A DNA stretch of 57,694 bases from a virus, in the UHGV virus genome UHGV-0135630; one strand, given 5' to 3'. Below, piece by piece: positions 1 to 57,694 of the stretch. How positions within the stretch are numbered: the stretch's first letter is position 1; every line of letters starts with the position of its first letter. The position numbers and the translations under genes were made by a program. A model generated the notes under the pieces. It was not told the origin of the DNA. It ran no database searches and worked only from the letters and a program-made list of their open reading frames with translations.

Positions 1-258
1 ATTTTTACAACTGGCGAGTTTCATATCCAAGCTCTTTAATAGGAGCTTTTCGGCCATGATTTAACCACTATATTATGGCCATTTTTTACCCCCCCCCCCT
101 TATCTTCACTGAAAAATTTTGATAGCACGCAATAAGGGTTAGGAGTGATGTTAGATTTTCTTCAGGCCCATAGAATGATTCCATACTTACTATGTATGGA
201 ATCATTACTAAAAATGAGTTACTTTGACTCTTGATCCTATAAGAATCTATGCCTAATA

Positions 259-278
259 TACTGTTTACTTATACAGTG
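259..278. promoter_or_regulatory. candidate LexA box (tACTGTttacttatACAGtg, CTGT-N8-ACAG)
   Basis: Matches the SOS-box spacing, about 27 bp upstream of the recombinase ATG. Confidence 0.35.
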
Positions 279-304
279 TATCGACGTAACTCGGTGATTG
301 TCAT

Positions 305-1408
305 ATGAAAAATAGCTTTGACAGAGCACGCGCAGCGGAGAACACCTCAAAAGAGGCGATTGAGTATCTCGAAAGAGCATCTCAAATGCAGGCCGTTATG
401 ATCTCGCAGGTTAGCAATGACATGAGATTCTCAGACGCATTCATGTTATTCACTCGCTTATCTCTGCTGATAACAAGACGTCGACCAGAGATCGCTGTTC
501 ATTGTATTTTGATACATGTTTTGCCGCACATTGCAGATATAAAAGTAAGTGACATTAATAGGTTCATGGTGAACCAACTGGTCAACCCACTAATACTGGA
601 TGGCAAAATTGTTATGGGCCGCCGCGTTTTCTCTCTGATGAAGCAGTTCCTTAGCTGGTGTGCCTTCCAGGGGATGATCGACGTATCACCATTAAACGAT
701 ATGTCACTGAATAAAGTTGCCGGTGGCGCAAAGCCAACACCTCGCGAACGGAAGCTGACCGACGCAGAGGTATGGGTGTTCTGGAATATCTGGGACTACT
801 TCAATGTGTGCGCAGGTACAAAATGGGCAGCCAGGCTATGTCTTGTATCCGCAAGACGACCTGATGAAGTACTGCGGGCCAGAAAAAGTGAGTTCAACCT
901 TCAGCGTGGAGTTTGGAATCAAGGCAAGAGGAACAAATCTGCCCGTGAGCATTCGCTGCCTTTAAGCACATTAATGCGCACATGTATTGAAGAGTTGTTC
1001 GAATATGGTAAAGACAGCCAGTGGCTTGTGCCTTCGAATAAAAAAATCGGGAAAGACCTTCCTATGTCTAAAGTGGCAATAGCCCAGGCATTACGTCGTA
1101 TTCTGGAACGACCAGAACTGATGGAGCTTGAGCCATTTACACCCCGAGATTTGCGCCGTACTGCGCGTAGTTACTTCCCAGCATTAGGCATAAGCCAGGA
1201 GGTATCACGTAAAATCATGAACCACAGTCTTGAGGGGATAGATCGGGTCTACGACCGGCACGATTATATGGACGAGATGCGAGACGCCTTAGAAAGTTTC
1301 TCGACGTACATCGCATCAATCGTAGAGCAACCCGATTTAGACGAAATTGACCACAAATTTAAGGGAGATCGTCTATCAACAGAGCTTATTCGTGTAAATT
1401 TTTCATAG
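305..1408 (+). CDS. int: tyrosine recombinase / integrase (P4-like family), apparently lacking the N-terminal arm-binding domain
   Basis: 367 aa; C-terminal RDLRRTARSYF and NHSLEGIDRVYDRHDY resemble catalytic R-H-R-Y boxes; core-binding-like region upstream. Confidence 0.7.
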   Translation: MKNSFDRARAAENTSKEAIEYLERASQMQAVMISQVSNDMRFSDAFMLFTRLSLLITRRRPEIAVHCILIHVLPHIADIKVSDINRFMVNQLVNPLILDGKIVMGRRVFSLMKQFLSWCAFQGMIDVSPLNDMSLNKVAGGAKPTPRERKLTDAEVWVFWNIWDYFNVCAGTKWAARLCLVSARRPDEVLRARKSEFNLQRGVWNQGKRNKSAREHSLPLSTLMRTCIEELFEYGKDSQWLVPSNKKIGKDLPMSKVAIAQALRRILERPELMELEPFTPRDLRRTARSYFPALGISQEVSRKIMNHSLEGIDRVYDRHDYMDEMRDALESFSTYIASIVEQPDLDEIDHKFKGDRLSTELIRVNFS

Positions 1409-1789
1409 AGACTTTATGGCCTCAACAACCTTTTGTGATGCGCCTTTCTCTTTACCGAATCGCTCGTTATATGCAGCAAGAACCTGTTTTTCGTCCTCGT
1501 TAAGAGGAGCAGTGCCTTCTTTGTATAAAAATGCTGCGAGTTCGGGTTGGCGTTCTTCCAGCACCATCATCATAAGACGACTTGGCTCAATACCCAGTGC
1601 CAGCGCCAGCGGACGAACCTTATCGATAGGCAAAGGAATTTTGCCGCTTTTAATTAAAGAAAGGTTGTTGGCGTTTTTATACCCAATTGTTTTGGCTATC
1701 TGGGCCTGGCTCATAGGTGAGGATTCAATCAACCCTGCGATAAAAGCAGCGTAGCGACTTTCTATAAATTCAATCTTGTTATCAGACAT
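1403..1789 (-). CDS. HTH XRE-family transcriptional regulator
   Basis: 128 aa; N-terminal helix-turn-helix-like segment (MSQAQIAKTIGYKNANNLSLIKSGK); AAGG RBS before ATG. Confidence 0.6.
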   Translation of the reverse strand: MSDNKIEFIESRYAAFIAGLIESSPMSQAQIAKTIGYKNANNLSLIKSGKIPLPIDKVRPLALALGIEPSRLMMMVLEERQPELAAFLYKEGTAPLNEDEKQVLAAYNERFGKEKGASQKVVEAIKSL

Positions 1790-1820
1790 GGTTACAACCT
1801 TTGCGCGTTCAATTCTCTCT

Positions 1821-1834
1821 GGTAAGTGCTTACC
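1821..1834. promoter_or_regulatory. GGTAAGTGCTTACC palindrome (motif B) in the divergent regulator promoter region
   Basis: Inverted half-sites GGTAAG/CTTACC about 30 bp upstream of the regulator start; same motif recurs in at least 13 other intergenic spacers. Confidence 0.4.
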
Positions 1835-2040
1835 GATATTACATCAAAGGTTAGGGTTGTAAAGCTATTATCATTTTTTTCGATAGGCACTTAAAAGACC
1901 GGTTAAAGGCCATTGCACGGAGAAAAATTAGCCCAAAACAGGTAAGAAAATCAACTTGCATATGATATGAATGTATTCAGTATTGATACAAATTTTAGTA
2001 GTATTCCTTACCATAGTATAAGTTAGAATGGATTGATTGA

Positions 2041-2253
2041 ATGAACACCACTATTTCCAGCCTAATCGCTCTTGAGATCGGACACGTACAGAAATTAGCT
2101 GATGAGTGTGTAGCTGACATCCTCACCGATCTACCGAATGAGCAGATTCAGGTTGGTGTGAATGACACAACTGGATTTATATTCGAACTTAACAACAAAC
2201 GCTTCACGCTTCTCAATACCGGCTCCGGGTCTTTAGCCGTCAGAATCTGTTAA
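2041..2253 (+). CDS. hypothetical protein
   Basis: 70 aa ORF divergent from the regulator. Confidence 0.4.
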   Translation: MNTTISSLIALEIGHVQKLADECVADILTDLPNEQIQVGVNDTTGFIFELNNKRFTLLNTGSGSLAVRIC

Positions 2254-2351
2254 CCCCTCTTCTCCCTGCGCGAATGGCTTAGTTCCCTGTTCGCGCAGTG
2301 CTACATTAAACACACTAGTAAATAATTTGTTTTCATAACAAAGGATTAGCC

Positions 2352-4460
2352 ATGTCTAAAAAACGTTCCATCAAAGAGGTTCAGGACTTCCGTGACAGTG
2401 TAAAACGAGTAGTCGCTCTCCTTTCAGGTAAAAACATCCCTGTTGCAGAACGAGGAGACGACGCTTATGTACGCTATAACGATGATGGAGAGCCAATTCT
2501 CGTAAACATCCCATCAATCCCGGATAACGCAACACCGGCATTGATGAATGCTGTGCGCGGATTTCTCGATCATGAGGTTGCTCACATTTTGTTTACCGAT
2601 ATTCGTGTGTCCAACAAAATGAGAGAAAAAGGACGCGTTCCTTCCTGGTCGCTATGGAATGCCTTAGAAGACGTGTTCATCGAGCGAAAAATGGGTCAGG
2701 TCTTTAACGGAACAAGACGTAATCTGATGGCAACTCAGCGCCTTATAATCGAAAAAGTCTTTAAACCAAAGGCTTCAGAGGCTATTGCTTATTGTGGCAA
2801 AGATCAGCGCGCGCTTTTTCTAAACTTCTTTCTCTGTCCGGTTGTAAGAGCCTGGGATGGCCAAGCACCGTTCGTAGATTTCATGGATGAATATTGGCCT
2901 GTCATTGAGAAACCAATTTCATTATTAAAAGAACATGGTATCGATGTGGCCGTGCGTAACATGTCTTGCACCGAGGATTGTGTAAAGGTGGCTGCGACCA
3001 TAGCTAAGATCCTCAAAGACACTGAAAGTGAAAGCAAAGGTAAGGAGTCAGCTCCGGGAAAAACTTCCGATCCTTCAGACGCTGACCAGACGGATGCCTC
3101 TGGAGAAAACAATGAAGACAACGAAGATCATGAGACACCCTCATCGTTAGATAATCACAAATCTATTAAATCAGAGTCACATAGTAAGCACAAACATGAT
3201 AATAACGAAAGTGATGATTCAGATAATCCTGAATCATCAGAAACAATATTCGATGATACAGAAAATGATAAAGCGGTATCAGATTCTGATGCTTCTGATA
3301 ACGCGGCGTCAGAATCATTAACCGCTGACCACGAAAAAAGAAAAACGACAGAAGACGGCCCTTCAGACATTCCAACTCCGTCAAAAATGAGTCTGGAAGA
3401 GGCTTTAGAGGAGTTGGATAGCATGGAAGATGAAGTCGGAGGCATGACAGAAGATGCGCTATCCGAAACGATTAAAAGCGAGTTAACAGAAAGCTCGAAA
3501 AGCGAATACAGGCCATACAATCGCTCATACGACTTCATCGGCTCGATTGATCAGGCAGAAGCCCATATCAAACGGCTTATTAAAACATTCTCCGATATTG
3601 ATTTAGGTGGATATCCAATCAGCCGTTATCGCATCGTTCCTGAAGGCAACCAACTCTTCGACAAATATATTGAAAAGCACCTTTCGTCAGGTGTTTCGTC
3701 GACGCTGGCAAAAGACCTGGAACGTGCAATAGCAAGCAGAAACAGAGTTCAGTTTATACCTGGCCAGCGTCGGGGGCGCATTCATGGTTCAAGTATCTAC
3801 AGATTAACAATGAATGATGATCGCGTGTTTCGTAAAAAAGAAGAATCTAAAGCCGTTAACGCCTGTGTTCAACAAGTGATTGATTTATCGGGTTCAATGA
3901 GTGGCAAAACGATAAAACTAGCTCTTGCAAGTGCATATACCATCGCCGATGCACTTGATCGAATAAATGTTCCCAACATTATCACCGGCTTCACTACATT
4001 TGGCAGTCATATGGCAGCAGGAGAACTTAAGGCTATCAAATATGAGTTCTCTCGCTTTGAATCTTTAATGCTACCTATCATCAAAAATTGGAATGAAAAA
4101 GCAAATTCTCGCGAAGTTCGCTCACGTATGGGGTGCGTAGGCTACACATTCCCACTTCTTAATAACGTGGATGGTGAAAGCATAGCCAGCCTTGCATCGT
4201 TATTTTCCGGTCGCTTGGAGGACAGGAAGATCATGCTTGTTCTGAGCGATGGCGCGCCGTGGGCTGTTGGGAGAGGTTTTGACGCCCATTTGCGTTCGGT
4301 TACGAAGCAAATTGAAACGCAGACTGACATTGATTTGATGGCAATTGGCATCATGACTGATGCACCGGAGAGATTTTACGCAAATCATGCCCTGGTAACT
4401 AGTGTTGATAGTCTTGGTTCATCTGTAGTTACTGAACTATCTCGTATCATTTTGAAGTAA
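2352..4460 (+). CDS. von Willebrand factor A domain protein (CobT-like) with acidic linker
   Basis: 702 aa; MIDAS-like VIDLSGSMSG; long D/E/S-rich low-complexity middle; HEVAH (HExxH-like) near N-terminus. Confidence 0.65.
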   Translation: MSKKRSIKEVQDFRDSVKRVVALLSGKNIPVAERGDDAYVRYNDDGEPILVNIPSIPDNATPALMNAVRGFLDHEVAHILFTDIRVSNKMREKGRVPSWSLWNALEDVFIERKMGQVFNGTRRNLMATQRLIIEKVFKPKASEAIAYCGKDQRALFLNFFLCPVVRAWDGQAPFVDFMDEYWPVIEKPISLLKEHGIDVAVRNMSCTEDCVKVAATIAKILKDTESESKGKESAPGKTSDPSDADQTDASGENNEDNEDHETPSSLDNHKSIKSESHSKHKHDNNESDDSDNPESSETIFDDTENDKAVSDSDASDNAASESLTADHEKRKTTEDGPSDIPTPSKMSLEEALEELDSMEDEVGGMTEDALSETIKSELTESSKSEYRPYNRSYDFIGSIDQAEAHIKRLIKTFSDIDLGGYPISRYRIVPEGNQLFDKYIEKHLSSGVSSTLAKDLERAIASRNRVQFIPGQRRGRIHGSSIYRLTMNDDRVFRKKEESKAVNACVQQVIDLSGSMSGKTIKLALASAYTIADALDRINVPNIITGFTTFGSHMAAGELKAIKYEFSRFESLMLPIIKNWNEKANSREVRSRMGCVGYTFPLLNNVDGESIASLASLFSGRLEDRKIMLVLSDGAPWAVGRGFDAHLRSVTKQIETQTDIDLMAIGIMTDAPERFYANHALVTSVDSLGSSVVTELSRIILK

Positions 4461-4555
4461 TTAAAACAGCCTTAATGATAAGTAACTACTTACCATAGTT
4501 AATGGTATATTTATATAAGAACTTGAACGCTCATTAGAGAACAAAGGAAAAGCGC

Positions 4556-5791
4556 ATGACTACTACTGCACTGCAAAATGATAAAAATCCTTCTGATTAC
4601 CTTGTTTGCAAGTGGTGCGGCAAATCATTTCACTATTTTAAGTCCCATGTAGCCAATGGTAATTGCGAGGGCATTCCTGAGTCAGTAAAAGATGCCGATC
4701 CTGACACCGTACTGAAAATGTACACAACGCAGTTTCCAGATGAACCAACGCTATCGAAAAAGGCACTTGATGCAATTCAAGCTAAACGTGCCGAGCAAAA
4801 AAGCGAAATGGCGAAATCTTCTGGCTTGACCAGTAGCCCAGGCTACACAGGCACAGTTGAGTACAAGACAGATCTGGTCGCAGCTCACGAACTGCTAAAC
4901 GTAACGGTGGAAGAACTCGGAACAAAACGTGGGACGCCGCTCATGGTTAGCGTCAACGTCAATACGCCGTATCCAGAGTTCGTTCCAGAAGTGAAGAAGG
5001 GCTACGTATATGGCGACTTCGAACTGATCAAAGATATTTTCATGATGCTTGAACTTGGCATACCTGGCTATTTGTGGGGTCATGCAGGAACAGGCAAATC
5101 GTCATTGCCTACACAGCTATGTGCTTTGCTCAATCGTCCGTTGATCCGTGCCCAACATACAGCATCAATGGAAGAGGCACATGTTACGGGGCAAATTCTG
5201 GCGCGTGATGGCTCTACGTATTTCGAGCCTGGCTTGCTTGCGCTCGCAATGAAGCATGGCTGGGTTTACCTCGCGGATGAATACGACTTTGCGTTTCCAC
5301 AAATTCTTGGCGTGTATCAGCCAGTGCTGGAAGGTGAGGCGTTGGTCATCAAAGAGGCAAATCCAGAATGGCGTCGCATTACTCCGCATGAACGGTTTGC
5401 TTTCATTGGCACTGGCAACACAAACGGTTCTGGTGATGAAACCGGCTTGTACCAGGGTACAAACATCCAGAACGCCGCGAACTTTTCACGTTTTGGCATC
5501 GTTTCGAATGTGAAATACATGAGCAAAGAGGCAGAGATCAACATGTTGATAAATGCCGGCATCGTGGATGAATACGCTGAAAAGATGGTTAAGTTTGCCG
5601 GTATCGTTCGCGATGGATATGAAGAACACCTTATCAGCCAGCCAATTGGGCCTCGTGAGCTTTTGTTGTCGGCCAAGATTGGAATGATGCGAGGCGACTT
5701 TGTGACAGGTATTGAGCGTTCTTTCATTAACAAACTCCCTTCAGCTTCTGCGCAAGCGGCTCGTGAAGTTGTTCAAAAAATATTTGGTTAA
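4556..5791 (+). CDS. AAA+ ATPase (CobS/MoxR-like)
   Basis: 411 aa; Walker A GHAGTGKSS, Walker B VYLADEYD; Cys/His cluster at N-terminus; directly downstream of the vWA gene. Confidence 0.7.
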   Translation: MTTTALQNDKNPSDYLVCKWCGKSFHYFKSHVANGNCEGIPESVKDADPDTVLKMYTTQFPDEPTLSKKALDAIQAKRAEQKSEMAKSSGLTSSPGYTGTVEYKTDLVAAHELLNVTVEELGTKRGTPLMVSVNVNTPYPEFVPEVKKGYVYGDFELIKDIFMMLELGIPGYLWGHAGTGKSSLPTQLCALLNRPLIRAQHTASMEEAHVTGQILARDGSTYFEPGLLALAMKHGWVYLADEYDFAFPQILGVYQPVLEGEALVIKEANPEWRRITPHERFAFIGTGNTNGSGDETGLYQGTNIQNAANFSRFGIVSNVKYMSKEAEINMLINAGIVDEYAEKMVKFAGIVRDGYEEHLISQPIGPRELLLSAKIGMMRGDFVTGIERSFINKLPSASAQAAREVVQKIFG

Positions 5792-5793
5792 TC

Positions 5794-5997
5794 GTGCGTA
5801 AAGGATGTTTCGGCTCTCTTATCGCTGCTTCTGAAACTGGCAAGGCTTGTCTGGGGTGTCCAGACAAGCCCGATTGTCACCAATCAGCAAAAGAAGTTGC
5901 GATTTCGATGTATGGGAAGTTCGTAGGCTTCCCCAATGACAAAATCAAAAAAACCAGAAAGGTAAAAACACATGAAGGCACTGATGGTTCGAACTGA
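5794..5997 (+). CDS. hypothetical small Cys-rich protein (GTG start, uncertain)
   Basis: 67 aa ORF without a clear RBS; overlaps the polymerase start. Confidence 0.25.
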   Translation: MRKGCFGSLIAASETGKACLGCPDKPDCHQSAKEVAISMYGKFVGFPNDKIKKTRKVKTHEGTDGSN

Positions 5998-8900
5998 CTT
6001 CTCACTTGGGGAGTCGGCTCTAAAAGCAGAAAACGCGGTGAAGATTGCCAGAGAAGCTGGCTACACCGCTGTAATTTCAGCAGATAGCATGAATATTGCA
6101 AGTGTTATTCCACTACAACGTGCCGCTGGTGACGACATGGCGGTTATTTGTGGTGTGAAACTAAACATTGTTGATGATCCCACATACGAGCACCGGGCTA
6201 AACTTGCTAAAGAATCTATGAGATGTATGGAATCATTAGAGCGGGGACGTAACTACTCGTTTACCGCTCTAATTAAAAATGAGCAAGGATATCGCGACAT
6301 CTGCGAACTAATGACGGCGGCCAACACACGAGAACAGTTCTACTTTGTACCGCGTCTCTCGCTCGAACAGTTGGTTTCTACATATGCCAAAGGCAACATC
6401 ATCCTGCTTACTTCCGACATCGGTAGCGTGTTCCAACGCAACGATTTTGCAAAAATCATAAGCACACTGATTACAGCGGGTGGAAAAGACAACTTCTATA
6501 GTGTGGTTTATCCGCACCCTACCCCATTCTACGACCAGATTAACGTCCGGGCGATGAAAGTCGCCAGCGCATTGAAAATAGAGCCAGTGGCGTTCTATCC
6601 CGCTTATTACGAATCGATCGACGATGCAGACATTAAAGACATCGCGCACATGGTTACGAACAACATCAAAATCGACCAGCCGCATCGTCTGCGTATCCCC
6701 CACCAGCGAGATAACGCCGTCAATGGTCGCCGCCATCTCCTTGAGGCGCTTAAAGCCTTCTCCGTTCGCATGGATGTGCCTGTAACAGCTGCAATGGCCT
6801 CAACAACGCAGGATACCATTATCGATTCCTGCACATGGCGCTGGCATGAATTGCCACCAGCACTGCCAAAGATGGCAGACGACGAGCCTGCAACGCTTAT
6901 GAAACTGGCTGTTGCAGGGCTGCGTAAACGTCTTACCACAAAAGAGTTTGGCTACACACCACCTGCTTCTGAGAACAGGGTTTATGTTGAGCGGCTAAAG
7001 TACGAAATGGACACGCTGACTCGCCTGGGATTTTGTGGTTACTTCCTGATGGTACGCGATCTGATGAATCATAGTCGTGAAACTGGCATTCCCGTTGGGC
7101 CTGGTCGTGGTTCCTCTGCCGGTTCTCTGGTGGCGTGGTGCATAGGCATAACCAACGTCGACCCAATCCGTCACGGTCTTCTGTTTGAGCGTTTCATCAA
7201 CCCTGAGCGTCTCGACTTGCCGGATGCGGACTTGGACTTCAGCCAGGCACGTCGCCATGAGGTGATCGAGTATCTGAATGAACGCTACGGCGAAGATTAC
7301 GTTGCGGGTATTCCGAACTTCACCTACCTGGGCGCAGCCTCTGCACTACGTGATACCGCTCGTATTTATGGTGTGGAGTCCGCAGATATGGCGGTATCAA
7401 AAGAACTGAAGAACGCTGAGGATGATAGCCTTCCATTGGAAGAACTGCGCGAACAACTGGCAAGTCTCGACAAATACGCAACAAAATATCCTGATGCATT
7501 CAATGCAGCCTGCAAGTTACAAAGCCTTATGCGTGGCTTTGGTAGACATGCGGCAGGGATGATCGTAGCAGGTGTTCCTCTGACAGAACGTACACCGGTT
7601 GAGCGCCGTGGTGACGCGCGTTGTATCGCATTTGACAAGCGTTACTGCGAGGCTATGGGCCTAATTAAGCTGGACGTGCTTGGCCTGGCAACTCTCGATT
7701 TGCTCGATAGTGCAAAACGCTACATAAAAGAGAACACAGGTGAAGATATCAATCTTGATGCCATTTCTCTTGAAGATCGCAAGGTGCTGGATGGTTTTGC
7801 TGCTGGGTACACTCAAGGTGTTTTCCAGCTTGAATCAGGCCCAATGCGCAAGCTGCTTAAAGATTTAGGTGGTGGAATTGAGCCAATGAGCTTTAAAACG
7901 GTCGTCGCTACAACTGCGCTCTTCCGGCCGGGGCCAATTCAATCAGGCATGTTGGATGACTATGTTTCTGTCGCCAAAGGCTTTATGACGCCGGAATCAT
8001 TACACCCCGTTCTTGATGAACTTACCGCGGAAACAAATGGCGTGATTCTCTATCAGGAACAGACGATGAACGCGACTCGATTGCTTGCCGGCTTCACAAT
8101 GGCTGAAGCTGACGCTGTGCGTTCCGCAATCGGTAAGAAGAACATGGAAAAAATGAAGAGCATGGGCGAGAAGTTCATCGTTCAGGCTCAAGCTGGCTGG
8201 ATAGACGTTGAGCTGGAAGATGGCACTACACAGCGCATTCACCGTGCGGAACATTTTAAATGCGAAGACGGAACTCTGAAAACTGTCGAAGAGGCACTTG
8301 AGCACGGCGCAAAACTACCTATAAACGCAGTACGCGTTACAGCGTCACATCCAGGGCTATCAGAGATGAAAGCGAAGGAGATCTGGACCGCATTTGAGAA
8401 AAACGGAGCCTATCAGTTCAATAAATCACACTCCGTTGCTTATTCTTTAATCAGTTATCAGTCTATGTGGCTAAAGACGCACTACCCTGCTGAGTTCTTC
8501 GCAGCTGCGCTCACCATTCTGGGCGAGGATAAGCATCAGGGGCTGGTGAAGGATGCGCTGACCTATGGCATTCGCGTATTGCCACCAGACGTTAATGTGT
8601 CATCTAACCGAATTGAGATCCGCACACTCGAAGACGGCAGTCAGGCACTGTATGCGCCATTCTCTGCTGTGAAAGGCTGTTCTGAAAATGGTTGTCAGGC
8701 AATTATGCGTGCGCGTGAGAAAGTTGGTGGCAAATTCGAGTCAGTGGCACAATTCGATGAAGCGGTCGAGAAGCGTGCATGTAACAGTCGTGTACGCGAG
8801 TCGCTTCATAAAGTAGGGGCTTTTGCGTCAATTGAGCCAGGCAGTCTGCCAGCAACTGATCCTGAACGACTGCGCGACCAGGCTGAGCTGATGGGCAATC

Positions 8901-9490
8901 TCATCATTGACGCTGTTAAAGCATCACGTCCGTTCGAAATGAATCCTAAGCGTTCTGCCGAAATCAACGTACTCATGACACGTATGGCGGCTGAAATGGG
9001 CTTGGGTGAGGAGTTGATACGCCCGACTATTGGTATTAAACCCAAAATCATGATCATTCTGGACAATGCGAACGGCAATGACGCTCGTACCGGCTACTTC
9101 ATGGAGAACGGATACGACGACTTTAAGGCAAAACTACTGACAGTTGGAGATCTGCGCATGGGCGATCTTTATGTCACGGGTGTTTGTAAGAAGGTTAAGG
9201 ACAAAGAGAAAGACTATACCAAAGACGAGATAGGCCAGTTCACAGACTTTATGCGGGAAGAAATTAATCTTGTACGACCAACCTACATTTTGACGTGTGG
9301 TAGTCGTTCAACCGCACTATTTAACAATAAGAGTAAACCATCAGATCTGATTGGTCGTAAGGAGTACTTCCCAGAGCTTGATGCAACCGTCTTCTACGGA
9401 TTTAACCCGAATATCCTGTACTTCCGACCGGAAGAAGGAGAGCGACTGGAGGCCATTCTGGCTGATATCGCGGAGACAATAAATAAGTAA
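5972..9490 (+). CDS. dnaE: DNA polymerase III alpha subunit-like replicative polymerase (PHP domain + Pol III alpha core)
   Basis: 1172 aa; GFCGYFLMVRDL...GPGRGSSAGSLVAWCIGITNVDP and FERFINPERLDLPDADLDF are DnaE hallmarks. Confidence 0.85.
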   Translation: MKALMVRTDFSLGESALKAENAVKIAREAGYTAVISADSMNIASVIPLQRAAGDDMAVICGVKLNIVDDPTYEHRAKLAKESMRCMESLERGRNYSFTALIKNEQGYRDICELMTAANTREQFYFVPRLSLEQLVSTYAKGNIILLTSDIGSVFQRNDFAKIISTLITAGGKDNFYSVVYPHPTPFYDQINVRAMKVASALKIEPVAFYPAYYESIDDADIKDIAHMVTNNIKIDQPHRLRIPHQRDNAVNGRRHLLEALKAFSVRMDVPVTAAMASTTQDTIIDSCTWRWHELPPALPKMADDEPATLMKLAVAGLRKRLTTKEFGYTPPASENRVYVERLKYEMDTLTRLGFCGYFLMVRDLMNHSRETGIPVGPGRGSSAGSLVAWCIGITNVDPIRHGLLFERFINPERLDLPDADLDFSQARRHEVIEYLNERYGEDYVAGIPNFTYLGAASALRDTARIYGVESADMAVSKELKNAEDDSLPLEELREQLASLDKYATKYPDAFNAACKLQSLMRGFGRHAAGMIVAGVPLTERTPVERRGDARCIAFDKRYCEAMGLIKLDVLGLATLDLLDSAKRYIKENTGEDINLDAISLEDRKVLDGFAAGYTQGVFQLESGPMRKLLKDLGGGIEPMSFKTVVATTALFRPGPIQSGMLDDYVSVAKGFMTPESLHPVLDELTAETNGVILYQEQTMNATRLLAGFTMAEADAVRSAIGKKNMEKMKSMGEKFIVQAQAGWIDVELEDGTTQRIHRAEHFKCEDGTLKTVEEALEHGAKLPINAVRVTASHPGLSEMKAKEIWTAFEKNGAYQFNKSHSVAYSLISYQSMWLKTHYPAEFFAAALTILGEDKHQGLVKDALTYGIRVLPPDVNVSSNRIEIRTLEDGSQALYAPFSAVKGCSENGCQAIMRAREKVGGKFESVAQFDEAVEKRACNSRVRESLHKVGAFASIEPGSLPATDPERLRDQAELMGNLIIDAVKASRPFEMNPKRSAEINVLMTRMAAEMGLGEELIRPTIGIKPKIMIILDNANGNDARTGYFMENGYDDFKAKLLTVGDLRMGDLYVTGVCKKVKDKEKDYTKDEIGQFTDFMREEINLVRPTYILTCGSRSTALFNNKSKPSDLIGRKEYFPELDATVFYGFNPNILYFRPEEGERLEAILADIAETINK

Positions 9491-9496
9491 TAAAGA

Positions 9497-9520
9497 AAAC
9501 CCGCCTGTTGGCGGGTTTAT
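9497..9520 (+). terminator. rho-independent terminator after the polymerase gene
   Basis: aaaacccgcctgttggcgggttt hairpin followed by T/A-rich tract. Confidence 0.5.
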
Positions 9521-9793
9521 AAAGAATTATGGCGCTTGTTGAGGAAGTCACTCCTCTTACGCACTTTGTTTTGCCATGCCGGCAGTTAGCTTCTGCCTTT
9601 GACTATTCATGCGGCAACCCCGCATTTCGCCACAATGGGCAATTCACTTTTATGGAATAAACTGGCCGTTGTGTCGATTTAATTAGCATGGCCTTACCAT
9701 GCTAATTTATTCAACTTGTACAATCCTACAAATCTATCCACTCAGGCTTACACCGTCTTCGTTATTGTAGAAATGAGGATCATCAGCGTTGAA

Positions 9794-10009
9794 TCAGCTT
9801 AGAGCAACGACATTTGCTGCTGCTGGGCCTTTAGCCCCATTCTCGATAGAGAATTCGACCTGCTGGCCTTCTTCCAAAGTGCGGAAATTATTACTCTGAA
9901 TTGCCGAAAAATGTACAAAAACATCTTTACTGCCATCAGCAGGAGAAATAAAGCCAAAGCCTTTATCAGAGTTAAACCATTTTACTAAACCAGTCATTTT
10001 ATTAGACAT
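9794..10009 (-). CDS. cspA: cold-shock protein, CspA family
   Basis: [37 protein letters not shown] is near-identical in pattern to E. coli CspA; start moved to the internal Met of the 103 aa ORF. Confidence 0.85.
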
Positions 10010-10338
10010 AGATATTACCTTCTTAATTTTGTGAGCCACATAGTGCGGCGAGAATTTGATCTGTATAGATTGGGACTTACTTAGGCACTTAAGGAGGAGA
10101 CTCACGAAGAAGGGAAATCAGAAGATAACACTGAACTGAGACTGCTTTACTAAAACTGCTTACATAAGGTCTGTCTTGCAAACCAACGATGCTATTAACG
10201 CATACCCCTTCTTTTCATGCAACCTTTATTTTTCAAAGATAACTAATTTTTGTCACCATTGGTTTAGTAAACGTTAACGAACCAGACGATGCCAGACACC
10301 ATTACAGAGAACAGATGCCCGCCAATTGGCGGGCATCA

Positions 10339-10902
10339 TTATGCGCATTTCGCAATATCTTTGCGGCGTTTAATCAGTTTCTCCGCAATTTGCTCTATTT
10401 CGTTGAAATCTTTCGAGACGCTGTTTCGAAGCGCCAGATTCCATTTACTCAAAGTTCGGGCATTTTGGACAATTTGATCGCCCTCTTTAAGTCGTCCGTT
10501 ATTCATGAGCCATTCAGCCACATCAGCCCAATCCCAGAGAGGAGACTGGCCTTTTATGCGTTGTACAGGGCAAGGGAAGTCGCCGCTTCCGCGCTTACCG
10601 TCTTTGAGCAACGCCACTGCCTGGCGAGACAGGTCTGTCAGTTCCGCGATATCGCTTAAGCCCACAAGAGCCGAGTCGACGGATTCAACAATTGCACCGA
10701 TACCGGCTGATTCAATATTGTCGACCGCAGATGCGATAGCTGCATCAAGTGATTGTGCTTCGCGGTCAAATTCTACATAGACGGAGTTTCCATATGCGCA
10801 AATTAGCGCATCGTCACAGCCGTTTTGGTACAGCGCGTCTTCCAGTCCTTCCGTCTCATACGATACGCCTGAGAGCGTCAGAGTGAAGTTATAAAGCGCC
10901 AT
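10339..10902 (-). CDS. hypothetical protein (possible C-terminal DNA-binding region)
   Basis: Start at internal Met with AAAGGA RBS; no confident family recognised. Confidence 0.45.
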   Translation of the reverse strand: MALYNFTLTLSGVSYETEGLEDALYQNGCDDALICAYGNSVYVEFDREAQSLDAAIASAVDNIESAGIGAIVESVDSALVGLSDIAELTDLSRQAVALLKDGKRGSGDFPCPVQRIKGQSPLWDWADVAEWLMNNGRLKEGDQIVQNARTLSKWNLALRNSVSKDFNEIEQIAEKLIKRRKDIAKCA

Positions 10903-10962
10903 AGTTTTCCTTTGAAGATAGTTGGACAGTTTCTGCAAAAGGCGGCTAATGCCGCCTTGAAA

Positions 10963-11187
10963 TCATTTACAACGATCAACCATTCGTTTGATCTGTTTGG
11001 CATGGTTTTCGGGATTACCCGGAGTCGACCATACGCTCATTTGGTGAGTTTTGTGTTCACCTTCTGGATTACCGCATCGCAGTCTGCAAAAACAATGTGC
11101 AGCACCACCAGCTGCTACCCAGATCCAGCCTTTACTTAATGCATAGTCAATGGCTGCTTGAATATGCTTATTCGGATGTTGCTTCAT
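10963..11187 (-). CDS. hypothetical small Cys/His-containing protein
   Basis: 74 aa; GGAGG RBS; HCFCRLRC...H cluster; co-oriented with and 24 nt upstream of the previous gene. Confidence 0.45.
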   Translation of the reverse strand: MKQHPNKHIQAAIDYALSKGWIWVAAGGAAHCFCRLRCGNPEGEHKTHQMSVWSTPGNPENHAKQIKRMVDRCK

Positions 11188-11440
11188 TCGCCTCCGATAA
11201 TAGTATTCTATTCACAGTGTTGACATCTGTCAACGGCGACTGAATTTCATCCGTTCATGCCACACCCCATCCATCTCATGTATGTGACCTAAAGATGGTC
11301 AGCACAGCTTACCAAAATAAGACAACTAATTATCTTCGGTGATCTCAATATTTTCCCCTGAACAAAGTTGACATGACGCCATAAACCCGTTCTCTGTTTG
11401 ATATAATTGATACAGATTTTATAAGTAGGAACCTATTAGA

Positions 11441-11872
11441 GTGAACACTGATATTTTTTCTAAAATCATGGCCGATCTGGAGTTCGACCGCGACAACCTT
11501 GAGGAAGTATGGCGTAAACAGCCACGGCTTTTAATGGAGTATGGGTCAAAACTAGCGCAGGCAGATCGAGATGTCGCAGAGGCAAAACTTAACCTTGAAG
11601 CTGTTGAAGCAAAGCTATACGACACAGAGCGTAAGAACTTGAGTATGAACGGCATTAAGTTCAACGAGTCTGTACTGGACGCTAAGGTTAAAACAAACCC
11701 ACAGTATCTGTCTAAACGGCAGAAGTTGGATGAAGCACGGCACATCGCAGACATATACAAACATGCTGTCGCCGCCTTTTCGCATCGCCGAGACATGATC
11801 GTTCAGGCGTCAAAGATGGCCATCGTTGAATTAGAGCGATTAGGCTCTGAACGCTTTATTACTCCCCGTTGA
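11441..11872 (+). CDS. hypothetical protein, possibly UvsY-like recombination mediator
   Basis: 143 aa helical protein next to SSB and RecA-like genes; weak resemblance to T4 UvsY from memory only. Confidence 0.3.
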   Translation: MNTDIFSKIMADLEFDRDNLEEVWRKQPRLLMEYGSKLAQADRDVAEAKLNLEAVEAKLYDTERKNLSMNGIKFNESVLDAKVKTNPQYLSKRQKLDEARHIADIYKHAVAAFSHRRDMIVQASKMAIVELERLGSERFITPR

Positions 11873-11989
11873 TTTTTGATAGATAATAAGTAAGTACTGA
11901 TCTATCATTTAACAGCTCGAAAGAGCCACGAATGAACGAAAGCCCAACGCGCATAGCGCCATCGGCCAAATCACAACAAGGAGAAACAC

Positions 11990-13018
11990 ATGTCTAAGAC
12001 ATTACTTGATTTGCTTAACAAAACTCGTGAAGACATTGCCGCCAAACGTGGCAACAACGTTGATCTGACTCGCTTAAAAGACGGCGTCAACTATATCCGC
12101 ATCTTCCCGAATAAAGACGACCCAAACGGTAAGTTCTTCCAGACTTTCGGTATGCACTACGTTAAGTATCAGAACGAGGAAGGTAAAGAAGCAACCAACG
12201 CTTATATTTGTGAGCAACATACTCACGGTCGCGCTTGTCAGCTATGCGAAATGGTTATGGAAGGTCGCGCTCGTCACAAGGGCAACAAAGCAATGGAAGA
12301 ACGCATCGGTCAAATGCGTGCCACTCCTCGCTACCTGGTCAACGGCATTCTTTCTGCTCGTGAGGATTTCGCAGATGCTGAGAAATGCCAGTTAATCGAG
12401 CTGCCGTCTACTGTATTCGATGATATCTGCAAAGCAATCACCGAAGACATCGCTGATGATATCGGCAATCCACTGAGCAAAGAGGAAGGCTACGCATTCC
12501 TGATTAAACGTACTGGCTCTGGTCGCGATACCAAATATGACGTCTCGCCTAAGCGTAAAGTCTACAAAGGCGATATCGAAGATAAATTCTGGAACACCCA
12601 GCATGATCTGATCGCATACGCAAATCAGGCTGATGAAACTCGTCTTCTGTCGACAGTTCGCACTATGGGTCGTCTGATTGGCATCGCTGCACCAACTGCC
12701 GCAGCATCTGCACCAGCAATTTCCTCAACCGCGAAAACATCGGCTGCGGCACTACCTGGATTTGGCTCTGTCACTGGTCATACGGAGGGTGCGACTGCTG
12801 TAGCAACCGCTCACACCCCAGCTTCTGAACCAACCAGTCTGGTTGATGAAGAAATCCTCCGTGCCGTTGAAACTGAATTTAAACCAGAAGCAAGTTCCGC
12901 TGCCGTTGCCGTATCAGTCAAAGAGTCTGAAGCAGTCGCAGCGACATCTGTAGCAGCCGCATCTGCGACGGAAGATGAAGGTCTGGATGACCTACTGAGA
13001 GAGCTGGACTCTCTGTAA
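11990..13018 (+). CDS. single-stranded DNA-binding protein, T4 gp32-like
   Basis: IRIFPNKDDPNGKFF, Cys/His cluster CEQHTHGRACQLCE, Ala/Ser-rich linker, acidic C-terminus DEGLDDLLRELDSL. Confidence 0.65.
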   Translation: MSKTLLDLLNKTREDIAAKRGNNVDLTRLKDGVNYIRIFPNKDDPNGKFFQTFGMHYVKYQNEEGKEATNAYICEQHTHGRACQLCEMVMEGRARHKGNKAMEERIGQMRATPRYLVNGILSAREDFADAEKCQLIELPSTVFDDICKAITEDIADDIGNPLSKEEGYAFLIKRTGSGRDTKYDVSPKRKVYKGDIEDKFWNTQHDLIAYANQADETRLLSTVRTMGRLIGIAAPTAAASAPAISSTAKTSAAALPGFGSVTGHTEGATAVATAHTPASEPTSLVDEEILRAVETEFKPEASSAAVAVSVKESEAVAATSVAAASATEDEGLDDLLRELDSL

Positions 13019-13034
13019 TCCCATTACGTGACCA

Positions 13035-13060
13035 GTAAGGCGTCTACGGACGCCTTACTT
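13035..13060 (+). terminator. rho-independent terminator (GGCGTC...GACGCC hairpin family)
   Basis: taaggcgtctacggacgcctta + T-run; same stem recurs near 15369 and 16510. Confidence 0.45.
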
Positions 13061-13078
13061 TTTGGAAGGAATGTACCG

Positions 13079-14023
13079 GTGAATTATCTCTTCGTAGATG
13101 GCAATAGCCTGGGTTATTACCACCAACAATCTGACAAATTGCACAACGGCGAAATGGAAGTACAGGCTGCTTTCGGCTTTGTTAAGAACGTCCGTCGTTA
13201 TGCCTCCATCCTCCATGCCCGACCTATGATTCTTTGGGATGGATTTAGTGACAAGCGTCGCGACTTTTACCCGGACTACAAAGCAAATCGCGACGACGAT
13301 CCTGATATGAAAAAGATGAAGGAAGGCTTTGCTATCCAGAAGCCATACATCCTCAAAATGATGACCGCGCTTGGAGTTACCCAACTCATTGCAAAAGATG
13401 CAGAAGCGGATGATCTGGCCGGGCTGCTGGTATCCCGCATGGCACCGCAGCCAACCGTTGAACACATCTATCTGTTAACAGGCGATAGCGACTGGCTTCA
13501 GTTAGTTCGTGAAAACGTAAGCTGGGTAAGCCTGCGTGAAGACGCCAAAAACAAGCAGGTTAATTTTGAGCAATTTGCGGAGCTGACAGGATTCGCCACG
13601 CCTCGCGCATTTTTGGAAGCAAAAGCATTACAAGGCGATAACTCGGACAACATTAGCGGTGTTGGTGGCATTGGTGCTGGCGGTGCGAAAGAGCTGCTGC
13701 ATGAATGGGGAAGTGTCGCAACGATGGTACGCGGCATCAACGACGGCTCAATCGTGGTTAATAAAGGGCGTCATAAGACCGCCTTCAACAAACTAGCGAA
13801 GAATGCCTTCAACGAGAAAACAGGCTGTCGAATGCTCGAAGCGTTCAAGAGAAACATCACGCTAATGAACCTGATTGAGACGAAGTTTCCGCCTACCGAA
13901 ATCGAAACAATCAAAGGCAATCGTGACGTGAAAGCATTCGAGCAACTGTGCTACGAGCTGAATTTCCGTTCGTTCCTTGAAGATCTTGAAGTGTTTGTTC
14001 TTCCATTCGAAAGGTATTGCTAA
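13079..14023 (+). CDS. 5-prime to 3-prime exonuclease / flap endonuclease
   Basis: YLFVDGNSLGYY and NISGVGGIGAGGAKELL are FEN/Pol I 5-3 exonuclease motifs; GTG start after AAGGA chosen downstream of the terminator hairpin. Confidence 0.8.
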   Translation: MNYLFVDGNSLGYYHQQSDKLHNGEMEVQAAFGFVKNVRRYASILHARPMILWDGFSDKRRDFYPDYKANRDDDPDMKKMKEGFAIQKPYILKMMTALGVTQLIAKDAEADDLAGLLVSRMAPQPTVEHIYLLTGDSDWLQLVRENVSWVSLREDAKNKQVNFEQFAELTGFATPRAFLEAKALQGDNSDNISGVGGIGAGGAKELLHEWGSVATMVRGINDGSIVVNKGRHKTAFNKLAKNAFNEKTGCRMLEAFKRNITLMNLIETKFPPTEIETIKGNRDVKAFEQLCYELNFRSFLEDLEVFVLPFERYC

Positions 14024-14289
14024 TGCTTAAATCGATTATCAATGGCGCTACAACCACCCCTGCCCAACTGGCAAAAGAGATTGTCTTTTATCACGGTGAG
14101 TACGCTGTCATCGCACTGCCGTCAATTCTAGGCGCTGCCGGAATGAAAGCGACAGATCGCGAGTTTGGATTAGTCAGCGAGCAGGTCGTAAAAATCCTCG
14201 CTCGTGTATCCAGACTCCTTAACCACGATGCGATTGTATTCGATGAATCCGCCGCTTTAAAACGAATCAACGAAACAAAAGGAGCCTGA
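14023..14289 (+). CDS. hypothetical protein
   Basis: 88 aa from internal ATG overlapping the FEN stop. Confidence 0.4.
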   Translation: MLKSIINGATTTPAQLAKEIVFYHGEYAVIALPSILGAAGMKATDREFGLVSEQVVKILARVSRLLNHDAIVFDESAALKRINETKGA

Positions 14290-14291
14290 TC

Positions 14292-15365
14292 ATGGCAAAA
14301 GGAAAATCCGCACTGGCACTTGCTCTGAAAAAGAAAATCGGTAGCAACGACGAAATTCAGAAAGTAACTCATTGGATTGATACAGGCTTTCCACCGTTAA
14401 ACAAAGCTATTTCTGGTCGTTACGATGGCGGCTTCCCATGTGGTCGTATCGTCGAAGTATTCGGTCCTCCAAGTGCAGGGAAAACGTTCCTTGCAACAGC
14501 AGCGATGATCTCCGCTCAAAAACAAGATGGTCTGGCGGTATTCCTCGATCATGAAAACAGTTTTGACGTTGGCCTGGCTGTAGCCAATGGCCTGAACGCA
14601 GATGAGGATGACGGTCAGTGGGTATACAAGCAGCCTGACACCTTCGAAGACTCTGTAGAGTTGATCGGCACAATACTTAAATTGGTACGTGATGAAGAGC
14701 TTATCCCTGAATCAGCACCTATCTGTATCGTGGCTGACTCACTTGCGTCTATGGTTCCGAACTCCAAAGCCGAGAAGTTCGAAAAGATGGCTGAAGGCAC
14801 TGCCAAAGACAAAGATCAGCTAAACATGAACGACAATACGGCACTGGCTCGTGCGACAAGTGCGAACTTCCCTACTCTGGCTTTGTGGGCACGCAAATAC
14901 AACGCCTGCATCATCTTCTTGAATCAGGTTCGCACAAAAATCGGTGTAATGTTTGGCGACCCTACTACGTCGCCAGGTGGAGATTCACCGAAGTTCTACG
15001 CTTCTGTACGTATCCGTCTTGGTGCATCGGTGATGAAGGATGGTAAAGAGAAGATCGGCCAGGACGTAGGCGCAGAATGCATCAAAAACAAAGTTGCACC
15101 ACCGTATGGCAAATGCACCTGGAAATTCTACTTCGATCCTACTCGTGGCCTCGACGTTATCGAATCGCTCGTCGAGTACATGCTGGAAGAAGGATACCTG
15201 CCAAAGAACGCCAGCGGGCGAGTTGAAATTGGTGACAAGAAATACACCAAATCGCAGATCGTCGAGATGTATCGGGAGAAGCCACTGGCTGAAATCATTG
15301 CGGCTTTGCAGGCAATCGACGACCGAAGAGCAAAAGACAACCCCACCGAGTCAGTAGAAGAGTAA
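14292..15365 (+). CDS. RecA-family recombinase
   Basis: 357 aa; Walker A GPPSAGKT; RecA-like core layout; good RBS. Confidence 0.75.
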   Translation: MAKGKSALALALKKKIGSNDEIQKVTHWIDTGFPPLNKAISGRYDGGFPCGRIVEVFGPPSAGKTFLATAAMISAQKQDGLAVFLDHENSFDVGLAVANGLNADEDDGQWVYKQPDTFEDSVELIGTILKLVRDEELIPESAPICIVADSLASMVPNSKAEKFEKMAEGTAKDKDQLNMNDNTALARATSANFPTLALWARKYNACIIFLNQVRTKIGVMFGDPTTSPGGDSPKFYASVRIRLGASVMKDGKEKIGQDVGAECIKNKVAPPYGKCTWKFYFDPTRGLDVIESLVEYMLEEGYLPKNASGRVEIGDKKYTKSQIVEMYREKPLAEIIAALQAIDDRRAKDNPTESVEE

Positions 15366-15368
15366 ACA

Positions 15369-15396
15369 CAAGGCGTCCACAGGACGCCTTTTTTAT
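15369..15396 (+). terminator. rho-independent terminator
   Basis: aaggcgtccacaggacgcctt + TTTTTTAT. Confidence 0.55.
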
Positions 15397-15398
15397 CT

Positions 15399-15427
15399 CT
15401 TGAAAATATATAAGTACTTACTTATTA
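15399..15427 (+). promoter_or_regulatory. sigma70-like promoter TTGAAA-17-TATTAT containing a motif B palindrome in the spacer
   Basis: Near-consensus -35/-10 with 17 bp spacer, about 30 bp upstream of the 15458 ATG. Confidence 0.45.
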
Positions 15428-15457
15428 TTTTCGCATAACAACCACATAGGAAAACAC

Positions 15458-15658
15458 ATGATCAAAATCTATCTATTGGCAGTAGCCACAGGCCTTTCAG
15501 TGGCTCTCATCTACGGTTTACTGGTTCCGTCGCTGATTTCTACCAAGAGTGATTTAGCCGTCATGTTTGGAGTTATCGTTGGTTTTGGTGCTCCTGTAAT
15601 CGGTCTTATTGCTGGTCGTAAGTTTATCAACTCATTAATCAAAGCAAAGGGGAAATAA
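15458..15658 (+). CDS. small membrane protein (two predicted TM segments)
   Basis: 66 aa hydrophobic; AGGAAAACACATG start context. Confidence 0.5.
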   Translation: MIKIYLLAVATGLSVALIYGLLVPSLISTKSDLAVMFGVIVGFGAPVIGLIAGRKFINSLIKAKGK

Positions 15659-15661
15659 GTA

Positions 15662-16492
15662 ATGAAGAAAGGTTTACTTGCAGTTGCTCTGGCGGCTATT
15701 TGCACAATGGGTCTTACTGGCTGTGATCGCGTGGAGCCTGGATACGTTGGCATCAAAGTAAACAAATTAGGTGAAGACAAAGGGATCGGTGAAGTGGTTG
15801 GCGTTGGTCGCCAATGGACAGGTCTTAACACCGAACTTTACGTATTCCCGACCTTCAAACAAATGAAGACCTACGACGAGCCGTTCACATTCCAGATGAG
15901 TGACGGTACTGCTATTGGTCACAAAATTGGCGTTGCGTATCTGGTTAATCGTGACAAGGTAACGACGGTGTTCCAGACCTATCGCAAAGGCGTAGACGAT
16001 ATCACCGAATCAGATCTGCGTCAGAAAATTGCCGACTCTCTAAACCGTTTGGCCAGCCGTATGACCACTGACTCATTTATCGACGGTGGTAAGGCGCAAT
16101 TGCTGGACAACGCACTGAAAGATATTCAGAAAGAGATGTCTCCGGTTGGTATTGAGGTACTGAGCCTGTCATGGGTTGGAAAGCCTGATTACCCAAAAAC
16201 CGTCATTGAATCTATCAACGCCAAAGTAACGGCTAACCAGCGTACTCTGCAACGTCAGCAGGAAGTTGAACAGCGTAAAGCTGAGGCGAATATGCTACGT
16301 GAACAGGCTAATGGTGAAGCTGATGCTATCCGTGCTCGTGCGCAAGCAGAAGCCGACGCCATTCGTCTGCGCGGTGAAGCTCTGCGTCAAAACCCGAACG
16401 TTATGGAGCTGGAAGCCATCAATAAATGGAATGGCCAGTTACCGCAGTACATGACTCAAGGGGCTAACACTCCTTTCATTACAGTGAAATAA
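15662..16492 (+). CDS. SPFH/band-7 domain lipoprotein
   Basis: Lipobox LTGC after signal peptide; C-terminal coiled-coil QRQQEVEQRKAEANMLREQANGEADAIRARAQAEADAIRLRG typical of SPFH proteins. Confidence 0.6.
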   Translation: MKKGLLAVALAAICTMGLTGCDRVEPGYVGIKVNKLGEDKGIGEVVGVGRQWTGLNTELYVFPTFKQMKTYDEPFTFQMSDGTAIGHKIGVAYLVNRDKVTTVFQTYRKGVDDITESDLRQKIADSLNRLASRMTTDSFIDGGKAQLLDNALKDIQKEMSPVGIEVLSLSWVGKPDYPKTVIESINAKVTANQRTLQRQQEVEQRKAEANMLREQANGEADAIRARAQAEADAIRLRGEALRQNPNVMELEAINKWNGQLPQYMTQGANTPFITVK

Positions 16493-16509
16493 CTCCCCTA
16501 AAAAGTTCA

Positions 16510-16535
16510 GGCGTCCAGTTGGACGCCTTTTTTAT
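16510..16535 (+). terminator. rho-independent terminator
   Basis: ggcgtccagttggacgcc + TTTTTTAT. Confidence 0.55.
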
Positions 16536-16583
16536 CGCAATTATCTTATTAAGAAAACAATTTGTTTAAAAGGATAAGAAAAC

Positions 16584-17009
16584 ATGACAGTTATTAAGAA
16601 ACTCTACGATGCCGCAAACGCGGCTCTGGATGTTATTGATGATGAAGTATCAAAAGGCTTTCCTGAACCTGATTGGGCGCATCAGCTACGAAACGCTATC
16701 GCAGAAATGACCCCATCAGATCCAACCCCCGACGAGACAGACTGGCAGCGATTCATCCGTATGTACGCTCAGGAAATAGGTCCAACGCCAACGGCAGAGC
16801 AGGCAATGCTGCTGAAATACTTCAAAGAGGCGGGAGAGGATTTACCAATTGATGACTCAGCATATTGGTTCCACTGCGCATGGCGTAAGTATGACGTGAT
16901 ATTCACACAAGGCATGGGAAGCAAAGATATGGTTGTGTGGCATCTACTCCATATAGACACAGCCGTTGACAGAGTTATTGAACAGTTTTTCCCTAACCAA
17001 GAAGATTGA
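16584..17009 (+). CDS. hypothetical protein
   Basis: 141 aa; motif A palindrome and RBS upstream. Confidence 0.5.
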   Translation: MTVIKKLYDAANAALDVIDDEVSKGFPEPDWAHQLRNAIAEMTPSDPTPDETDWQRFIRMYAQEIGPTPTAEQAMLLKYFKEAGEDLPIDDSAYWFHCAWRKYDVIFTQGMGSKDMVVWHLLHIDTAVDRVIEQFFPNQED

Positions 17010-17064
17010 TCGCCTATTCATAACTAACAAAATAAGTAAACACTAACCACAAAAGGAAAAACAC

Positions 17065-17340
17065 ATGAGAGTTTTAGTTCGAATCGTTACCAGCACTGTC
17101 TATGACGTGTTTCCGCTTTTTATGGTCAAAGTCGATGGCCTTAACGATGAAGAAACTGACGCGCTGATCCAGCGTACTCTTGTTGAATATACAGGTCATG
17201 ACGCTGATTCAGTGATGGTTGATGATGATGGTGTTTGTTGGCATAACGGCAACTGTTGGTACGTAGAAGAGACTCAACAAATCAGTAATGAAGATGCTGA
17301 ACATCTTGAGCGTATTTTAAGCATCAGCACTTTTGAGTGA
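17065..17340 (+). CDS. hypothetical protein
   Basis: 91 aa; AAAGGAAAAACACATG start context. Confidence 0.45.
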   Translation: MRVLVRIVTSTVYDVFPLFMVKVDGLNDEETDALIQRTLVEYTGHDADSVMVDDDGVCWHNGNCWYVEETQQISNEDAEHLERILSISTFE

Positions 17341-17379
17341 GTTTACAGTAAAGTTTATATAAGTTAGTATTTACCTATC

Positions 17380-17559
17380 ATGAAGATTTTTATTGAATAC
17401 TTGTTACTCATCGTTTCAATAGCTTTTGTCATCGACTGCATTTTCACTGGTGTCATTCGTAAAGTCTTTTCCCCGGTGCACGACGTAGTCATAAACGCTT
17501 TGGCTATCGTGCTCGTATTTAATTCAGCATTTGATGTAATCAAAGAGGTGGCAGCATGA
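17380..17559 (+). CDS. small hydrophobic membrane protein (59 aa, not in ORF track)
   Basis: Translated by hand: MKIFIEYLLLIVSIAFVIDCIFTGV...; stop overlaps the next gene start. Confidence 0.3.
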   Translation: MKIFIEYLLLIVSIAFVIDCIFTGVIRKVFSPVHDVVINALAIVLVFNSAFDVIKEVAA

Positions 17560-17891
17560 AGACCATCCCATTCGCGCTGTTGTTTCTTTCTTCGATCGTT
17601 GTGGCCGACACCACTGTTTATCAGTGTGAAATGTCTGTAGCCGACGTTAAGAATGGCGCTCTTACCGACGTCATAAAAGCACCATATGGAGCGATGGTCG
17701 TAGACAGCGGCGACCAGTTCTATGTTGTGCGTGACGATCGAGTGTTGTCATCCCCATATCTCACAAATCGTAATGGCAAATTAACCGGCGTCGGAGAAGA
17801 CCACTTCGTATACAACAAATACAAGGGCTTCTATGGCGTTCACGCTTCTCAGCAAAGCTACCTTTTCGATGACTGCAAGGAGGTTGGGTAA
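17556..17891 (+). CDS. secreted protein of unknown function
   Basis: 111 aa; N-terminal signal peptide MKTIPFALLFLSSIVVA. Confidence 0.5.
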   Translation: MKTIPFALLFLSSIVVADTTVYQCEMSVADVKNGALTDVIKAPYGAMVVDSGDQFYVVRDDRVLSSPYLTNRNGKLTGVGEDHFVYNKYKGFYGVHASQQSYLFDDCKEVG

Positions 17892-18103
17892 TGGCATTAA
17901 CACTGGCAGGTCTGGAAATCGAGAAAACAAGCGGCTACTGGCGTGCTAAGGGTTTCAAGCAGCCTGGCATTCTTGAGCGTCTGGAACGTGAAGATGGGTA
18001 TATCGTCCACCAGCGGCGTGAATGGCGTATGTACGATCCAGAAACAGGAAAACTGACTACAAAAGCCGGAACACTTTGGGGTCTGTTAAAGAAAATACAC
18101 TAA
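17891..18103 (+). CDS. hypothetical protein
   Basis: 70 aa; start overlaps previous stop. Confidence 0.4.
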   Translation: MALTLAGLEIEKTSGYWRAKGFKQPGILERLEREDGYIVHQRREWRMYDPETGKLTTKAGTLWGLLKKIH

Positions 18104-18150
18104 ATGCAAACTGACTGCGGCACGTTCCGCAGTCATATTTCATAGTCGTC

Positions 18151-18682
18151 ACCGCTGACAGCATACACAATCAACTACCGCTGATAGCATATCGAGAGTC
18201 TATCTCACCGCTCACAGCATACTTTACTCGATTTTTTACCGCTGACAGCATACTTAAGACATTGCATGAATAATGTGTACCGGTATGGGTATAACCAGAA
18301 CAAAATTACCGCTGGCAGCATACGAATGTCTGACATATGCCATTAATTACCGCTGATAGCATATCCAAACAAAAATTCCTCAATAAAACACCGCTGACAG
18401 CATACGTTCTATCAGGGAGTAGCAGGCAATAAATGCCTTTCACTACAAGCAATCAGCGCAATAGCAATAGAATGTTAGTGAGCGCAAACCTATATGGAAT
18501 GCACTCTTCGAGGTTAGTAACCACTGGGGAGGTATGACAGAGCATTGAGTGGTGATAGATGATTTACCGCTCACAGCATACGTTCATCTCACTATACCGC
18601 TGGTAGCATATCTTTAACCGTTCACAGCATACTTTTCAGAAAAATAGCCGCTGATAGCATACATTTCACCGCTGACAGCATA
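18151..18682. repeat. iteron array, about 12 copies of ACCGCTGACAGCATA (incA-like)
   Basis: Direct 15-bp repeats with minor variants (GATAG, CACAG, GGCAG, GGTAG) at irregular spacing, immediately downstream of repA. Confidence 0.8.
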
Positions 18683-19777
18683 TCAAAGCAGTTTGAGACT
18701 ATTGGAAAGGATCTCAATCATCTTGATATTTTCAGGCGTCAAATTCTGCGAAAGTTCGGTTATCTTGTTGATAATGTTCTGTTTGGCATCAATTTCCCCA
18801 GCTTTCTCATCTGGTTTTTTGGGTTCGATGTCTTCAGGTTTTGGCGGTGCGACTTTGAGTTTTGGATTGCGGCTGTGAATCTGGATATAGATCGACCGCC
18901 CACGCTTAATCTCGCTGTATTCGAGATAGCCCAAATCTTGGAGAGCTTTTAAGCCGTTACGTATAGTCTGATTCTGCGAGCTGACATTCCTGCTACTCAA
19001 ATTGAGTCGCGCACGCAATCGAGCAAGCGATACCGGCGCAGGCTTGGTTGGAAGACTTTCGATGAAGGTGTACAGAGCCTGTGCTGTTTCTTTGCGTGGT
19101 AGCTTATTGATAACCTTTAACTGCAAAAGAACCTTATGGTCAAAGCGATATAGTTCGGCCAGCTTCGGTTCTGCATAGAACACCACCGTATCTTTCTGCT
19201 CGTTGTAGTCCACGCTATTGATGAGGTGCACCATCAGAAGCGAGATCTTGTTAGAGCCGTCGACGTTCTTTTCTTCATACGTTCTCTGGAAAGACAGAGT
19301 TGTACGCATGATCTTCAAAAGACTGTTTGTAAGCCGGTCGCGGAGTGTTTTGCGGATCTGTGACGATGGATAGCCACAAAACTTAGCAAATTTCGTGATG
19401 CTTAACTCGACACGACCGTTAGGTTCGCCGTATTCTGCCAGCGAACGCACAACGCCCACCCACGTTTTGAAATCATGATCCATGTCGAGACGAGGACCGG
19501 TTATCTTGATATCGGAATAGCCTTCAGAACGGGCTACTTCGAGCTGGACAAGCTCCTTTGAAGCATCGATCTCATTTGGCTTGTTACGTTTACTGTATTT
19601 TGTTCCCTTAAGCGTGGGGACGAACAACCCCAGTCGCATCAACGCAATTGGTTGGACTGTATTGTTGCTATTAGGGACAAGTTCCCCTGTGTACAATTCA
19701 AGGGAACCTTCTTCAAAGTTGTCGATGTTATCTTCTACTTCTTTGTTATTTTTACCTTTTTTATTTTTTGTGGACAT
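18683..19777 (-). CDS. repA: replication initiator RepA (P1/RepFIB family)
   Basis: NSNNTVQPIALMRLGLFVP...YSDIKITGPRLDMDHDFKTW...AQALYTFIESLP...IQIHSRNPKLK recalls P1 RepA; start set to internal ATG downstream of the upstream iterons. Confidence 0.85.
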   Translation of the reverse strand: MSTKNKKGKNNKEVEDNIDNFEEGSLELYTGELVPNSNNTVQPIALMRLGLFVPTLKGTKYSKRNKPNEIDASKELVQLEVARSEGYSDIKITGPRLDMDHDFKTWVGVVRSLAEYGEPNGRVELSITKFAKFCGYPSSQIRKTLRDRLTNSLLKIMRTTLSFQRTYEEKNVDGSNKISLLMVHLINSVDYNEQKDTVVFYAEPKLAELYRFDHKVLLQLKVINKLPRKETAQALYTFIESLPTKPAPVSLARLRARLNLSSRNVSSQNQTIRNGLKALQDLGYLEYSEIKRGRSIYIQIHSRNPKLKVAPPKPEDIEPKKPDEKAGEIDAKQNIINKITELSQNLTPENIKMIEILSNSLKLL

Positions 19778-19797
19778 GTGGACACCTTTGTCATTCA

Positions 19798-19898
19798 ACC
19801 GCTGACAGCATACTTGATTTGCCGCTGACAGAATACCAAAAACAGTTGGCAGCATACGGTGAACCGCTGACAGACTATCAATTACCGCTGACAGCATA
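19798..19898. repeat. upstream iteron set, 4-5 copies (incC-like, part of origin)
   Basis: ACCGCTGACAGCATA and variants overlapping the repA promoter region. Confidence 0.7.
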
Positions 19899-19929
19899 CA
19901 TGAACATGACTTCAGACCAGTCGTGGCGC

Positions 19930-20015
19930 GGCTTACAGCGATCGGGGATCTTATTTGATCTATATAAGGATCTATCTATGGATCTCTTTATTAGGATCTA
20001 TCCTGTGGATATGTG
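19930..20015. promoter_or_regulatory. origin-like segment: five GATC sites in short repeats plus DnaA-box-like TGTGGATAT
   Basis: gatcggggatcttatttgatctatataaggatctatctatggatctc...cctgtggatatg. Confidence 0.5.
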
Positions 20016-20098
20016 AATAATTAAAACAGGCATTTACTACCTTCGGCGCACCTGGTGGGTTATCGTTGCCTCGGCTAACAATCACAGAAAAATGACAT

Positions 20099-20743
20099 AT
20101 GGATCTAAAACGCACGCGCTGGGTTCGTCGTCTTGAAGACGGCTCCTACACTATCGAATCAAATTCCAACCTGAATAAGCAGAAGTTGCTTTGTGACATC
20201 TGCGGTATAGCGGCGAAGTGCCCGATCTACGAAACCAGAATTAAACTTGATAAGGCTGGTGTGAATTTTCATTTAAACAGTTGCATCAGGTACGTTCCAT
20301 TACTCGCATTTCGTAAACCGATCATCGGATTGGATGCTCCCTACTTCAACACACTCCGTTCAGGTGTGACGTGGCGAGATCGTTTATCACCAGACAAGCT
20401 GATTTGCCTCGTATCCGCAGACACAGGGAAAATCATCCGTTTTGGGAAAGTAGACAAGGTTTACTCAGGCCCAGTAGACGAAATGTTGCGGAAACACAGC
20501 CGGTTTAATCATCTCTGTATGGGTGGTGAGAAAATCGAGAAGGTAGAAGAAGTGATCCGCAAATCCTACGGACACTTTCTGACCAAAGATAGCCTGCTCA
20601 CCGCAATCTACATCAGACATGTAAAACGTGAGTTCGACCTCGAATACCACAGCGAAGAAGAGCTTAACCTTGTTGACCCACGTCCAAAAGCTGGCGTCAT
20701 AAGCATAAACGCAGCGCGTAAAAAGCCCACTGACGCGCTGTAA
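20099..20743 (+). CDS. hypothetical protein
   Basis: 214 aa adjacent to the origin. Confidence 0.5.
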   Translation: MDLKRTRWVRRLEDGSYTIESNSNLNKQKLLCDICGIAAKCPIYETRIKLDKAGVNFHLNSCIRYVPLLAFRKPIIGLDAPYFNTLRSGVTWRDRLSPDKLICLVSADTGKIIRFGKVDKVYSGPVDEMLRKHSRFNHLCMGGEKIEKVEEVIRKSYGHFLTKDSLLTAIYIRHVKREFDLEYHSEEELNLVDPRPKAGVISINAARKKPTDAL

Positions 20744-20766
20744 CCCTCCAGATCGTATATTGGCGT

Positions 20767-20787
20767 AGATAGAATCTACGCCTCCTC
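20767..20787 (+). terminator. hairpin terminator candidate
   Basis: ggcgtagatagaatctacgcc inverted repeat. Confidence 0.35.
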
Positions 20788-20997
20788 AAAATAGCTCTCA
20801 TAGCGTTCTACAGTGATCCTGTCTTATTTTTAGTCATACAGACAAGCAAAGTTGCGCCACAATAAATAGGTATATACTTACTTATAAATTTTGTATATTA
20901 AGGCGCTCGTTTCATTCCTAACATACCGTTATGCATAGTTGTTTACCTCCTCATTGCTCTTAAAATTTGTATCAAAATAACCACAAAGGAAAAACAC

Positions 20998-22083
20998 ATG
21001 ACTTTGCCATACGGCGTCATTTCTGACTGCCACTACCACAAATGGGATGCGTTCTCCACGACGAACGCAGAGGGGCTTAACTCCAGACTTGAAATACAGT
21101 TGGAAGCAACGAAAGAAGCAGCCATCGCCATGAAGAAGGCCGGTTGTAAGTACATGTTGGTTGCCGGTGATACATTTCACGTCCGAGGAACTGTGTCCCC
21201 TTCTGTTTTGCATTACGTAACTGAAACGTACAAGTGGATTATCAACGAGCTTGATCTGACAGTAGTAATGCTGGCCGGTAATCACGATCTTGAAACCAAC
21301 GATTCAGTATATAGCGCCAACGCAGCAGCATCGCTGAGTTCTATCGGCGTGGTAATCGTATGTGGCAAACGCCCACACTCAATAAAAATTGGTGATGTGA
21401 CTGTCCACCTGATTAGCTGGCGTAACAATCATGCGGAGCTTATCAGCGATCTGAAAGCATTACGTAAGAGCGTAGAAGGTGATAATCATGACGTTGTTAT
21501 CCATACATCCATTAACAAAGCCATTCCAACAATGCCTGACGTCGGTATCGATGCGCAGGAGTTAAAGGATATCGGCTTTCGTCTCGTGCTTAGTGGGCAT
21601 TACCACAACCACAAAGAGGTCATTCCTGGAGTTATCAGTGTCGGTGCGCTGACCCATCAAAATTGGGGAGATGTTGGATCTCTGGCTGGTTACATGATCG
21701 TAAACCCGGACGGCAGTTTCAGTCACTACGAAACCAGTGCGCCTAAATTCATTAACCTGGAAGATTATGTTGCCGATGACCAAATTCGCGGCAACTACGT
21801 GCGTTTCCGCGCCGTAATTGAGAACGATGAAGAAGGCATTAAGTACCAGAACATCCTCAAAACAATGGGTGCAAAAGGTGTCGTGTGCAACTTCATCCGT
21901 AAGTCATCAATGATGGAAGGGACAGCAAGCACAACGGAAACCAGCAAAATCGATAGCCTGGGAGAGTCGGTATCTGCTTATTGCAAGATTGTCCACGATA
22001 CTGACGGCGGATTTGATCTGAGCAAGTTGGATATTTTGTGTCAGGAAATCCTCACCGAAGCGGAGAGTTCGGAGGCTGTGTGA
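20998..22083 (+). CDS. sbcD: SbcD/Mre11-like nuclease (calcineurin-like phosphoesterase)
   Basis: LVAGDTFHVRG and MLAGNHD phosphoesterase motifs; followed by SbcC-like gene. Confidence 0.8.
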   Translation: MTLPYGVISDCHYHKWDAFSTTNAEGLNSRLEIQLEATKEAAIAMKKAGCKYMLVAGDTFHVRGTVSPSVLHYVTETYKWIINELDLTVVMLAGNHDLETNDSVYSANAAASLSSIGVVIVCGKRPHSIKIGDVTVHLISWRNNHAELISDLKALRKSVEGDNHDVVIHTSINKAIPTMPDVGIDAQELKDIGFRLVLSGHYHNHKEVIPGVISVGALTHQNWGDVGSLAGYMIVNPDGSFSHYETSAPKFINLEDYVADDQIRGNYVRFRAVIENDEEGIKYQNILKTMGAKGVVCNFIRKSSMMEGTASTTETSKIDSLGESVSAYCKIVHDTDGGFDLSKLDILCQEILTEAESSEAV

Positions 22084-22124
22084 GGCAAAGTCGTTATGGG
22101 AGCTTTCGAGACTTTGCCATCACG

Positions 22125-22316
22125 ATGAAAAGACTTGAACGAGGCCAGACGGTGATGTTTCACAAGCCCTACCCGCCACAAGGAAATCCCGTAGCGTTTT
22201 ATCTTGGAAGGTTAACCAGAAAAGGCGTATTGAGGCGCAGATCCTTCCCGGCGCATACGGAGTTCAGATTGAAAGAAGGTCAAAAGCTAACACACGGTAT
22301 CAAAGGTGTTATATGA
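22125..22316 (+). CDS. hypothetical small protein (uncertain)
   Basis: 63 aa from internal ATG between sbcD-like and sbcC-like genes. Confidence 0.25.
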   Translation: MKRLERGQTVMFHKPYPPQGNPVAFYLGRLTRKGVLRRRSFPAHTEFRLKEGQKLTHGIKGVI

Positions 22317-24229
22317 AGTTTTTAAAGCTCCAGGTTGAGAATTTTATGGCTATCGCCAGCGCGGAGGTCGAGTTAGATCAGCGTGGTTTAGTGCTCATTC
22401 AGGGTGTTAATAGTGATGATAGTTCCGCATCAAGTAATGGCTCTGGAAAGTCAACGCTAATGAATAGCCTGATGTGGTGTCTTTATGGCGAAACAGCTCA
22501 TGGTGTGAAGGGTGACGATGTGTTGTCTACCGACCATGAAAAGAACTGTCGTGTTGCAGTAACCATCGAGGATGAAGGCAAGAGATATGCGATCATTCGT
22601 CACCGTAAACACAAAGAGTTCAAAAATCGGCTTATCGTTCGTGGTGAAGACGGCGATATGACGAAAGGCAAAGATGCGCTGACGCAAGAGTTCGTCGAGC
22701 GTCTGATCGGTGCATCTAAAGAGGTTTTCATGGCTTCCATCTATGCGAGCCAAGAAGCTATGCCAGATTTACCTGGAATGTCCGACAAAAACCTCAAAAC
22801 CATCGTAGAAGAAGCCGCTGGCGTTGACAGACTGACACGCGCCTACGCTATTGCTCGTGAGCGAGCTAATGCAGCTGCCGCACGTATGGATGTGGTTAAA
22901 ACCAAATTGGAGTCGACAATCTCGACCATTGAGGCAACACAGTCAGAAATTGAGTCAGCGAAAGCCTCCTCTGAATCATGGGAGCAAGAGCGTTCTAAAC
23001 GTTATGACGATGCCCTGGCTGGGCTGGCCAGTGCCGAAGTTGAGTTAACGGAAGTTGAACTTGAGATCCGCACTCTTCCCGAACAGATCCGTGATACCGA
23101 GAAGGCAATCGAAAGTGAGCGCAAAAAGTTAGCCTCAAAAGAAGAACATGACGCCAAGTTGCTCAAAGTTCGTGGTGCGATAACTGATATTCGGGCAAGC
23201 ATCAAAGCTACAGAAAATAGTCAGGCTGATGCAATGAACCGCGCGCGTAATTTTAAGACCAAAGCAGAAGAGGTTGGTACTAAAGTGGGATCACCATGCC
23301 CTACTTGTGGCAAAGCCTACTGCGAAGAAGATCTATCAACGGTGAAGGAGAATTTCATTGAACAAGCACGTCAGGAAATTGGTCAGGCGAAGACACTTGC
23401 AGAGGCAATGGCTAAACACAAAACGAATCTTGAGAAAGCGTTAAGCATTGAGTCTGCCCTTGTTAAAACGACACCTGATGTAACGGCTATCATTGCCCGG
23501 ATTGAAGAGCTTACGAAACAACTCTCATCTTTGCGTCATCGTGAGAAGGAGGTTGTTGCTATTGAGTCTCTTGTGACTCGTGCTCGTACTGAGGTCGATC
23601 GTATATCAAAAGAGATTAATCCGTTTATTGCTCTTATCGCCAGACACGAAGATAACCTGGTATCCAGTAAGTCTACCTTCAAGTCCTTAAAAGATGAGTT
23701 GAAGGCTATTCAGGAACAAACGTTGCTATTGGAAAAAGCTCGTCAGGTCTACTCTCCTGCCGGGGTGCGTTCTCATATTTTGACGTCTGTTACGCCTTTC
23801 CTGAATACACGCACTGCCGAGTATCTCAATACGTTGTCTGACGGGAATATTACTGCTGAGTGGTCGACGATGGATGTCACTAAAAAAGGTGAGTATCGCG
23901 ACAAATTCAACATTAGTGTGCAGAAGAAAGGTTCAAGTAAGTCGTTCCAGACCCTCTCTGGTGGTGAGAAGCGGAAGGTTCGCATTGCGTGTTCTTTGGC
24001 ATTGCAGGATCTGGTTAGTAACCGGGCGAGTAAAAACATCGATTTGTTTATCGGCGACGAAATTGACGATGCACTCGATACAGCCGGTCTTGAACGCCTC
24101 ATGGGTATTCTGGAGTCCAAAGCTCGCGAGCGAGGTACTGTGCTGATTATCTCCCATAAAGAGATGAAGTCATGGTTCCGGGAAACTATTACGCTGGAAG
24201 TTAAAGAGGGGCGCAGCTATGTCGTTTAA
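22313..24229 (+). CDS. sbcC: SbcC/Rad50-like ATPase
   Basis: Walker A GSGKST; long coiled-coil; zinc hook CPTCGK; C-terminal signature and D-loop regions. Confidence 0.8.
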   Translation: MKFLKLQVENFMAIASAEVELDQRGLVLIQGVNSDDSSASSNGSGKSTLMNSLMWCLYGETAHGVKGDDVLSTDHEKNCRVAVTIEDEGKRYAIIRHRKHKEFKNRLIVRGEDGDMTKGKDALTQEFVERLIGASKEVFMASIYASQEAMPDLPGMSDKNLKTIVEEAAGVDRLTRAYAIARERANAAAARMDVVKTKLESTISTIEATQSEIESAKASSESWEQERSKRYDDALAGLASAEVELTEVELEIRTLPEQIRDTEKAIESERKKLASKEEHDAKLLKVRGAITDIRASIKATENSQADAMNRARNFKTKAEEVGTKVGSPCPTCGKAYCEEDLSTVKENFIEQARQEIGQAKTLAEAMAKHKTNLEKALSIESALVKTTPDVTAIIARIEELTKQLSSLRHREKEVVAIESLVTRARTEVDRISKEINPFIALIARHEDNLVSSKSTFKSLKDELKAIQEQTLLLEKARQVYSPAGVRSHILTSVTPFLNTRTAEYLNTLSDGNITAEWSTMDVTKKGEYRDKFNISVQKKGSSKSFQTLSGGEKRKVRIACSLALQDLVSNRASKNIDLFIGDEIDDALDTAGLERLMGILESKARERGTVLIISHKEMKSWFRETITLEVKEGRSYVV

Positions 24230-24962
24230 ATTAAGCCGCTCGCAGTTTTTGCAGGTATTTGCAGTGATGCAGTCGATAAAACTGATCAATGGGCATACTT
24301 CCAATGGTGCGGCTCCACGTATTCTGTGGGGCAGCAACAATATTGACGGAGTACAATTCGCCGCGTTGCTTGGTCTAATATCCGAGACGCCATTGATGCA
24401 AAGTTTGAAATCACTACCACCTGGATGTATTGCGCCGATCCTGATTAATCCTTTTGTTGAGGGGGGATATCTTCCCAACGTCGGGCCTGGGTTTATTGCA
24501 TCCCATGAAACTGAAGATCTTAACATTAATAGCGAAGGGTTCTTTGGGGGTATGGGTGCGCATCACTGTATGGCTTTCACGAACCTTATTCGACTTGCCA
24601 ATAAGCGGGTGGATAGTTTGGCATCGCCAGGTGATGCTTTTACTGGTTTCCTTATCCAAAGGAGGGATAAAAAGTACAGTGCGGACAAACTACAGTTTGT
24701 TGGTAAGTATGGAGAAATGGTAGAAATCGAACTTCAGCTCCCGCATGTTTTAGCAAACGATAGTGCAGACAGTCGGAGGCTGTTGGGCATCATGCGTCAT
24801 TTCATAGCAAGTGGCGTTAAACATGCCGTAGATAAACGTGTCACGCAGGAAAATGAGTATTCAGACTTTGCAAACTCTCCCCAACCAACGTTGCAAACGG
24901 CAATAGTAACCAATTCGTTGGAGGCGAGATTATTGGAAAACCCTATATGGGGAACATGGTAA
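24219..24962 (+). CDS. hypothetical protein
   Basis: 247 aa overlapping the sbcC-like stop. Confidence 0.45.
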   Translation: MSFKLSRSQFLQVFAVMQSIKLINGHTSNGAAPRILWGSNNIDGVQFAALLGLISETPLMQSLKSLPPGCIAPILINPFVEGGYLPNVGPGFIASHETEDLNINSEGFFGGMGAHHCMAFTNLIRLANKRVDSLASPGDAFTGFLIQRRDKKYSADKLQFVGKYGEMVEIELQLPHVLANDSADSRRLLGIMRHFIASGVKHAVDKRVTQENEYSDFANSPQPTLQTAIVTNSLEARLLENPIWGTW

Positions 24963-24971
24963 GGAGACTAT

Positions 24972-25541
24972 ATGAGTAAAAAAATCAGCGTAGTTGGTGT
25001 TGATCCCTCAATGAGCAACTTTGGGCTTGCTGTGGGCACTTTAGACCTTGAGACGGACGAACTTGAGATTCACGGCCTTACTCTTGTTGAGACTAAAGCG
25101 GGGAGTAACAAAAAGACCGTTCGTGTGAACAGTGACGATCTGCGCCGAGCCAGTGAAATATGGCGTGTTGCGAAGCCAATCATTGATAAGGCAAATATGG
25201 TTTTTTGTGAGCTACCGGTTGGGAGCCAAAACTCTCGTTCGCAGACGTCTTACGGTATTTGTATCGGTGTACTTGCGTGTGTGGATAAGCCATTGATCCA
25301 GGTTACTCCAAACGAAATCAAGCATTTTGTCGGCAATAAACTTACTACATCGAAAGAAGAGATTATCCAGTGGGCTACGAAAAAACACCCTAAAGCACCG
25401 TGGCTGCGTCGTAAGCAATCTGGACAGGATGTTCTCGTGAACAAAAACGAACATTTGGCTGATGCGGTGGCTGCCATCCATACCGGTATGCAAACAGATC
25501 AGTTCCGCCAGGTGCGCGATGTTCTTAAGTCTCTCATTTGA
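24972..25541 (+). CDS. RuvC-like Holliday junction resolvase (putative)
   Basis: N-terminal VVGVDPSMSNFGLAV and C-terminal EHLADAVAAIHTG resemble RuvC catalytic regions. Confidence 0.55.
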   Translation: MSKKISVVGVDPSMSNFGLAVGTLDLETDELEIHGLTLVETKAGSNKKTVRVNSDDLRRASEIWRVAKPIIDKANMVFCELPVGSQNSRSQTSYGICIGVLACVDKPLIQVTPNEIKHFVGNKLTTSKEEIIQWATKKHPKAPWLRRKQSGQDVLVNKNEHLADAVAAIHTGMQTDQFRQVRDVLKSLI

Positions 25542-25614
25542 TTTCATTGATAGGTAAGTGCTTATCTATTAACATGGGCCACTATATTTAGTGGCCCTCT
25601 TTATTTGGTGATAC

Positions 25615-27930
25615 ATGATAAGCATCGTAAAACGTAACGGCCAAACAGAGCCGTTATCCGAAGAAAAATACAACCGCGTCGTAATGTATGGCGTAGAAGG
25701 CATTCGTGGTGTAAGCGCATCCGCTGTAGCAATGGGAGCTGCGGCCAGCATTTTTGATGGGATGACCACCAGCCAGTTGCATGAGGCTTTGGTTAAATCT
25801 GCCGCTGATTTGATCTCACCAGAAGCACCAAATTACTCACAGGTGGCTGCCCGCCTGAACATTTTTAAAATCCGCAAAGATGCCTTCGGTCGTTACGACT
25901 ATCCGAACTTCTACCAACACATTGTCAAGAACGTTAACAAGGGCGTTTATGACAAGGATTTGCTGACACATTATTCGTTTGAAGAGATCGAAGAACTCGG
26001 CAATTACATTAAGCCGAAACGTGACGATCTTTTTGGCTATGCAGCTACGGTGCAGTTGCAAAGCAAATACCTCGTTCAAAACCGTGTTACTGGTGAGATT
26101 CATGAGGGGCCGCAACATATCTATATGCTGGTAGGCATGTGTCTGTTCCAGAATTGGGAAGACGACTGCGCTGGCAAAACACGTATGGAGATGGTCAAAG
26201 GTTTCTATGACGTTACAAGTACGTTCAAACTGTCTCTGCCCACACCAATCATGGCCGGCGTCCGTACTCCAACCCGTCAGTTCTCCAGTTGTGTGCTGAT
26301 TGAGTCTGGCGATAGTCTGAAAGGGATTAGTGCAGCTTCAGCCGCAATTATCGACTACGTTTCACGTCGTGCTGGAATTGGTATTGGTTTTGGCCGTATC
26401 CGTGCGCTGGGCAGCGAGATCCGCAATGGTGAAGCCACCCATACTGGAGTTATTCCATTCCTGAAGCATTTCCAGACGGCTGTTAAATCTTGTTCGCAAG
26501 GTGGTGTTCGTGGTGGCGCAGCAACAGCGTTTTACCCGATCTGGCATCTTGAAGTTGAAAGTCTGCTGGTGGTGAAAAATAACCGTGGTATTGATGAAAA
26601 CCGCGTTCGCCATCTTGATTACGGCGTCATGAGTAACCGTCTAATGTACCGTCGACTCGTCAGAAGCGAGAACATCACTCTGTTCAGCCCGCATGATGTG
26701 CCTGATATGTACGAAGCCTTCTTCACAGACCAGGAGCTGTTTGAAAAGCTGTACCATAAATACGAAGCCGATGATTCAATTCGCAAGAAGTCAGTACCTG
26801 CCATTGAGCTGTTCTCATCTCTGATGCAGGAACGAGCGTCCACGGGCCGAATTTATATTGCGAACGTCGATCATATTAACGAGCATGGCGCTTTCATTCC
26901 TGCTCTTGCACCTGTTCGCCAGTCAAACCTGTGCATGGAGATCACTCTACCCACTCGTCCACTGGCATTTACCGACGACCCGAACGGTGAGATCGCGCTA
27001 TGCACTTTATCCGCTTTTAACCTCGGAGCCATCCGTTCACTGGAGTCTCTTAAAGAGGTGGCGTTCTATGCCGTTGCTGCACTGGATTCGTTACTGGATT
27101 ATCAAGACTATCCGATGGAGGCAGCCGAAGTGCCTGCCAAAGCTCGTCGTAGCTTGGGAATTGGTGTAACCAACTTTGCTTATTACCTGGCAAAGAATGG
27201 CGTTCGTTATTCTGATACCGCTGGCAATAAACTGGTGCATGAAACGTTCGAAGCTATCCAGTATTACCTTCTTGATGCCAGCTGCCGACTTGCTGAAGCA
27301 AAAGGTGAGTGTGACTGGTTTGAGCAGACCAAGTACGCAATTGGTCAGTTGCCGATCGACCATTACCGTTCTTCATTAGACGAAAGCGGCGAAACCAACT
27401 TTGAGTTAAAGATGCCGTGGGAAGAACTGCGTGAACGTATTGCAAAATACGGCCTTCGCAACTCCACACTGACGGCACAAATGCCATGCGAGACTTCCAG
27501 CCAGATCACTAATTCCACCAACGGCATCGAACCGCCTCGTGGCCCGGTGTCGGTGAAATCTTCTAAGGACGGCATCGTTAAGATGGTCGTGCCTGAGTTT
27601 GAAAAACTGAAGGAACAGTATGAATACCTGTGGGATATGCCGGACAACCGCGGCTATCTGACAAAGGTGGCGATCATCCAGAAGTTCTTTGACCAGGCTA
27701 TTTCAGCCAATACCAACTATGACCCTTCTCGCTTTGAAGGCGATAAAGTCCCAATGATGACGCTACTGTCAGATTTGCTTCTCGCCTACAAGATGGGAGT
27801 TAAAACGCTTTACTACCACAACACCAGAGATGGGGCAGGAAAGCGTGATGACGACGAACCGCAGAATCCACTGACGCAAGCTGTAGCCGTCGAGCCAGAA
27901 GATGAGTGCGACGGAGCCTGCAAAATCTGA
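25615..27930 (+). CDS. nrdA: ribonucleoside-diphosphate reductase alpha subunit (class Ia)
   Basis: 771 aa collinear with E. coli NrdA (PTPIMAGVRTPTRQFSSCVLIE, SNLCMEI, C-terminal GACKI). Confidence 0.9.
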   Translation: MISIVKRNGQTEPLSEEKYNRVVMYGVEGIRGVSASAVAMGAAASIFDGMTTSQLHEALVKSAADLISPEAPNYSQVAARLNIFKIRKDAFGRYDYPNFYQHIVKNVNKGVYDKDLLTHYSFEEIEELGNYIKPKRDDLFGYAATVQLQSKYLVQNRVTGEIHEGPQHIYMLVGMCLFQNWEDDCAGKTRMEMVKGFYDVTSTFKLSLPTPIMAGVRTPTRQFSSCVLIESGDSLKGISAASAAIIDYVSRRAGIGIGFGRIRALGSEIRNGEATHTGVIPFLKHFQTAVKSCSQGGVRGGAATAFYPIWHLEVESLLVVKNNRGIDENRVRHLDYGVMSNRLMYRRLVRSENITLFSPHDVPDMYEAFFTDQELFEKLYHKYEADDSIRKKSVPAIELFSSLMQERASTGRIYIANVDHINEHGAFIPALAPVRQSNLCMEITLPTRPLAFTDDPNGEIALCTLSAFNLGAIRSLESLKEVAFYAVAALDSLLDYQDYPMEAAEVPAKARRSLGIGVTNFAYYLAKNGVRYSDTAGNKLVHETFEAIQYYLLDASCRLAEAKGECDWFEQTKYAIGQLPIDHYRSSLDESGETNFELKMPWEELRERIAKYGLRNSTLTAQMPCETSSQITNSTNGIEPPRGPVSVKSSKDGIVKMVVPEFEKLKEQYEYLWDMPDNRGYLTKVAIIQKFFDQAISANTNYDPSRFEGDKVPMMTLLSDLLLAYKMGVKTLYYHNTRDGAGKRDDDEPQNPLTQAVAVEPEDECDGACKI

Positions 27931-28036
27931 CATATGGTGGGGGATATCCCCACCTTCTCTTTGATTTGTAAGCCTTGTTTAAACACATAAGATAACAACT
28001 TGTTTAAACGCACCAAAAAAGAAAAAGGAAAAACAC

Positions 28037-29179
28037 ATGTCATATTCAACGTTCCGTTTGGGTGCTAATGATGCAACCAAAGAGCCTATGTTCCTCGGAC
28101 AATCTGTCAACGTGGCACGTTACGATCAGCAAAAATACCGTGATTTTGAAAAGTTGATTGAACGTCAATTGTCTTTCTTCTGGCGGCCGGAAGAAGTTGA
28201 TATTTCGAGCGATCGTATCGACTTCAACACGAAGCTGCGGGACCACGAACGTCACATTTTTCTGAGCAATCTCCGTTATCAAACGTTACTCGATTCAGTT
28301 CAGGGACGTAGTCCAAATGCAACGCTGCTGCCGCTTATCTCTATTCCTGAACTGGAAACGTGGGTTGAAACGTGGTCTTTCTCTGAGACTATCCATAGCC
28401 GCAGCTACACCCACATTATTCGTGGCATGGTGGACGATCCGAGCATTGTTTTTGACGGTATTGTTACGGATGAAGAAATCATCAACCGAGCGATCAGTAT
28501 CTCTGCTGAATATAACAGGCTTTATGGGATGACCTGCGAGCGCCAGTCGTTAGGTGAGAAGGAGTTTGAACGTCTGTACGTAAATGAATATGGCTGGGAG
28601 CCATACCCTTTGCACCGTCAGCTTTTCCGCACGTTGGTGTCCATTAATGCGCTTGAGGCGATCCGTTTCTATGTAAGTTTTGCATGTACGTTTGCCTTTG
28701 GCGAACGGAAGTTGCTTGAGGGTAACACCAAAATTATGCGCTTTATTGCCCGTGATGAAGCTCTGCATTGCGAAGGAACTGAACGCATGATCCGCTTCAT
28801 GCGTACCGGTCGCGAAGGTTTATTGTGGAAAGAGATTGCTGCTGATGAAGAAAACGTCATTTACGACACCATGAAATCAGTCGCCGAACAAGAAATGAAC
28901 TGGGCAGACTATCTCTTCAAAGACGGTTCGATGATTGGTTTAAACGCGGATATTCTCAAAACCTATGTAAAATACCGCACCAATCTGGCTATGAATCGTC
29001 TTGGCCTGAAGGCTTTATTTCCAGAGGTTACCACCGATCCGCTGGTCTGGATGAACAAGTGGTTGTTAACCGACACACTGCAAATTGCACCACAAGAGGC
29101 AGAGCAAAGCACATATCTGGTAGGTCAGATCGATTCTACCGTGGATAAGGCTTCTCTAAGCCAGTTTGCTGACCTGTAA
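28037..29179 (+). CDS. nrdB: ribonucleoside-diphosphate reductase beta subunit
   Basis: 380 aa; di-iron ligand pattern ([15 protein letters not shown]) and NrdB-like C-terminus. Confidence 0.9.
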
Positions 29180-29256
29180 ACCGATACAAAGCATTATGTG
29201 GCCTGGCAACGCTGGGCCACAATGGATCTCAAGAATTAAGAAGGAACAAAACTAGC

Positions 29257-30126
29257 ATGAACTTTACCAAACTGACTGACCACCTGAAACTTGCCACCGA
29301 TCGACTCATTGGATTTAAGCCAGAACCATATGAGTTGCATGAAGGTCATGGTGTAGCTACTGAAAGTATTTACAAGATGGTCGATCAGTTTCATGAACTC
29401 TTCCAGCATCCGAGACGCGTTATGCCGACACCAGAGCTGCTTCGTCTCCGTGCAAGCCTGATTCATGAAGAAGCTGTAGTGGAAGGTATTCCTGCCGCAA
29501 TGAATGGGGATATTGAGCAACTGCTGGATGCAATGGCCGACTTTTTATACGTTGGTGTTGGTACGATGGTCGCCATCAAAGGTGGTATTTCTACCGGCAT
29601 GACCTATTACACGCAGGAACAGAGCATTGATCGCTTTATGCAGACAATTTTTGTGCCCGGTAACACTGTTTTCGATGATATGGCAATGCCATTTCAGGAA
29701 GCTCGTGAGGCGTCATGTATGCTCGAAGAGCTGGCAGATAAACTTGAGAACAAGACTGTTAAGGATTCTGAGCTGATTCAGGAACTGCGCCGTGTCATGA
29801 ACAAAATCTATGTGGCGTGCATGATGACCTATCGACTGGCTGATTTCCTCGGTATCAATGTAGTCGAGCTGGTTGGCGAAATTCATCGGTCTAACATGAC
29901 AAAATTATGGCCTGCTGATGTTGAGGAACGTCGCCAGGCTGTGGCCAACTGCAAATACGACTCTTCAGATCTGGGATTCCGCCATGCTGATGGTACCGAT
30001 AAGATGATCGGTTTTCGAATTTCCGATGGAAAGATTCTGAAGTCTCCAACCTATAGTGATGTCGATTTATCCTCCTTTGTTGAGCAAGCTAAAGCCTCAG
30101 CAATGTACGGAATGATCAAAAAATAA
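29257..30126 (+). CDS. MazG-like nucleoside triphosphate pyrophosphohydrolase (tandem all-alpha domains, putative)
   Basis: 289 aa with two EExxE/D-containing helical repeats; between nrdB and thyA. Confidence 0.5.
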   Translation: MNFTKLTDHLKLATDRLIGFKPEPYELHEGHGVATESIYKMVDQFHELFQHPRRVMPTPELLRLRASLIHEEAVVEGIPAAMNGDIEQLLDAMADFLYVGVGTMVAIKGGISTGMTYYTQEQSIDRFMQTIFVPGNTVFDDMAMPFQEAREASCMLEELADKLENKTVKDSELIQELRRVMNKIYVACMMTYRLADFLGINVVELVGEIHRSNMTKLWPADVEERRQAVANCKYDSSDLGFRHADGTDKMIGFRISDGKILKSPTYSDVDLSSFVEQAKASAMYGMIKK

Positions 30127-30297
30127 TTGTAGGTAGTTATCTATCTGTGTATATTGCGTTGGCGCGTTGAATTTCTGAAGCAACTATTCGTTTTTGGTGG
30201 CCTATGGCCACCATTTTTTTATCTATCTGGTCTTGTTCTCTCAATAAATGTAAACTCACGCAATGAATAAGTGGTTACTTATCTTTGTGAGGTTTTT

Positions 30298-31401
30298 GTG
30301 TCACTCCTTTTGAATCGTGAGCATACGAACGGTCAGGTAACAAACGCATCGTATGCAAAAGTTATTGAGACGGTGCTTAAAAGCGGCGTGCAGGCTGATG
30401 ATCGCACAGGCACTGGTACTTTAAGCACCTGCTACGTTCCCTCTTACTACATGCTTACTGGTGGGACTGTGCCGCTTATTTCTGGAAAGGCGGTAAATCT
30501 TAAGCCACTGCTTGTCGAACTTGAGTGGTATCTGAAAGGCACGGGCAACATCCAATTTCTCAAGGATAACGGCGTTAAGATTTGGGATGCATGGGCCGAT
30601 GAGAATGGCGATTTGGGGCCGGTTTACGGTAAGCAGTGGCGTCGATGGGAAGATACCCGCATCGTGAGCCATAGTGAATATCTGAGCAAGATCGCTACTT
30701 TCCGTGAACGCGGGTACAAAGTCGAGGGATACCTGGGTATCAGTGAAGATCGCGTAGTGCTGTCCCGTGAAATCGATCAGCTACAGCGTATTGTCGATAC
30801 ACTGCGCACGAACCCTACCGATCGTCGCATCATGCTTAACGCATGGAACGTAGGCGAGCTTGAGGATATGAAACTGCCACCTTGCCACTTTGTCTTCTCT
30901 TTGTGGAGTCGTGAGCTGGATTTTGAAACCCGTTTAACGATGGCAACTGACATTGGTCTTCAACACAGTCGCCTCGGTTACGAGTCTATCTACACCAAGA
31001 TGCTATACGATCTGGAGATGGACGGCAGTGTTACTGAAGCTGAACTGGATGAACTTGGAATCCCCAAACGCATCCTCAACTCCTGCCTCGTACAGCGTAG
31101 CGTAGACACTTTTGTTGGTATGCCATTCAATATTGCTGGCTATGGCATTCTCACTCATTTTCTCGCGAAGATTACGGGTCACATGGCCGGTGCATTTGTG
31201 CATTTTGGCTTTGACGTGCATTTGTACAACAACCACATGGAAGGTGTGTGTGAGCTAATGAAACGACAGGCTCCAGAGCATTCAGATCCGGTCGTTATTT
31301 TCCCTCATGAATGGTCAGAGTTGGATGATTTCAAATGGGACGAGGTTTTAATTCTTGGCTATGACCCTCTATCGTGGATCAAGGTTCCAGTGGCGGTGTG
31401 A
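30298..31401 (+). CDS. thyA: thymidylate synthase (ThyA family) with insertions
   Basis: DRTGTGTL, WADENGDLGPVYGKQWR, RRIMLNAWNVGELEDMKLPPCH, GMPFNIAGY; start set to GTG after GAGG RBS (ORF track gives 30271). Confidence 0.8.
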   Translation: MSLLLNREHTNGQVTNASYAKVIETVLKSGVQADDRTGTGTLSTCYVPSYYMLTGGTVPLISGKAVNLKPLLVELEWYLKGTGNIQFLKDNGVKIWDAWADENGDLGPVYGKQWRRWEDTRIVSHSEYLSKIATFRERGYKVEGYLGISEDRVVLSREIDQLQRIVDTLRTNPTDRRIMLNAWNVGELEDMKLPPCHFVFSLWSRELDFETRLTMATDIGLQHSRLGYESIYTKMLYDLEMDGSVTEAELDELGIPKRILNSCLVQRSVDTFVGMPFNIAGYGILTHFLAKITGHMAGAFVHFGFDVHLYNNHMEGVCELMKRQAPEHSDPVVIFPHEWSELDDFKWDEVLILGYDPLSWIKVPVAV

Positions 31402-31402
31402 T

Positions 31403-31816
31403 ATGGCAAGAGGTATGTATGTCTTATGCGAAATTGAAGGTGTGCTGGCAAATGCCAGCCATCGTAAATCAGTATCTGACGCGGATGCAGGCCAGCTCAT
31501 TGCCGGTGATGAACTCATTTTCCCCACCAGCCGTATGTTGCGTGGTTTTGCTCGCTCAGGGGCTGAAGTGGTGCTTATCAGTAGCCGCTCTGAAACTCTT
31601 GAAGCGCCAACTAAACGATGGCTGAAAGATTTTGGCGTTGATTATGACTGGCTTCATCTCGTACCGAATGGCACCAGTTATGAGAAGCATATTAAGCGCA
31701 CATTAGCGGAGCATAAAGGCGATCTGCTTATCGCTGCGCTGGTGCACGATCCTCGACTCCGTGCCGCTTTAGCCGACTCTCACCATCGACCGGTCATCTA
31801 TGAGGTGAGCAAATGA
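31403..31816 (+). CDS. hypothetical protein, possibly HAD-like hydrolase
   Basis: 137 aa from internal ATG overlapping thyA stop; VLCEIEGVL weakly resembles HAD motif I. Confidence 0.35.
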   Translation: MARGMYVLCEIEGVLANASHRKSVSDADAGQLIAGDELIFPTSRMLRGFARSGAEVVLISSRSETLEAPTKRWLKDFGVDYDWLHLVPNGTSYEKHIKRTLAEHKGDLLIAALVHDPRLRAALADSHHRPVIYEVSK

Positions 31817-32289
31817 AGATGATCGCTGCTGTTGGCCGTAACTATGAGATCGGCATAGCGAATGAACTCCCCTGGCGTTGTTCTACCGATCTGAAGCTAT
31901 TTAAGAGACTCACCAAAAACGCCACTGTCGTTATGGGGCGTAAAACGATGGAAAGTCTCAAACGCCCTCTTCCAGAGCGTCATAACCTCGTTTTGACGCG
32001 CTCTCATGGCTTTGTACCAAATGGATTCTACCCTGCTGGTGTGGATGATGTGTTGCGATTACCAGAGCCTGTGTGGGTGATTGGCGGGGAACAAATTTAC
32101 TCGCTATTCATGCCGCATGTTGAAGAGATTTGGCTCTCCCACATCGGCGTTGATGTGCCAAACGCCGATGCATTCTTCCCGGCAAGCATGATGCGTAATT
32201 TAGGCTTTGTGCCTGTTGAAACAGCTTATACCCAACGAGCCAGCGAGGAAGAGCCTGGCTTTTCGCAGATCGTATACAGAAGGTCGTAA
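31813..32289 (+). CDS. folA: dihydrofolate reductase
   Basis: 158 aa; MIAAVGRNYEIGIANELPW and VVMGRKTMESL are DHFR hallmarks; coupled to thyA. Confidence 0.85.
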   Translation: MKMIAAVGRNYEIGIANELPWRCSTDLKLFKRLTKNATVVMGRKTMESLKRPLPERHNLVLTRSHGFVPNGFYPAGVDDVLRLPEPVWVIGGEQIYSLFMPHVEEIWLSHIGVDVPNADAFFPASMMRNLGFVPVETAYTQRASEEEPGFSQIVYRRS

Positions 32290-32933
32290 TGGATTACCGG
32301 ATTGGGATCACTGGTGCTCAGGGCAGTGGGAAAACAACCCTGGCTAAATATATCGACAAACATTACGGAATCCCTTACGTGGATGCTGGTGTCGGAAGTT
32401 TGATGAGCCGCCTCGGTGTTCGAGTAGGTGATTCTATGCCTCTATATGAGCGGCTTCAGATTCAAATGGAAATAGCAAAGCATATAGAGCTACTTACGCG
32501 TGGTGTTGAAGGCTTTGTTATCGATCGCACACCTGCTGATGTTATGGCCTACACGTTGGATTTGGTCGGCCATACAAATGAAGATCGGTGTATTGAGTTA
32601 GCCCTCGATATCGAAAAGTTTTGCCACAAAACTGCTATTTCAAACTTTAACGCCATTGCTGGCTTACGCCCGGGAGTCGCTCTCTCAGAGCGAGATTACT
32701 TGCGATCACAACGAGCATCATTAGACCGTCTGTATGTCGCTCGTATTGATGCGTTGATGTGCGGGGAACTGACAAAAATTCACCTGCATCCGCAAAGGGG
32801 AGATCTGCAAACCTTCGTCGTTTCCAACCGATATCGCACGGTTGAAGCAAGAGCCAGATCAGTGATGAGAATGCTAGATAACGCTGTAGAAAAGATAGAA
32901 AACCGGTTCTGTGGCCGAGTGACCGTTCATTAG
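32289..32933 (+). CDS. P-loop nucleotide kinase (dNMP kinase-like, putative)
   Basis: Walker A GAQGSGKTT; size and layout like phage deoxynucleotide monophosphate kinases. Confidence 0.5.
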   Translation: MDYRIGITGAQGSGKTTLAKYIDKHYGIPYVDAGVGSLMSRLGVRVGDSMPLYERLQIQMEIAKHIELLTRGVEGFVIDRTPADVMAYTLDLVGHTNEDRCIELALDIEKFCHKTAISNFNAIAGLRPGVALSERDYLRSQRASLDRLYVARIDALMCGELTKIHLHPQRGDLQTFVVSNRYRTVEARARSVMRMLDNAVEKIENRFCGRVTVH

Positions 32934-32994
32934 AAATTGTTCGCCTCTTCGACATTGCGACAATAAAACTCTCAAAATGGGTTAAGGATAAAAA

Positions 32995-33414
32995 ATGTTT
33001 AGTGAAATGTTGCTTGAAGATGAACTGGATCGGAAAACAACAGAGGCTTTGATTCGTGTAGCGGACGAACATTCCCGGTCGCTTATGAGCGATCGAGAGG
33101 CTCGTCTGGCTATTCGTGCCATATTCGAAACTGCGCAGGGGCTTGTTGGTACACAAGTGGGTGAAGCCATTAACATCGCCATGTCTCAGTTCAGTGAAGG
33201 CAGTAAAAAGCCTCTGTTTCCTATGCATTTGATGCTGGCTGGTGGCTCGGTGCTTTATATCTCTGTTTGTCTGGATAGCAACCAAATCAATATTCTCAAC
33301 ACTGTGTCAGGTAAGTGGAAAGATCCGATTGTCTGTGAAACCAGTGAAGAAACTTTGAAAAAAGCGGCTCAATTTGTACGTAGCGCACTACTTAAGGGCG
33401 CTAAGAAGTTGTAA
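32995..33414 (+). CDS. hypothetical protein
   Basis: 139 aa ORF with RBS. Confidence 0.45.
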   Translation: MFSEMLLEDELDRKTTEALIRVADEHSRSLMSDREARLAIRAIFETAQGLVGTQVGEAINIAMSQFSEGSKKPLFPMHLMLAGGSVLYISVCLDSNQINILNTVSGKWKDPIVCETSEETLKKAAQFVRSALLKGAKKL

Positions 33415-33423
33415 GGAGTTCTG

Positions 33424-33981
33424 ATGACAACGATTGTTGCAGGCATCGATATCGAGTCTACGGGACTGGATTTCCTTGCTGGTCATAAAATTATTGAAAT
33501 CGCAATTACCCGCTATGAACTGGAGACACAGAGACATATTGATAGTCTGGAGATGCGTTTTAACCCTCGCAGAAACATAGATCCGAAAGCTCAAGCCGTT
33601 CATGGCATTTCATTGGAACAGCTCGCAGCTGAACCTTTGTTGTCAAATCATGCCAGCGAAATTGGCGCTTATATGGGGGCATGTAGTGTGTGGGTTGCTC
33701 ATAACGGCGAAGCATTTGATATACCATTTATTCGACACGAGTTTTCAGGGTATGGAGTAAGACTGCCAGAAGTTCCTGTTATAGATACTATGTTATCGGG
33801 ATTGTGGGCCACAGAAGACGGTAAACGTCCCCGCCTTGAAGAGTTGGCCTTCTCTCTTGGCTTTATATACGATCATGCCAAAGCACATAGTGCCTTATAT
33901 GACACAAACTTAATGATGCAATGCTTCTTTAAGGCACGTAATAAGTACGGATTTTTTAAATTACCCTCTGAAATTGTGTAA
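33424..33981 (+). CDS. DnaQ-like 3-prime to 5-prime exonuclease
   Basis: Exo I GIDIESTG, Exo II HNGEAFDIPF, Exo III HSALYDT. Confidence 0.75.
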   Translation: MTTIVAGIDIESTGLDFLAGHKIIEIAITRYELETQRHIDSLEMRFNPRRNIDPKAQAVHGISLEQLAAEPLLSNHASEIGAYMGACSVWVAHNGEAFDIPFIRHEFSGYGVRLPEVPVIDTMLSGLWATEDGKRPRLEELAFSLGFIYDHAKAHSALYDTNLMMQCFFKARNKYGFFKLPSEIV

Positions 33982-34139
33982 AACAAAAGCCTACTTTAAA
34001 AAGTTTAAAGTAGGCTTTCTTTTAAAGAACAGTCGCCTTTCAATCATTTCCTGCCTGTATTTAATACTTTTCCGCCTGATAGGTTTAGTCAAAATGTAGC
34101 CATCGAAACGCAAATGTAACCAAACAGAAGGAGACTTAC

Positions 34140-34949
34140 ATGAGTTCGGTTGAAAATGTAATGACAAATGATGATCTGGACGAGCTGACAGCCATGTTGC
34201 AATCACTTGATGAACCAGTAAAAAAAGCTGCACAGGTTGAAAATACTGATGATATTGACGATCTGCTGCTCGGCCTAGATGCTGGCGTAGCCATGAGTTC
34301 TGATGATGTTGCCGAAGAACTGTTCAATGAAGAAAAAGCAGGTGATTTCAGCTCTGCTTTAAATGAGTTGGAGTTAGCGCATGAGCCTATAAACGTAATT
34401 AACGCTGAAAGTGTTGAAGCTGCCGAAAACGAGCCAGAACAATTGGGATTTATTGAGGTTGAAGAGTGTGTTGAGGTTAATGATGAATTAAAAGTTCAAC
34501 AGTCAAATGATAGCAATACAAATAAAAAAGCTCGTACTGCAAGAGGTCCTCGTTTTACTTTAAGTGATAAAGATGATTCGTTTTTCAATAAAGCGGGCTT
34601 AGAAAAAGATATTTTCTTAGACGCTTACGATAACGCGCCTGTCAAAGCAAAGGATAAGATATTAAACCTTCTTAATTGGTTTAGCGGAGGTCCAGATATT
34701 AGTGTTTACACGGTAATTTCCATGAGACACCTTCTCACAGAAAAGAAGGCTACAAGTAATAGTATTAAGATTGCTTTAATGAGCAATCCAGAAAAACCGT
34801 ATCCGCTTAACACTGCGTCAACTCAGGCTGGGCAAATGATGGCTGTATTTCCAGCGACAGGAATTGCCGTTAGAGGCGGTGGAAATCTAACATTGAACGA
34901 AGAATCACCGATCGTTAAGAAGTTTGTCGCGGAGTACACTATTGGATGA
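34140..34949 (+). CDS. hypothetical protein with strongly acidic N-terminal half
   Basis: 269 aa; first about 110 residues D/E-rich. Confidence 0.5.
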   Translation: MSSVENVMTNDDLDELTAMLQSLDEPVKKAAQVENTDDIDDLLLGLDAGVAMSSDDVAEELFNEEKAGDFSSALNELELAHEPINVINAESVEAAENEPEQLGFIEVEECVEVNDELKVQQSNDSNTNKKARTARGPRFTLSDKDDSFFNKAGLEKDIFLDAYDNAPVKAKDKILNLLNWFSGGPDISVYTVISMRHLLTEKKATSNSIKIALMSNPEKPYPLNTASTQAGQMMAVFPATGIAVRGGGNLTLNEESPIVKKFVAEYTIG

Positions 34950-35132
34950 CGTTCCCCTACTGAAAATAAAGCCCATAGAGAGCTTTATAGTGCTGGGTAA
35001 GCCAATCACATACCCAGCACCACAAAAACGCGCCAGAGAGCTTCTCGTTTGCATTTCTGGCGCGTTTTATTTGATTGCCAGACATAAAACCAAATGCAAA
35101 AATAGGTATTTACTTACCTATCGAGAAAGAAG

Positions 35133-35726
35133 ATGATTGCAGCCGAAAAAATCAAACAGCGAAAGCGCGACAACTCTCTTCGTGACCTCTGGAGAACACC
35201 TGACTGGCTGTTTTCTGCCATTCAACGTTATCTTGGAGTGACATTTGATGTTGACGTTGCCTGCAACAAGGACAATGCAAAGCTGCCTAATTTCATAGGC
35301 GTTGAGCGTGATGCTTTGAAATCTGAATGGGGACAGCCAGGTACAATTGCCTTCCTCAATCCACCCTACTCCAAAATCTCCCCCTGGATTGATGCGGCTA
35401 TACGTGAGCAGGCTCGCGGAGTTACAACAGTGATGCTAATTCCTCAATCCCTAGATACAAAGTGGTATGAGCGTGCAACAGAGTGTGCGAATGAGACGAT
35501 TATTCTGTCTGGTGGCCGCGTAGCGTTTGTCGAGCCTGACGTCAATCTGGGTCAGGTAGAAGTAAACATCAACCCAGGTGGCAGTATGCTCGTTGTTTTT
35601 CGAGGATTCTGTCAGGACGCTGGGCACTCTATAAGCAAGATCCCTTTGGACGTCATGAAAAGTCTGGGAGGGTATGATCCTGCGAATGTGATCAGGAAAA
35701 AAAGACCATCAAAGAAGGCTGCTTAG
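35133..35726 (+). CDS. phage-type DNA N6-adenine methyltransferase (Dam family)
   Basis: WRTPDWLF and FLNPPYS motifs characteristic of phage Dam methyltransferases. Confidence 0.75.
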   Translation: MIAAEKIKQRKRDNSLRDLWRTPDWLFSAIQRYLGVTFDVDVACNKDNAKLPNFIGVERDALKSEWGQPGTIAFLNPPYSKISPWIDAAIREQARGVTTVMLIPQSLDTKWYERATECANETIILSGGRVAFVEPDVNLGQVEVNINPGGSMLVVFRGFCQDAGHSISKIPLDVMKSLGGYDPANVIRKKRPSKKAA

Positions 35727-35911
35727 TTTGTTCTGGCGTCTGTAATTAGCCTGCTTCTGTATATATAAATAACTACATATTAATTATTAATATACGGAAG
35801 CAGGCTGTTTTGTATCAGAGACTCCAGACCTGAACATCACTACAGAATCCACTAGAACCCCTTCCCAGACGCTTTAAAATCGATTTTATGAATCACTTTA
35901 AGGAAACTAAC

Positions 35912-36142
35912 ATGTCATACCCGACTAATGTCGTTGCGCTCGTAGAGAGCGATTTTCTGGCCCAGGCCCGTGAAATGATGAAAGATCGCGAGCAGGCTTT
36001 CAACTTGTACGAATGGGCAATTAAGTGCTTGCATCTTGGGGAGCATCGCGAACTTGTTGAACAGCTTTTAGGTGAGTTGATTAACGAGGTGTTTGCCTTG
36101 AATGTTCAACTACATGGTCGAGAAAATAATCAATCGAAATGA
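35912..36142 (+). CDS. hypothetical protein
   Basis: 76 aa from ATG after AAGGAAA RBS. Confidence 0.4.
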   Translation: MSYPTNVVALVESDFLAQAREMMKDREQAFNLYEWAIKCLHLGEHRELVEQLLGELINEVFALNVQLHGRENNQSK

Positions 36143-36179
36143 TAGATAAGTACAAACTATTCATAAAGTGAATTGTAAG

Positions 36180-36660
36180 TGCTAAGATCTGATAGTTTCC
36201 AGTCGTAGACTGGAGACTCGACCTGATGGGTGGGGGTAAGCGTCACTGGCGTCAGGTTTAAAAAAGCTCACTACCAGCGTAGAACCGGTGCCGTTTAGGT
36301 GTCGGGGAAGGGGGAACCAAAGTGAGCGGAGACAAGGGTCACTTTATGATTGTCGAGTCTGGGGTGTTTCGAGAGGTTGAATCCAGTACTCCCCTTCATA
36401 AAGTGTGGGAAGATCTCGGTTCTGGGGTGCTGTCATCCATAACTTCCCAAGTCTAAGCTGGCAGTAGACTTAGGCCATAACTTTTCAGGTTATGAAACGA
36501 CCAGGTTGGTGAGGGATTTTTATACTCACCTCCCTGGGAGAGTATTACCTGAAAAGACAACCTCTCACTTCGTTCGAGGTGAACTTCACTCACTTCGTTC
36601 GTTCAGTTCAGGTTTATAAAAACCTGTTCTGGGAAGTAATTTGTTTATTTTAATAATTAT
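36180..36660. ncRNA. candidate structured noncoding region (unknown RNA or origin-like element)
   Basis: About 480 bp without ORFs; local hairpin CCAGTCgtaGACTGG; long-range complementarity GGAGACTCGAC with GTCGAGTCT; repeated TCTGGGGTG, TTCATAAAGTG and TCACTTCGTTCG. Confidence 0.25.
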
Positions 36661-36726
36661 TAACACGCACGCGTGTGCGCACGCGCGAGGAAAAAAATCG
36701 GCGCGGCGCTTGATTCAGGAGTTTAT

Positions 36727-37320
36727 ATGACGACGAAGACACCAGCCCGATCGCAAGAAAAAACTCGCAAAAAAGCCAAAAACAAAAATTCTCCCCGCAC
36801 CAATTCCACAACGCCTGTCGTAGAGTTCAATCCCCAGCTTAAAACCGTGAAAATCTTCAGTGATGGCTCTTGCCTTAAAAATCCGGGTGGCCCGGGCGGT
36901 TACGGTATAGTTCTCCAGTATCGTGGTGAGGAACGCGAGTTCTCAGATGGTTTTCATAGCACCACCAATAACCGCATGGAGATGATGGGGGCACTTATCG
37001 GGCTGGAGCGTTTGAAATATCCATGCAACGTTATTTTGCACTCTGATAGCCAGTATCTGAAAAACGGCATGACACAGTGGATGAAATGGTGGAAACGCAA
37101 TGGATGGGTGACTTCTGACAAAAAACCGGTAAAGAATGTTGATCTGTGGAAGCGTCTGGATGAGGCTGCAAGTCGACATAATGTTCGCTGGAAGTGGGTT
37201 AAAGGTCACGCCGGGCATCGTGAAAATGAAATATGTGATCGACTCGCGAAGATCGCAGCTTTTTCCGCAGCAGATATGCCTCACAAGAAAGATATTGGTT
37301 TTGTTTACAACAAGCAGTAA
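36727..37320 (+). CDS. rnhA: ribonuclease HI
   Basis: [49 protein letters not shown]; start at MTTK after AGGAG, giving a basic N-terminal extension. Confidence 0.85.
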
Positions 37321-37465
37321 GTAAGTGTTTACCTATCATTTTAAATCATGTATCTTATCAGCGTCAGGATGACAATGTGTCGGTAAGACACAGTTCCAGG
37401 ATGGAACGAGAAAGGCGGCTGGCAATCGCCAGCCGCAACTCTTTCTGACACTGGATGGAGTCCAC

Positions 37466-37960
37466 ATGGCACGTCAAACCTATTTCACTTCTGCAACTAA
37501 ACGTCCTCGTTCACTACGTCAAATTTTGGCCGAATTATTTAGCGGTCGTGTTCTGTCACGTCTTGATGAACTAGAGACTGCCGTTCGGTTGCTGAATGAA
37601 CGTTTAGATAAGCAAGCGTCAGTTGTTGCGAACGTGGGGGCGATTGTTACCTCTGGTTCTTCACGCGAAGCGAAAAGTACACGGCCTTTAGTGAAGGAGA
37701 AAAACAACAAGGACAGTTCGAATGGAAAATTTTCAAAGAAAGAGGCTGAAACCAATGGCCTACGTTCTCATTATAGTTTCACTGGCGACGATAGCCGTTC
37801 CAGCCGGCCAGAGCCTTTTGATGCCGGGTTCATCCATCACCACACCTCCGTCGACGACAATTACCACCACTCCAGTAGAGCGTCCTGTCACTCTGGATGG
37901 GATGACGGTGGATGCGATACCTCAAGTTCATCCAGTTACTCAGGATCATGCTGTGACTAA
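37466..37960 (+). CDS. hypothetical protein (C-terminal part low-complexity; frame uncertain)
   Basis: 164 aa ORF; overlaps alternative-frame ORF 37722..37973 encoding a TM segment. Confidence 0.3.
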   Translation: MARQTYFTSATKRPRSLRQILAELFSGRVLSRLDELETAVRLLNERLDKQASVVANVGAIVTSGSSREAKSTRPLVKEKNNKDSSNGKFSKKEAETNGLRSHYSFTGDDSRSSRPEPFDAGFIHHHTSVDDNYHHSSRASCHSGWDDGGCDTSSSSSYSGSCCD

Positions 37961-37969
37961 GGCGGTTGT

Positions 37970-38167
37970 ATGAACTGGTTTTCAAATCACTTTGGAAAAA
38001 CTTGGCTGGCGATTCTGGCTTTCATAGCTCTCATGGCCGCCGGTTGGGTATCGAACATTGTAAAACTCGTTTGCTCTGGTGATCTCCAGTTTCAGGCTGG
38101 TATGACCTTGGCTCGTGTTGTTGGGATTTTTGTTTTTCCAGTCGGTTCGGTACTTGGTTATTTCTGA
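37970..38167 (+). CDS. small membrane protein
   Basis: 65 aa with two hydrophobic segments. Confidence 0.4.
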   Translation: MNWFSNHFGKTWLAILAFIALMAAGWVSNIVKLVCSGDLQFQAGMTLARVVGIFVFPVGSVLGYF

Positions 38168-38220
38168 CGGTTGTTAGTGCATATGCATTGACCGTCTTTT
38201 CGTAAGCAATTCATGTAACT

Positions 38221-38239
38221 AGAAAACAACTTGTTTTAA
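38221..38239. promoter_or_regulatory. motif A palindrome AGAAAACAACTTGTTTTAA (representative copy)
   Basis: AAAACAA-N-TTGTTT inverted repeat 20-40 bp upstream of ATG, followed by AGGAAAGCACATG; more than 10 similar copies in the window. Confidence 0.5.
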
Positions 38240-38260
38240 CAAATAACAAAAGGAAAGCAC

Positions 38261-38686
38261 ATGTTAGGTTTATTCAAAAAGAAAACTCGTAAAGCTGTTA
38301 TCGAGGTCAAAAAAATGGAGAACCGAGATGCGGTTGAAGCCACCGTGTGGGGCGCGTACATGATCTCCTATGCCGATGGCACATGCGACGCAAAGGAAAT
38401 TTCCATTCTTGAGAAAACAATTGCAGCTCTGCCTGCGTTTTCTCCGTTTGCTGGTGAGATTGCCCAAATGAGCGCCAATATCCGTGCTCAATACGAAGCC
38501 TCACCGCGCCGCGCTAATGCCCAGGCTTTACGTGAGCTGGCTGATGTGGCCGGGACTAATGATGCAGTAGATGTACTGTGTCTGTGCCTTGATATTGCCG
38601 ACCAAGACGGTATTGGCGAACAAGAAGAGCTGGCCCTGAAAAAGATCGCACAGGCGCTTCAGTTGTCACTGGATGCTTATCTCTAA
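38261..38686 (+). CDS. TerB-like domain protein (putative)
   Basis: YADGTCDAKEISILEKT and LDIADQDGIGEQEELALKKIAQAL resemble TerB repeats; assignment from memory. Confidence 0.5.
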   Translation: MLGLFKKKTRKAVIEVKKMENRDAVEATVWGAYMISYADGTCDAKEISILEKTIAALPAFSPFAGEIAQMSANIRAQYEASPRRANAQALRELADVAGTNDAVDVLCLCLDIADQDGIGEQEELALKKIAQALQLSLDAYL

Positions 38687-38983
38687 TGCTTGAGAGATTC
38701 CGGCTTGTGACCGTCATTGCTCTTCTGGTGATGGCGGTGTTGGTGGATTTTACGGGAAAGATGATGTCTGTCATTTCTGATGGCGTCCTCATTGGTCTGG
38801 CGATCTACTTCGCTTATCCGCTAGTCCGTAAAGCAACGTGTTAATGACAAGGGCCAAATGGCCCTTGTGTTTCGTTGACCGAAATAGAGAGTTTGCACCT
38901 TTACGTTTAGCTTGCTCCCCTTTTATGCCACATCACAATAAAGCCAATAAGAAAACAACTTGTTTAAGCATTAGGAAAAACAC

Positions 38984-39553
38984 ATGTGCAAGAAATGCAA
39001 AGCGATAGCTGATGAACAAAACGCCTTATTCGAAGAAATGGATGCTAATGAACTGGTCAAAATGTTAGCCATTCTTCGAGGAATAGAAGACGTTTCCATA
39101 TTTGAGAGAGTGGTTACAGCACTTAATTTTGAGTCCACCTTTGAAGAGCCAACTCAGGTTGTAGCTTTAGCACATCATTTCGGTGTTCATTATCTTGCTG
39201 AAAAAGAGCGCGCTGATAAGTTGCAGGCGACTTTGGATATGGTGAGCGAGACTCAACGAACTGATGACACTAACAAGAGTGAGGCGATTATTGCCAGCAA
39301 AGATCGTGAAATTGCTGGGCTTAAATCCTCTCTAACGATGTTGATGTCTGCGTTCAATCTTATGTCTTCTCAGGCGGGTTATAAAATGCCATCACTAAAC
39401 AGCGATGATCCGATGGCCGTTCGTCAGCTTTTGGGAGCAATGGCCGACCAACTCGACGACACAAAGAGTCGGCTTGAAGACATGATGCGTGAGTTAAGCC
39501 ATCGACATAACCTCGCAACACAGCCACACAAAGCCTTTCAAAGCTCTAATTGA
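38984..39553 (+). CDS. hypothetical protein
   Basis: 189 aa; motif A and consensus start context upstream. Confidence 0.5.
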   Translation: MCKKCKAIADEQNALFEEMDANELVKMLAILRGIEDVSIFERVVTALNFESTFEEPTQVVALAHHFGVHYLAEKERADKLQATLDMVSETQRTDDTNKSEAIIASKDREIAGLKSSLTMLMSAFNLMSSQAGYKMPSLNSDDPMAVRQLLGAMADQLDDTKSRLEDMMRELSHRHNLATQPHKAFQSSN

Positions 39554-39608
39554 TCTGATATGGCCGCATGATCGGCCATATTGTGTTGATAAAAAACAAG
39601 GATGAAAA

Positions 39609-39890
39609 ATGGCATACGGTACAGGGATTTACAACAATAAAGGAATTAACGTTACTGGCTTCCTTACTCCTATTTTTTTTCTTGATCGATTTACTGCGTC
39701 ATCAGGCTCTAAGACGTACTCCAATCCGCCACCGGGTAAATCGCTACATGCCGTGTGGTCATTGATGCCTCTTAACAACGACAACTACATTAATTTACCT
39801 GTTCCAACAGTTACTATTAATGGAAATACGGTTAGTTGGTCAAATTTATATAGGGGGCTTGGTTCTTACATATACACATACTGGGGATAA
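39609..39890 (+). CDS. hypothetical protein (AT-rich gene)
   Basis: 93 aa; locally low GC. Confidence 0.4.
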   Translation: MAYGTGIYNNKGINVTGFLTPIFFLDRFTASSGSKTYSNPPPGKSLHAVWSLMPLNNDNYINLPVPTVTINGNTVSWSNLYRGLGSYIYTYWG

Positions 39891-39892
39891 TT

Positions 39893-40507
39893 ATGTTCGG
39901 GATGTCAATTACTCAATCAGATGGAAGTTTGTGGATGAGTCCAGAATTTACTCCGCAAAATCTGATTAATAAAGGGACAATGTCTACATCTAAAGGTTCT
40001 GTTTTTCAAACATCAATCCCATCAAACAAATCATGCTTTTTCTTCATAAAAAGCAGTAATAAGGCGAACATGATGTTTATTCATGAGCATAGTAACGGAT
40101 ACAATGCTCTCAGATTGCATCAGGTAAATGGTAGCCCCGGAACAATAACAGTTTATGCTTTTTCTGATATGGTGTTACCACATTCTGGCTATGGCATTGC
40201 CATGTATAACAGCGCAGGCGCAATGGTGTATCACGGTGAGATGATGCCCCTTGATGCGAAACTTATCACTATTTCTGACCCTCAATTTACAATAGATATG
40301 GGGTATCCATGTGCGGTAATGCCTGCTATGGTTGGGGTATATAACTATAGACGAACCGATTACGACAGACCTGTCTATGTAACAATGACAGGTGCAACTG
40401 GAAACCAAGTATATAACGGTCAATGGTATTCCGGTAATGTCACATGGGATATTAAGAAGATTTATACAAACAAAATTCTGGTGATAAATACCTCCAAGTA
40501 TGATTAG
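39893..40507 (+). CDS. hypothetical protein (AT-rich gene)
   Basis: 204 aa; starts 2 nt after previous stop. Confidence 0.45.
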   Translation: MFGMSITQSDGSLWMSPEFTPQNLINKGTMSTSKGSVFQTSIPSNKSCFFFIKSSNKANMMFIHEHSNGYNALRLHQVNGSPGTITVYAFSDMVLPHSGYGIAMYNSAGAMVYHGEMMPLDAKLITISDPQFTIDMGYPCAVMPAMVGVYNYRRTDYDRPVYVTMTGATGNQVYNGQWYSGNVTWDIKKIYTNKILVINTSKYD

Positions 40508-40610
40508 CCAATGCCTTTATTTGAAGGATTGCCTGTTTATTTCTATTTAGTACCTTTTCATTTTTGAAATAATTGCACCATTAAACAAATCACTTCTTAA
40601 TGGTGCAATT

Positions 40611-42296
40611 ATGAATACAGCCCTTTCCATCATCGACGATGCCAACTCAAACACTGCTATCGACTATCGGCAGGAAATGAACGTCATCCACGAAATTGTG
40701 GCCGAGTGCGAGAAAGAGATCGCCTTCATGTATCAGGTACACGACTTCGTTTATGGCGACGAACGCCACAACATGATTAATCGCCTGCTGAGACTAAACC
40801 ATCGACCAGATGAAGATCGCTCGCGTTTAAATCGAGGTTGGTTGGATAAAGTCGATCTGGAATGGGTGAAACAGAATATTTGGGCCGAGTACTGGAGGAA
40901 GGTCACGGACATGACTAACGTTTTGCTGATCATGCCAGCTTCCCGTCGAGATGAGTGGCGCGAGCAGTTTATAGAGGGCAAACAGGAAGTCATCAAAACT
41001 GACAGAACCGGCTACCAGATGAAGGTTAAAGAGTTCGTTGGTGTACCGGAGTTCAAAGCAGAAACGGTCATACCCACGATGCTTAATTTGCTGAATGACA
41101 GGCACAAATATCTCTCTGAGCGCGTGTATGGCTTGTTTAAGGCGCTGAGTCCTGCGCACAAGACAAATAAGACAAACGGTTTCAGCGAGCGGCTGATAAT
41201 CGCTGACTGCATTTCTGATTTCTGGCGGGACAGCGTTAGCGTGAACTATCGCAAAGAGGACTACATCGACGATCTGCGTGTCTTGCTTCATTTCTTCGCG
41301 CACAAAGAATTTATTACCATCAATCGCACTGCTGAGGTGCTATCAGCTGCGTATCGGGCAAACGACTGCCAGACCGGTGACTGGATGAACGTCGATGGAA
41401 ATCTGATGCGCGTGAAGATGTTCAAGAACGGCAACGTTCACTTTGAAATACATCCTGACGTGGCCTGGAAGTTGAATGAGGTGATGGCTTACAGTATGCC
41501 TGCTGCAATCCCCGCGCCATGTCGCACCGCGCCAAAAACACGGGCACCAAAGCAGTTCGGGTTAATCCAGAAGACGATCTCCGTGCCGGTTCGCACTGCG
41601 CTTCGTGACGGGCGATTGAGCAAAGACAAAGGCGTATGGTACTTCTCTGATTCAGCTCTCCAGAAGTCGCAGGTGGAAGAGCTTGAGCGCACACTGAGCT
41701 TCATTGGCGGCGTGCAGGAGAAAAAACACTGGCAGTTCCCGTATGAGATCGGCCATACGCTAAATACGATTGTGGCTACCGGATTAATACCGGATACAAA
41801 ATCACACCAGTTCTACCCTACCCCACGCTTGATTGCTGAGTACGTTGCCAGAGCCACTGAATTGAAGTCTGGTGAGAAGCTGCTGGAGCCTCAAGCCGGA
41901 CGTGGGGATCTTCTGGCCTATATCAACGCCGATCTGGAAGATGTTACCTGCATAGAAATCGCACCTCTCTTCGCTGATATCCTGCGCGGAAAAGGGTATA
42001 CGAACACGATTTGCTGCGACTTCATAAAGTGGTCTGAGGACAACGTAGGTTATCAGTTCGACAAAATCGTTATGAACCCGCCGTACTCGCTTGGTCGTCA
42101 TAGAGAGCACACGCTGGCTGCGCTGGGGCATCTGAAAGTCGGCGGGCGTCTTGTAGCAGTATTGCCGGGCACTGCGCCAATACTGGACTGGATGACGATG
42201 GATAATTACGTTTATGCCAGAGGGAAGTCGTTTACCAACGAGTTTGAAGACACAGGGATCACAGTCAGCGTATACGTTTTCAAACGCGTTAAATGA
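40611..42296 (+). CDS. DNA methyltransferase with large N-terminal domain of unknown function
   Basis: 561 aa; C-terminal third has EPQAGRGDL and IVMNPPY; N-terminal about 360 aa unassigned. Confidence 0.65.
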   Translation: MNTALSIIDDANSNTAIDYRQEMNVIHEIVAECEKEIAFMYQVHDFVYGDERHNMINRLLRLNHRPDEDRSRLNRGWLDKVDLEWVKQNIWAEYWRKVTDMTNVLLIMPASRRDEWREQFIEGKQEVIKTDRTGYQMKVKEFVGVPEFKAETVIPTMLNLLNDRHKYLSERVYGLFKALSPAHKTNKTNGFSERLIIADCISDFWRDSVSVNYRKEDYIDDLRVLLHFFAHKEFITINRTAEVLSAAYRANDCQTGDWMNVDGNLMRVKMFKNGNVHFEIHPDVAWKLNEVMAYSMPAAIPAPCRTAPKTRAPKQFGLIQKTISVPVRTALRDGRLSKDKGVWYFSDSALQKSQVEELERTLSFIGGVQEKKHWQFPYEIGHTLNTIVATGLIPDTKSHQFYPTPRLIAEYVARATELKSGEKLLEPQAGRGDLLAYINADLEDVTCIEIAPLFADILRGKGYTNTICCDFIKWSEDNVGYQFDKIVMNPPYSLGRHREHTLAALGHLKVGGRLVAVLPGTAPILDWMTMDNYVYARGKSFTNEFEDTGITVSVYVFKRVK

Positions 42297-42409
42297 TAGG
42301 TAAATGCTTACTTAATTTATGTAAGAATGTAGTAATTAAACGATAAGAGAAAAACACATGAACAACCTCCATTCATGCCTGATCAACCTATTCTGATGGT
42401 CACATCCAG

Positions 42410-42619
42410 ATGGTCATTAACAGTCATGAGAAAGGCTGGGCTGCGATCGTCCCATGCAAAATTACATACAAGTTGGCGAAAGAAGTTAAAGAGCTTCGAA
42501 ACGCCAGTAGCGAATCGGAGTCTACCAAAGCCGCAATAAACACTCTTATTCGCATGGGGTTCACATGGAACGGTGGAGCTTACTGGCAAGCACCTCAACC
42601 CATTTTATCCGGCAATTAG
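42410..42619 (+). CDS. hypothetical protein (uncertain)
   Basis: 69 aa ORF; a 12-codon mini-ORF with consensus start context lies just upstream. Confidence 0.3.
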   Translation: MVINSHEKGWAAIVPCKITYKLAKEVKELRNASSESESTKAAINTLIRMGFTWNGGAYWQAPQPILSGN

Positions 42620-42799
42620 GCGCCACAAATCCTTCTGCATGAATAAATAAAGGCCATAACTTATGGCCTTAAATAAATTGTTTTCTACCTTTTCTTGTTT
42701 GTGAAAATAACCACAACTAGAAAACAACGGAGTTAAGAATGTCTCGTATTTCCGAAGCACATATGTTCGCCGCTGGCATCCGTATCAAAGGAGAATGAT

Positions 42800-43471
42800 A
42801 TGACCACTATAACCAGAGAAAGCGCGGAGATTAAATCATTCATCAATGGCTTCCTGAGCGACCCGGCGCATGATAACCAATCTTCAGACAGCCTGCTTGC
42901 CAATGTGTTTCGTATCGCACAGGCATCGCTGGAAGCAAAACCAATAGGAGCATTCCACATTGCAGAACAGCAAGTTGACGGCACAAGTGACTACCTCAAG
43001 GATGGAGAATGGCCTATTGATAATGGGACAATTGAAGTATACGCCGTCCCACCAGTGCCAGTAGTACCGGAAGAAAAACCAATGCCTAACCCTCTTAGCA
43101 TGTACGCGGTTGATGCTGTTGCTGCTATTGCAGAGGTGAGAGGCTGGAATGCCTGCCGCGCCGCCATGCTTCAGAGTCAAGATAGTGGCATTAAGGATGG
43201 TTGGATAAGCTGTAGTGAGCAGATGCCTGTAATTGGCGAGCTAAATTGGAGAACTAGTTTTCCTTTGCTGATTACGTGTGAGATGGGCGTTATACCAGCT
43301 TATTACGGCTTTGTGAGCGTTAATGGGGATAAGCATTATGGTTTTATGGAAAGTTTTAAATACGGAGACGATCGCGGCGGCCATCCTCAAACTAATGAAT
43401 ATGGTCTGATTAGCAATGTAACCCACTGGATGCCACTACCAGAACCGCCACAGGAGTCGAAGAGTGAATAA
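42800..43471 (+). CDS. phage protein of unknown function, DUF551-like C-terminus
   Basis: 223 aa; C-terminal THWMPLPEPP pattern; preceded by a 19-codon upstream mini-ORF. Confidence 0.5.
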   Translation: MTTITRESAEIKSFINGFLSDPAHDNQSSDSLLANVFRIAQASLEAKPIGAFHIAEQQVDGTSDYLKDGEWPIDNGTIEVYAVPPVPVVPEEKPMPNPLSMYAVDAVAAIAEVRGWNACRAAMLQSQDSGIKDGWISCSEQMPVIGELNWRTSFPLLITCEMGVIPAYYGFVSVNGDKHYGFMESFKYGDDRGGHPQTNEYGLISNVTHWMPLPEPPQESKSE

Positions 43472-43685
43472 AGCAGAGTTATTTCAGAAAATATCGGCTC
43501 TCGCGACTGAATGCCACGCTATAGCATCTGAGCTTGATGTTGGCGATGAACGAACCGAGATGTTCGAAATATACAGTGTGCTGCGCAATCTCTGTCGGCG
43601 TGGCTACGCCACTCAAGTAGGGCGAATGACTAACCCACTACTCTCAACCTGTGATGAGGATGAGTCGGATGAGGATGACGAATGA
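43464..43685 (+). CDS. hypothetical protein
   Basis: 73 aa overlapping neighbours. Confidence 0.4.
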   Translation: MNKAELFQKISALATECHAIASELDVGDERTEMFEIYSVLRNLCRRGYATQVGRMTNPLLSTCDEDESDEDDE

Positions 43686-44065
43686 CGCATAAATCAGCAG
43701 CCGGAGAGCTTCAGAAGGAAGTCGAAAATACTACCGTTCTATTGGACGATATTTTAAACATTCTCGCGCTTCTTGAGGCTGGCGATTGGTCAGAACATTG
43801 CACTAAAACGGAGTTAGGCGGTCGGCTTGAAAGAGAGATTACACGACTGATTAGCGATGCCCAAAATGATTTGTCACCTGAGCATCTCCCCTGCGATGTA
43901 GTTCTTGTGCCAGGGATGAGGATACACGAAGGCGTCAGAACGAAAACATTATTAACCGCATTACAGAGAAGAGCCGAACTAAGCTCGCGGATAAAGTTGA
44001 TGCCATCCAAAATATTTGATGTCGTCAAATTTACGCCATCGCAACATACTGAGAGAGATAAATGA
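43682..44065 (+). CDS. hypothetical protein
   Basis: 127 aa. Confidence 0.45.
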   Translation: MTHKSAAGELQKEVENTTVLLDDILNILALLEAGDWSEHCTKTELGGRLEREITRLISDAQNDLSPEHLPCDVVLVPGMRIHEGVRTKTLLTALQRRAELSSRIKLMPSKIFDVVKFTPSQHTERDK

Positions 44066-44694
44066 GCACGGTAGCGAAAGATCTCACAGAAGATATTCTC
44101 AATGAAATTATTGCTGGTGCAAATACCTCGCTTGAGCAACTTCTTGCGTTAGCACTGAGAGCCGAACGTCGAGACAGAAATCGTTTTTATGAGCGATTAC
44201 CAGGGAAACGGCCAGATAGATCAGATGAAGAAGGTTGCGATATAGACTACATGGAGCCTTCAGAGATTTATCAACTTGGTAAAGATGACGGCTGGAACGC
44301 TTATCACGATGCTGTGATGAAGTTGGATGAAAAAGTTAAACCTCTTTCTCGACCAGTAGATCACGGTTTCCGCGATAACTGCGAATGCTCTAGTTGCCAG
44401 ACTACGGCCCGTATTTGTTCCGAATTAACAGATAAGCCCAGCCTAATCTACGAAGTTAATGTAGGTGGTAATACATGGGTCGAATGCACAAGAGCTGCAT
44501 ACGTAAGAGCAAAAGATAAGGGTGAATTAACCAGAGTTGTTACCCATCACCCAAATAATGAGCTTAAAGCTCACCAGATTCGAGAACTGGTGAACGAGTT
44601 GCGGGATATTGCGGTTACGTACCACGGAACGCAGCAATTGAGGGAGAAGATTGCCAGAGCAGTGAACAACTCAATTAGATCAGAAAGTATGTAG
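44062..44694 (+). CDS. hypothetical protein
   Basis: 210 aa; followed by hairpin ggccccatttgggatggggcc. Confidence 0.5.
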   Translation: MSTVAKDLTEDILNEIIAGANTSLEQLLALALRAERRDRNRFYERLPGKRPDRSDEEGCDIDYMEPSEIYQLGKDDGWNAYHDAVMKLDEKVKPLSRPVDHGFRDNCECSSCQTTARICSELTDKPSLIYEVNVGGNTWVECTRAAYVRAKDKGELTRVVTHHPNNELKAHQIRELVNELRDIAVTYHGTQQLREKIARAVNNSIRSESM

Positions 44695-44744
44695 CCAATA
44701 CGATAAAATGGCCCCATTTGGGATGGGGCCGGTAACAACTAGCG

Positions 44745-44828
44745 TTATGGGCGCTGGTTGACGTACTCAATGATCGCTTCAATAATTGCGAACATCGGCG
44801 GCACGATTTTGAACAGTAAGTTAACCAT
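44745..44828 (-). CDS. candidate small hydrophobic peptide (27 aa), possibly toxin-like
   Basis: Hand translation MVNLLFKIVPPMFAIIEAIIEYVNQRP; GAGG RBS 7 nt upstream; next to SOS-regulated umuD-like locus. Coordinates approximate. Confidence 0.2.
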   Translation of the reverse strand: MVNLLFKIVPPMFAIIEAIIEYVNQRP

Positions 44829-45132
44829 AACAGGCCTCACTTAGTTTTATCGCGCCTAGCTGCAAATACCTTTGAGCTTGCCTTTGCAGTTGCAATATCT
44901 GTAGTCGCCAGATACTTACGGCACGATTTCGAGTTAAGGTAAGGTTTGAGAGTCACCAAAAACCTGGACTTAAATCTTCTTTGAGAACAACGATGTTTAG
45001 TAAATGGTCATTATTACCTGGTATGACCACTCAACGCTTCTTGATGAATCCAGTACATTCGGTTAATCTTAATTCAGTCGCCAGATACTTATGGCTCAGG
45101 AACAGAGACGCAAACTCTGTTTCCTTTTAAAA

Positions 45133-45158
45133 AGCCCAGCCTAGTCAACTGGGCTTTT
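45133..45158 (+). terminator. rho-independent terminator candidate
   Basis: aaagcccagcctagtcaactgggcttttt. Confidence 0.4.
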
Positions 45159-45456
45159 TAACGTCTGTTTTTTAACCCAACACACCCTCAATACTGCAAC
45201 ATCAGTGTCTTGCAACCTAAGATAGTGTCTGTAGGTTCTTCATGCAAGTGCATAACTCAGTGGATAACTCATGAAGGAAAAAGTAGCTTCCGCGCAATTT
45301 AGACCAGACAAGGTCTTCGCAAAAGTCAACGGAAAGAGAAAAATTTGTTAAAAATAACGTTTGTTGTAATTGTATATATTTATGCCTTTCAATAGTTAGC
45401 ATCTTATTAACATCTTTTTTAAGAGACAGAGTTCAAAAATATATAGCTTTAACATA

Positions 45457-45476
45457 TACTGTATGTATATACAGCA
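45457..45476. promoter_or_regulatory. LexA box TACTGTATGTATATACAGCA
   Basis: Near-consensus SOS box (CTGT-N8-ACAG with TA-rich spacer) about 17 bp upstream of the umuD-like ATG. Confidence 0.7.
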
Positions 45477-45492
45477 TTAAGAGGCGAGTATT

Positions 45493-45882
45493 ATGGGCTT
45501 CCCTTCTCCTGCGGCGGATTATGCTGAGAGCCGTATTTCTCTTGATCAGCACATAATTAGACATCCTTCAGCTACCTACTTCATGAGAGCAACTGATAGC
45601 CATCAGCGTGAGGGAATATTGCAGGGTGCATTGCTGGTGGTCGATTCCTCACTTACCCCGGTTGATGGTTCTCTGCTTGTGTGCGCTATGGAGGGGGAAT
45701 ATCGCGTAAAAAGATACCGGAAGTATCCACGTCAGCATCTGGAGGATTTAAGAACCGGTAAGAAGGAAACATTGCCAAAGGATGATGATGGATGCACGGG
45801 CAGCAATGCCGTGTTTGGAGTGATCACTCACATTATCAACGACGCAAGAAGTGGCGAATTTGATGATTGTCCTGTGATGTAG
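45493..45882 (+). CDS. umuD: UmuD-like S24 peptidase (orphan, no umuC partner)
   Basis: 129 aa; GFPSPAADY N-terminus, Ser in ATDSHQ, Lys in EYRVKR, C-terminal FGVITHIIN; LexA box upstream. Confidence 0.7.
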   Translation: MGFPSPAADYAESRISLDQHIIRHPSATYFMRATDSHQREGILQGALLVVDSSLTPVDGSLLVCAMEGEYRVKRYRKYPRQHLEDLRTGKKETLPKDDDGCTGSNAVFGVITHIINDARSGEFDDCPVM

Positions 45883-45892
45883 GAGAGCTGAT

Positions 45893-45917
45893 TAGGCGGT
45901 GCAATGCACCGCCTTTT
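45893..45917. terminator. bidirectional terminator hairpin between umuD-like and apbC
   Basis: aggcggtgcaatgcaccgcctttttat. Confidence 0.5.
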
Positions 45918-45919
45918 TA

Positions 45920-47020
45920 TCACACTGCGCGGAATGCGATTTCGCCAGGTATTACTTCGCCTTGCCAATACATTTGTGCGGCAACGCGATCTGCGAGGTC
46001 ACGGTAAATAGCAGTAAATTCGCTGTCTGGGCGACTAATAACGGTTGGTGTTCCGTTATCCAGATCTTCACGAAGTGAGATATGAAGAGGCATTTGGCCT
46101 AACAACTGCGTGTTGTATTTCTCTGCCAGCTTCTCTGCACCACCGGTGCCAAAAATTGGCTCGTGATGACCGCAGTTACTGCAAATATGCACACTCATGT
46201 TTTCGACGATACCCAGTACCGGCACTTCGACTTTTTCGAACATCACAATGCCTTTCTTCGCATCGATCAGCGCGATATCTTGCGGCGTAGTTACCACCAC
46301 AGCACCCGTTACAGGAATGTTCTGCGCCAGCGTCAACTGAATATCACCAGTGCCAGGCGGCATATCGAGAACGAGATAGTCCAGATCAGGCCACAATGTT
46401 TCCTGCAACATCTGCATCAGCGCCTTGCTAGCCATCGGTCCGCGCCACACCATTGCATTGTCGTCGGTGACCAGATAACCAATAGAGTTGGTTGCCAGGC
46501 CATGAGACATGATAGGTGCCATGTGAGTACCGTCCGGTGAGGTTGGACGTTGGTTTTCCGCGCCCAGCATGGTTGGAATTGATGGCCCGTAGATATCGGC
46601 ATCCAAAATACCAACTTTCGCACCTTCAGCAGCCAACGCCAGTGCCAGGTTTACCGCCGTTGAGGATTTACCCACGCCGCCCTTGCCTGAGCTTACGGCG
46701 ATAATATTCTTAACGCCATTAATGCCTGGTTGGTTTTTGACGCGCTTAAGCGTGGCAATGTTGTACGACAGCTTCCAGTCAATAGCCTTTGCGCCAGTGA
46801 TACGGAGCAGATCACCACTACATTGCTCTTTCAGGTCTTCAAAAGGCTTATTCCACACAAAAGGCATGATCAGTTCGACATGCAGTGTGTCATCCATCAA
46901 CGCAACATGGTGTAACGCTTTAAGCGTTGTCAGGTTGTGTTTCAGGGTTGGGTGCTGAAAATTAGCCAGCGTACCGGCTACCATTGCTCTCAGGGCATCC
47001 GGCGATTTGGACTCGCTCAT
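45920..47020 (-). CDS. apbC: iron-sulfur cluster carrier ATPase ApbC/Mrp
   Basis: 366 aa; Walker A SGKGGVGKSS; CxxC motif; collinear with E. coli Mrp as recalled. Confidence 0.9.
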   Translation of the reverse strand: MSESKSPDALRAMVAGTLANFQHPTLKHNLTTLKALHHVALMDDTLHVELIMPFVWNKPFEDLKEQCSGDLLRITGAKAIDWKLSYNIATLKRVKNQPGINGVKNIIAVSSGKGGVGKSSTAVNLALALAAEGAKVGILDADIYGPSIPTMLGAENQRPTSPDGTHMAPIMSHGLATNSIGYLVTDDNAMVWRGPMASKALMQMLQETLWPDLDYLVLDMPPGTGDIQLTLAQNIPVTGAVVVTTPQDIALIDAKKGIVMFEKVEVPVLGIVENMSVHICSNCGHHEPIFGTGGAEKLAEKYNTQLLGQMPLHISLREDLDNGTPTVISRPDSEFTAIYRDLADRVAAQMYWQGEVIPGEIAFRAV

Positions 47021-47177
47021 CCCGTCTCCTTTATTTTAATTTGCGCAATTGTCGCCTTGTAGTGTACTCCAGCTACGACATTTAATCATTTATGAGAAAT
47101 GCTGTTATCACATGGCAGACATAAGACCATTTTGTTACTATCAAGCCCCTTTTCACTACAAAGAAGTAATGCCTACT

Positions 47178-49211
47178 ATGACCCAAGTCGCGAAGAAAAT
47201 TCTGGTGACGTGCGCACTGCCGTACGCTAACGGCTCAATCCACCTCGGCCATATGCTGGAGCACATCCAGGCTGATGTCTGGGTTCGTTACCAGCGAATG
47301 CGCGGCCACGAGGTTAATTTCATCTGTGCCGACGATGCCCACGGTACGCCGATCATGCTGAAAGCCCAGCAGCTTGGTATTACCCCGGAGCAGATGATTG
47401 GCGAAATGAGTCAGGAGCATCAGACTGATTTCGCAGGCTTTAATATCAGCTACGACAACTATCACTCGACGCACAGCGAAGAGAACCGTCAGTTGTCTGA
47501 GCTTATCTATACTCGCCTGAAAGAGAACGGTTTTATTAAAAACCGCACCATCTCTCAGTTGTACGACCCGGAAAAAGGTATGTTCCTGCCGGATCGTTTT
47601 GTGAAAGGCACCTGCCCGAAATGTAAAGCGCCAGATCAATACGGCGATAACTGTGAAGTCTGCGGCGCGACCTACAGCCCGACTGAACTGATTGAACCGA
47701 AATCGGTGGTTTCTGGCGCTACGCCGGTAATGCGTGATTCTGAACACTTCTTCTTTGATCTGCCCTCTTTCAGCGAAATGTTGCAGGCATGGACCCGCAG
47801 CGGTGCGTTGCAGGAGCAGGTGGCAAACAAAATGCAGGAGTGGTTTGAATCCGGCTTGCAACAGTGGGATATCTCCCGCGATGCGCCTTACTTCGGTTTT
47901 GAAATTCCGAACGCGCCGGGTAAATATTTCTACGTCTGGCTGGACGCGCCGATTGGCTACATGGGTTCCTTCAAGAATCTGTGCGACAAGCGCGGCGACA
48001 CTACCAGCTTCGATGAATACTGGAAGAAAGACTCTACCGCTGAGCTGTACCACTTCATCGGTAAAGATATCGTTTACTTCCACAGCCTGTTCTGGCCAGC
48101 AATGCTGGAAGGCAGCAACTTCCGCAAGCCGACTAACCTGTTTGTTCATGGCTATGTGACAGTGAACGGCGCGAAGATGTCCAAGTCTCGTGGCACCTTC
48201 ATTAAGGCCAGCACCTGGCTGAATCATTTTGACGCTGACAGCCTGCGTTACTACTACACTGCGAAACTCTCTTCGCGTATTGATGATATCGACCTGAATC
48301 TGGAAGATTTCGTTCAGCGCGTAAATGCCGATATCGTCAACAAAGTAGTGAACCTGGCCTCCCGTAACGCTGGCTTTATCAACAAGCGTTTTGACGGCGT
48401 GTTGGCAAGCGAACTGGCTGCCCCTGAACTGTACAAAACCTTTACTGATGCCGCTGAAGTTATTGGCGAAGCGTGGGAAAGCCGCGAATTTGGTAAAGCG
48501 ATCCGTGAAATCATGGCGCTGGCTGATCTGGCTAACCGCTATGTCGATGAACAGGCTCCGTGGGTGGTGGCGAAGCAGGAAGGACGCGATGCCGATCTGC
48601 AGGCGATTTGCTCTATGGGCATTAACCTGTTCCGCGTGCTGATGACTTACCTGAAACCGGTACTGCCGAAACTGACAGAACGTGCGGAAGCATTCCTGAA
48701 TACGGAACTGACCTGGGATGGCATCCAGCAACCGCTGTTGGGCCACAAAGTGAATCCGTTCAAGGCACTGTATAACCGTATCGATATGAAACAGGTGGAA
48801 GCACTGGTGGAAGCATCCAAAGAAGAAGTGAAAGCAACTGCCGCGCCAGTTACTGGCCCGCTGGCTGATGATCCGATTCAGGAAACCATCACCTTTGACG
48901 ACTTCGCCAAAGTTGACCTGCGCGTGGCGCTGATTGAAAACGCAGAGTTTGTTGAGGGTTCTGACAAGCTGCTGCGCCTGACGCTGGATCTCGGTGGCGA
49001 AAAACGCAATGTCTTCTCCGGCATTCGTTCTGCTTACCCAGCCCCACAGGCACTGATTGGTCGTCACACCATTATGGTGGCTAACCTGGCTCCGCGTAAA
49101 ATGCGCTTCGGTATCTCCGAAGGCATGGTGATGGCTGCTGGCCCTGGCGGGAAAGATATCTTCCTGTTAAGCCCGGATGCTGGTGCTAAACCTGGCCACC
49201 AGGTTAAGTAA
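47178..49211 (+). CDS. metG: methionyl-tRNA synthetase
   Basis: Begins [26 protein letters not shown] (HIGH-type motif), KMSKS present, C-terminal tRNA-binding domain; start moved to the internal Met of the 720 aa ORF. Confidence 0.95.
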
Positions 49212-49233
49212 TTAAACAACCTCTGTTCGCAAT

Positions 49234-49257
49234 GCCCGGCAACACGCTGGGCATTTT
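49234..49257 (+). terminator. rho-independent terminator after metG
   Basis: gcccggcaacacgctgggc + ATTTT. Confidence 0.55.
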
Positions 49258-49370
49258 CATATAGACACAATCCCTCCTGATTTACACATGCCCTAAAACA
49301 ATTTGTTTTCTGTGTTTTGTTATTTGAGATAATAAAGCACATAAGAAAACAAGTTGTTTAGGAGATGAAG

Positions 49371-49613
49371 ATGTTTGGAACAGCAAAAGAAATCATCGAG
49401 AAATTGAAAAACTATCCAGAAGACGAACCCTTACTCATGGTTATGTGGCACAAAGAAGATATTGCTGAAGTAAGGACAGATCTCACTGATGAACAATGCG
49501 TACAGGTGATGCAAAAAATCAGACAATGCCATAACGCTGATGTCGGCGTTAATTGGGAGGTTATATCCACTACGGCGAATGAGTTGTTTCCAAACGGGGA
49601 GAGGGGATGTTAA
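49371..49613 (+). CDS. hypothetical protein
   Basis: 80 aa; motif A upstream. Confidence 0.4.
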   Translation: MFGTAKEIIEKLKNYPEDEPLLMVMWHKEDIAEVRTDLTDEQCVQVMQKIRQCHNADVGVNWEVISTTANELFPNGERGC

Positions 49614-49906
49614 ATATTACTCAATCCTACCAGGTGGCATTGATCAGTTCATCTCATACATCAGAGGAAGATGCTCGCCGATTCATGATCGCAAGCAATG
49701 AGCTGGATTGGATTTCACAAATTGAGTACGGTTGCATAGTTCACGCCGGGTTACAGGATGATGACTGGAAAGATAACTTGCGTCGATATGGTATATCCGA
49801 GGGCGCGATTGCGAACATTCAGAAGGTACTTGATGCAGGCTTTGACTCTGTACATTTTGATTGTGGCGCACCGGTCGTTGAAGGGCTTGAGTGCTGGCAA
49901 TGGTAA
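49607..49906 (+). CDS. hypothetical protein
   Basis: 99 aa overlapping previous stop. Confidence 0.4.
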   Translation: MLNITQSYQVALISSSHTSEEDARRFMIASNELDWISQIEYGCIVHAGLQDDDWKDNLRRYGISEGAIANIQKVLDAGFDSVHFDCGAPVVEGLECWQW

Positions 49907-49942
49907 TCCGGTAATCGCTTCATACTAGATAACGGAGAATTT

Positions 49943-50128
49943 ATGCTTAAAGAAGACTCATATCTACTAAAGGCGCTTGAAATGCGTGGCGTTGAACCTA
50001 CAGTGAAAAACGCTCACGATTTCTACCTTCAGTTTTCGCCAGAGCTGAAACAGCTCATAAATAAATATGGAGTGAATGACTCCAGCGTCAAAGCCATGAT
50101 AGATGATGAATTAGACCATCTCATCTAA
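49943..50128 (+). CDS. hypothetical protein
   Basis: 61 aa. Confidence 0.35.
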   Translation: MLKEDSYLLKALEMRGVEPTVKNAHDFYLQFSPELKQLINKYGVNDSSVKAMIDDELDHLI

Positions 50129-50239
50129 CCAAACCGTTGATAATGGCGGTCATAATTTGATTTTTTTCTATAAGAATCCGTTGATCGCCACTACTCCCCT
50201 TCCATACCTGCAATCACATCCTTAAATATCAATAGGTTA

Positions 50240-51000
50240 TAGTTGTTTATACAAACAAGAAAACAACTGAATAACAGATCAACGAAACGTCAACGCTTTC
50301 ACCCGATTTGGTCTAAAAAATTGACGTTTTCACACATCACTGCTTATACCCGTAATTCTACGCAGCAGACAGCGCCACAGCGTCCAATTTTCACCACAGA
50401 CGACCCAACACACTACCAACAAAAACACACGCTCAAAATCGTTCCCGTTGCGTTACATAACCATATAAACAACTTATTTTCAGGCATAACAAAACAACTA
50501 AATAACACATATTCCATTACCAAAAACAACCAACCTCTTTATGGCAGGCTACCGAAAAGACCCACCTCTTCTTCCCAGGCTACCGGACAACCAACCTAAC
50601 TTTCACAGGCAATCCGAAAACATTCATACGCGCGATACCCACGACACGCCATTACCCAAACAGCGAAGAAACACCAGAATCACTGAAACCCCAACGAAGC
50701 CTGTAACCGCAAGGTTTCTCTCAATCCCAAAAGACACGAAACATAACAATCACGGGAAACGCCATTACCCAATACACGAATAACTACAAAAGCCTTTCAC
50801 ACACTCCAGACAAACAACTCAAACACAATAACGAAAGGAATCGCCCACCTGCCATTACTCCATACACGGAGAAGAACAATCACCAAAACGACGAGAACAC
50901 CCCATAGAAGAACCACCGCAAAACGAACGAAACCACATACACCGACAGAGAGAACAACACACCCAATTCACCAACAGAAATAGTCGCCGCATAGAACGTT
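50240..51000. repeat. A+C-rich, G-poor noncoding region with dispersed GCCATTACCCAA-like and CAGGCTACCG-like repeats
   Basis: Strong strand compositional skew over about 760 bp; ORFs here look spurious. Confidence 0.5.
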
Positions 51001-51189
51001 CTGGTAGGAGTGAGCATTAACGCCTATAGAGAGGTTGAAACAGACAAAACACGAAGAAAACACAACATGTATAGCGAACAAGACAGGTATGTATAAGTGG
51101 GGAGGGAAGGAGGGGTGCCGCCTCCTTTTTCGTATTTATTCAACTCCTGATTTTATCCCCCGTAACACCCCTACGGTCAGCCTTCGGTC

Positions 51190-51335
51190 CATACAGGGAA
51201 AAGGCTGCATCCCGCTACAGAAACGGCTGGGTTGCCTTCGGGGAACGGCTGGAGGTTTTCAGGGAAACGGTCGAGTTGCCTGTGTGGATTTCGGGAAAAG
51301 GCTCGATGCCGGTTCAGGAACGGCGGCGTACCGGT
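51190..51335. repeat. array of about 6 GGGAAACGGCTG-like repeats at roughly 20-30 bp spacing
   Basis: cagggaaaaggctg, agaaacggctgg, ggaacggctgg, gggaaacggtcg, gggaaaaggctcg, ggaacggcggcg. Confidence 0.5.
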
Positions 51336-51687
51336 ATAGCGAGAGGGAGAGTTGCGGCTACCCACCTGTAATGTGCGGGAAGAAGAGAGGCGCTCACGTG
51401 CAGGCGAACTTACTTACCGCTGGATTCCCTCTGAATGCCCAACTACAGCGTAATTGTGCCAGACAGTCAGCGGGTCACAATCGATTTCAGTAGGTTTTCG
51501 GGGAGAGGATTATTCTGCCCACCAGCCATCTTCGGCCACTAAATCAGAATAATGTAAAAAGTGTACTCGATACTGAACCTGAAAACTCACTGCCAAAACA
51601 ACATTCACCGGAATAAAATCCTTTTTAGCCTGTGCGTTATTGCGATAATAACACCAACGAGAAAACAAGTTGTTTAAGGATTGCTTT

Positions 51688-52017
51688 ATGTTTGCAAATA
51701 TCGACATCAACCAAATCAAGAAATTAACTCAAAAAGAGTTTGATCAGTTTTATGAGTTAGAAGGTTGGTCTTCCACTCTGATCAATTCGCGGTGGGTGCT
51801 TGAGCTGATGACTCGTGATGACGCACCTGCTTTGATGATTTGCGACATGGGTGAAGATGCTGACTTTATGGATATGAGCGAATTTTGTGTGGACACATAC
51901 AACCGCAGCCAGAAGTACTACTTCACATGCGATAGCGAAAATGACGTGATTTCTAAGGTCTATCTTCACCTCGTCCAGCATTGGGACGTTCAGGAGTTTC
52001 TTGAAGTATTCGAGTAA
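51688..52017 (+). CDS. hypothetical protein
   Basis: 109 aa from ATG after AAGGA; motif A upstream. Confidence 0.45.
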   Translation: MFANIDINQIKKLTQKEFDQFYELEGWSSTLINSRWVLELMTRDDAPALMICDMGEDADFMDMSEFCVDTYNRSQKYYFTCDSENDVISKVYLHLVQHWDVQEFLEVFE

Positions 52018-52170
52018 CCCCAACCAAAGCCAGCATTGCTGGCTTAATTTCTCTATAGCCGCAGGGAAGAACCTGCATATCGCTCATGCACCTGATCAAT
52101 ATGCTTTGTAGCCGTTTTCTTACTGGTATTATTTACGCCATTGAGAAAACAAGTTGTTTACGGAGTTGTG

Positions 52171-52482
52171 ATGAAAAAATCATTGGTTCTTGGTCTGGAC
52201 AAAGACCAGAAGAGAAAAGAGAAGCCTGCGCTGGTTGCTCAATTAACTTTGCTGGACATCGTTGCCAATGGAACCTCTATTCGTCTGTTCCGTGAAACAG
52301 CGGTGTCTTTCGATAAAAACACCTTTACTCGTTATGTAATGAATGTTCGTCGCCAGCGTGGAAAAGGCTGGGTGGCATTTCAAAGAATGTGGCCGGAACA
52401 TCAGCTCGAACTGGCTTTGATGGAAGTTAACCGCGTGGCCCAGCAAGAGATTCAGAGAGCATCAGTGATGGCAATAGCCTGA
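52171..52482 (+). CDS. hypothetical protein
   Basis: 103 aa from internal ATG; motif A upstream. Confidence 0.45.
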   Translation: MKKSLVLGLDKDQKRKEKPALVAQLTLLDIVANGTSIRLFRETAVSFDKNTFTRYVMNVRRQRGKGWVAFQRMWPEHQLELALMEVNRVAQQEIQRASVMAIA

Positions 52483-52608
52483 TAATGTGCAAGTGGTAAT
52501 TAGTCGACCGTACGACAGCCCCGCCATCCTTACGGGGCTTTTTTGTATTGTAAGTACATACTTACGATCATAGAATATAAAAATAACCAAAACACTACGG
52601 AGAGTGAA

Positions 52609-53004
52609 ATGACCGTTAAACGCGAAAAACTGACAGTTGATGTTTACTATGCCTCTGAAACCGCCGAAGGTAAGAATGTGGCAAAAATTACCGTTGTTAC
52701 GTACAACACCGAAACTGGTGCCGAAGTCCAGGCCAGTACGATCGTGCGTAAAGGTGATGCCTCCGGCGGCGAGTACGCGACTCAATACCAGTCCATTCTC
52801 GATGCAACTGACCCGCTGCTGCTGAAAATCGAGAACTACTTCCGCCAGGTTGATGAAGAGGTGTTTGAAACCATGATGAATATGGTTAACACCGTATTCG
52901 CCTCCAGCCTGAACACCAGCACCACCTGGATTGGCCAGTACGGTCTGCGCATTACCTCTGGCATTCCTGCCGATACCTTAATCCCTGAAAGCGTATTCGC
53001 TTAA
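52609..53004 (+). CDS. hypothetical protein
   Basis: 131 aa from internal ATG with GGAG RBS. Confidence 0.45.
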   Translation: MTVKREKLTVDVYYASETAEGKNVAKITVVTYNTETGAEVQASTIVRKGDASGGEYATQYQSILDATDPLLLKIENYFRQVDEEVFETMMNMVNTVFASSLNTSTTWIGQYGLRITSGIPADTLIPESVFA

Positions 53005-53121
53005 TCCTCTTTAAATGGCGCGCAAACCGCGCCATTTAATTATGCCCGATAACAATTTGTTTTCTGCCTTATCTGATTTGTGAAAATGATTTCACTGAAG
53101 CAACTTAATAAGGAAACCATC

Positions 53122-53496
53122 ATGGGACTTGATATCTATATCGAGACACAGCCTAAAAACGATCTGAATAACGAGGCATCCAGAAAGCAGGTTGCTTACT
53201 TCCGTAAGTTCAATGCGCTCGTTGGGTGGATGGAGCGCAACGTAGGTGAAGTCGAAAATTGTGAGCTTTTAGAATTAACGATGAATGACATTTGTCTTCT
53301 GAAAGCTCATTTGATGCACATAAACGAAAGCAATTGCGAAGAGTACTTGCCTACTCGGGAAGGTTTTTTCTTCGGCAGTCAGGAGTACGACGAAGGTTAC
53401 TGGCATGACGTGGATAAGCTGAAAAAACTTGTGGAAGACCTGATCAGGAACCACGACTTTCACAATAACAGACTGACCTTCTGCGCCTGGTGGTAA
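53122..53496 (+). CDS. hypothetical protein
   Basis: 124 aa from internal ATG with AAGGAAA RBS. Confidence 0.45.
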   Translation: MGLDIYIETQPKNDLNNEASRKQVAYFRKFNALVGWMERNVGEVENCELLELTMNDICLLKAHLMHINESNCEEYLPTREGFFFGSQEYDEGYWHDVDKLKKLVEDLIRNHDFHNNRLTFCAWW

Positions 53497-53498
53497 AT

Positions 53499-53642
53499 AT
53501 GGGCGATTTCAAGAAACGCCTGAAGGAAAGAGCCGAGATGGTCAGAAAGCAAAACGCCTCTTCTGTCATCAGATACGCAAGGCAGTTTAGTCGCAACAAC
53601 AAATCAGTTGAGGAAAAGATCCTTAGCGTAATCGGTCGATAA
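53499..53642 (+). CDS. hypothetical small basic protein (47 aa, not in ORF track)
   Basis: Hand translation MGDFKKRLKERAEMVRKQNASSVIRYARQF...; followed by hairpin aaggccatcagcattggtggcctt. Confidence 0.25.
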   Translation: MGDFKKRLKERAEMVRKQNASSVIRYARQFSRNNKSVEEKILSVIGR

Positions 53643-53846
53643 TTATTAAGGCCATCAGCATTGGTGGCCTTAAATGACCATCCTGTTTCCCGCAGGCTAA
53701 AAACACCAACCTCTTACCTCCAGGCAACCGACAAACCCACCTGTTCCCGTCCGGCTACCGCAACTTTCCACTTTGACGCCTTATTCGTACAACGATAATT
53801 AACACCAACAAGAAAACAATTTGTTATTTACGATAAGGAATTAATC

Positions 53847-54329
53847 ATGAATTTTATCGCTACTGTAAACGCACCCGCACATGGCAATATCGCTGTAACG
53901 TTCTCTGACATTGAAAAACGAGTACTTGGTGCATGGCGCGACAATGAGACGGTAGAACTGTCAGCACAAGAAAAATGCATTATTGCACGCGACATCATTG
54001 GCAATCGTCGTTACTCGCGGGTATTTGAGAAAGCGTATGTGGTAAATTCTGGATTCGGAACGTTCGTCTTCCCGGTACGCTCCGGGCGATTCTGCCAGTC
54101 CAAGCTGATTGAGTTCGCTACGCAGATTTCTGTCTGGATTAAAACTCAATCGTCGTTCAAATTTTCCGACGATGAAGCAGTATCGCAGGGGATGCGGATC
54201 GCCAACAATGCGATTAAATGCAAAAACATTACGTATACCGCTGGCGTTGATACATGGAAACTGTTTTGCGCTAACTTTATGCTGAATGTATACGCCAGCA
54301 ACCGCATCCACATCCTTGATGGCGTATAA
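53847..54329 (+). CDS. hypothetical protein
   Basis: 160 aa; motif A upstream. Confidence 0.45.
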   Translation: MNFIATVNAPAHGNIAVTFSDIEKRVLGAWRDNETVELSAQEKCIIARDIIGNRRYSRVFEKAYVVNSGFGTFVFPVRSGRFCQSKLIEFATQISVWIKTQSSFKFSDDEAVSQGMRIANNAIKCKNITYTAGVDTWKLFCANFMLNVYASNRIHILDGV

Positions 54330-54369
54330 CTGAGAAGAGGGCCAGAAACGGCCCTTTCTCTATAGCCAC

Positions 54370-54490
54370 CAGCTGCCGCAGGGAAATTTTCAGAAACGGC
54401 GAGGAACGCATTCATGAGCCGACGGGAAACGGCCAGATTTTTTTCGGGAAACGGCTGCATTCGCCTTTATGTAGAAAAAAACATCGGGAA
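54370..54490. repeat. second GGGAAACGG-like repeat array
   Basis: cagggaaatttt, agaaacggcg, gggaaacggcc, gggaaacggctg, gggaagctg; same family as 51190..51335. Confidence 0.45.
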
Positions 54491-54914
54491 GCTGTTGGAA
54501 TCCAACCAGCGGTTGTCGGACAGGTGAGCTGGGAAAATTATGATGACTTTCGTCGCCTGAGACATCCAGATTTCTTTCGTAGCGTAATCACATACGTGAT
54601 TAAGTGGTGTGATTATGTGAAAAATCACGCGCACATAATACGCGAGCGGATACAGAACAAAACAAAATGCCGATCCGCGCCGACAAATAAACGCGGATCA
54701 CATAGCAAGACTAAAAGCCAATGATTAACTATGCGCTATAGCGCAATATAACGCGTTTTAAGCGCGTTAATGCGTTAAGTAATGGGTATGTACTGGCAAG
54801 GATATAAAAGCGCGTCTATGGCGTTATTTTGGCGCTTATTGTTATGTTGTTGGAGTGAGTTAAAGACAATAAAAAACGTGCCAATGATGGCGCGTTATGG
54901 TGGGAGTATTGGAA

Positions 54915-54941
54915 ACGAAAAAAGCGCCCATAGTGGGCGCT
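54915..54941 (-). terminator. rho-independent terminator (AGCGCCCATAGTGGGCGCT hairpin)
   Basis: Perfect 8-bp stem, 3-nt loop, T-run on minus strand; identical hairpin at 55419..55437. Confidence 0.5.
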
Positions 54942-54946
54942 CGATT

Positions 54947-55177
54947 TTATTTGTGTAAACTGATTTTAAATCCCATTTCTACAAACGCTTTTAGCATTAA
55001 AAATATATCAGCGTCGTTCACGTCTGCTTTTTTTCGCTCCTGGCCGCTCAATAAGTCAATTTTGCGCGTCGTTTCATCTATAAGCTCGACTGCGCGCCCA
55101 GCGTAACCAGCGATCCCAGCGATGCGATTAACATAATATTCATTATGGACGTTAACGCCAGCGATAAGAACAAACAT
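54947..55177 (-). CDS. hypothetical protein
   Basis: 76 aa. Confidence 0.4.
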   Translation of the reverse strand: MFVLIAGVNVHNEYYVNRIAGIAGYAGRAVELIDETTRKIDLLSGQERKKADVNDADIFLMLKAFVEMGFKISLHK

Positions 55178-55197
55178 GATTAAGCTCCTTAAAAAAA

Positions 55198-55401
55198 TTA
55201 AACAGAATTTTGAAGTTTTCCGATTAATGCGCTTAAACGTAAGTATTCACGTTTGCGCTTGCAATCTCGCTTGCTGTTAAGCAAATCAGAAAACGTAAAA
55301 TTTAATTGGTCGCGTTGCGCGATCAAATCATCGATTAATTCCAGTTTATAAGCGCGATACTTTGCGCGATATTCCGCGCGGATCTTGTCATAGCTGACCA
55401 T
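55198..55401 (-). CDS. hypothetical protein
   Basis: 67 aa from internal ATG after AAGGAG RBS. Confidence 0.4.
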   Translation of the reverse strand: MVSYDKIRAEYRAKYRAYKLELIDDLIAQRDQLNFTFSDLLNSKRDCKRKREYLRLSALIGKLQNSV

Positions 55402-55449
55402 CTTTAAAGCTCCTTTAAAGCGCCCATAGTGGGCGCTTGATTCCATTAA

Positions 55450-56109
55450 TTACGCTTTAAAAGCATCAGCTAAATAATTGTAGAAATCATTCTTGATAAA
55501 GCGATATTGCTGTGTACCAGCTTTGGCGCTTCCCATTCCTTTGACTTTCTCAACAAGTCCGAGACGTTCGCAAAGATTGATTAGCTGGTTAGCTTGAGTA
55601 TAGCCAGCGTCCAATTTAATTTCGCACGCTTTTTTAGCTTCATTCATTAAATCGAAAACAGCGCCATTGGTGAACGTGTCGATCTCGTCGTTAATCATAT
55701 CGATTAAAGCGAATACACGAGATCCTGACATATCAGCGACGGAATAAACACATTTACCAGCTTTAATGGATTTAACCAGATAAACCAGTTTTTCCAGTGA
55801 ATAACTATTAGTCATTGCATCACGGAAAAATACTTCTGGCGCTTGTTTGCTTGCTTTAATCGCATAGTAGAAAACAGAGCATAATTTTTCGTCTTCTACT
55901 GCGTTTACGACGTTGTTGATGAAGTAAGCAAGTTTAGTGGTCGCAGCTTGCATATTTGCTTTGTCTGCTTTGGTGTGCGTACCATTTTTATAATGTTCGT
56001 TATATGTTTGAGTTGCCAGATCTGCTTTTTCGCGCAGCTCGTCGGATACAATAGATGCAGCTTCAATGATGGACTTTTTAGAAATGATAATGTTAGCCAT
56101 GATGGACAT
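55450..56109 (-). CDS. hypothetical protein
   Basis: 219 aa. Confidence 0.5.
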   Translation of the reverse strand: MSIMANIIISKKSIIEAASIVSDELREKADLATQTYNEHYKNGTHTKADKANMQAATTKLAYFINNVVNAVEDEKLCSVFYYAIKASKQAPEVFFRDAMTNSYSLEKLVYLVKSIKAGKCVYSVADMSGSRVFALIDMINDEIDTFTNGAVFDLMNEAKKACEIKLDAGYTQANQLINLCERLGLVEKVKGMGSAKAGTQQYRFIKNDFYNYLADAFKA

Positions 56110-56360
56110 CCTTACGAAAAATTAAAATGAATTTATTTTTTACTGTCGTTAGCTAGCTCGCTTTCGACGAGTTCAATTATCGATACGTGAAAAAAGATTG
56201 CAAGTATTTTTTTTAAATTTTTTGCAGGGGTGAAAGTCCTAGAAATAAAAGCGAGATCGTCGAAGGTGTTCCCTAAATAAATAATCAATTCGGGCCTTTA
56301 ACCTTATATATTTATACAGAGTGGCGTTGAAAGAGTTTTAAATGAATGGCATGTAAAATA

Positions 56361-56384
56361 ATAACCGGGCTTAGCCGGTTATTA
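56361..56384 (-). terminator. hairpin terminator candidate
   Basis: ataaccgggcttagccggttat. Confidence 0.4.
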
Positions 56385-56395
56385 CCCTTATAGAT

Positions 56396-56920
56396 TTAAA
56401 ATGGAAGGATTCGTTCGACCCAATCGAAGAAAACAAGTATTTTTCTGCCGTCTTCTAACTTAAGAGTGACCTGGCAAGCATCAACGCCTCTTGACACCCC
56501 TTCAATTTCACGACCGTCTGCCATGTAGACCCTTATAGATTGGTCGTTTTGATAAGCCTTGCGACATATCGCAAAAAAGTCACGGCGTGATGGCTGATTG
56601 TCAACATAGTCTGGATGTATTGTTAGCCTACCTTTGAACTCGCGAGCAATGCCATCGATTACACCTGATTCAATTGTGCTAATGCGCTCAAGTGGGAGTC
56701 TTATACGATTTTCTTTATCATATGGAAGCGGGCATAAATCTAGCTTATTGCGGGAAGGCATTGTCCCCTGAACGTACATGCAAAACACCTGACCGTCTTC
56801 AAGCGTGACTCTTACAGGAATGTTGTTCTTCCGCCAGAACATAAGTATGTTTTCAGCATGTTCGTAGTCTCGCGGCCAGACTTCAGCCGGTATGCCGTAG
56901 GTGATGTCCAATGTTCTCAT
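56396..56920 (-). CDS. hypothetical protein
   Basis: 174 aa; start overlaps upstream gene stop by 4 nt. Confidence 0.5.
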   Translation of the reverse strand: MRTLDITYGIPAEVWPRDYEHAENILMFWRKNNIPVRVTLEDGQVFCMYVQGTMPSRNKLDLCPLPYDKENRIRLPLERISTIESGVIDGIAREFKGRLTIHPDYVDNQPSRRDFFAICRKAYQNDQSIRVYMADGREIEGVSRGVDACQVTLKLEDGRKILVFFDWVERILPF

Positions 56921-57516
56921 TCTGATACTCTTAGAAGTGTTTTCAGCAACCCAAATTTAAATTCTTTGTTACCAACGACAAAGAAGGGAACCTCAACATA
57001 GATTTTTTTATCGACGGATTTAGAGTTAGCTGTTTTCTGTATGTCACGAACGATACGTTTTGAGATATTTTCATCGATAAACAATACCTTTCCACTTGTA
57101 TTCCCTTCAGCCTTGGCGTAAGTAACGATAGGCTCTTCATTGCCAACCCTAATGTTTACTTGGCAACCTGTTGTAGCCATTTCATCACAGTAAAGTGTGC
57201 CGTCTTGAACTTCTAAAACAATTCCAGATGGCTTCATGGCTTCGTCAGAGCTTACATTAACGTTTTCTGGTACAGCGGTCCCGTTAATTTGCAACCGTAA
57301 TCTTTCTTTTCCTCCATTAAGTATTGTTTCTTCTGCGTTGTCTGAGAATCTGAACCAAACTGGCTGATTCAGACCTCGTGATTTGTATTCTACTACGTCT
57401 TCGGAGGTAAACATGCTGTACGTTTTTTGCATGTCAGAGACGAAATCTGATAATGCGTTGGCGGAAAACGTCGGGAGGCATATACAAGCAAGGAGTAACG
57501 AAAGTTTCATTTTCAT
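56917..57516 (-). CDS. secreted/periplasmic protein of unknown function
   Basis: N-terminal signal peptide MKMKLSLLLACICLPTFSANA; start set to internal Met. Confidence 0.5.
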   Translation of the reverse strand: MKMKLSLLLACICLPTFSANALSDFVSDMQKTYSMFTSEDVVEYKSRGLNQPVWFRFSDNAEETILNGGKERLRLQINGTAVPENVNVSSDEAMKPSGIVLEVQDGTLYCDEMATTGCQVNIRVGNEEPIVTYAKAEGNTSGKVLFIDENISKRIVRDIQKTANSKSVDKKIYVEVPFFVVGNKEFKFGLLKTLLRVSE

Positions 57517-57531
57517 ATCATGATAATCCAA

Positions 57532-57694
57532 TTATTTAACATCACACTTTCTAAGTTTTTCTATTTGTTCTAATTTTTCATGATCATCATTTAGATTTCC
57601 TTCGACTATCTCCGTTTCAAGTTTGCTGATTAGCATGTTAAGTGCGTTGTAGTTATTGCATTTTACTTTGTAGGCGTAGTATGACCTTGTCCCT
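57532..57694 (-). CDS. hypothetical protein, partial (5-prime end beyond window)
   Basis: Open minus-strand frame from the window edge to a TAA near 57532; C-terminus ...LRKCDVK. Confidence 0.3.
   Translation of the reverse strand, partial: GTRSYYAYKVKCNNYNALNMLISKLETEIVEGNLNDDHEKLEQIEKLRKCDVK

Follow-up and report, generated by a model that had tools for sequence, protein, structure and literature searches.

The HumD family was characterised in bacteriophage P1, where, in the work of McLenigan from 1999, HumD is said to form a dimer and to bind both UmuC and RecA filaments. P1 HumD reportedly also complements in a recA430 lexA(Def) background, with strong complementation only at high copy number. 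The gene is LexA-regulated (PMC9603915), and P1 humD proved non-essential for lytic growth in a CRISPRi screen (PMC10695390), which leaves its benefit to the phage unproven. Other UmuD homologs that are borne on mobile elements and regulated by LexA are those of mucAB, impAB, rumAB and samAB, which reside on plasmids or ICEs (PMC7092418).

The gene considered here lies in a stretch of viral DNA of 57,694 nucleotides (UHGV virus genome UHGV-0135630), the whole of which we call the window. Its identity, truncation, control by LexA and orphan status are all established, and the finding is therefore already known: a curated equivalog model exists for humD, and the exact protein is present in RefSeq. 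Given that the family was characterised in P1 in 1999, the value for discovery is small. What the locus does provide is a clean example of a cassette, composed of a LexA box and humD, that moves between unrelated phage-plasmid lineages, from P1-type to SSU5-type.

The gene and the element that carries it

The open reading frame of interest begins with ATG and is listed with its neighbouring features in Table 1. The initial annotation had described its product as a UmuD-like S24 peptidase, and a profile search agrees: the score with Pfam Peptidase_S24 (PF00717) is 37 bits, above the gathering threshold of 23.3 (E 3.1e-9). Among solved structures the best match is UmuD' (1umu_A, E 2.7e-22), with query residue 2 placed on UmuD' residue 1. 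A more specific assignment is provided by the NCBIfam equivalog model NF051876, named ‘HumD family translesion DNA polymerase’, whose cutoff of 120 bits the protein clears with 217.8 bits (E 3.4e-65) in an alignment that covers the whole protein (residues 1-129) and the whole profile (positions 1-129 of 129). The UmuD subfamily model (NCBIfam NF007621, PRK10276) yields 87.7 bits, below its cutoff of 110, and the LexA repressor model TIGR00498 yields 26.2 bits, below its cutoff of 110.95, in an alignment restricted to the region of the C-terminal domain (profile positions 91-166). An AlphaFold2 model built from a 24-sequence, HumD-only alignment was too poor to use (mean pLDDT 49.5, pTM 0.42) and was discarded, and for this reason we rely instead on the sequence match to solved UmuD'.

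Table 1. Positions of the humD gene, its putative control elements and adjoining features in the window
Feature	Position	Strand	Details and basis
P1-family cassette (upfO/DnaA-box-like stretch, promoter, LexA box, humD)	45240..45881	+	blastn against P1
Predicted sigma-70 promoter-like element, TTCAAA-17 nt-TATACT	45432..45460	+	consensus scan, 9 of 12 matches
LexA (SOS) box, TACTGTATGTATATACAGCA	45457-45476		18 of 20 consensus positions; sequence match
Shine-Dalgarno-like AAGAGG	45479..45484	+	8 nt before the humD ATG; read from the sequence
humD coding sequence	45493..45882	+	129 aa, UmuD'-like; NF051876 match and identity to P1 HumD
Intrinsic-terminator-like hairpin, AGGCGGTGCAATGCACCGCCT, followed by TTTTT	45894..45919		9-bp stem with 7 GC pairs; hairpin and TTTTT at 45894-45914
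apbC ORF	45920..47020	-	convergent with humD; metG next

The initial annotation had mentioned P1 humD as an analogue. Alignment of the product with P1 HumD (YP_006569.1), a protein of the same length, gives 90% identity at the amino acid level and 84% at the nucleotide level, and alignment with UmuD gives 43%. Together with the full-length equivalog match, these values identify the gene as humD, evidently an ortholog of the P1 gene. The protein is also 100% identical to RefSeq WP_089619671.1, which is encoded by the E. coli plasmid pMTY18780-3. A protein search returned 556 clusters, many of which are already named as members of the HumD family, from plasmids and chromosomes of Escherichia, Citrobacter, Enterobacter, Klebsiella, Kluyvera and Salmonella, with hundreds of clusters preserving the gene undamaged and at full length. 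Relatives occur in 90 phage records, including those of P1, P7, D6, RCS47, SJ46, N15, phiKO2, HK140, HK639 and BTP1.

The window is evidently part of an SSU5/pHCM2-type siphovirus phage-plasmid of E. coli, approximately 110 kb in length. It is colinear with pMTY18780-3 at 96-99% identity and matches the phage records Cyrano, CMS-2020a and PhiR41_1 (108-109 kb). The E. coli members of this type have been named the pSLy3 group (PMC11652158), although our placement of the window is by type and not by group. The replicon encodes RepA and ParB-family partition functions, siphovirus head and tail proteins, a replication set (dnaE, a DnaB-like helicase, a 3'-5' exonuclease and a ligase), and nrdAB, thymidylate synthase, DHFR and tRNAs. 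Of 5,426 complete E. coli genomes, 201 have the backbone nrdA gene on a plasmid and none has it on a chromosome, and the humD-apbC junction is present at a coverage of at least 80% in 107 genomes. We also considered that the locus might be a chromosomal prophage lying beside apbC-metG. This possibility was rejected because the close matches are all plasmids or phages of ~100-115 kb and because of the colinearity with pMTY18780-3.

Several other observations concern the composition of this element. Three segments (9456-11462, 18103-19911 and 55194-57694) show little (86.6%) or no similarity to pMTY18780-3, and we therefore regard them as variable regions of the phage-plasmid backbone. The apbC (mrp)-metG segment at 45924-49212 and chromosomal mrp-metG of E. 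coli K-12 share 88.3% identity over 3,298 bp, and the match is bounded by the stop codons of the two genes, mrp and metG. By this homology, apbC-metG is a captured chromosomal housekeeping segment, with which the mobile element carries a second gene for methionyl-tRNA synthetase. Near metG, pMTY18780-3 carries a frameshifted IS26 transposase gene at a site corresponding to about position 49674 of the window.

The LexA box and the origin of the cassette

A near-perfect LexA box just upstream of the gene had been reported in the initial annotation, and this description holds. With its CTGT...ACAG core intact, the site TACTGTATGTATATACAGCA departs from the consensus TACTGTATATATATACAGTA in two positions, and its 3' end lies 16 nt before the humD ATG. 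It is the sole site with three or fewer mismatches in the 57.7-kb window, and no such match was obtained in 100 dinucleotide-preserving shuffles. By the same measure the box of E. coli umuDC has two mismatches and that of P1 humD has three. The predicted -10 hexamer overlaps the left half of the box, and the records of P1 and P7 annotate a LexA site at the same position. We aligned six humD upstream regions, taken from the window, P1, Enterobacter soli, a MAG contig and two sister phage-plasmids. Their flanks diverge freely, whereas TACTGT...ACAG occurs unchanged in all six and at the same alignment position.

A broader sample points to a control mechanism that is shared by much of the family. 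We sampled 40 HumD-family loci, with each species represented by a single genome, and in 24 of them the 150 bp upstream of the gene contain an SOS-box-like 20-mer with five or fewer mismatches. These sites are situated 14-45 nt from the ATG, mostly at 14-20 nt, and the CTGT...ACAG core is intact in 19 of the loci. The remaining 16 of the 40 loci have no such 20-mer within 150 bp upstream. As predicted from these sites, LexA control extends to many but not all members of the HumD family.

A second LexA-box-like site, TACTGTTTACTTATACAGTG, is present at positions 259-278. It has four mismatches to the 20-mer consensus with an intact CTGT-N8-ACAG core, and it adjoins a promoter-like TTGATC-17-TAATAT (region 231-305). 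A tyrosine recombinase ORF (305..1408, plus strand, 367 aa) has its ATG 27 nt downstream of the site, which may place this recombinase of the element under SOS control.

The boundaries of the humD cassette can be read from its homology to P1. This homology begins at position 45447, just before the LexA box, and ends at 45881, at the humD stop codon, and over the interval the LexA box and humD of the two phages are 83.6% identical by blastn. Further upstream, the 104 bp at 45240-45343 are 75% identical by blastn to the upfO/DnaA-box region of P1, and positions 45240-45494 are 81% identical to a remnant in P7 (91680-91917) in which only the right half of a LexA box survives, beside IS903. The pattern suggests that P1-family phages once carried or exchanged the variant of the cassette that is found in the window. 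A tblastn search with P1 Hot, Lxr, Phd and Doc gave no significant match in the window, and of the neighbourhood of P1 humD, which comprises hot, lxr, phd, doc and pdcA, no gene was found in the window, which retains only a weak upfO-like stretch. On this homology, positions 45240-45881 are P1-family DNA that lacks hot and lxr and is inserted in an unrelated SSU5/pHCM2-type backbone.

On the other side of the gene, the initial annotation had placed a terminator and apbC directly downstream, and we find the same arrangement. The terminator-like hairpin and its T-run sit between the convergent humD and apbC genes, within a junction of 42 bp that extends from the end of the P1 homology (45881) to the start of the homology to E. 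coli mrp (45924).

The DNA upstream of humD has features of its own. Approximately 800 bp (44695-45492) are annotated as non-coding, and an Rfam scan of positions 44000-47200, with E values up to 1, revealed no RNA family. The stretch varies among sister phage-plasmids: from about 44672 to 45447-45492, CMS-2020a (strain SCU-175) and PhiR41_1 are divergent, and an additional ORF of 174 aa is present there in PhiR41_1.

Given this mosaic history, it seems appropriate to ask whether humD is simply a decaying and functionless hitchhiker, with a LexA-box match that is no more than an accidental palindrome. Its position at a mosaic junction beside captured chromosomal genes, near IS26 in the relative, would fit, and the dispensability of P1 humD for lytic growth would likewise suit such a fate. 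However, humD is under strong purifying selection, as the comparison with P1 humD gives a dN of 0.049 and a dS of 0.75 (dN/dS 0.065), and its preservation at full length in so many clusters is not what decay would be expected to leave. A chance palindrome would also fit poorly with a box core that stays invariant while its flanks diverge, or with shuffled sequences that never yield such a box. We consider this explanation very improbable.

The protein product and its proposed function

The most telling feature of the product is where it begins. Met1-Gly2-Phe3-Pro4 aligns with Cys24-Gly25-Phe26-Pro27 of UmuD, and an in-frame TAA at 45478-45480, four codons upstream of the ATG, rules out a longer N-terminus. 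Both the N-terminal tail of 24 residues that is typical of UmuD and the Cys/Ala-Gly self-cleavage site are absent. The same M-G-F start, with a single residue before the equivalent of Gly25, is found in 112 of 118 aligned sequences, which comprise 116 HumD family representatives, the window protein and UmuD. From this alignment, the humD product is made directly in the ‘cleaved’ UmuD' form.

This bears on the proposal, made in the initial annotation, that the usual context of the nucleophile is replaced by Ser-His-Gln and that autocleavage behaviour may differ as a result. The residues are indeed present (D35-S36-H37-Q38), and Ser36 and Lys73 align with the catalytic Ser60 and Lys97 of UmuD. 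Together with the Pfam S24 match, these positions could be taken to indicate a self-cleaving UmuD-type peptidase whose RecA-dependent autocleavage is altered by the unusual context. However, a protein that starts at the equivalent of Gly25, with no tail, no cleavage site and a stop codon upstream, has nothing to cleave, so that autocleavage is not at issue, and its score with the UmuD subfamily model falls below the cutoff. Among the window protein and the 116 family representatives, 58 have Ser at the aligned nucleophile position, 56 have Thr and 3 have Ala, a mixture which suggests that this position is no longer held by selection for catalysis; the aligned Lys is kept in 114 of these 117 sequences. 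Because His follows the nucleophile position in 103 of the 117, the Ser-His context is a hallmark of the HumD family and not a peculiarity of the window gene, and the Gln that comes after Ser-His, although rare (1 of 117), carries little weight. A self-cleaving peptidase is thus hardly credible here. In the initial annotation as a whole, the comparison with P1 humD has been strengthened and the autocleavage idea has not survived, while the phage-plasmid context and the pre-truncated start had been overlooked.

The gene is also an orphan, as had been claimed from the start. With E. coli K-12 UmuC as the query, the lowest tblastn E value in the window was 4.6, and no match was obtained in the complete 112,965-bp relative pMTY18780-3, the annotation of which lists no Y-family polymerase. 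The window humD is not in an operon with umuC, and no UmuC homolog lies closer than 4 kb to the gene in any of the 40 family loci. Only one UmuC was encountered, next to a distant (41% identical) and ordinary umuD in a Chitinophagaceae MAG.

Given these characteristics, we think it highly probable that humD is a LexA-repressed accessory cassette whose SOS-induced, UmuD'-like product partners with UmuC and RecA of the host for translesion synthesis. In undamaged cells, host LexA bound to the box that overlaps the -10 region would repress humD. DNA damage would activate RecA, LexA would then cleave itself, and humD would be transcribed. Since HumD is made without the N-terminal tail, it would bypass the slow RecA-mediated cleavage that normally delays the activation of UmuD. 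By homology to P1 HumD, the protein would then dimerise and, with the chromosomally encoded UmuC and RecA of the host, make up a Pol V-like translesion polymerase, which might help the large extrachromosomal genome, or the host, to replicate past lesions. We infer the binding of LexA from the sequence of the site, and we likewise infer dimerisation, the partnership with UmuC and RecA and the benefit to the element. The UmuD'-like function of this particular allele is suggested by its close identity to P1 HumD.

Because the element encodes its own DnaE and 3'-5' exonuclease, a partner other than host UmuC is possible. HumD might act mainly as a modulator rather than as a subunit of Pol V, either by binding these two proteins of the element or by forming heterodimers with host UmuD, in which case the timing of replication or of a checkpoint after damage would be retuned without recourse to translesion synthesis by way of UmuC. 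Three subunits of Pol III (alpha, epsilon and beta) are bound by UmuD and UmuD', and the phage-plasmid itself has dnaE, a DnaB-like helicase, the 3'-5' exonuclease, a ligase and nrdAB. In P1 and D6, humD lies close to hot, which encodes a homolog of the theta subunit of Pol III, and the family has a strictly conserved C-terminal tail, EFDDCPV, that is absent from UmuD. However, hot is absent from the cassette in the window, and the experimental work on the family, all of it on P1 HumD, points to a UmuD'-like function with UmuC. We therefore consider a mainly modulatory role to be unlikely.

The tail itself deserves attention. Residues 117-129, (N)DARSGEFDDCPVM, are nearly invariant in the HumD family and have no counterpart in UmuD. 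One conceivable, if quite unlikely, use of its GEFDDCPV portion would be to dock on the replisome of the element (DnaE and the 3'-5' exonuclease) or on host UmuD, with HumD not serving host Pol V. If true, HumD would be an SOS-triggered switch of replication or fidelity for an extrachromosomal genome, and the drift among Ser, Thr and Ala at the former nucleophile would mark the complete loss of protease function.

The locus also illustrates how common pre-activated UmuD' genes are among the temperate phages of enterobacteria, which bears on the ways in which SOS mutagenesis in clinical E. coli may be raised by mobile elements.

Comparison with described UmuD-like systems

Like mucAB, impAB, rumAB and samAB, the window humD is a mobile-element-borne gene of a UmuD homolog with predicted LexA regulation. 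The proteins of those systems, however, are of the full-length, cleavable MucA or RumA type, and their genes are always paired with the gene of a cognate Y-family polymerase, whereas the window gene is pre-truncated and stands unpaired.

E. coli UmuD and UmuD' (PDB 1UMU, 1AY9, 1I4V and 8GMT) belong to the same S24 fold family as the window protein, at ~43% identity. Both UmuD and, as its sequence predicts, window HumD are under LexA control, with boxes of equal quality. The window protein corresponds in extent to UmuD', and residues 1-24 of UmuD and the Cys24-Gly25 site are missing from it. It further departs from UmuD in having His in place of Met61 and an extra conserved C-terminal tail of 11-13 residues.

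Closer relatives are found among temperate phages and linear phage-plasmids. N15 gp26, phiKO2 gp23 and the UmuD-like proteins of the lambdoid or P22-like phages HK140, HK639 and BTP1 are 62-68% identical to window HumD. Their genes are likewise orphans of the pre-truncated HumD type, but they are more divergent from the window gene than is P1 humD and reside in other phage backbones.

The closest of the described systems is P1 itself. The two HumD proteins share the start MGFPSPAADY, the Ser-His context and the C-terminal GEFDDCPV, and in both phages a LexA box is located 16-19 nt upstream of the ATG of a gene that has no umuC partner. What differs is the setting. The P1 replicon is that of a myovirus, and humD there is flanked by hot and lxr upstream and by phd-doc downstream, genes that are absent from the window locus, whereas the window replicon is an SSU5/pHCM2-type siphovirus phage-plasmid in which humD abuts a terminator and the captured apbC-metG segment. 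The LexA box of the window humD is also nearer to the consensus than that of P1 humD.

Follow-up and report, generated by a model that had tools for sequence, protein, structure and literature searches.

Organization of the apbC–metG Locus

The locus described here lies in a 57,694-nt stretch of viral DNA (the window) and comprises two divergently oriented genes, apbC (mrp), encoding an Fe-S cluster carrier, and metG, encoding methionyl-tRNA synthetase (MetRS), each of which is followed by a hairpin (Table 1). An initial annotation had singled out this pair as host-like housekeeping DNA with E. coli-like products, elevated GC and terminators, embedded in element-like DNA. These points are borne out: the products are 94.8% (ApbC) and 98.4% (MetRS) identical to those of K-12 with Pfam domains at full length, the GC content is 51.1% in 45883–49295 vs. 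45.0% in the 10 kb to the left and 42.9% to the right, and hairpins are present at both ends.

Table 1. Features of the apbC–metG cassette and of the adjoining backbone, in window coordinates.
Feature	Position	Strand	Basis
LexA (SOS) box TACTGTATGTATATACAGCA, CTGT-N8-ACAG	45457..45476	+	read from sequence; overlaps promoter-like site of humD-like gene
S24 peptidase gene, HumD/UmuD'-like, last backbone gene left of slot	45493..45882	+	Pfam Peptidase_S24 E = 3e-9
Cargo cassette (terminator, apbC, divergent intergenic region, metG, terminator)	45883..49295		pTB212/SSU5 homology breaks, GC step
humD/apbC hairpin, 9-bp, GC-rich	45894..45914		terminator scan; -18.6 kcal/mol, z = -5.3; humD and apbC convergent
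apbC/mrp, Fe-S cluster carrier P-loop ATPase, 366 aa	45920..47020	-	Pfam PF10609 E = 2e-102 (residues 103-346)
apbC/metG divergent intergenic (promoter) region, 157 nt, ancestral long form	47021..47177		alignment with chromosomal loci
metG, full-length MetRS, 677 aa	47178..49211	+	Pfam tRNA-synt_1g E = 5e-166 (8-397), Anticodon_3 (418-540), tRNA_bind (581-674)
Terminator-like hairpin 3' of metG, 10-bp stem AAUGCCCGGC/GCUGGGCAUU, then U-rich tail	49231..49259 (hairpin 49231-49255)	+	-20.1 kcal/mol, z = -4.7
Backbone restart: two AAACAA-N-TTGTTT palindromes (49296-49308, 49347-49359) around extended -10-like TGAGATAAT (49325-49333)	49296..49360	+	5' of DUF1380-family gene
DUF1380-family gene, first right of slot	49365..49613	+	pF404-2 and SSU5_104 annotation
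DUF5983 gene	49607..49906	+	Pfam DUF5983 E = 2e-13

ApbC carries the deviant Walker A motif GKGGVGKS (residues 112–119), in a NUBPL/ParA-type domain, and the CXXC motif CSNC (280–283) of the ApbC/Mrp/NBP35 proteins and matches PDB entry 8zkc ("Iron-sulfur cluster carrier protein") with E = 2e-236. Its N-terminus is three residues shorter than the chromosomal form and six substitutions are specific to the phage-plasmids. Judging from its 94–95% identity to enterobacterial ApbC and a dN/dS of ~0.01–0.02, the protein is predicted to bind and transfer an Fe-S cluster. MetRS has the signatures of the long form of the class I enzyme (HLGH at 22–25 and KMSKS at 333–337 in the Rossmann-fold catalytic domain), with both the helical anticodon-binding domain and the C-terminal, Trbp111-like dimerization/tRNA-binding domain. 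Residues 1–551 are near-identical to E. coli structure 1F4L; the four Cys of the zinc knuckle in the connective peptide (146–162) are identical to those of 1F4L, and one residue of the motif differs (A vs. S). Identity to chromosomal Escherichia MetRS is 98.4–99.4%, and no position shared by all seven phage-plasmid copies was absent from the 78 chromosomal ones that were compared. This absence of phage-plasmid-specific residues, together with the identity to the K-12 enzyme, suggests that the protein charges tRNA-Met and tRNA-fMet. Both coding sequences are listed as intact in 35/35 phage-plasmid rows sampled; both genes are intact and conserved, and MetRS is a canonical Escherichia enzyme.

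The intergenic region is longer than in K-12 (157 vs. 131 nt). It contains a segment that the phage-plasmids have in common with Citrobacter and Salmonella and that E. coli, E. ruysiae and E. albertii do not have, and only the 51 nt directly 5' of metG (47127–47177) align to Escherichia chromosomes (88–92%). The divergent promoters, initially described as intact, were confirmed only as a divergent gene arrangement, because a consensus scan of 47021–47177 gave no sigma-70 match; there is also no element palindrome in this region. As regards the hairpins, the one between the convergent humD-like and apbC genes has a T-run on the plus strand only and therefore resembles a terminator of the humD-like gene, while in an alignment of downstream regions the one behind metG was unique to phage-plasmids and unlike chromosomal metG terminators.

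The cargo slot that holds the cassette has the apparent terminator of the humD-like gene on its left and a putative promoter flanked by operators on its right. Homology to the backbone of plasmid pTB212 stops at 45882, exactly at the stop codon of the humD-like gene, and restarts at 49296; the slot of pTB212 is filled by a DUF4145 gene. Homology to SSU5, which has other genes at this position, restarts at 49287. Related records give the homologues of the humD-like gene the name S24 peptidase or HumD, promoter-like hexamers (TTCAAA-17-TATACT, 45432–45460) precede it, and its Cyrano homologue, CYRAN_98, rises from log2 ~7 to ~12 in macrophages (PMC9928086). On the right, the arrangement of palindromes and -10-like element at 49296–49360 is conserved in pTB212 and SSU5 and resembles an operator-controlled promoter. 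The palindrome AAACAA-N-TTGTTT has 13 sites (at most one mismatch; 0.49 expected), which lie on both flanks and never inside the block, and exact copies occur at 10/10 phage-plasmid loci and 0/81 chromosomal loci, which argues against the flanks being ordinary chromosomal sequence. The claim that both flanks share element-specific motifs thus holds for the palindrome; the second motif, AGGAAAAACACATG, is enriched as well (8 sites, 0.68 expected), but all its copies lie left of the block, the closest at 42347.

The Carrier Element and the Distribution of the Cassette

The window is part of a phage-plasmid of the SSU5/pHCM2 type, of an Escherichia lineage with pF404-2, Cyrano/pLF82 and pECOH89 as relatives. 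The circular, independently assembled pF404-2 is collinear with it at 99.5–99.9% identity, and from 36 to 57.7 kb the window matches phage Cyrano and CMS-2020a at 96.5% (Cyrano/pLF82 ~96%). Outside the cassette it encodes repA, dnaE, nrdAB, thyA, dfrA51, rnhA and an integrase; the collinear backbone (repA, dnaE, nrdAB, thyA, dfr, rnhA, dam) is common to SSU5, pHCM2, pLF82 and pECOH89-type elements, and the published gene list of pECOH89 agrees with this content (PMC3999498). No tRNA genes were found in the window, which covers the replication and metabolism half of the element. Complete relatives are phage-plasmids of 100–115 kb, and some of them, Cyrano and PhiR41_1, were deposited as phages; Cyrano makes virions and is present at 5.5 copies per cell (PMC9928086).

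The block was found in 208 PLSDB records (191 Escherichia, 6 Shigella), ~195 of them at ≥94% identity, for comparison with 172 records that match the nrdA backbone at ≥95%. It is at the same site in ~195 Escherichia/Shigella phage-plasmids, as well as in virion-forming phages, so that other copies of the element do carry metG, and the junctions are identical across phage-plasmids that differ by 4–5%, Cyrano included. SSU5 and 363 Klebsiella/Enterobacter-type relatives (~77% nrdA identity) are without it. Within the Escherichia branch of the family the cassette is by now nearly a core feature. The der gene adjoins apbC in three phage-plasmids, and at least some phage-plasmids carry IS elements within the block. 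Both genes are already annotated in ~200 public plasmid and phage records; in the literature that was searched, no paper was found that discusses the long retention of apbC and metG on a phage-plasmid.

Origin and Divergent Fates of the Two Genes

Homology to chromosomes is limited to 45924–47010 and 47127–49212, ending within ~4 nt of both stop codons, and neither of the chromosomal neighbors, yehE or a DUF4132 gene, adjoins the cassette. Direct or inverted repeats and IS ends were searched for at the junctions and none was found; nor is there a transposase adjoining the cassette in the window or pF404-2. The marks of a transposon or an integron-type cassette (terminal inverted repeats, target-site duplication, attC, adjacent transposase) are missing, while the structural marks of a phage moron are present: a self-contained unit between backbone operons, of divergent GC (51% vs. 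43–45%), with hairpins at both ends and in a slot of variable occupancy (pTB212, SSU5). The divergent chromosomal pair was acquired as one piece, cut to within a few bases of both stops.

The two genes have since had opposite fates. The apbC gene is only 82–83% identical in DNA (94–95% in protein) to all Escherichia and Citrobacter chromosomes, its dS to every chromosome compared is saturated (1.4–2.5), and its GC3 is shifted to 0.53 vs. 0.61 in chromosomal copies. The comparison included 81 chromosomal copies, i.e., the best 80 of 484 relatives, taken from a scan of 185,579 species genomes, and K-12. In neighbor-joining trees (200 bootstraps) the phage-plasmid copies form a clade (100%), as do the chromosomal Escherichia copies with the phage-plasmid clade excluded (100%), and the two are sisters (96%); phage-plasmid apbC is thus a monophyletic, AT-shifted long branch beside the whole genus. 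Together with the intergenic region, whose ancestral form has been lost from crown Escherichia, this topology shows that the capture is old. The length of the apbC branch is partly due to rate acceleration and compositional shift rather than age. The K2P distance of apbC to outgroups is ~0.05 above that of E. coli.

The metG gene has remained close to its chromosomal counterparts (96.2% identical to E. ruysiae, 93.8% to K-12; dS to Escherichia 0.17–0.39; GC3 0.61 vs. 0.625). In its tree (200 NJ bootstraps) chromosomal Escherichia excluding the phage-plasmid copies are never recovered (0%), and phage-plasmid copies group with E. ruysiae (86%). Two tracts, 365 and 245 nt long, match E. ruysiae without a single difference (permutation P = 5e-5), and a third, 200 nt long, is identical to E. 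whittamii (P = 8.5e-4). Both the nesting within Escherichia and the identical tracts show that metG recombines with host chromosomes; since the capture, homologous recombination with resident Escherichia chromosomes has overwritten it in patches.

Alternative Explanations for the Block

The initial annotation had offered three readings: an element that flanks a chromosomal locus left and right, an element that has captured chromosomal DNA, and a cointegrate or misassembly. The GC step at both edges and the typical chromosomal housekeeping character of the genes could indicate that a chromosomal block was wrongly joined to element DNA, either as an assembly chimera or in a plasmid–chromosome cointegrate. 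Yet the segment 19911–50567 aligns to circular pF404-2 in a single 30.7-kb piece at 99.5%, complete circular plasmids that were sequenced independently have the same junctions, as do phage genomes, and an apbC allele with ~82% identity to any chromosome cannot come from host reads; such a joining is practically excluded. The same is true for a chromosomal metG locus lying between two integrated copies, or fragments, of an element. The presence of element motifs on both sides is what this arrangement would produce, but the flanks are a single-copy collinear phage-plasmid backbone, the chromosomal neighbors are missing and homology ends at the stop codons. Moreover, all 5426 of the 5426 complete E. 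coli genomes have their own, separate chromosomal apbC–metG copy, ~90% identical across the whole block, and a flank contiguous with the chromosome was seen in none of ~200 relatives. If the element had acquired the block from its present host only recently, through aberrant excision or something akin to transduction, and had not carried it for long, this would agree with a metG that is 93–96% identical to Escherichia chromosomes and contains 100% tracts. Such a recent acquisition is made very improbable by the monophyly, saturated dS and shifted GC3 of apbC, by the common junctions in phage-plasmids 4–5% apart and by the ~90% identity of even the best E. coli chromosome over the block. The capture of chromosomal DNA is what stands, and a host-derived apbC–metG cargo cassette in an SSU5-type phage-plasmid is the best overall explanation, to which we assign a probability of roughly 0.85; its structural and evolutionary part is held slightly more firmly still.

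Possible Roles of the Cassette

Expression data are available from published transcriptomes of Cyrano, a 96%-identical relative of this element. There the apbC homologue, CYRAN_99, is transcribed at 9x the prophage background in the lysogen and was called a Cyrano moron under the name MinD (PMC9928086, Table 1). The MetRS homologue, CYRAN_100, has ~16 normalized counts against a background of ~10, i.e., ~1.6x, below the 5x cut-off of the authors (PMC9928086, S1 Table), and is barely transcribed in LB, cell-culture medium or macrophages (PMC9928086), which argues against a constitutive MetRS dosage role. The cassette would function as a moron that relies on promoters and terminators of its own and is independent of the palindrome-operator circuit, and would give the lysogen a second, element-borne Fe-S carrier and a spare MetRS, in keeping with the other presumed self-sufficiency genes of the element (nrdAB, thyA, dfrA51, dnaE, rnhA, grxA). 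Tentatively, the two proteins may add to the dosage of Met-tRNA charging and Fe-S delivery or act as a back-up for them, perhaps chiefly in lytic growth.

Several other roles have to be weighed against this back-up function. If the pair were a neutral passenger, useless to the element, metG could be conserved through repair by chromosomal gene conversion, which the mosaic tracts show to occur; its near-background transcription in Cyrano lysogens (PMC9928086) and the IS insertions within the block fit this as well. The dN/dS among phage-plasmid copies of both genes is 0.005–0.019 at dS 0.12–0.29 (near-identical pF404-2 left out), and for metG such low values may come in with converted chromosomal sequence, so that they need not mean selection on the phage-plasmid copy. 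But apbC, at 82%, is too diverged to be kept up by conversion and still has a dN/dS of 0.007–0.019, with ~0.02 on its long stem. Given also the transcription of its Cyrano homologue, the intact coding sequences in every row sampled and the retention of the block in essentially all Escherichia-type members while adjoining cargo turns over, a mere passenger is unlikely. A dedicated translation-maintenance module in place of a plain spare copy, composed of a canonical MetRS and the Fe-S carrier (with Der in a sub-lineage), is also improbable, if slightly less so; it would act when host supply fails, in lytic takeover or upon attack of a toxin or defense system on Met-tRNA(fMet), including the KacT-type toxin of the family itself. 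In this proposal the phage-plasmid, whose metG stays recombination-compatible with chromosomes, would in addition move alleles of an essential gene from one Escherichia species to another. That an E. coli plasmid contains tracts of E. ruysiae and E. whittamii agrees with such transfer.

A counter-measure at translation initiation, in which the extra MetRS buffers the cell or the phage when Met-tRNA(fMet) is depleted by defense systems or by toxins such as the AtaT/KacT-type GNAT toxins, seems less probable than either the module or the passenger. Cyrano does express a KacT-type acetyltransferase toxin–antitoxin pair as morons (PMC9928086), and in the same slot a sub-lineage has captured der, which is likewise essential and related to translation; these points are purely circumstantial, the window does not contain the toxin, and Cyrano lysogens express metG weakly (PMC9928086). 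Inhibitor resistance or self-immunity, as with ileS2/mupA or agrocin-type systems, is a common role of second synthetase copies on mobile elements. For this MetRS it is highly improbable, as the phage-plasmid copies share no residue that the chromosomal ones are without, the protein is nearly identical to chromosomal Escherichia MetRS, and its catalytic core is close to identical with that of the crystallized E. coli enzyme.

Significance and Comparison with Known Systems

What appeared to be an anomaly, a housekeeping island in mobile DNA, is no assembly error but genuine cargo, stably carried throughout the lineage in a well-known family of phage-plasmids. For about the age of the genus Escherichia, a temperate phage-plasmid has preserved intact copies of a gene essential to translation and of an Fe-S carrier gene. 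Although adjacent, they went separate ways after capture, apbC being isolated and drifting to element composition, metG remaining within recombination range of the host and being continually re-homogenized; this contrast is a natural example of sequence divergence controlling how freely a mobile element and the chromosome exchange DNA. Caution is also called for in typing, since some typing and phylogenetic schemes make use of metG, and a second, plasmid-borne allele is present in ~4% of complete E. coli genomes.

Host-derived auxiliary genes in phages are exemplified by humD and hot of P1 and by nrd, td and frd of T4. The cassette resembles such morons as a self-contained unit of foreign composition between backbone operons, with its own terminators, in a slot that holds different cargo in relatives, and in the ninefold transcription of the apbC homologue in the Cyrano lysogen (PMC9928086). 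It differs in being a core housekeeping pair in chromosomal divergent layout rather than a virulence or immunity function, and in a metG that is barely expressed in that lysogen. The MetRS of mimivirus is an example of a giant-virus synthetase, and tblastn matches to virus-borne MetRS were also obtained in Microcystis phage MaAM05 (metG) and in megaphage records (630-kb "uncultured phage" entries). Those enzymes, at 24–30% identity, belong to very large lytic genomes with tRNAs and other translation genes, whereas the one described here has 98–99% identity to that of the host, is still recombining with the host copy and is carried by a 106-kb temperate phage-plasmid with no tRNA genes in the window. 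With ileS2/mupA and the agrocin 84 immunity LeuRS it has in common that a second synthetase is on an extrachromosomal replicon while the chromosomal copy is kept; unlike them, it has no variant residues able to alter inhibitor binding. Compared with the chromosomal apbC(mrp)–metG loci of Enterobacteriaceae, genes, divergent orientation, metG 5' region and full-length products correspond, but the shorter, substituted ApbC, the longer intergenic region, both terminators and the phage-plasmid flanks do not. Finally, F-prime plasmids and specialized transducing phages likewise place chromosomal DNA, taken from beside an integration site, on a mobile replicon where it can recombine with the resident copy; here the capture is no recent product of a single strain but fixed lineage-wide, precisely trimmed and ancient in the case of apbC, and no att or IS junction was found.

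Element and its putative regulatory motifs

Between 36 and 57.7 kb the window matches the Escherichia phages Cyrano (pLF82), CMS-2020a and PhiR41_1 at 94-96.5% identity over ~90% of the length, and its similarity to Salmonella phage SSU5 is patchy. Closest to the window is the circular plasmid pF404-2 (99.6% over 44-51 kb, 99.9% over the apbC-metG block), with which positions 19911-50567 form a single 30.7-kb alignment of 99.5% identity that crosses both block junctions. The rest of the window encodes repA, dnaE, nrdAB, thyA, dfrA51, rnhA, a dam-type methylase, an integrase and grxA, the gene set that was reported for the pECOH89/pLF82/pHCM2 family (PMC3999498). From these matches and this gene set, the window can be identified as the half of an SSU5/pHCM2-type phage-plasmid that serves replication and metabolism. 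In the NCBI annotation the backbone dihydrofolate reductase gene (window ~29600-30100; pF404-2 record 93278-93754) is termed 'trimethoprim-resistant dihydrofolate reductase DfrA51', thus a phage nucleotide-metabolism gene carries a resistance-gene label.

The window contains 13 copies of the palindrome AAACAA-N-TTGTTT (at most one mismatch; 0.49 expected), on both flanks of the block and none of them inside it. Each of the 10 phage or phage-plasmid loci compared has exact copies, SSU5 eight in 20.8 kb, versus none of 81 chromosomal loci (~730 kb in total), therefore the motif is specific to this family of elements, as the initial annotation had proposed for both flanks. The second motif proposed there, AGGAAAAACACATG, is indeed enriched (8 sites, 0.68 expected), but its sites lie only to the left of the block. 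The palindrome, conserved in SSU5, is probably the operator of a family-specific regulator. Its positions include 16555, 27993, 38224, 38953, 49296, 49347, 51663, 52147, 53050 and 53814, among others, and the copies inspected at 49347 and 51663 are placed 15-25 nt 5′ of a start codon. At 49296-49360 a pair of palindromes brackets an extended -10-like sequence, TGAGATAAT, directly 5′ of the next gene; this arrangement, also present in pTB212 (a family member without the apbC-metG pair), constitutes a putative operator-controlled promoter.

Further to the right, ~950 nt (50140-51130) are nearly free of G on the plus strand (bin 50001-51000: GC skew -0.37, AT skew +0.32). No gene is annotated there in pF404-2, and the Cyrano counterpart is a 'coiled-coil' ORF, CYRAN_102, listed at 6x background. 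The stretch, which ends near 51110-51131 with a strong hairpin and T-run (GGAGGGGTGCCGCCTCCTTTTT), could be transcribed into a long non-coding RNA poor in G, or be a structural DNA region. Immediately after it, at 51160-51350, there are five loose GGGAAA(A/C)GGC-type units spaced by ~30-40 nt. The units, which escaped Tandem Repeats Finder, look like iterons or protein-binding repeats.

Distribution and junctions of the cassette

The block was found in 208 PLSDB records, 191 from Escherichia (including E. fergusonii, E. albertii and E. marmotae) and 6 from Shigella; ~195 records show at least 94% identity to it, and nearly all are non-mobilizable replicons of 100-120 kb. The RefSeq complete E. 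coli genomes contain 224 plasmid-borne places of the block, and a chromosomal apbC-metG copy is also present in 5426 of 5426 of these genomes. The backbone marker nrdA reaches at least 95% identity in 172 PLSDB records. The 363 Klebsiella/Enterobacter-type relatives (nrdA ~77%) lack the block, and SSU5 has at the corresponding position an HD-domain gene, an LprI-family gene and ydfZ. Since about 200 plasmid records carry the block and the other branches do not, it is close to core in the Escherichia branch of the family and missing elsewhere.

Three explanations of housekeeping genes embedded in element-like DNA had been put forward in the initial annotation: a cointegrate or misassembly, an element that sits on both sides of a chromosomal locus, and captured chromosomal DNA. 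Misassembly is ruled out by the lineage-wide distribution of the block, and the alignment with pF404-2 runs across the junctions without a gap. The same distribution rules out an element flanking a chromosomal locus; the window also lacks yehE and the DUF4132 gene that border the pair in the chromosome, as well as the chromosomal terminators. Capture of chromosomal DNA is the explanation that holds, as same-family plasmids share the block and homology to the K-12 chromosome is confined to 45924-47010 (apbC, 82.8%) and 47127-49212 (metG with 51 nt upstream, 93.7%). The captured segment is trimmed, with chromosomal homology ending within ~4 nt of both stop codons.

The borders of the slot are defined by relatives that lack the pair. 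Backbone homology to pTB212 (NZ_CP033252.1, L091) stops at 45882, the stop codon end of the humD-like S24 peptidase gene, and restarts at 49296; that of SSU5 restarts at 49287. These breakpoints delimit a cassette of 45883-49295 in an intergenic cargo slot, which in pTB212 is occupied by a 0.9-kb stretch with a reverse-oriented DUF4145 gene and its own terminator (L091 3683-4615). The 45883 and 49295 junctions show neither direct nor inverted repeats and no IS ends, for which reason transposition or site-specific capture was dropped, and capture probably occurred by illegitimate recombination.

The slot and its left neighbourhood vary among relatives, which carry there holE-like theta genes, a type I restriction-modification system or der. 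A der copy ~91% identical to E. coli chromosomes directly adjoins apbC in three phage-plasmids, two of E. marmotae and one of E. coli; der is a second housekeeping gene with a role in translation that was captured in this slot. Two further plasmids (L087 and L088; NZ_CP070074.1 and NZ_CP079892.1) encode, left of the humD-like gene, a holE/hot-like theta subunit of DNA polymerase III, and the one from E. fergusonii has, in the variable region on the left side of the slot, a type I restriction-modification system as well.

Cassette genes and neighbouring features (window positions, unless another record is named)
Feature	Position	Strand	Description
apbC/mrp	45920-47020	-	366 aa; divergent from metG
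metG	47178-49211	+	677 aa; divergent from apbC
Stable hairpin, left end of block	45894-45914		z = -5.3
Stable hairpin, right end of block	49231-49255		followed by U-rich tail; z = -4.7
LexA/SOS box, perfect (TACTGTATGTATATACAGCA)	45457-45476		overlaps promoter-like site of humD/umuD'-like S24 peptidase gene (45493-45882)
der	L085 (NZ_CP146383.1, E. marmotae phage-plasmid) 2279-3751		essential ribosome-biogenesis GTPase gene

The GC content of the cassette is 51.1%, versus 45.0% in the 10 kb to its left and 42.9% to its right. Both proteins share 95-99% identity with enzymes that are solved or well known, and their motifs are intact. ApbC gives a full-length Pfam match to the NUBPL/ParA Fe-S carrier domain (E = 2e-102) and contains GKGGVGKS (112-119) and CSNC (280-283). 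The methionyl-tRNA synthetase (MetRS) matches in full length the class I (M) catalytic domain (E = 5e-166), along with the anticodon-binding and C-terminal tRNA-binding domains; it contains HLGH (22-25), KMSKS (333-337) and a four-Cys zinc knuckle (146-162), and its residues 1-551 are near-identical to the crystallised E. coli enzyme. A 720-aa TTG ORF in the mechanical ORF list is an upstream-extended metG. A consensus scan of the divergent apbC/metG intergenic region gave no match to a sigma-70 promoter. As there are no tRNA genes in the window, the cassette is unaccompanied by tRNA-Met; no Rfam families were detected in 42-57.7 kb.

Different histories of apbC and metG

Trees and dN/dS were computed from 7 phage-plasmid and 20 chromosomal copies, the latter drawn from the K-12 locus and the best 80 of 484 relatives (one genome per species, 185,579 species). 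The apbC DNA is 77-83% identical to every chromosome compared, with saturated dS (1.4-2.5); at the protein level identity is 93-95% to Escherichia, Citrobacter and S. diarizonae and 89-92% to more distant genera. In the neighbour-joining tree (200 bootstraps) both the phage-plasmid copies and the chromosomal Escherichia copies excluding them are monophyletic (100% each), and the two groups are sisters (96%). GC3 of apbC is 0.53 in phage-plasmids versus 0.61 in Escherichia chromosomes. An intergenic segment common to the phage-plasmids, Citrobacter and Salmonella was lost in E. coli, E. ruysiae and E. albertii. Part of the long apbC branch reflects acceleration, because outgroup distances are ~0.05 larger for phage-plasmids than for E. 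coli; even allowing for this, the apbC split falls at or before the crown Escherichia radiation. Screening with ApbC, one genome per species over 185,579 species, pointed to no donor among the best 80 of 484 relatives, the best match being at most 95% at the protein and 83% at the DNA level.

The age indicated by metG is discordant. At the DNA level metG shares 96.2% identity with E. ruysiae, 94.5% with E. whittamii, 93.8% with K-12 and 92.8% with E. albertii (dS 0.17-0.39), and its GC3 is unchanged. Bootstrap support for chromosomal Escherichia monophyly excluding the phage-plasmids is 0%, and that for a clade of phage-plasmids with E. ruysiae is 86%. The window metG has a mosaic structure, in which two tracts (365 and 245 nt) match the E. 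ruysiae chromosome without a difference (permutation P = 5e-5), a 200-nt tract is identical to E. whittamii (P = 8.5e-4), and the gene shares a 670-nt tract with another phage-plasmid. Within the family, both genes are equally diverse (dS 0.13-0.22 for apbC, 0.12-0.29 for metG), which indicates similar mutation rates on the element and places the difference between them in the stem branch.

These patterns are most simply explained by a single old capture of the whole divergent apbC-metG pair, after which metG was repeatedly overwritten, patch by patch, by homologous recombination with resident chromosomes, and apbC diverged past efficient recombination. Rare patches may still arise in apbC, since the Cyrano gene contains (gene nt ~225-450) an 80-nt tract identical to K-12 despite 18% overall divergence, in a region where Cyrano-window identity dips locally; this suggests a small conversion patch from a chromosome. 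These data do not tell in which direction a given exchange went. For the structural and evolutionary account of the cassette as a whole, a probability of about 0.9 is given. One record labelled Enterobacter hormaechei B56 (CP170191.1) has apbC and metG identical to a K-12-like E. coli chromosome and groups with E. coli in both trees; it is probably mislabelled, or really an E. coli genome.

Selection, expression and possible role

Among the phage-plasmid copies (pF404-2, near-identical to the window, being set aside) dN/dS is 0.007-0.019 for apbC and 0.005-0.012 for metG. The low metG value could be inherited from converted chromosomal sequence. Conversion cannot explain the apbC value, so at least apbC is under direct purifying selection on the element. 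ApbC has seven phage-plasmid-specific positions, including an N-terminus shorter by 3 residues; no MetRS residue is found in every phage-plasmid copy but in none of the 78 chromosomal copies compared. An inhibitor-resistant MetRS was rejected for this reason, and a drug- or toxin-resistant variant is accordingly unlikely.

Expression can be judged from the published transcriptomes of Cyrano in LF82, whose apbC and metG are 95.6-96.1% identical to those of the window (PMC9928086). In this lysogen of a close relative apbC is transcribed: CYRAN_99 reaches 92 normalised counts, 9x the prophage background, and was listed by the authors as a moron, under the wrong name 'septum site-determining protein' (PMC9928086). 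CYRAN_100, encoding MetRS, has ~16 counts (~1.6x background) and fewer still in medium-only and macrophage samples (PMC9928086). CYRAN_98, the humD-like homologue, rises ~30-fold in macrophages; Cyrano is present at ~5.5 copies per cell and forms virions, its lytic cycle being induced by genotoxic stress (ciprofloxacin; PMC9928086).

The cassette may act as a moron-like unit, lying outside the palindrome-operator circuit and driven from a divergent promoter region of its own, that would supply the lysogen with a second Fe-S carrier and the element with a spare canonical MetRS. Because metG expression in the lysogen is low, the benefit of MetRS would probably appear in conditions beyond those sampled, such as lytic growth and methionine or translation stress. 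A spare MetRS and Fe-S carrier would be consistent with the self-sufficiency of an element that encodes its own nrdAB, thyA, dfrA51, grxA, dnaE and rnhA. This specific physiological role is put forward as a tentative and rather doubtful proposal.

Relation to known systems

Both genes are already annotated in some 200 RefSeq/PLSDB plasmid records, and MetRS in the Cyrano and PhiR41_1 genomes, so the feature is not new as sequence or as annotation. No discussion of apbC-metG cargo was found in the searchable literature on SSU5-type elements or phage-plasmids, with Gilcrease and Casjens (2018) lying outside the search, and the evolutionary pattern of the cassette is of modest interest. Other mrp-metG entries, Pseudomonas phage Y5, Acinetobacter phage MD-2021a and the Salmonella S.Kent fragments, look like host DNA in phage-labelled records. 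The closest kinds to the cassette are phage morons and host-derived auxiliary genes, as well as the synthetases encoded by giant viruses and huge phages. Plasmid-borne second synthetases are similar in form, but the variant residues that define them are missing from the MetRS of the window.

Follow-up and report, generated by a model that had tools for sequence, protein, structure and literature searches.

Results

A gene-free element of fixed layout and extreme strand bias

The window, a stretch of 57,694 nucleotides from an E. coli SSU5-like phage-plasmid, holds a gene-free element of about 1.3 kb in which one strand is nearly all A and C and which carries three conserved repeat families. 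Its layout is fixed and reads, from left to right, promoter, module U, an A/C-rich stretch of about 0.5 kb that holds the GCCATTACYC boxes, a purine tract with hairpin, and module D (Table 1). The element measures 1303–1375 nt in 38 of 42 sequence variants, specific blocks of 25–50 nt within it are 90–95% conserved, and all of its motifs share the orientation of the proposed transcription. Small early genes surround it and variable gene cassettes lie on both sides. The core of the upstream block, TTCTATAAGAATCCGTTGATCGCCACT (50166–50192), is almost invariant in the alignments, with 94% column conservation at 50169–50193, and towards the right boundary, which is set by the promoter and operator of the next gene (51688–52017), the loop of a conserved stem holds a Chi complement, CCACCAGC (51519–51526).

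Table 1. Positions of the features in and around the element and at the second locus
Feature	Position	Strand	Basis or remark
Upstream block with CGTTGAY boxes	50133–50200	+	Alignments and sequence reading
Operator-like half-site AAGAAAACAACTGAATAAC	50257–50276	+	Repeat families D3/D12; genome-wide operator motif comparison
9-bp inverted repeat AAACGTCAA ... TTGACGTTT; right arm overlaps the -35 hexamer	50285–50329	.	Sequence reading
Sigma70-like promoter: TTGACG, 18-bp spacer, TATACC, A-tract upstream	50321–50350	+	Alignment, 9 sequences
A/C-rich, G/T-poor segment	50355–51040	+	A 39.8%, C 31.2%, G 13.7%, T 15.3%
Early-gene operator palindrome copy, AACAACTTATTTTCA	50468–50482	-	Operator motif comparison and alignment
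Module U: three 30–31-nt repeats, ACCnACCTCTT-N5-CAGGCTACCG	50523–50619	+	Repeat family D1
GCCATTACCC box	50648–50657	+	
GCCATTACCC box	50761–50770	+	
GCCATTACTC box; opens the most conserved block (50844–50893, 93–95%)	50851–50860	+	
Tandem duplication of a 36-nt unit, AGAAGAAC..CACC..AAAACGA.CGA.AAC	50870–50936	+	Repeat family D15
G-rich polypurine tract GGGGAGGGAAGGAGGGG (51099–51115), the 5' arm of a hairpin; pairs with CCTCCTTTTT	51099–51130	+	
Module D: six GGGAAAMGGC-type repeats, spacing 21–30 nt	51196–51325	+	
Conserved stem ATTATTCTG / CAGAATAAT	51509–51554	+	Alignment and sequence reading
Right boundary: extended -10 promoter TGCGATAAT and operator AGAAAACAAGTTGTT of the next gene	51620–51674	+	Repeat family D2; operator comparison
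Module U, second copy, between a hairpin (53650–53669) and the promoter of the 160-aa gene	53671–53764	+	
160-aa gene, flanked by second copies of modules U and D	53847–54329	+	
Module D, second copy: hairpin GGCCAGAAACGGCC, Chi complement (54366–54373), then 4–5 GAAACGGC-type repeats	54340–54455	+	

A first-pass annotation had described a noncoding region with A+C strand bias and repeats, and base counts, repeat positions and a comparison of open reading frames confirmed this description. Between 50240 and 51000 the top strand contains 39.8% A, 30.9% C, 12.6% G and 16.7% T. Top-strand A+C stays at 70–72% across 50350–51040, which is 6.8 SD above the window mean; in 700-nt windows it peaks at 71.9% (start at 50366) against a mean of 50.4% (sd 3.2%), so that counting upholds the skew, and the window-wide minima of G (11.6%) and T (14.6%) fall in the same segment. 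Over 686 nt, C outnumbers G 2.3-fold. The skew is kept between the motifs as well as within them, and A+C remains at 66–72% in seven lineages that share only 58–97% identity. The RNA predicted from the top strand is nearly free of structure, with -6 to -15 kcal/mol per 150 nt compared with a mean of -34.6, which puts its structure about 3 SD below the local average, and the bottom-strand RNA is predicted to fold normally.

The open frames in this region, dismissed in the first-pass annotation as low-complexity, do not appear to be genes: no conserved ORF was found among the seven lineages, whose open frames differ, 3-nt periodicity is absent from the region, and the alignment of relatives contains frame-breaking indels. 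RefSeq has no annotation here for most relatives, and a search of contigs with the spurious 118-aa ORF of the region gave no match. An Rfam covariance-model scan of 44000–57694 (E up to 1) returned a single chance miRNA match, outside the region. When conserved helices and covariation were sought in the 5' part, module D and the 3' part, support was obtained only for the hairpin at 51104–51130, with no convincing covariation in 50350–50520 or 51440–51625; neither DNA bending nor 10.5-bp periodicity was detected in the region.

Three repeat families, two of them present at a second locus

Module U contains exact CAGGCTACCG copies at 50545 and 50576, and a degenerate third copy ends the third unit (50584–50619); column conservation reaches 96% at 50544–50568. 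As for the GCCATTACYC-type repeats annotated previously, three are exact (50648, 50761 and 50851) and one, TCCATTACCA at 50513, is degenerate; the copy that had been placed at 50833 is the one at 50851. In other lineages the unit containing the 50648 box takes the longer form GCCATTACYCMATAYRCGGAGAAGAAC. The six G-rich repeats reported for 51190–51335 were all recovered, at 51196, 51218, 51240, 51262, 51293 and about 51316. Module D has a fold z-score of -0.19, and its positions are conserved across lineages without supporting covariation.

Recurrence of both flanking families, modules U and D, further downstream, likewise noted in the first pass, was located at 53671–53764 and 54343–54455, where the second copies are conserved in SSU5 and in a Klebsiella element. 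The sequence that follows module U at the first locus aligns weakly with the second-locus promoter, the -10 element having been lost. Pairing between modules U and D is no better than chance (35% of shuffles do as well), and a search for similar motif arrays outside the family returned only unrelated tandem repeats.

A conserved sigma70-like promoter faces a G-rich purine tract

The -35 and -10 hexamers of the promoter at 50321–50350 are invariant or nearly so in nine sequences, and the promoter points into the A/C-rich segment, with a predicted transcription start near 50355–50357. A consensus scan misses it because the last base of its -10 hexamer is C; we infer that it is active. The 9-bp inverted repeat that reaches into it is kept in other lineages with a 1-nt shift, a second copy of the AAGAAAACAACTGAATAAC half-site lies at 50488–50506, and the early-gene operator palindrome is the perfect AAACAAGTTGTTT in other lineages.

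At the other end of the A/C-rich segment, the 17-nt purine tract is the only G-rich purine run of at least 14 nt within the window and is present in every lineage. The hairpin, expected near 51114 from the first reading, maps to 51104–51130. It occurs in 21 sequence variants and in the E. coli sequence it scores as an intrinsic terminator; a U-tail follows it in the E. coli lineage only, terminator features are less pronounced in the Klebsiella lineage, and the SSU5/Salmonella lineage lacks the U-tract.

Distribution among plasmids and expression in a lysogen

The element matches 840 plasmids, and there is no Yersinia record among the matches; Yersinia pMT1-type plasmids retain a backbone segment (63 records) and the 160-aa gene (55 records) without the element. 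A fragment corresponding to 50255–50585 is also found in large Klebsiella IncFIB plasmids, where it looks like a remnant carried along with a neighbouring DUF262 gene. In the LF82/Cyrano lysogen the upstream CYRAN_102 reaches 57 normalised units and the signal drops to the floor of 5 in the region, which is at or near the expression floor (PMC9928086, Table S1). A constitutive long noncoding RNA, as one earlier suggestion could be read, is contradicted by this result from the sole lysogen with published data; an RNA made in the lytic phase is possible.

Replication, partition, packaging and RNA-binding candidates

The phage-plasmid encodes an RNase HI (PF00075, E = 1.7e-44) together with a gp32-family SSB, a DnaB-like helicase, a primase, a 5'-3' exonuclease, a ligase and Pol III alpha. 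Its repA gene (18683–19897, minus strand) is flanked by 16 copies of the RepA iteron TACCGCTGACAGCATA at 18150–19898, the sequence of which is unrelated to the repeats of the element. An iteron-type origin or copy-control array was rejected, as the element repeats match no RepA iteron and do not lie beside repA. In a related record a ParA-like ATPase with a small partner lies about 45 kb from the region, and a partition centromere (parS/parC) was rejected because of this distance between the repeat array and the partition genes. About 15 kb separates the element from the terminase genes downstream, and TerL belongs to the headful type. The R-site of lambda cosB is GGAAACG, and a resemblance to it was dropped, given the headful-type TerL and a small terminase with neither a Nu1-like nor any other Pfam match.

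Among RNA-based candidates, an Hfq distal-face sponge of the CrcZ kind was rejected, runs of 3 to 5 ARN triplets being at shuffle expectation, and so was a CsrA sponge of the CsrB/RsmZ type (8 GGA, compared with 6.4 +/- 1.7 in shuffles); the unpaired probability of GGA is 0.36 against 0.41 overall, with similar values in five other lineages. Across the whole window, the sequence most like the E. coli fliC leader is TGAGCCGACGGG at 54415 in module D; it is not conserved in other lineages and was put down to chance, which removed mimicry of the FljA target from consideration. A type III toxin-antitoxin system was also set aside, since the 160-aa protein has no ToxN, AbiQ, CptN, TenpN or structural match. 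Complementarity of the region to the rest of the genome yielded matches at chance level only. GCCATTACCCAA is complementary to the cra stop/start junction (17884–17895), with 9 of 10 positions kept elsewhere, at a site that is coding-constrained; its action as an antisense to cra would be an unproven lead.

Discussion

Since a skew of A+C against G+T is meaningless for duplex DNA, a single-strand logic is favoured, and the region is likely a rightward noncoding transcription unit of the lytic cycle whose function depends on single-strandedness. As our favoured mechanism we tentatively propose, while placing the idea well short of probable, that the phage-plasmid uses it as an RNA-primed (R-loop) origin of lytic replication. 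Origins that are RNA-primed or activated by transcription include those of ColE1, where RNA II acts with RNase H, the R-loop origins ori(uvsY) and ori(34) of T4, the mitochondrial one primed at CSB II, and the repressor-controlled oriL of P1. In the proposed scheme, host RNA polymerase would start at the 50321–50350 promoter after induction or infection and produce an untranslated, structure-free A/C-rich RNA of about 0.75 kb, which would remain on the C-rich template strand at the purine tract and hairpin (51099–51130) and the G-cluster repeats behind them. The element's own RNase HI would then cut the hybrid back to a primer, from which leading-strand synthesis would proceed rightward. The displaced A/C-rich top strand would be unable to fold, its polarity would suit loading of the gp32-like SSB and the DnaB-like helicase, and the resulting fork would travel in the direction of most genes. 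A C-rich, G-poor untranslated leader would also allow Rho to abort stray transcripts in lysogens.

At the level of sequence, the expected parts of an R-loop origin are present, namely a promoter aimed at a G-rich element and encoded RNase H and replisome genes. The origin proposal is further supported by a skew that persists across strongly diverged lineages with only the top-strand RNA poorly structured, by conserved promoter hexamers that aim into the segment with early-regulon operator-like motifs beside and within the unit, by a 17-nt purine tract downstream in every lineage to which nothing else in the window is comparable, by near-fixed length, and by expression at or near the floor in the lysogen. 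That pMT1-type plasmids keep the backbone segment and the 160-aa gene without the element is indirect evidence against a plasmid function. Several observations count against it, however. RNA rich in A and C has no special tendency to form hybrids, module D has just 31% G, which is under the usual thresholds for an R-loop elongation zone, and the U-tail of the hairpin is restricted to one lineage. Copies of modules U and D also lie on either side of an ordinary gene for a protein, and the modules may therefore be generic gene-expression signals. In addition, the helicase and primase genes are not neighbours of the element, the SF2 helicase named UvsW by depositors is a generic match only, and the model neither requires the conserved 50-nt blocks in the A/C-rich part nor gives module U a role.

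It seems doubtful that the region encodes a lytic-phase decoy or scaffold RNA acting in trans, with about 0.75–1.2 kb of single-stranded landing surface and about a dozen sequence-specific motifs. Such an RNA would sequester a factor of host or phage that binds single-stranded RNA, be it Rho, an endoribonuclease, a defence sensor or the FljA/Sm-like protein of the element itself. The conserved composition, the scarcity of predicted structure on the transcribed strand and only there, motifs conserved in sequence without covariation and uniformly oriented with transcription, and the small early genes nearby are all in keeping with a decoy, as is a FljA-family protein with a weak Hfq/LSM match that is encoded 5 kb away and kept even in elements from Klebsiella, a genus not known to have flagella. 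Yet the lysogen signal is at the floor, Rho should truncate an untranslated C-rich RNA before it reaches the conserved distal blocks, ARN motifs of the Hfq type are at no more than chance level, as are GGA motifs of the CsrA type, which also show no preference for unpaired positions, the likeness to the fliC leader does not hold in other lineages, and U–D pairing does not exceed shuffled controls. A narrower version, in which an early lytic, structure-free A/C-rich transcript would be a trans decoy that works as a sponge by composition and not by fold, with conserved repeats tethering a phage protein, is unlikely; its targets could be Rho, for instance, or a nuclease or sensor of the host that acts on single-stranded RNA. 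Rho enters again in a reading that we regard as rather unlikely, that of a Rho-dependent transcription barrier or antitermination-controlled leader, past which only antiterminator-modified polymerase would reach the genes to the right. It could stop transcription from its own promoter or from upstream accessory genes, and the CCUCUU(U)A boxes of module U could act in the manner of lambda boxA. C-rich, G-poor, unstructured and untranslated RNA defines rut sites such as that of lambda tR1, a rut site takes at least about 80 nt of C-over-G, unstructured, untranslated RNA, and the region offers this in a segment with C/G 2.3 over 686 nt, minimal predicted structure and no ORF, with a hairpin and terminator downstream and an LF82 signal that falls to the floor on entering it. 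Nevertheless, composition would suffice for rut, yet 25–50-nt blocks are highly conserved, the genes downstream are served by separate promoters and operators, a barrier needs no conserved promoter of its own, and no N- or Q-like antiterminator or boxB-like hairpin was found.

A double-stranded protein-binding region, with direct-repeat arrays bound by a phage protein, has in our estimate about the same limited chance as the decoy, and could take the form of a regulatory nucleoprotein complex at an early promoter, an accessory centromere or a packaging-recognition site. The first-pass annotation had likewise proposed a protein-binding array; its noncoding character, its conservation and its repeats without covarying structure stood, the last of which would suit protein-binding motifs, whereas the centromere and packaging readings attached to it are disfavoured, the former by repeats unlike the 16 RepA iterons, a distant ParA-like gene and pMT1-type relatives without the element, and the latter by position, with the terminase genes far away. 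Its lytic-origin reading, in a transcription-primed form, is the mechanism that we favour here. Binding to the duplex accords with three sequence-conserved direct-repeat families in a fixed layout and with near-universal presence, with a module U spacing of 30–31 bp, or about three helical turns, and a second-locus copy just upstream of a promoter, and with the lack of support for RNA structure. GCCATTACCC read backwards (GGGTAATGGC) moreover resembles GGGAAACGGC at 8 of 10 positions, and one protein could thus have convergent sites in the GCCATTACYC-type and G-rich arrays. On the other hand, such a skew over 650 bp, held between the motifs too, has no meaning for duplex recognition, 10.5-bp periodicity is absent, the motifs are non-palindromic and unlike RepA iterons, the parA-like, repA and terminase genes are all distant, and pMT1-type plasmids are stably inherited without the element. 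Finally, a functionless, decayed duplicate of the gene cassette (U, promoter, gene, D) is highly improbable. The same modules do flank the 160-aa gene, and the sequence after module U retains its weak alignment to the second-locus promoter with the -10 lost, but length, blocks and extreme composition are conserved down to 58% identity and matched in 840 plasmids, no residual similarity to the 160-aa gene was found, 72% A+C is not a product of neutral decay, and purifying selection is seen.

A search of the literature found no description of the region, and the A/C-rich cassette appears to have been undescribed so far. It is one of the few noncoding parts common to all lineages examined and deserves annotation as a feature, the depositors' hypothetical ORFs within it (e.g. 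CYRAN_103, CYRAN_104, SSU5_108 and SSU5_109) being spurious. SSU5-type phage-plasmids, which can bring resistance genes with them, occur commonly in Klebsiella, E. coli, Salmonella and Enterobacter. Should the element prove to be a lytic origin, it would offer a way into induction, bursts of copy number and the design of vectors, and a bacterial-virus case of purine-tract priming that follows a long leader without structure; should it prove to be a decoy RNA or Rho trap, it would represent a new class of phage counter-host RNA.

Relation to known systems

Like the CsrB/RsmZ and CrcZ sponges, the element is a noncoding unit with many short motifs, and single repeats resemble CsrA sites (e.g. 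AUACAGGGA), but here GGA and ARN are at shuffle level and predicted loops do not expose GGA. Type III toxin-antitoxin systems (ToxI and similar) share tandem repeats, about 30 nt each, that precede a gene for about 160 aa, with the difference that a promoter, not a terminator, separates repeats and gene here. With iteron or centromere arrays (P1 incA/incC, R1 parC) the element shares clustered direct repeats, here 20–31 bp apart, in a noncoding region of a plasmid prophage; in contrast to those arrays, the motifs here are unrelated to the element's own 16 RepA iterons, rep and par are not adjacent, strand skew is extreme, and plasmid-only relatives lack the element. With rut sites and lambda tR1 it has in common a C-rich, G-poor, unstructured and untranslated stretch followed by a pause or termination hairpin, although a typical rut site is about 8 times shorter and the element adds conserved repeats and a promoter of its own.

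The P1 lytic replicon (Op53-P53, kilA, repL with oriL) is a repressor-controlled, transcription-activated lytic origin that exists besides a plasmid replicon, and the SSU5-type phage-plasmid resembles it in having a separate plasmid replicon and operator-like motifs by the promoter. The oriL of P1 lies inside the protein-coding repL, whereas here there is neither a repL homologue nor a coding sequence. As to the R-loop origins, ColE1 RNA II has extensive folding and is under antisense-RNA control whereas the leader here is unstructured, the T4 origins are roughly 100 bp and the element is far longer, and its extra repeat families have no counterpart among them. The likeness to ColE1 RNA II/RNase H, T4 ori(uvsY)/ori(34) and mitochondrial LSP-CSB II lies in an ORF-less promoter that faces a G-rich element several hundred nt downstream, in the RNase HI, SSB and helicase encoded by this phage-plasmid, in the fixed length, and in a G-rich purine tract at the place where the switch from RNA to DNA would be expected.

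Composition and conservation of the A/C-rich element

The first-pass annotation had described an A/C-rich, G-poor top strand accompanied by two repeat families and a G-rich hairpin, and all elements on its list are present in the sequence (table). The top strand at 50240-51000 contains 39.8% A, 30.9% C, 12.6% G and 16.7% T; A+C reaches a maximum of 71.9% in 700-nt windows (6.8 SD over the window mean), and the window-wide minima of both G and T fall in the element. Seven lineages out of 32 aligned relatives (58-97% identity to the window) share no open frame, no 3-nt periodicity was found in the element, frame-breaking indels are frequent in the alignment, and RefSeq leaves the region without annotation in most relatives. 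Columns are 80-95% conserved across most of 50144-51340, and some blocks of 25-50 nt hardly vary; in 38 of 42 distinct variants, 1303-1375 nt separate the promoter region from the promoter of the following gene; and every lineage compared keeps an A+C bias of 66-72% at 30-40% divergence. From this conservation, fixed length and retained bias we infer that both the composition and the layout of the element are under selection. The sub-segment from module D to the next promoter tolerates insertions, as shown by about 240 extra bp, including a small minus-strand ORF, in the SSU5 and Citrobacter lineages. Klebsiella IncFIB plasmids of 190-250 kb also contain the promoter-proximal 330 bp, there neighboured by a DUF262 gene and a type I restriction-modification system; this piece is probably left over from recombination.

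Features of the element and its surroundings (window coordinates unless stated)
Feature	Position	Description
Conserved left block		CGTTGAY boxes; first part of element
Predicted sigma70-like promoter	50321-50350	TTGACG, 18 bp, TATACC; A-tract upstream
Module U	50523-50619	three copies of a 30-31-nt unit; 3' half CAGGCTACCG
GCCATTACYC boxes	50648, 50761, 50851; 50513	exact; degenerate
Purine tract		GGGGAGGGAAGGAGGGG; 5' partner of hairpin with CCTCCTTTTT; after A/C-rich body
Hairpin	51104-51130	
Module D	51196-51325	six GGGAAAMGGC repeats
Conserved stem		loop contains complement of Chi; 3' of module D, before next gene's promoter
Repeat families, second locus	53671-53764; 54343-54455	
160-aa CDS	53847-54329	
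AGAAAACAAnTTGTT(TAA), examples	16552, 38221, 38950, 49344, 51660, 52144, 53811	
Chi flanking element	51519-51526; 54366-54373	
repA	18683-19897 (-)	
Iterons	18150-18682; 19797-19898	TACCGCTGACAGCATA
RNase HI, bona fide	36673-37320	PF00075, E = 1.7e-44
gp32-family SSB	L012 25826-26854	related E. coli plasmid record
About 240-bp insertion	L002 6283-6525; L007 3272-3514	SSU5; Citrobacter lineage
330-bp piece	50255-50585; L003 5001-5351	L003, Klebsiella IncFIB plasmid
metG, apbC	47049-49211 and upstream	
61-aa ORF	49943-50128	
FljA-family gene	56396-56920 (-)	PF03614, E = 5e-81
31-nt repeat	54921-54951; 55417-55447	90% identical; GC hairpin AGCGCCCATAGTGGGCGCT

Layout of the element and its second locus

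A 9-bp inverted repeat overlaps the predicted promoter, its right arm being the -35 hexamer. Beyond module U, the A/C-rich body contains the GCCATTACYC boxes and a 36-nt duplication. The hairpin is present in 21/21 sequence variants seen, its U-tail only in the E. coli lineage, and its purine tract is the sole G-rich purine run of at least 14 nt in 57.7 kb. The stop/start junction GGGTAATGGC that opens the cra-like gene (17884-17895) is an exact complement of the repeated box GCCATTACCCAA; in SSU5 and Klebsiella, 9/10 positions match.

Both repeat families recur downstream, as had been claimed. There, modules U and D enclose an ordinary transcription unit with promoter, operator and the coding sequence of a 160-aa protein, an arrangement kept in SSU5 and one Klebsiella element; by this comparison, the A/C-rich body takes the gene's position in a duplicated cassette. 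A search for functional clues to the 160-aa protein found none. The window contains 22 copies of the palindrome AGAAAACAAnTTGTT(TAA) vs. 1.1 expected; many small genes have one 12-35 nt 5' of the start codon, usually after an extended -10 element of the TGnGATAAT type. The palindrome is probably the operator of the early-gene regulon, and motifs of this operator lie both beside and within the unit. Chi (GCTGGTGG) is present in 11 copies (1.3 expected), 8 of them on the minus strand and several in conserved intergenic positions.

Genomic setting

Matches to the region are found in 245 complete E. coli genomes, every time on a plasmid of about 100-116 kb, and in phage Cyrano (98% identity), Salmonella phage SSU5 (about 68%), Klebsiella phage-plasmids and 840 PLSDB plasmids from Klebsiella, Escherichia, Enterobacter, Salmonella, Citrobacter and Cronobacter; on these matches, we take the window to be part of an SSU5-type phage-plasmid. 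The element closes a long rightward run of small early genes and genes for DNA metabolism, lying between host-like apbC and metG and a short leftward block that precedes the structural genes. In the LF82 lysogen, expression of the apbC-like gene, in Cyrano annotated as a septum-site protein of the MinD type, exceeds background (PMC9928086, Table S1). The 61-aa ORF just 5' of the element weakly and partially matches the T7 Gp5.9 RecBCD inhibitor (E = 0.006, below the Pfam cut-off). The C-terminal half of the FljA-family protein ('repressor of phase-1 flagellin') matches Hfq/LSM weakly; since the protein is retained in phage-plasmids of Klebsiella, a genus not known to have flagella, it may target an RNA of the phage itself. 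For the 31-nt repeat, a terminator is predicted on each strand.

Sixteen iterons flank repA, a layout like P1 incC/incA, and a P1 Cra-like gene adjoins this locus; the repeats of the element differ from them, and an identity as RepA iterons was rejected. Partition and terminase genes lie far off. No match to the element occurs in Yersinia records, although plasmids of that genus do keep a stretch of backbone from nearby (63 records) and the 160-aa gene (55 records); this speaks indirectly against a function in plasmid maintenance. The membership test for type III toxin-antitoxin systems failed, and the element belongs in full to none of the families tested; similarities to the fliC leader and to the lambda cosB R sites look coincidental.

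Function of the element

Four observations favour a single-stranded function: A+C vs. G+T skew is meaningless in duplex DNA; it leaves the predicted top-strand RNA nearly structure-free (-6 to -15 kcal/mol per 150 nt vs. -34.6 ± 8.7), with normal folding of the bottom-strand RNA; every motif is oriented along transcription; and a conserved predicted promoter is directed into the segment. Four others weigh against an ordinary functional RNA, namely no Rfam match to the region, no covariation beyond the hairpin, folding of module D no better than that of shuffled sequence, and a composition prone to Rho, which terminates untranslated C-rich, G-poor RNA. In LF82/Cyrano, two spurious ORFs over the region are at or near the expression floor in vitro and in macrophages, the gene 5' of it is 6-fold over background, and the early genes 3' of it rise (PMC9928086, Table S1). 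The unit is therefore silent in this one lysogen.

The phage-plasmid encodes a complete replication set, with RNase HI, a gp32-family SSB, a DnaB-like helicase, primase, 5'-3' exonuclease, ligase and Pol III alpha. In the element, a predicted promoter without an ORF, silent in the lysogen, leads through a fixed-length leader to a unique conserved G-rich purine tract and G-cluster repeats. Because an RNA-primed lytic origin would need just this arrangement, we tentatively propose one here. The displaced A/C-rich strand would offer a loading zone without hairpins, its polarity would be correct for a rightward fork, the direction of most genes, and the rut-like leader would enable Rho to cut short any stray transcription in lysogens. 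Our confidence is low, because every mechanistic step is inferred and the model accounts neither for module U nor for the conserved blocks inside the element, nor for the recurrence of the modules around a coding gene.

A decoy RNA acting in trans, which would fit single-stranded function, seems unlikely to us; Hfq-type and CsrA-type sponge signatures are absent, and modules U and D show no mutual pairing. We consider equally improbable a protein-binding array in duplex DNA, a kind of reading offered in the first-pass annotation; there the strand skew would be meaningless, and no helical periodicity was found. The rut-like composition would also suit a Rho barrier or antitermination leader, a reading we find slightly less probable. 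Least of all do we expect a dead cassette in a region apparently under selection.

Comparison with known systems

A literature search found no description of the region, which depositors annotated with hypothetical ORFs or not at all, and there is a minority chance that the element is something without precedent. Parallels to the proposed RNA-primed origin are ColE1 RNA II with RNase H, the T4 R-loop origins, mitochondrial CSB II and P1 oriL, which is transcription-activated. The element resembles transcription-activated origins, rut sites and repeat arrays, each of them only in part.

Follow-up and report, generated by a model that had tools for sequence, protein, structure and literature searches.

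The 57,694-nt stretch of phage-plasmid DNA analysed here (the window) contains two arrays of a short, iteron-like repeat, designated A and B, which enclose a small cassette of genes. The original prediction had described a second array lying about 3.2 kb from the first, and reading of the sequence confirmed it, the separation in the window being 3.15-3.2 kb. The arrays are iteron-like in their spacing, orientation, paired layout and unit-wise expansion, and they do not qualify as Rep iterons, partition centromeres or sponge RNAs. Our tentative interpretation, held with somewhat less than even confidence, is that they are phased DNA-binding sites for a protein encoded by the element itself and that they pair around the cassette. 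From the sequence patterns described below we infer that the arrays act as DNA, which proteins are the candidate binders, and that A and B communicate.

Sequence comparison assigns the window to the SSU5-like phage-plasmids. Over bases 50100-54700 it shares 97.5% identity with Escherichia phage Cyrano (= pLF82 of E. coli LF82), and three further E. coli phage-plasmids match the same bases at 93-97% identity. A more sensitive similarity search found the array region in 897 plasmid records, including those from Klebsiella (432), Escherichia (224), Enterobacter (91), Yersinia (55), Salmonella (49) and Citrobacter (25). The annotation of Cyrano places the window between integrase/repressor genes and UvsW-helicase/ParB-like genes. 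At window positions 45920-49211, a full-length methionyl-tRNA synthetase gene lies divergent from the gene of a 366-aa Mrp/NUBPL-type P-loop ATPase (PF10609, E 2e-102), which is labelled MinD in Cyrano; this pair is an unusual cargo for a phage-plasmid.

Units, spacing and conservation of the two arrays

The units of both arrays share a core of about 9-10 nt, (G)GGAAA(C/A)GG(C), which in every case lies on the plus strand (Table 1), and a T-tract (TTTTC) precedes many of them. Spacing between units is 22, 22, 22, 31 and 22-24 nt in array A and 48, 33 and 22 nt in array B. It had been conceded with the original prediction that the similarity of the arrays might reflect chance matching, and this objection was not upheld. 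When matches with two or fewer mismatches were collected within 150 nt, the densest clusters held 5 and then 4 matches, while the largest cluster in 1000 first-order Markov simulations held no more than 3. Nine of the 13 plus-strand matches to G[AG]AA[AC]GGC in the 57.7-kb window fall inside the two arrays. The window as a whole shows no surplus of loose matches (48, with 39 +/- 7 expected), and the signal of the arrays therefore resides in their clustering. In the complete 108-kb Cyrano genome, clusters of the motif occur at the two array sites only.

Table 1 Positions of the arrays, their units and neighbouring features in the window
Feature	Position	Strand	Description
D1 array a	50523..50619	+	three 30-31-bp units (ACCnACCTCTT...CAGGCTACCG), ~673 bp upstream of array A
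Intrinsic terminator	51104..51131	+	strong; ends the AC-rich non-coding unit; array A begins ~60 nt downstream
Array A	51194..51325 (units 51196-51323)	+	six iteron-like units; seen in 7-12 lineages
Array A unit	51196	+	core GGGAAAAGG
Array A unit	51218	+	core CAGAAACGG
Array A unit	51240	+	core GGGGAACGG
Array A unit	51262	+	core GGGAAACGG
Array A unit	51293	+	core GGGAAAAGG
Array A unit	51315	+	core CAGGAACGG
Apparent shortened duplicate of the array B start	52048..52072	+	TTTCTCTATAGCC + GCAGGGAAG, 3' of the p109 terminator
p103	52171..52482	+	103-aa basic orphan protein, pI 10.5; candidate binder
D1 array b	53671..53764	+	three D1-family units, just 5' of the p160 promoter and ~672 bp ahead of array B
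p160	53847..54329	+	160-aa basic orphan protein, pI 9.2; always directly upstream of array B
p160 terminator hairpin	54337..54359	+	GGGCC-AGAAAC-GGCCC + TTTCT; loop holds the first unit of array B
Array B	54341..54495 (units 54343-54493)	+	four full and two degenerate units (one a half unit)
Array B unit	54343-54351	+	CAGAAACGG, within the p160 terminator loop
Array B half unit	54378-54386	+	GCAGGGAAA
Array B unit	54391-54399	+	CAGAAACGG
Array B units	54424-54432, 54446-54454	+	GGGAAACGG
Array B degenerate unit	54485-54493	+	CGGGAAGCT
Terminators of converging minus-strand genes	54628..54700	-	3' bound of the array B gap
p219	55450..56109	-	conserved orphan facing array B; 61% identical in a distant lineage; alternative candidate binder
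FljA-like protein	56396..56920	-	PF03614, E 5e-81; weak Hfq-like C-terminal match; candidate RNA-level partner

Spacing statistics were drawn from 107 distinct arrays in plasmids, phages and IMG/VR contigs. A spacing of 22 nt clearly predominates (148 intervals), and both the array A pattern (22, 22, 22, 31, 22) and the array B patterns (48, 33, 22 or 34, 22) recur despite differing spacers. In alignments covering Escherichia, Citrobacter, Enterobacter and Klebsiella elements together with pHCM2, SSU5 and pMT1, the cores are invariant and the spacers have diverged. The same core, at 24-nt spacing in both arrays, is found in a distant IMG/VR lineage (L159, L215, L250, L226 and L142) in which the proteins near the arrays share only 31-61% identity with their window counterparts. 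Joint occurrence of the two arrays in other genomes was likewise borne out, with 28 loci holding both in constant orientation at a distance of 1.46-4.23 kb and with 2 to 6 genes between them. In pMT1 only array B is present, since IS1541 occupies the site of the upstream part. Searchable publications on SSU5, pHCM2, pMT1, Cyrano and phage-plasmids yielded no account of these arrays.

Arrays gain or lose complete units, PhiR41_1 being shorter by 22 nt, L166 by 23 nt and L223 by 44 nt. As these gains and losses are not multiples of three, the arrays are judged to be non-coding. Coding repeats across array A were considered and rejected on the same grounds, its spacings and indels being 22, 23, 31 and 44 nt. 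Public annotation places ORFs over array A in Cyrano (CYRAN_104, L001 8965-9369) and in SSU5 (SSU5_109, L255 5507-5704). The non-triplet unit indels, together with the lack of any family match for the ORF across array A, indicate that both of these ORFs are spurious.

The original prediction further proposed that the arrays share an upstream segment. The segment itself is real, TTTCTCTATAGCC...GCAGGGAA (alternatively delimited as CTCTATAGCC...GCAGGGAA) being common to 52048-52072 and to 54355-54386 at the start of array B; array A, however, does not share it. To judge from its sequence, the stretch at 52048-52072 appears to be a shortened duplicate of the beginning of array B. Four of the eight CTATAG sites of the window lie in one 3.7-kb stretch (51024, 52053, 54360 and 54736) in which about 0.5 would be expected, and two of them are inside the TTTCTCTATAGCC segment 3' of cassette terminators.

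The cassette between the arrays and its surroundings

The genes between the arrays encode p109, p103, p131, p124, p47 and p160; each has a promoter-like site and a terminator, and all six belong to PHROG families of unknown function. In all 28 loci with both arrays, p103 and p160 lie between them, whereas the remaining cassette genes vary from locus to locus, and in L172 and L183 these two genes alone make up a minimal cassette. The two constant proteins are basic, p103 bearing a disordered, lysine/arginine-rich N-terminal tail, whereas the variable cassette proteins are acidic. Modelling of p160 gave a confident structure with no fold match in the PDB, and the fold search with p103 returned weak, mutually inconsistent matches only. 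Searches of Pfam, PHROGs, NCBIfam and PDB sequences and three large homology searches returned, for the cassette and neighbour proteins, 'hypothetical' matches only, confined to this plasmid family. The variable genes at 49943-50128, 51688-52017, 52609-53004 and 53122-53496 encode small acidic proteins (pI 4.2-4.9), and p61 has a sub-threshold match to the T7 gp5.9 RecBCD inhibitor (PF25708, E 0.006). The small acidic cassette proteins may be anti-defence or DNA-mimic proteins.

Both arrays are set apart from promoters, the nearest promoter-like site being about 250-290 bp or more from either of them. Past the end of array A the next such site is found after about 290 nt. Array B lies between convergent terminators, because the p160 terminator (more narrowly delimited, 54339-54354) bounds it on the 5' side and the minus-strand terminators at 54628-54700 bound it on the 3' side. 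The stem of the p160 terminator covaries between lineages.

The varying content and length of the inter-array region raise the possibility that the arrays are leftover tandem duplications with no binding role, serving as a homologous linker for the exchange of cassettes, each a promoter-gene-terminator unit, between phage-plasmids. The copy of the array B start behind another cassette terminator (at 52048), the promoter-proximal element shared by each cassette gene and the gains and losses of whole units are all in keeping with such an origin. We nevertheless consider it very improbable, since neutral repeats would not hold a 9-10-nt core and a 22-nt register while their spacers diverge, and here core and register are held across lineages whose neighbour proteins fall to 31% identity.

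Several other non-coding features were recorded in the vicinity. About 780 nt at 50321-51131 are non-coding, strongly A+C-rich and G-poor, with a GC skew down to -0.56, and are headed at 50321-50350 by a conserved promoter-like site (TTGACG-17/18-TATACC). Internal repeats of this region include the three D1 units and three copies of GCCATTACCCA. Its layout is also found in the distant lineages L172 and L159, as is D1 array a itself. D1 units include an anti-Shine-Dalgarno-like CACCUCUU, and some units of D1 array b are partly complementary to the unit of arrays A and B, the G unit (CCTGTTTCCCGC). Possibly the region is a long non-coding RNA. An origin as a decayed p160 copy was rejected for it, blastx giving no p160 match and, as its sole match, a short and weak one to p76 (E 0.027). 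Window positions 50125-50585 (about 460 nt) have a 68%-identical counterpart in large Klebsiella plasmids of non-phage type, where no genes are annotated at that place, an example being L012 6001-6467 in the 227-kb K. pneumoniae plasmid p59062CZ_IncFIB.

A palindrome, tAAGAAAACAAnTTGTTTA, recurs about 17-20 times genome-wide. Its window sites are at 2319, 16554, 27992, 38223, 38952, 42670, 49295, 49346, 50466, 51662, 52146, 53049 and 53813, and Cyrano has further sites at 56, 81, 29258 and 32079. Most lie 15-45 nt ahead of start codons, including those of terS, parA and the helicase; the exceptions at 50466, 42670 and 49295 are non-coding or promoter-distal. The palindrome looks like a genome-wide operator, comparable to that of the P1 C1 repressor, or else a shared 5'-leader hairpin. 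A different palindrome, GGCTATAGCC, lies upstream of parA in Cyrano (29076).

Proposed phased binding sites compared with replication and partition loci

According to our tentative interpretation, the arrays would act as double-stranded DNA, and a sequence-specific protein encoded by the phage-plasmid would bind one unit per two helical turns, so that a single helical face would be coated. The foremost candidates for the binder would be p103 and p160, with p219 next. Arrays A and B, once coated, could pair and loop out the 1.5-4.2 kb cassette, and the loop would then set or insulate cassette expression in the manner of paired operator clusters or handcuffed iteron arrays. The clustering of the units, their 22-bp register, the invariant cores, the whole-unit indels, the terminator-bounded gaps and the constant presence of p103 and p160 support this interpretation. 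The original prediction had regarded the arrays as typical of paired binding-site clusters, and this view is sustained in part: the register, cores, unit indels, transcription-poor gaps and constant bracketing of p103 and p160 agree with it, whereas no binding protein was found and the arrays match neither RepA iterons nor a Rep/Par gene pair.

Looping is plausible because two multi-site clusters stand 1.5-4 kb apart within one element, an arrangement that resembles the looping pair OL/OR of lambda and the ori/crr pair of P4. Unlike lambda OL/OR, the arrays are built of direct repeats and not of palindromic operators, none of their putative sites overlaps a promoter, and they have no assigned repressor.

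A second explanation is that the arrays are accessory cis-acting maintenance sites, either a lytic origin or replication enhancer, or dispersed centromeres for the type Ib ParA and its partner. Their iteron-like 22-bp phasing and their location in transcription-poor gaps would fit such sites. Iteron clusters lie kilobases apart in the P4 ori and crr, and centromere sites are scattered in N15 sopC. The element carries replisome genes of its own (helicase, primase, Pol III alpha, UvsW, UvsY and gp32-like) with no mapped lytic origin, which also counts in favour of this explanation. Similarly, the type Ib ParA gene (Cyrano 29307-29975) is followed by a gene for a 119-aa partner with a weak ribbon-helix-helix match, and the pair has no assigned centromere.

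Comparison with the incC and incA iterons that flank repA in P1/RepFIB replicons brings out both the strength and the weakness of this explanation. Rep iterons are direct repeats of 17-22 bp in a register of about 21-22 bp, and the arrays conform to this description. As with incC and incA, the repeats have a single orientation and a 21-22-bp register, two arrays are placed around genes, and copy number shifts by whole units. The G arrays differ from these iterons, however, in having no Rep-like gene, DnaA box or AT-rich element, and the actual replicon of the element is located elsewhere. The repA gene (18683-19897, minus strand) is flanked in P1/RepFIB style by ACCGCTGACAGCATAC iterons, about 10 downstream (18151-18687) and 4-5 upstream (19798-19903), which are unrelated in sequence to the G arrays. 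A GATC-containing repeat block at 19959-20002 adjoins the upstream iterons, and 18151-20002 as a whole is a textbook P1/RepFIB-type replicon. RepA iterons or an incA-like copy-control locus were therefore rejected as identities for the arrays, the true iterons differing in sequence and lying 31 kb away.

A theta-type origin at the arrays was rejected as well, there being neither a DnaA box nor an AT-rich unwinding element next to either array. In 50000-54800 no TTATNCACA site was found, and the single one-mismatch match to TTATCCACA is on the minus strand at 53409, inside the p124 coding region and far from the arrays. The sole 40-nt stretch with at least 33 A+T, at 53818, is beside neither array. 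No Rep-like domain was detected in any ORF neighbouring the arrays, and no initiator-like or NTPase gene lies within or beside the cassette.

As for partition, the arrays resemble parC1/parC2 of pB171 and parC of R1, in which two phased direct-repeat clusters surround a two-gene cassette and small basic proteins are encoded. In contrast to those loci, the cassette proteins contain no NTPase domain of the ParA or ParM type, so that the par-operon adjacency of known centromere arrays is missing. The ParA gene of the element is about 66 kb away, and the array motif is absent from the region upstream of parA. Taken with these observations, a maintenance role for the arrays appears unlikely.

RNA-level alternatives and the FljA-like protein

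A third explanation is that the units act in RNA, G(G/A)GAAAC motifs in read-through transcripts being bound by an FljA-like or other RNA-binding protein and serving as a decoy or autoregulatory target. A gene of the FljA family is encoded 2 kb downstream, and the family label of PF03614 is 'repressor of phase-1 flagellin'. A total of 831 plasmids, some of them from Klebsiella and Y. pestis, retain this FljA-like gene, and the protein is 55-79% identical in relatives. Klebsiella and Y. pestis are non-motile. The presence of the FljA-like protein points either to control of host motility or to a target within the element, and retention of the gene in non-motile hosts hints at the latter. FljA-type repressors block translation of fliC mRNA, according to PMC2652032 (citing Bonifield & Hughes 2003; Yamamoto & Kutsukake 2006).

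The arrays were compared with fliC leaders. The E. coli fliC 5'UTR and array B of the window have the 12-nt TGAGCCGACGGG in common (shuffle p = 0.008), the Salmonella fliC UTR and array B of pHCM2 gave a shuffle p of 0.025, and the p160 terminator loop, which reads UGGAAAC in most lineages, resembles the fliC hairpin GGGUGGAAACCC. The two shuffle results given are the only ones of 12 comparisons to reach a nominal p < 0.03; the other 10, among them four further same-host pairs, were not significant, and the 12-nt match falls mostly within a spacer that other lineages do not preserve. The arrays also recall CsrB/RsmZ and the FljA-fliC leader in their repeated GGA motifs, some of which can be placed in short hairpin loops, and in the nearness of an FljA-family gene. 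They are unlike CsrB/RsmZ in that they match nothing in Rfam, lack promoters of their own, give no signal in fold energy or covariation, and keep a strict register that is DNA-like.

Assays of RNA structure by computation gave little to suggest that the arrays fold. The folding of array A was indistinguishable from that of shuffled sequences on the two strands (z +0.18 and +0.67). Array B was unremarkable on the plus strand (z -1.18) and modestly low on the minus strand (z -2.11), where the energy derives largely from the complement of the terminator hairpin. RNAalifold analysis of 16 array B and 12 array A sequences yielded weak consensus energies, with convincing covariation in the terminator stem only and otherwise only predicted invariant stems of 3-4 bp. 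A stable RNA structure was therefore rejected, array A being within the shuffle range and array B marginal on the minus strand only. A known RNA family was likewise rejected, no Rfam match being obtained at E <= 5, including matches of the CsrB/RsmZ type.

Transcription of the arrays also bears on this explanation. A strong terminator shields array A, and neither array has a promoter of its own, no promoter-like site being found directly upstream of either. Fold energies and covariation lend no support to a structured RNA, and the strictly kept 22-nt spacing would be unexpected in a sponge RNA. Considering the evidence on both sides, we regard an RNA-level function of the units as distinctly unlikely.

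A more specific version holds that the arrays mimic the flagellin mRNA leader and that the Sm/Hfq-like, FljA-like protein binds the G(G/A)GAAAC units, either as read-through RNA or as DNA. In that case the regulator titrated or localised by the arrays would be one that silences host flagellin as well. This proposal is quite improbable in our estimation. If it were true, carriage of the phage-plasmid would be linked to host motility by a built-in decoy, and the decoy would be tuned by lineage to the fliC leader of the host.

SSU5-type phage-plasmids are very common among clinical Enterobacteriaceae and include pHCM2 of Salmonella Typhi and pMT1 of Yersinia pestis, and their biology is almost unexplored outside replication and virion genes. 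A strongly conserved non-coding element, phased and paired and invariably placed around the same pair of orphan genes, marks a discrete functional module. Should the module prove to control maintenance, the lysis-lysogeny decision or motility, it would offer a handle on the stability and spread of the elements that carry it.
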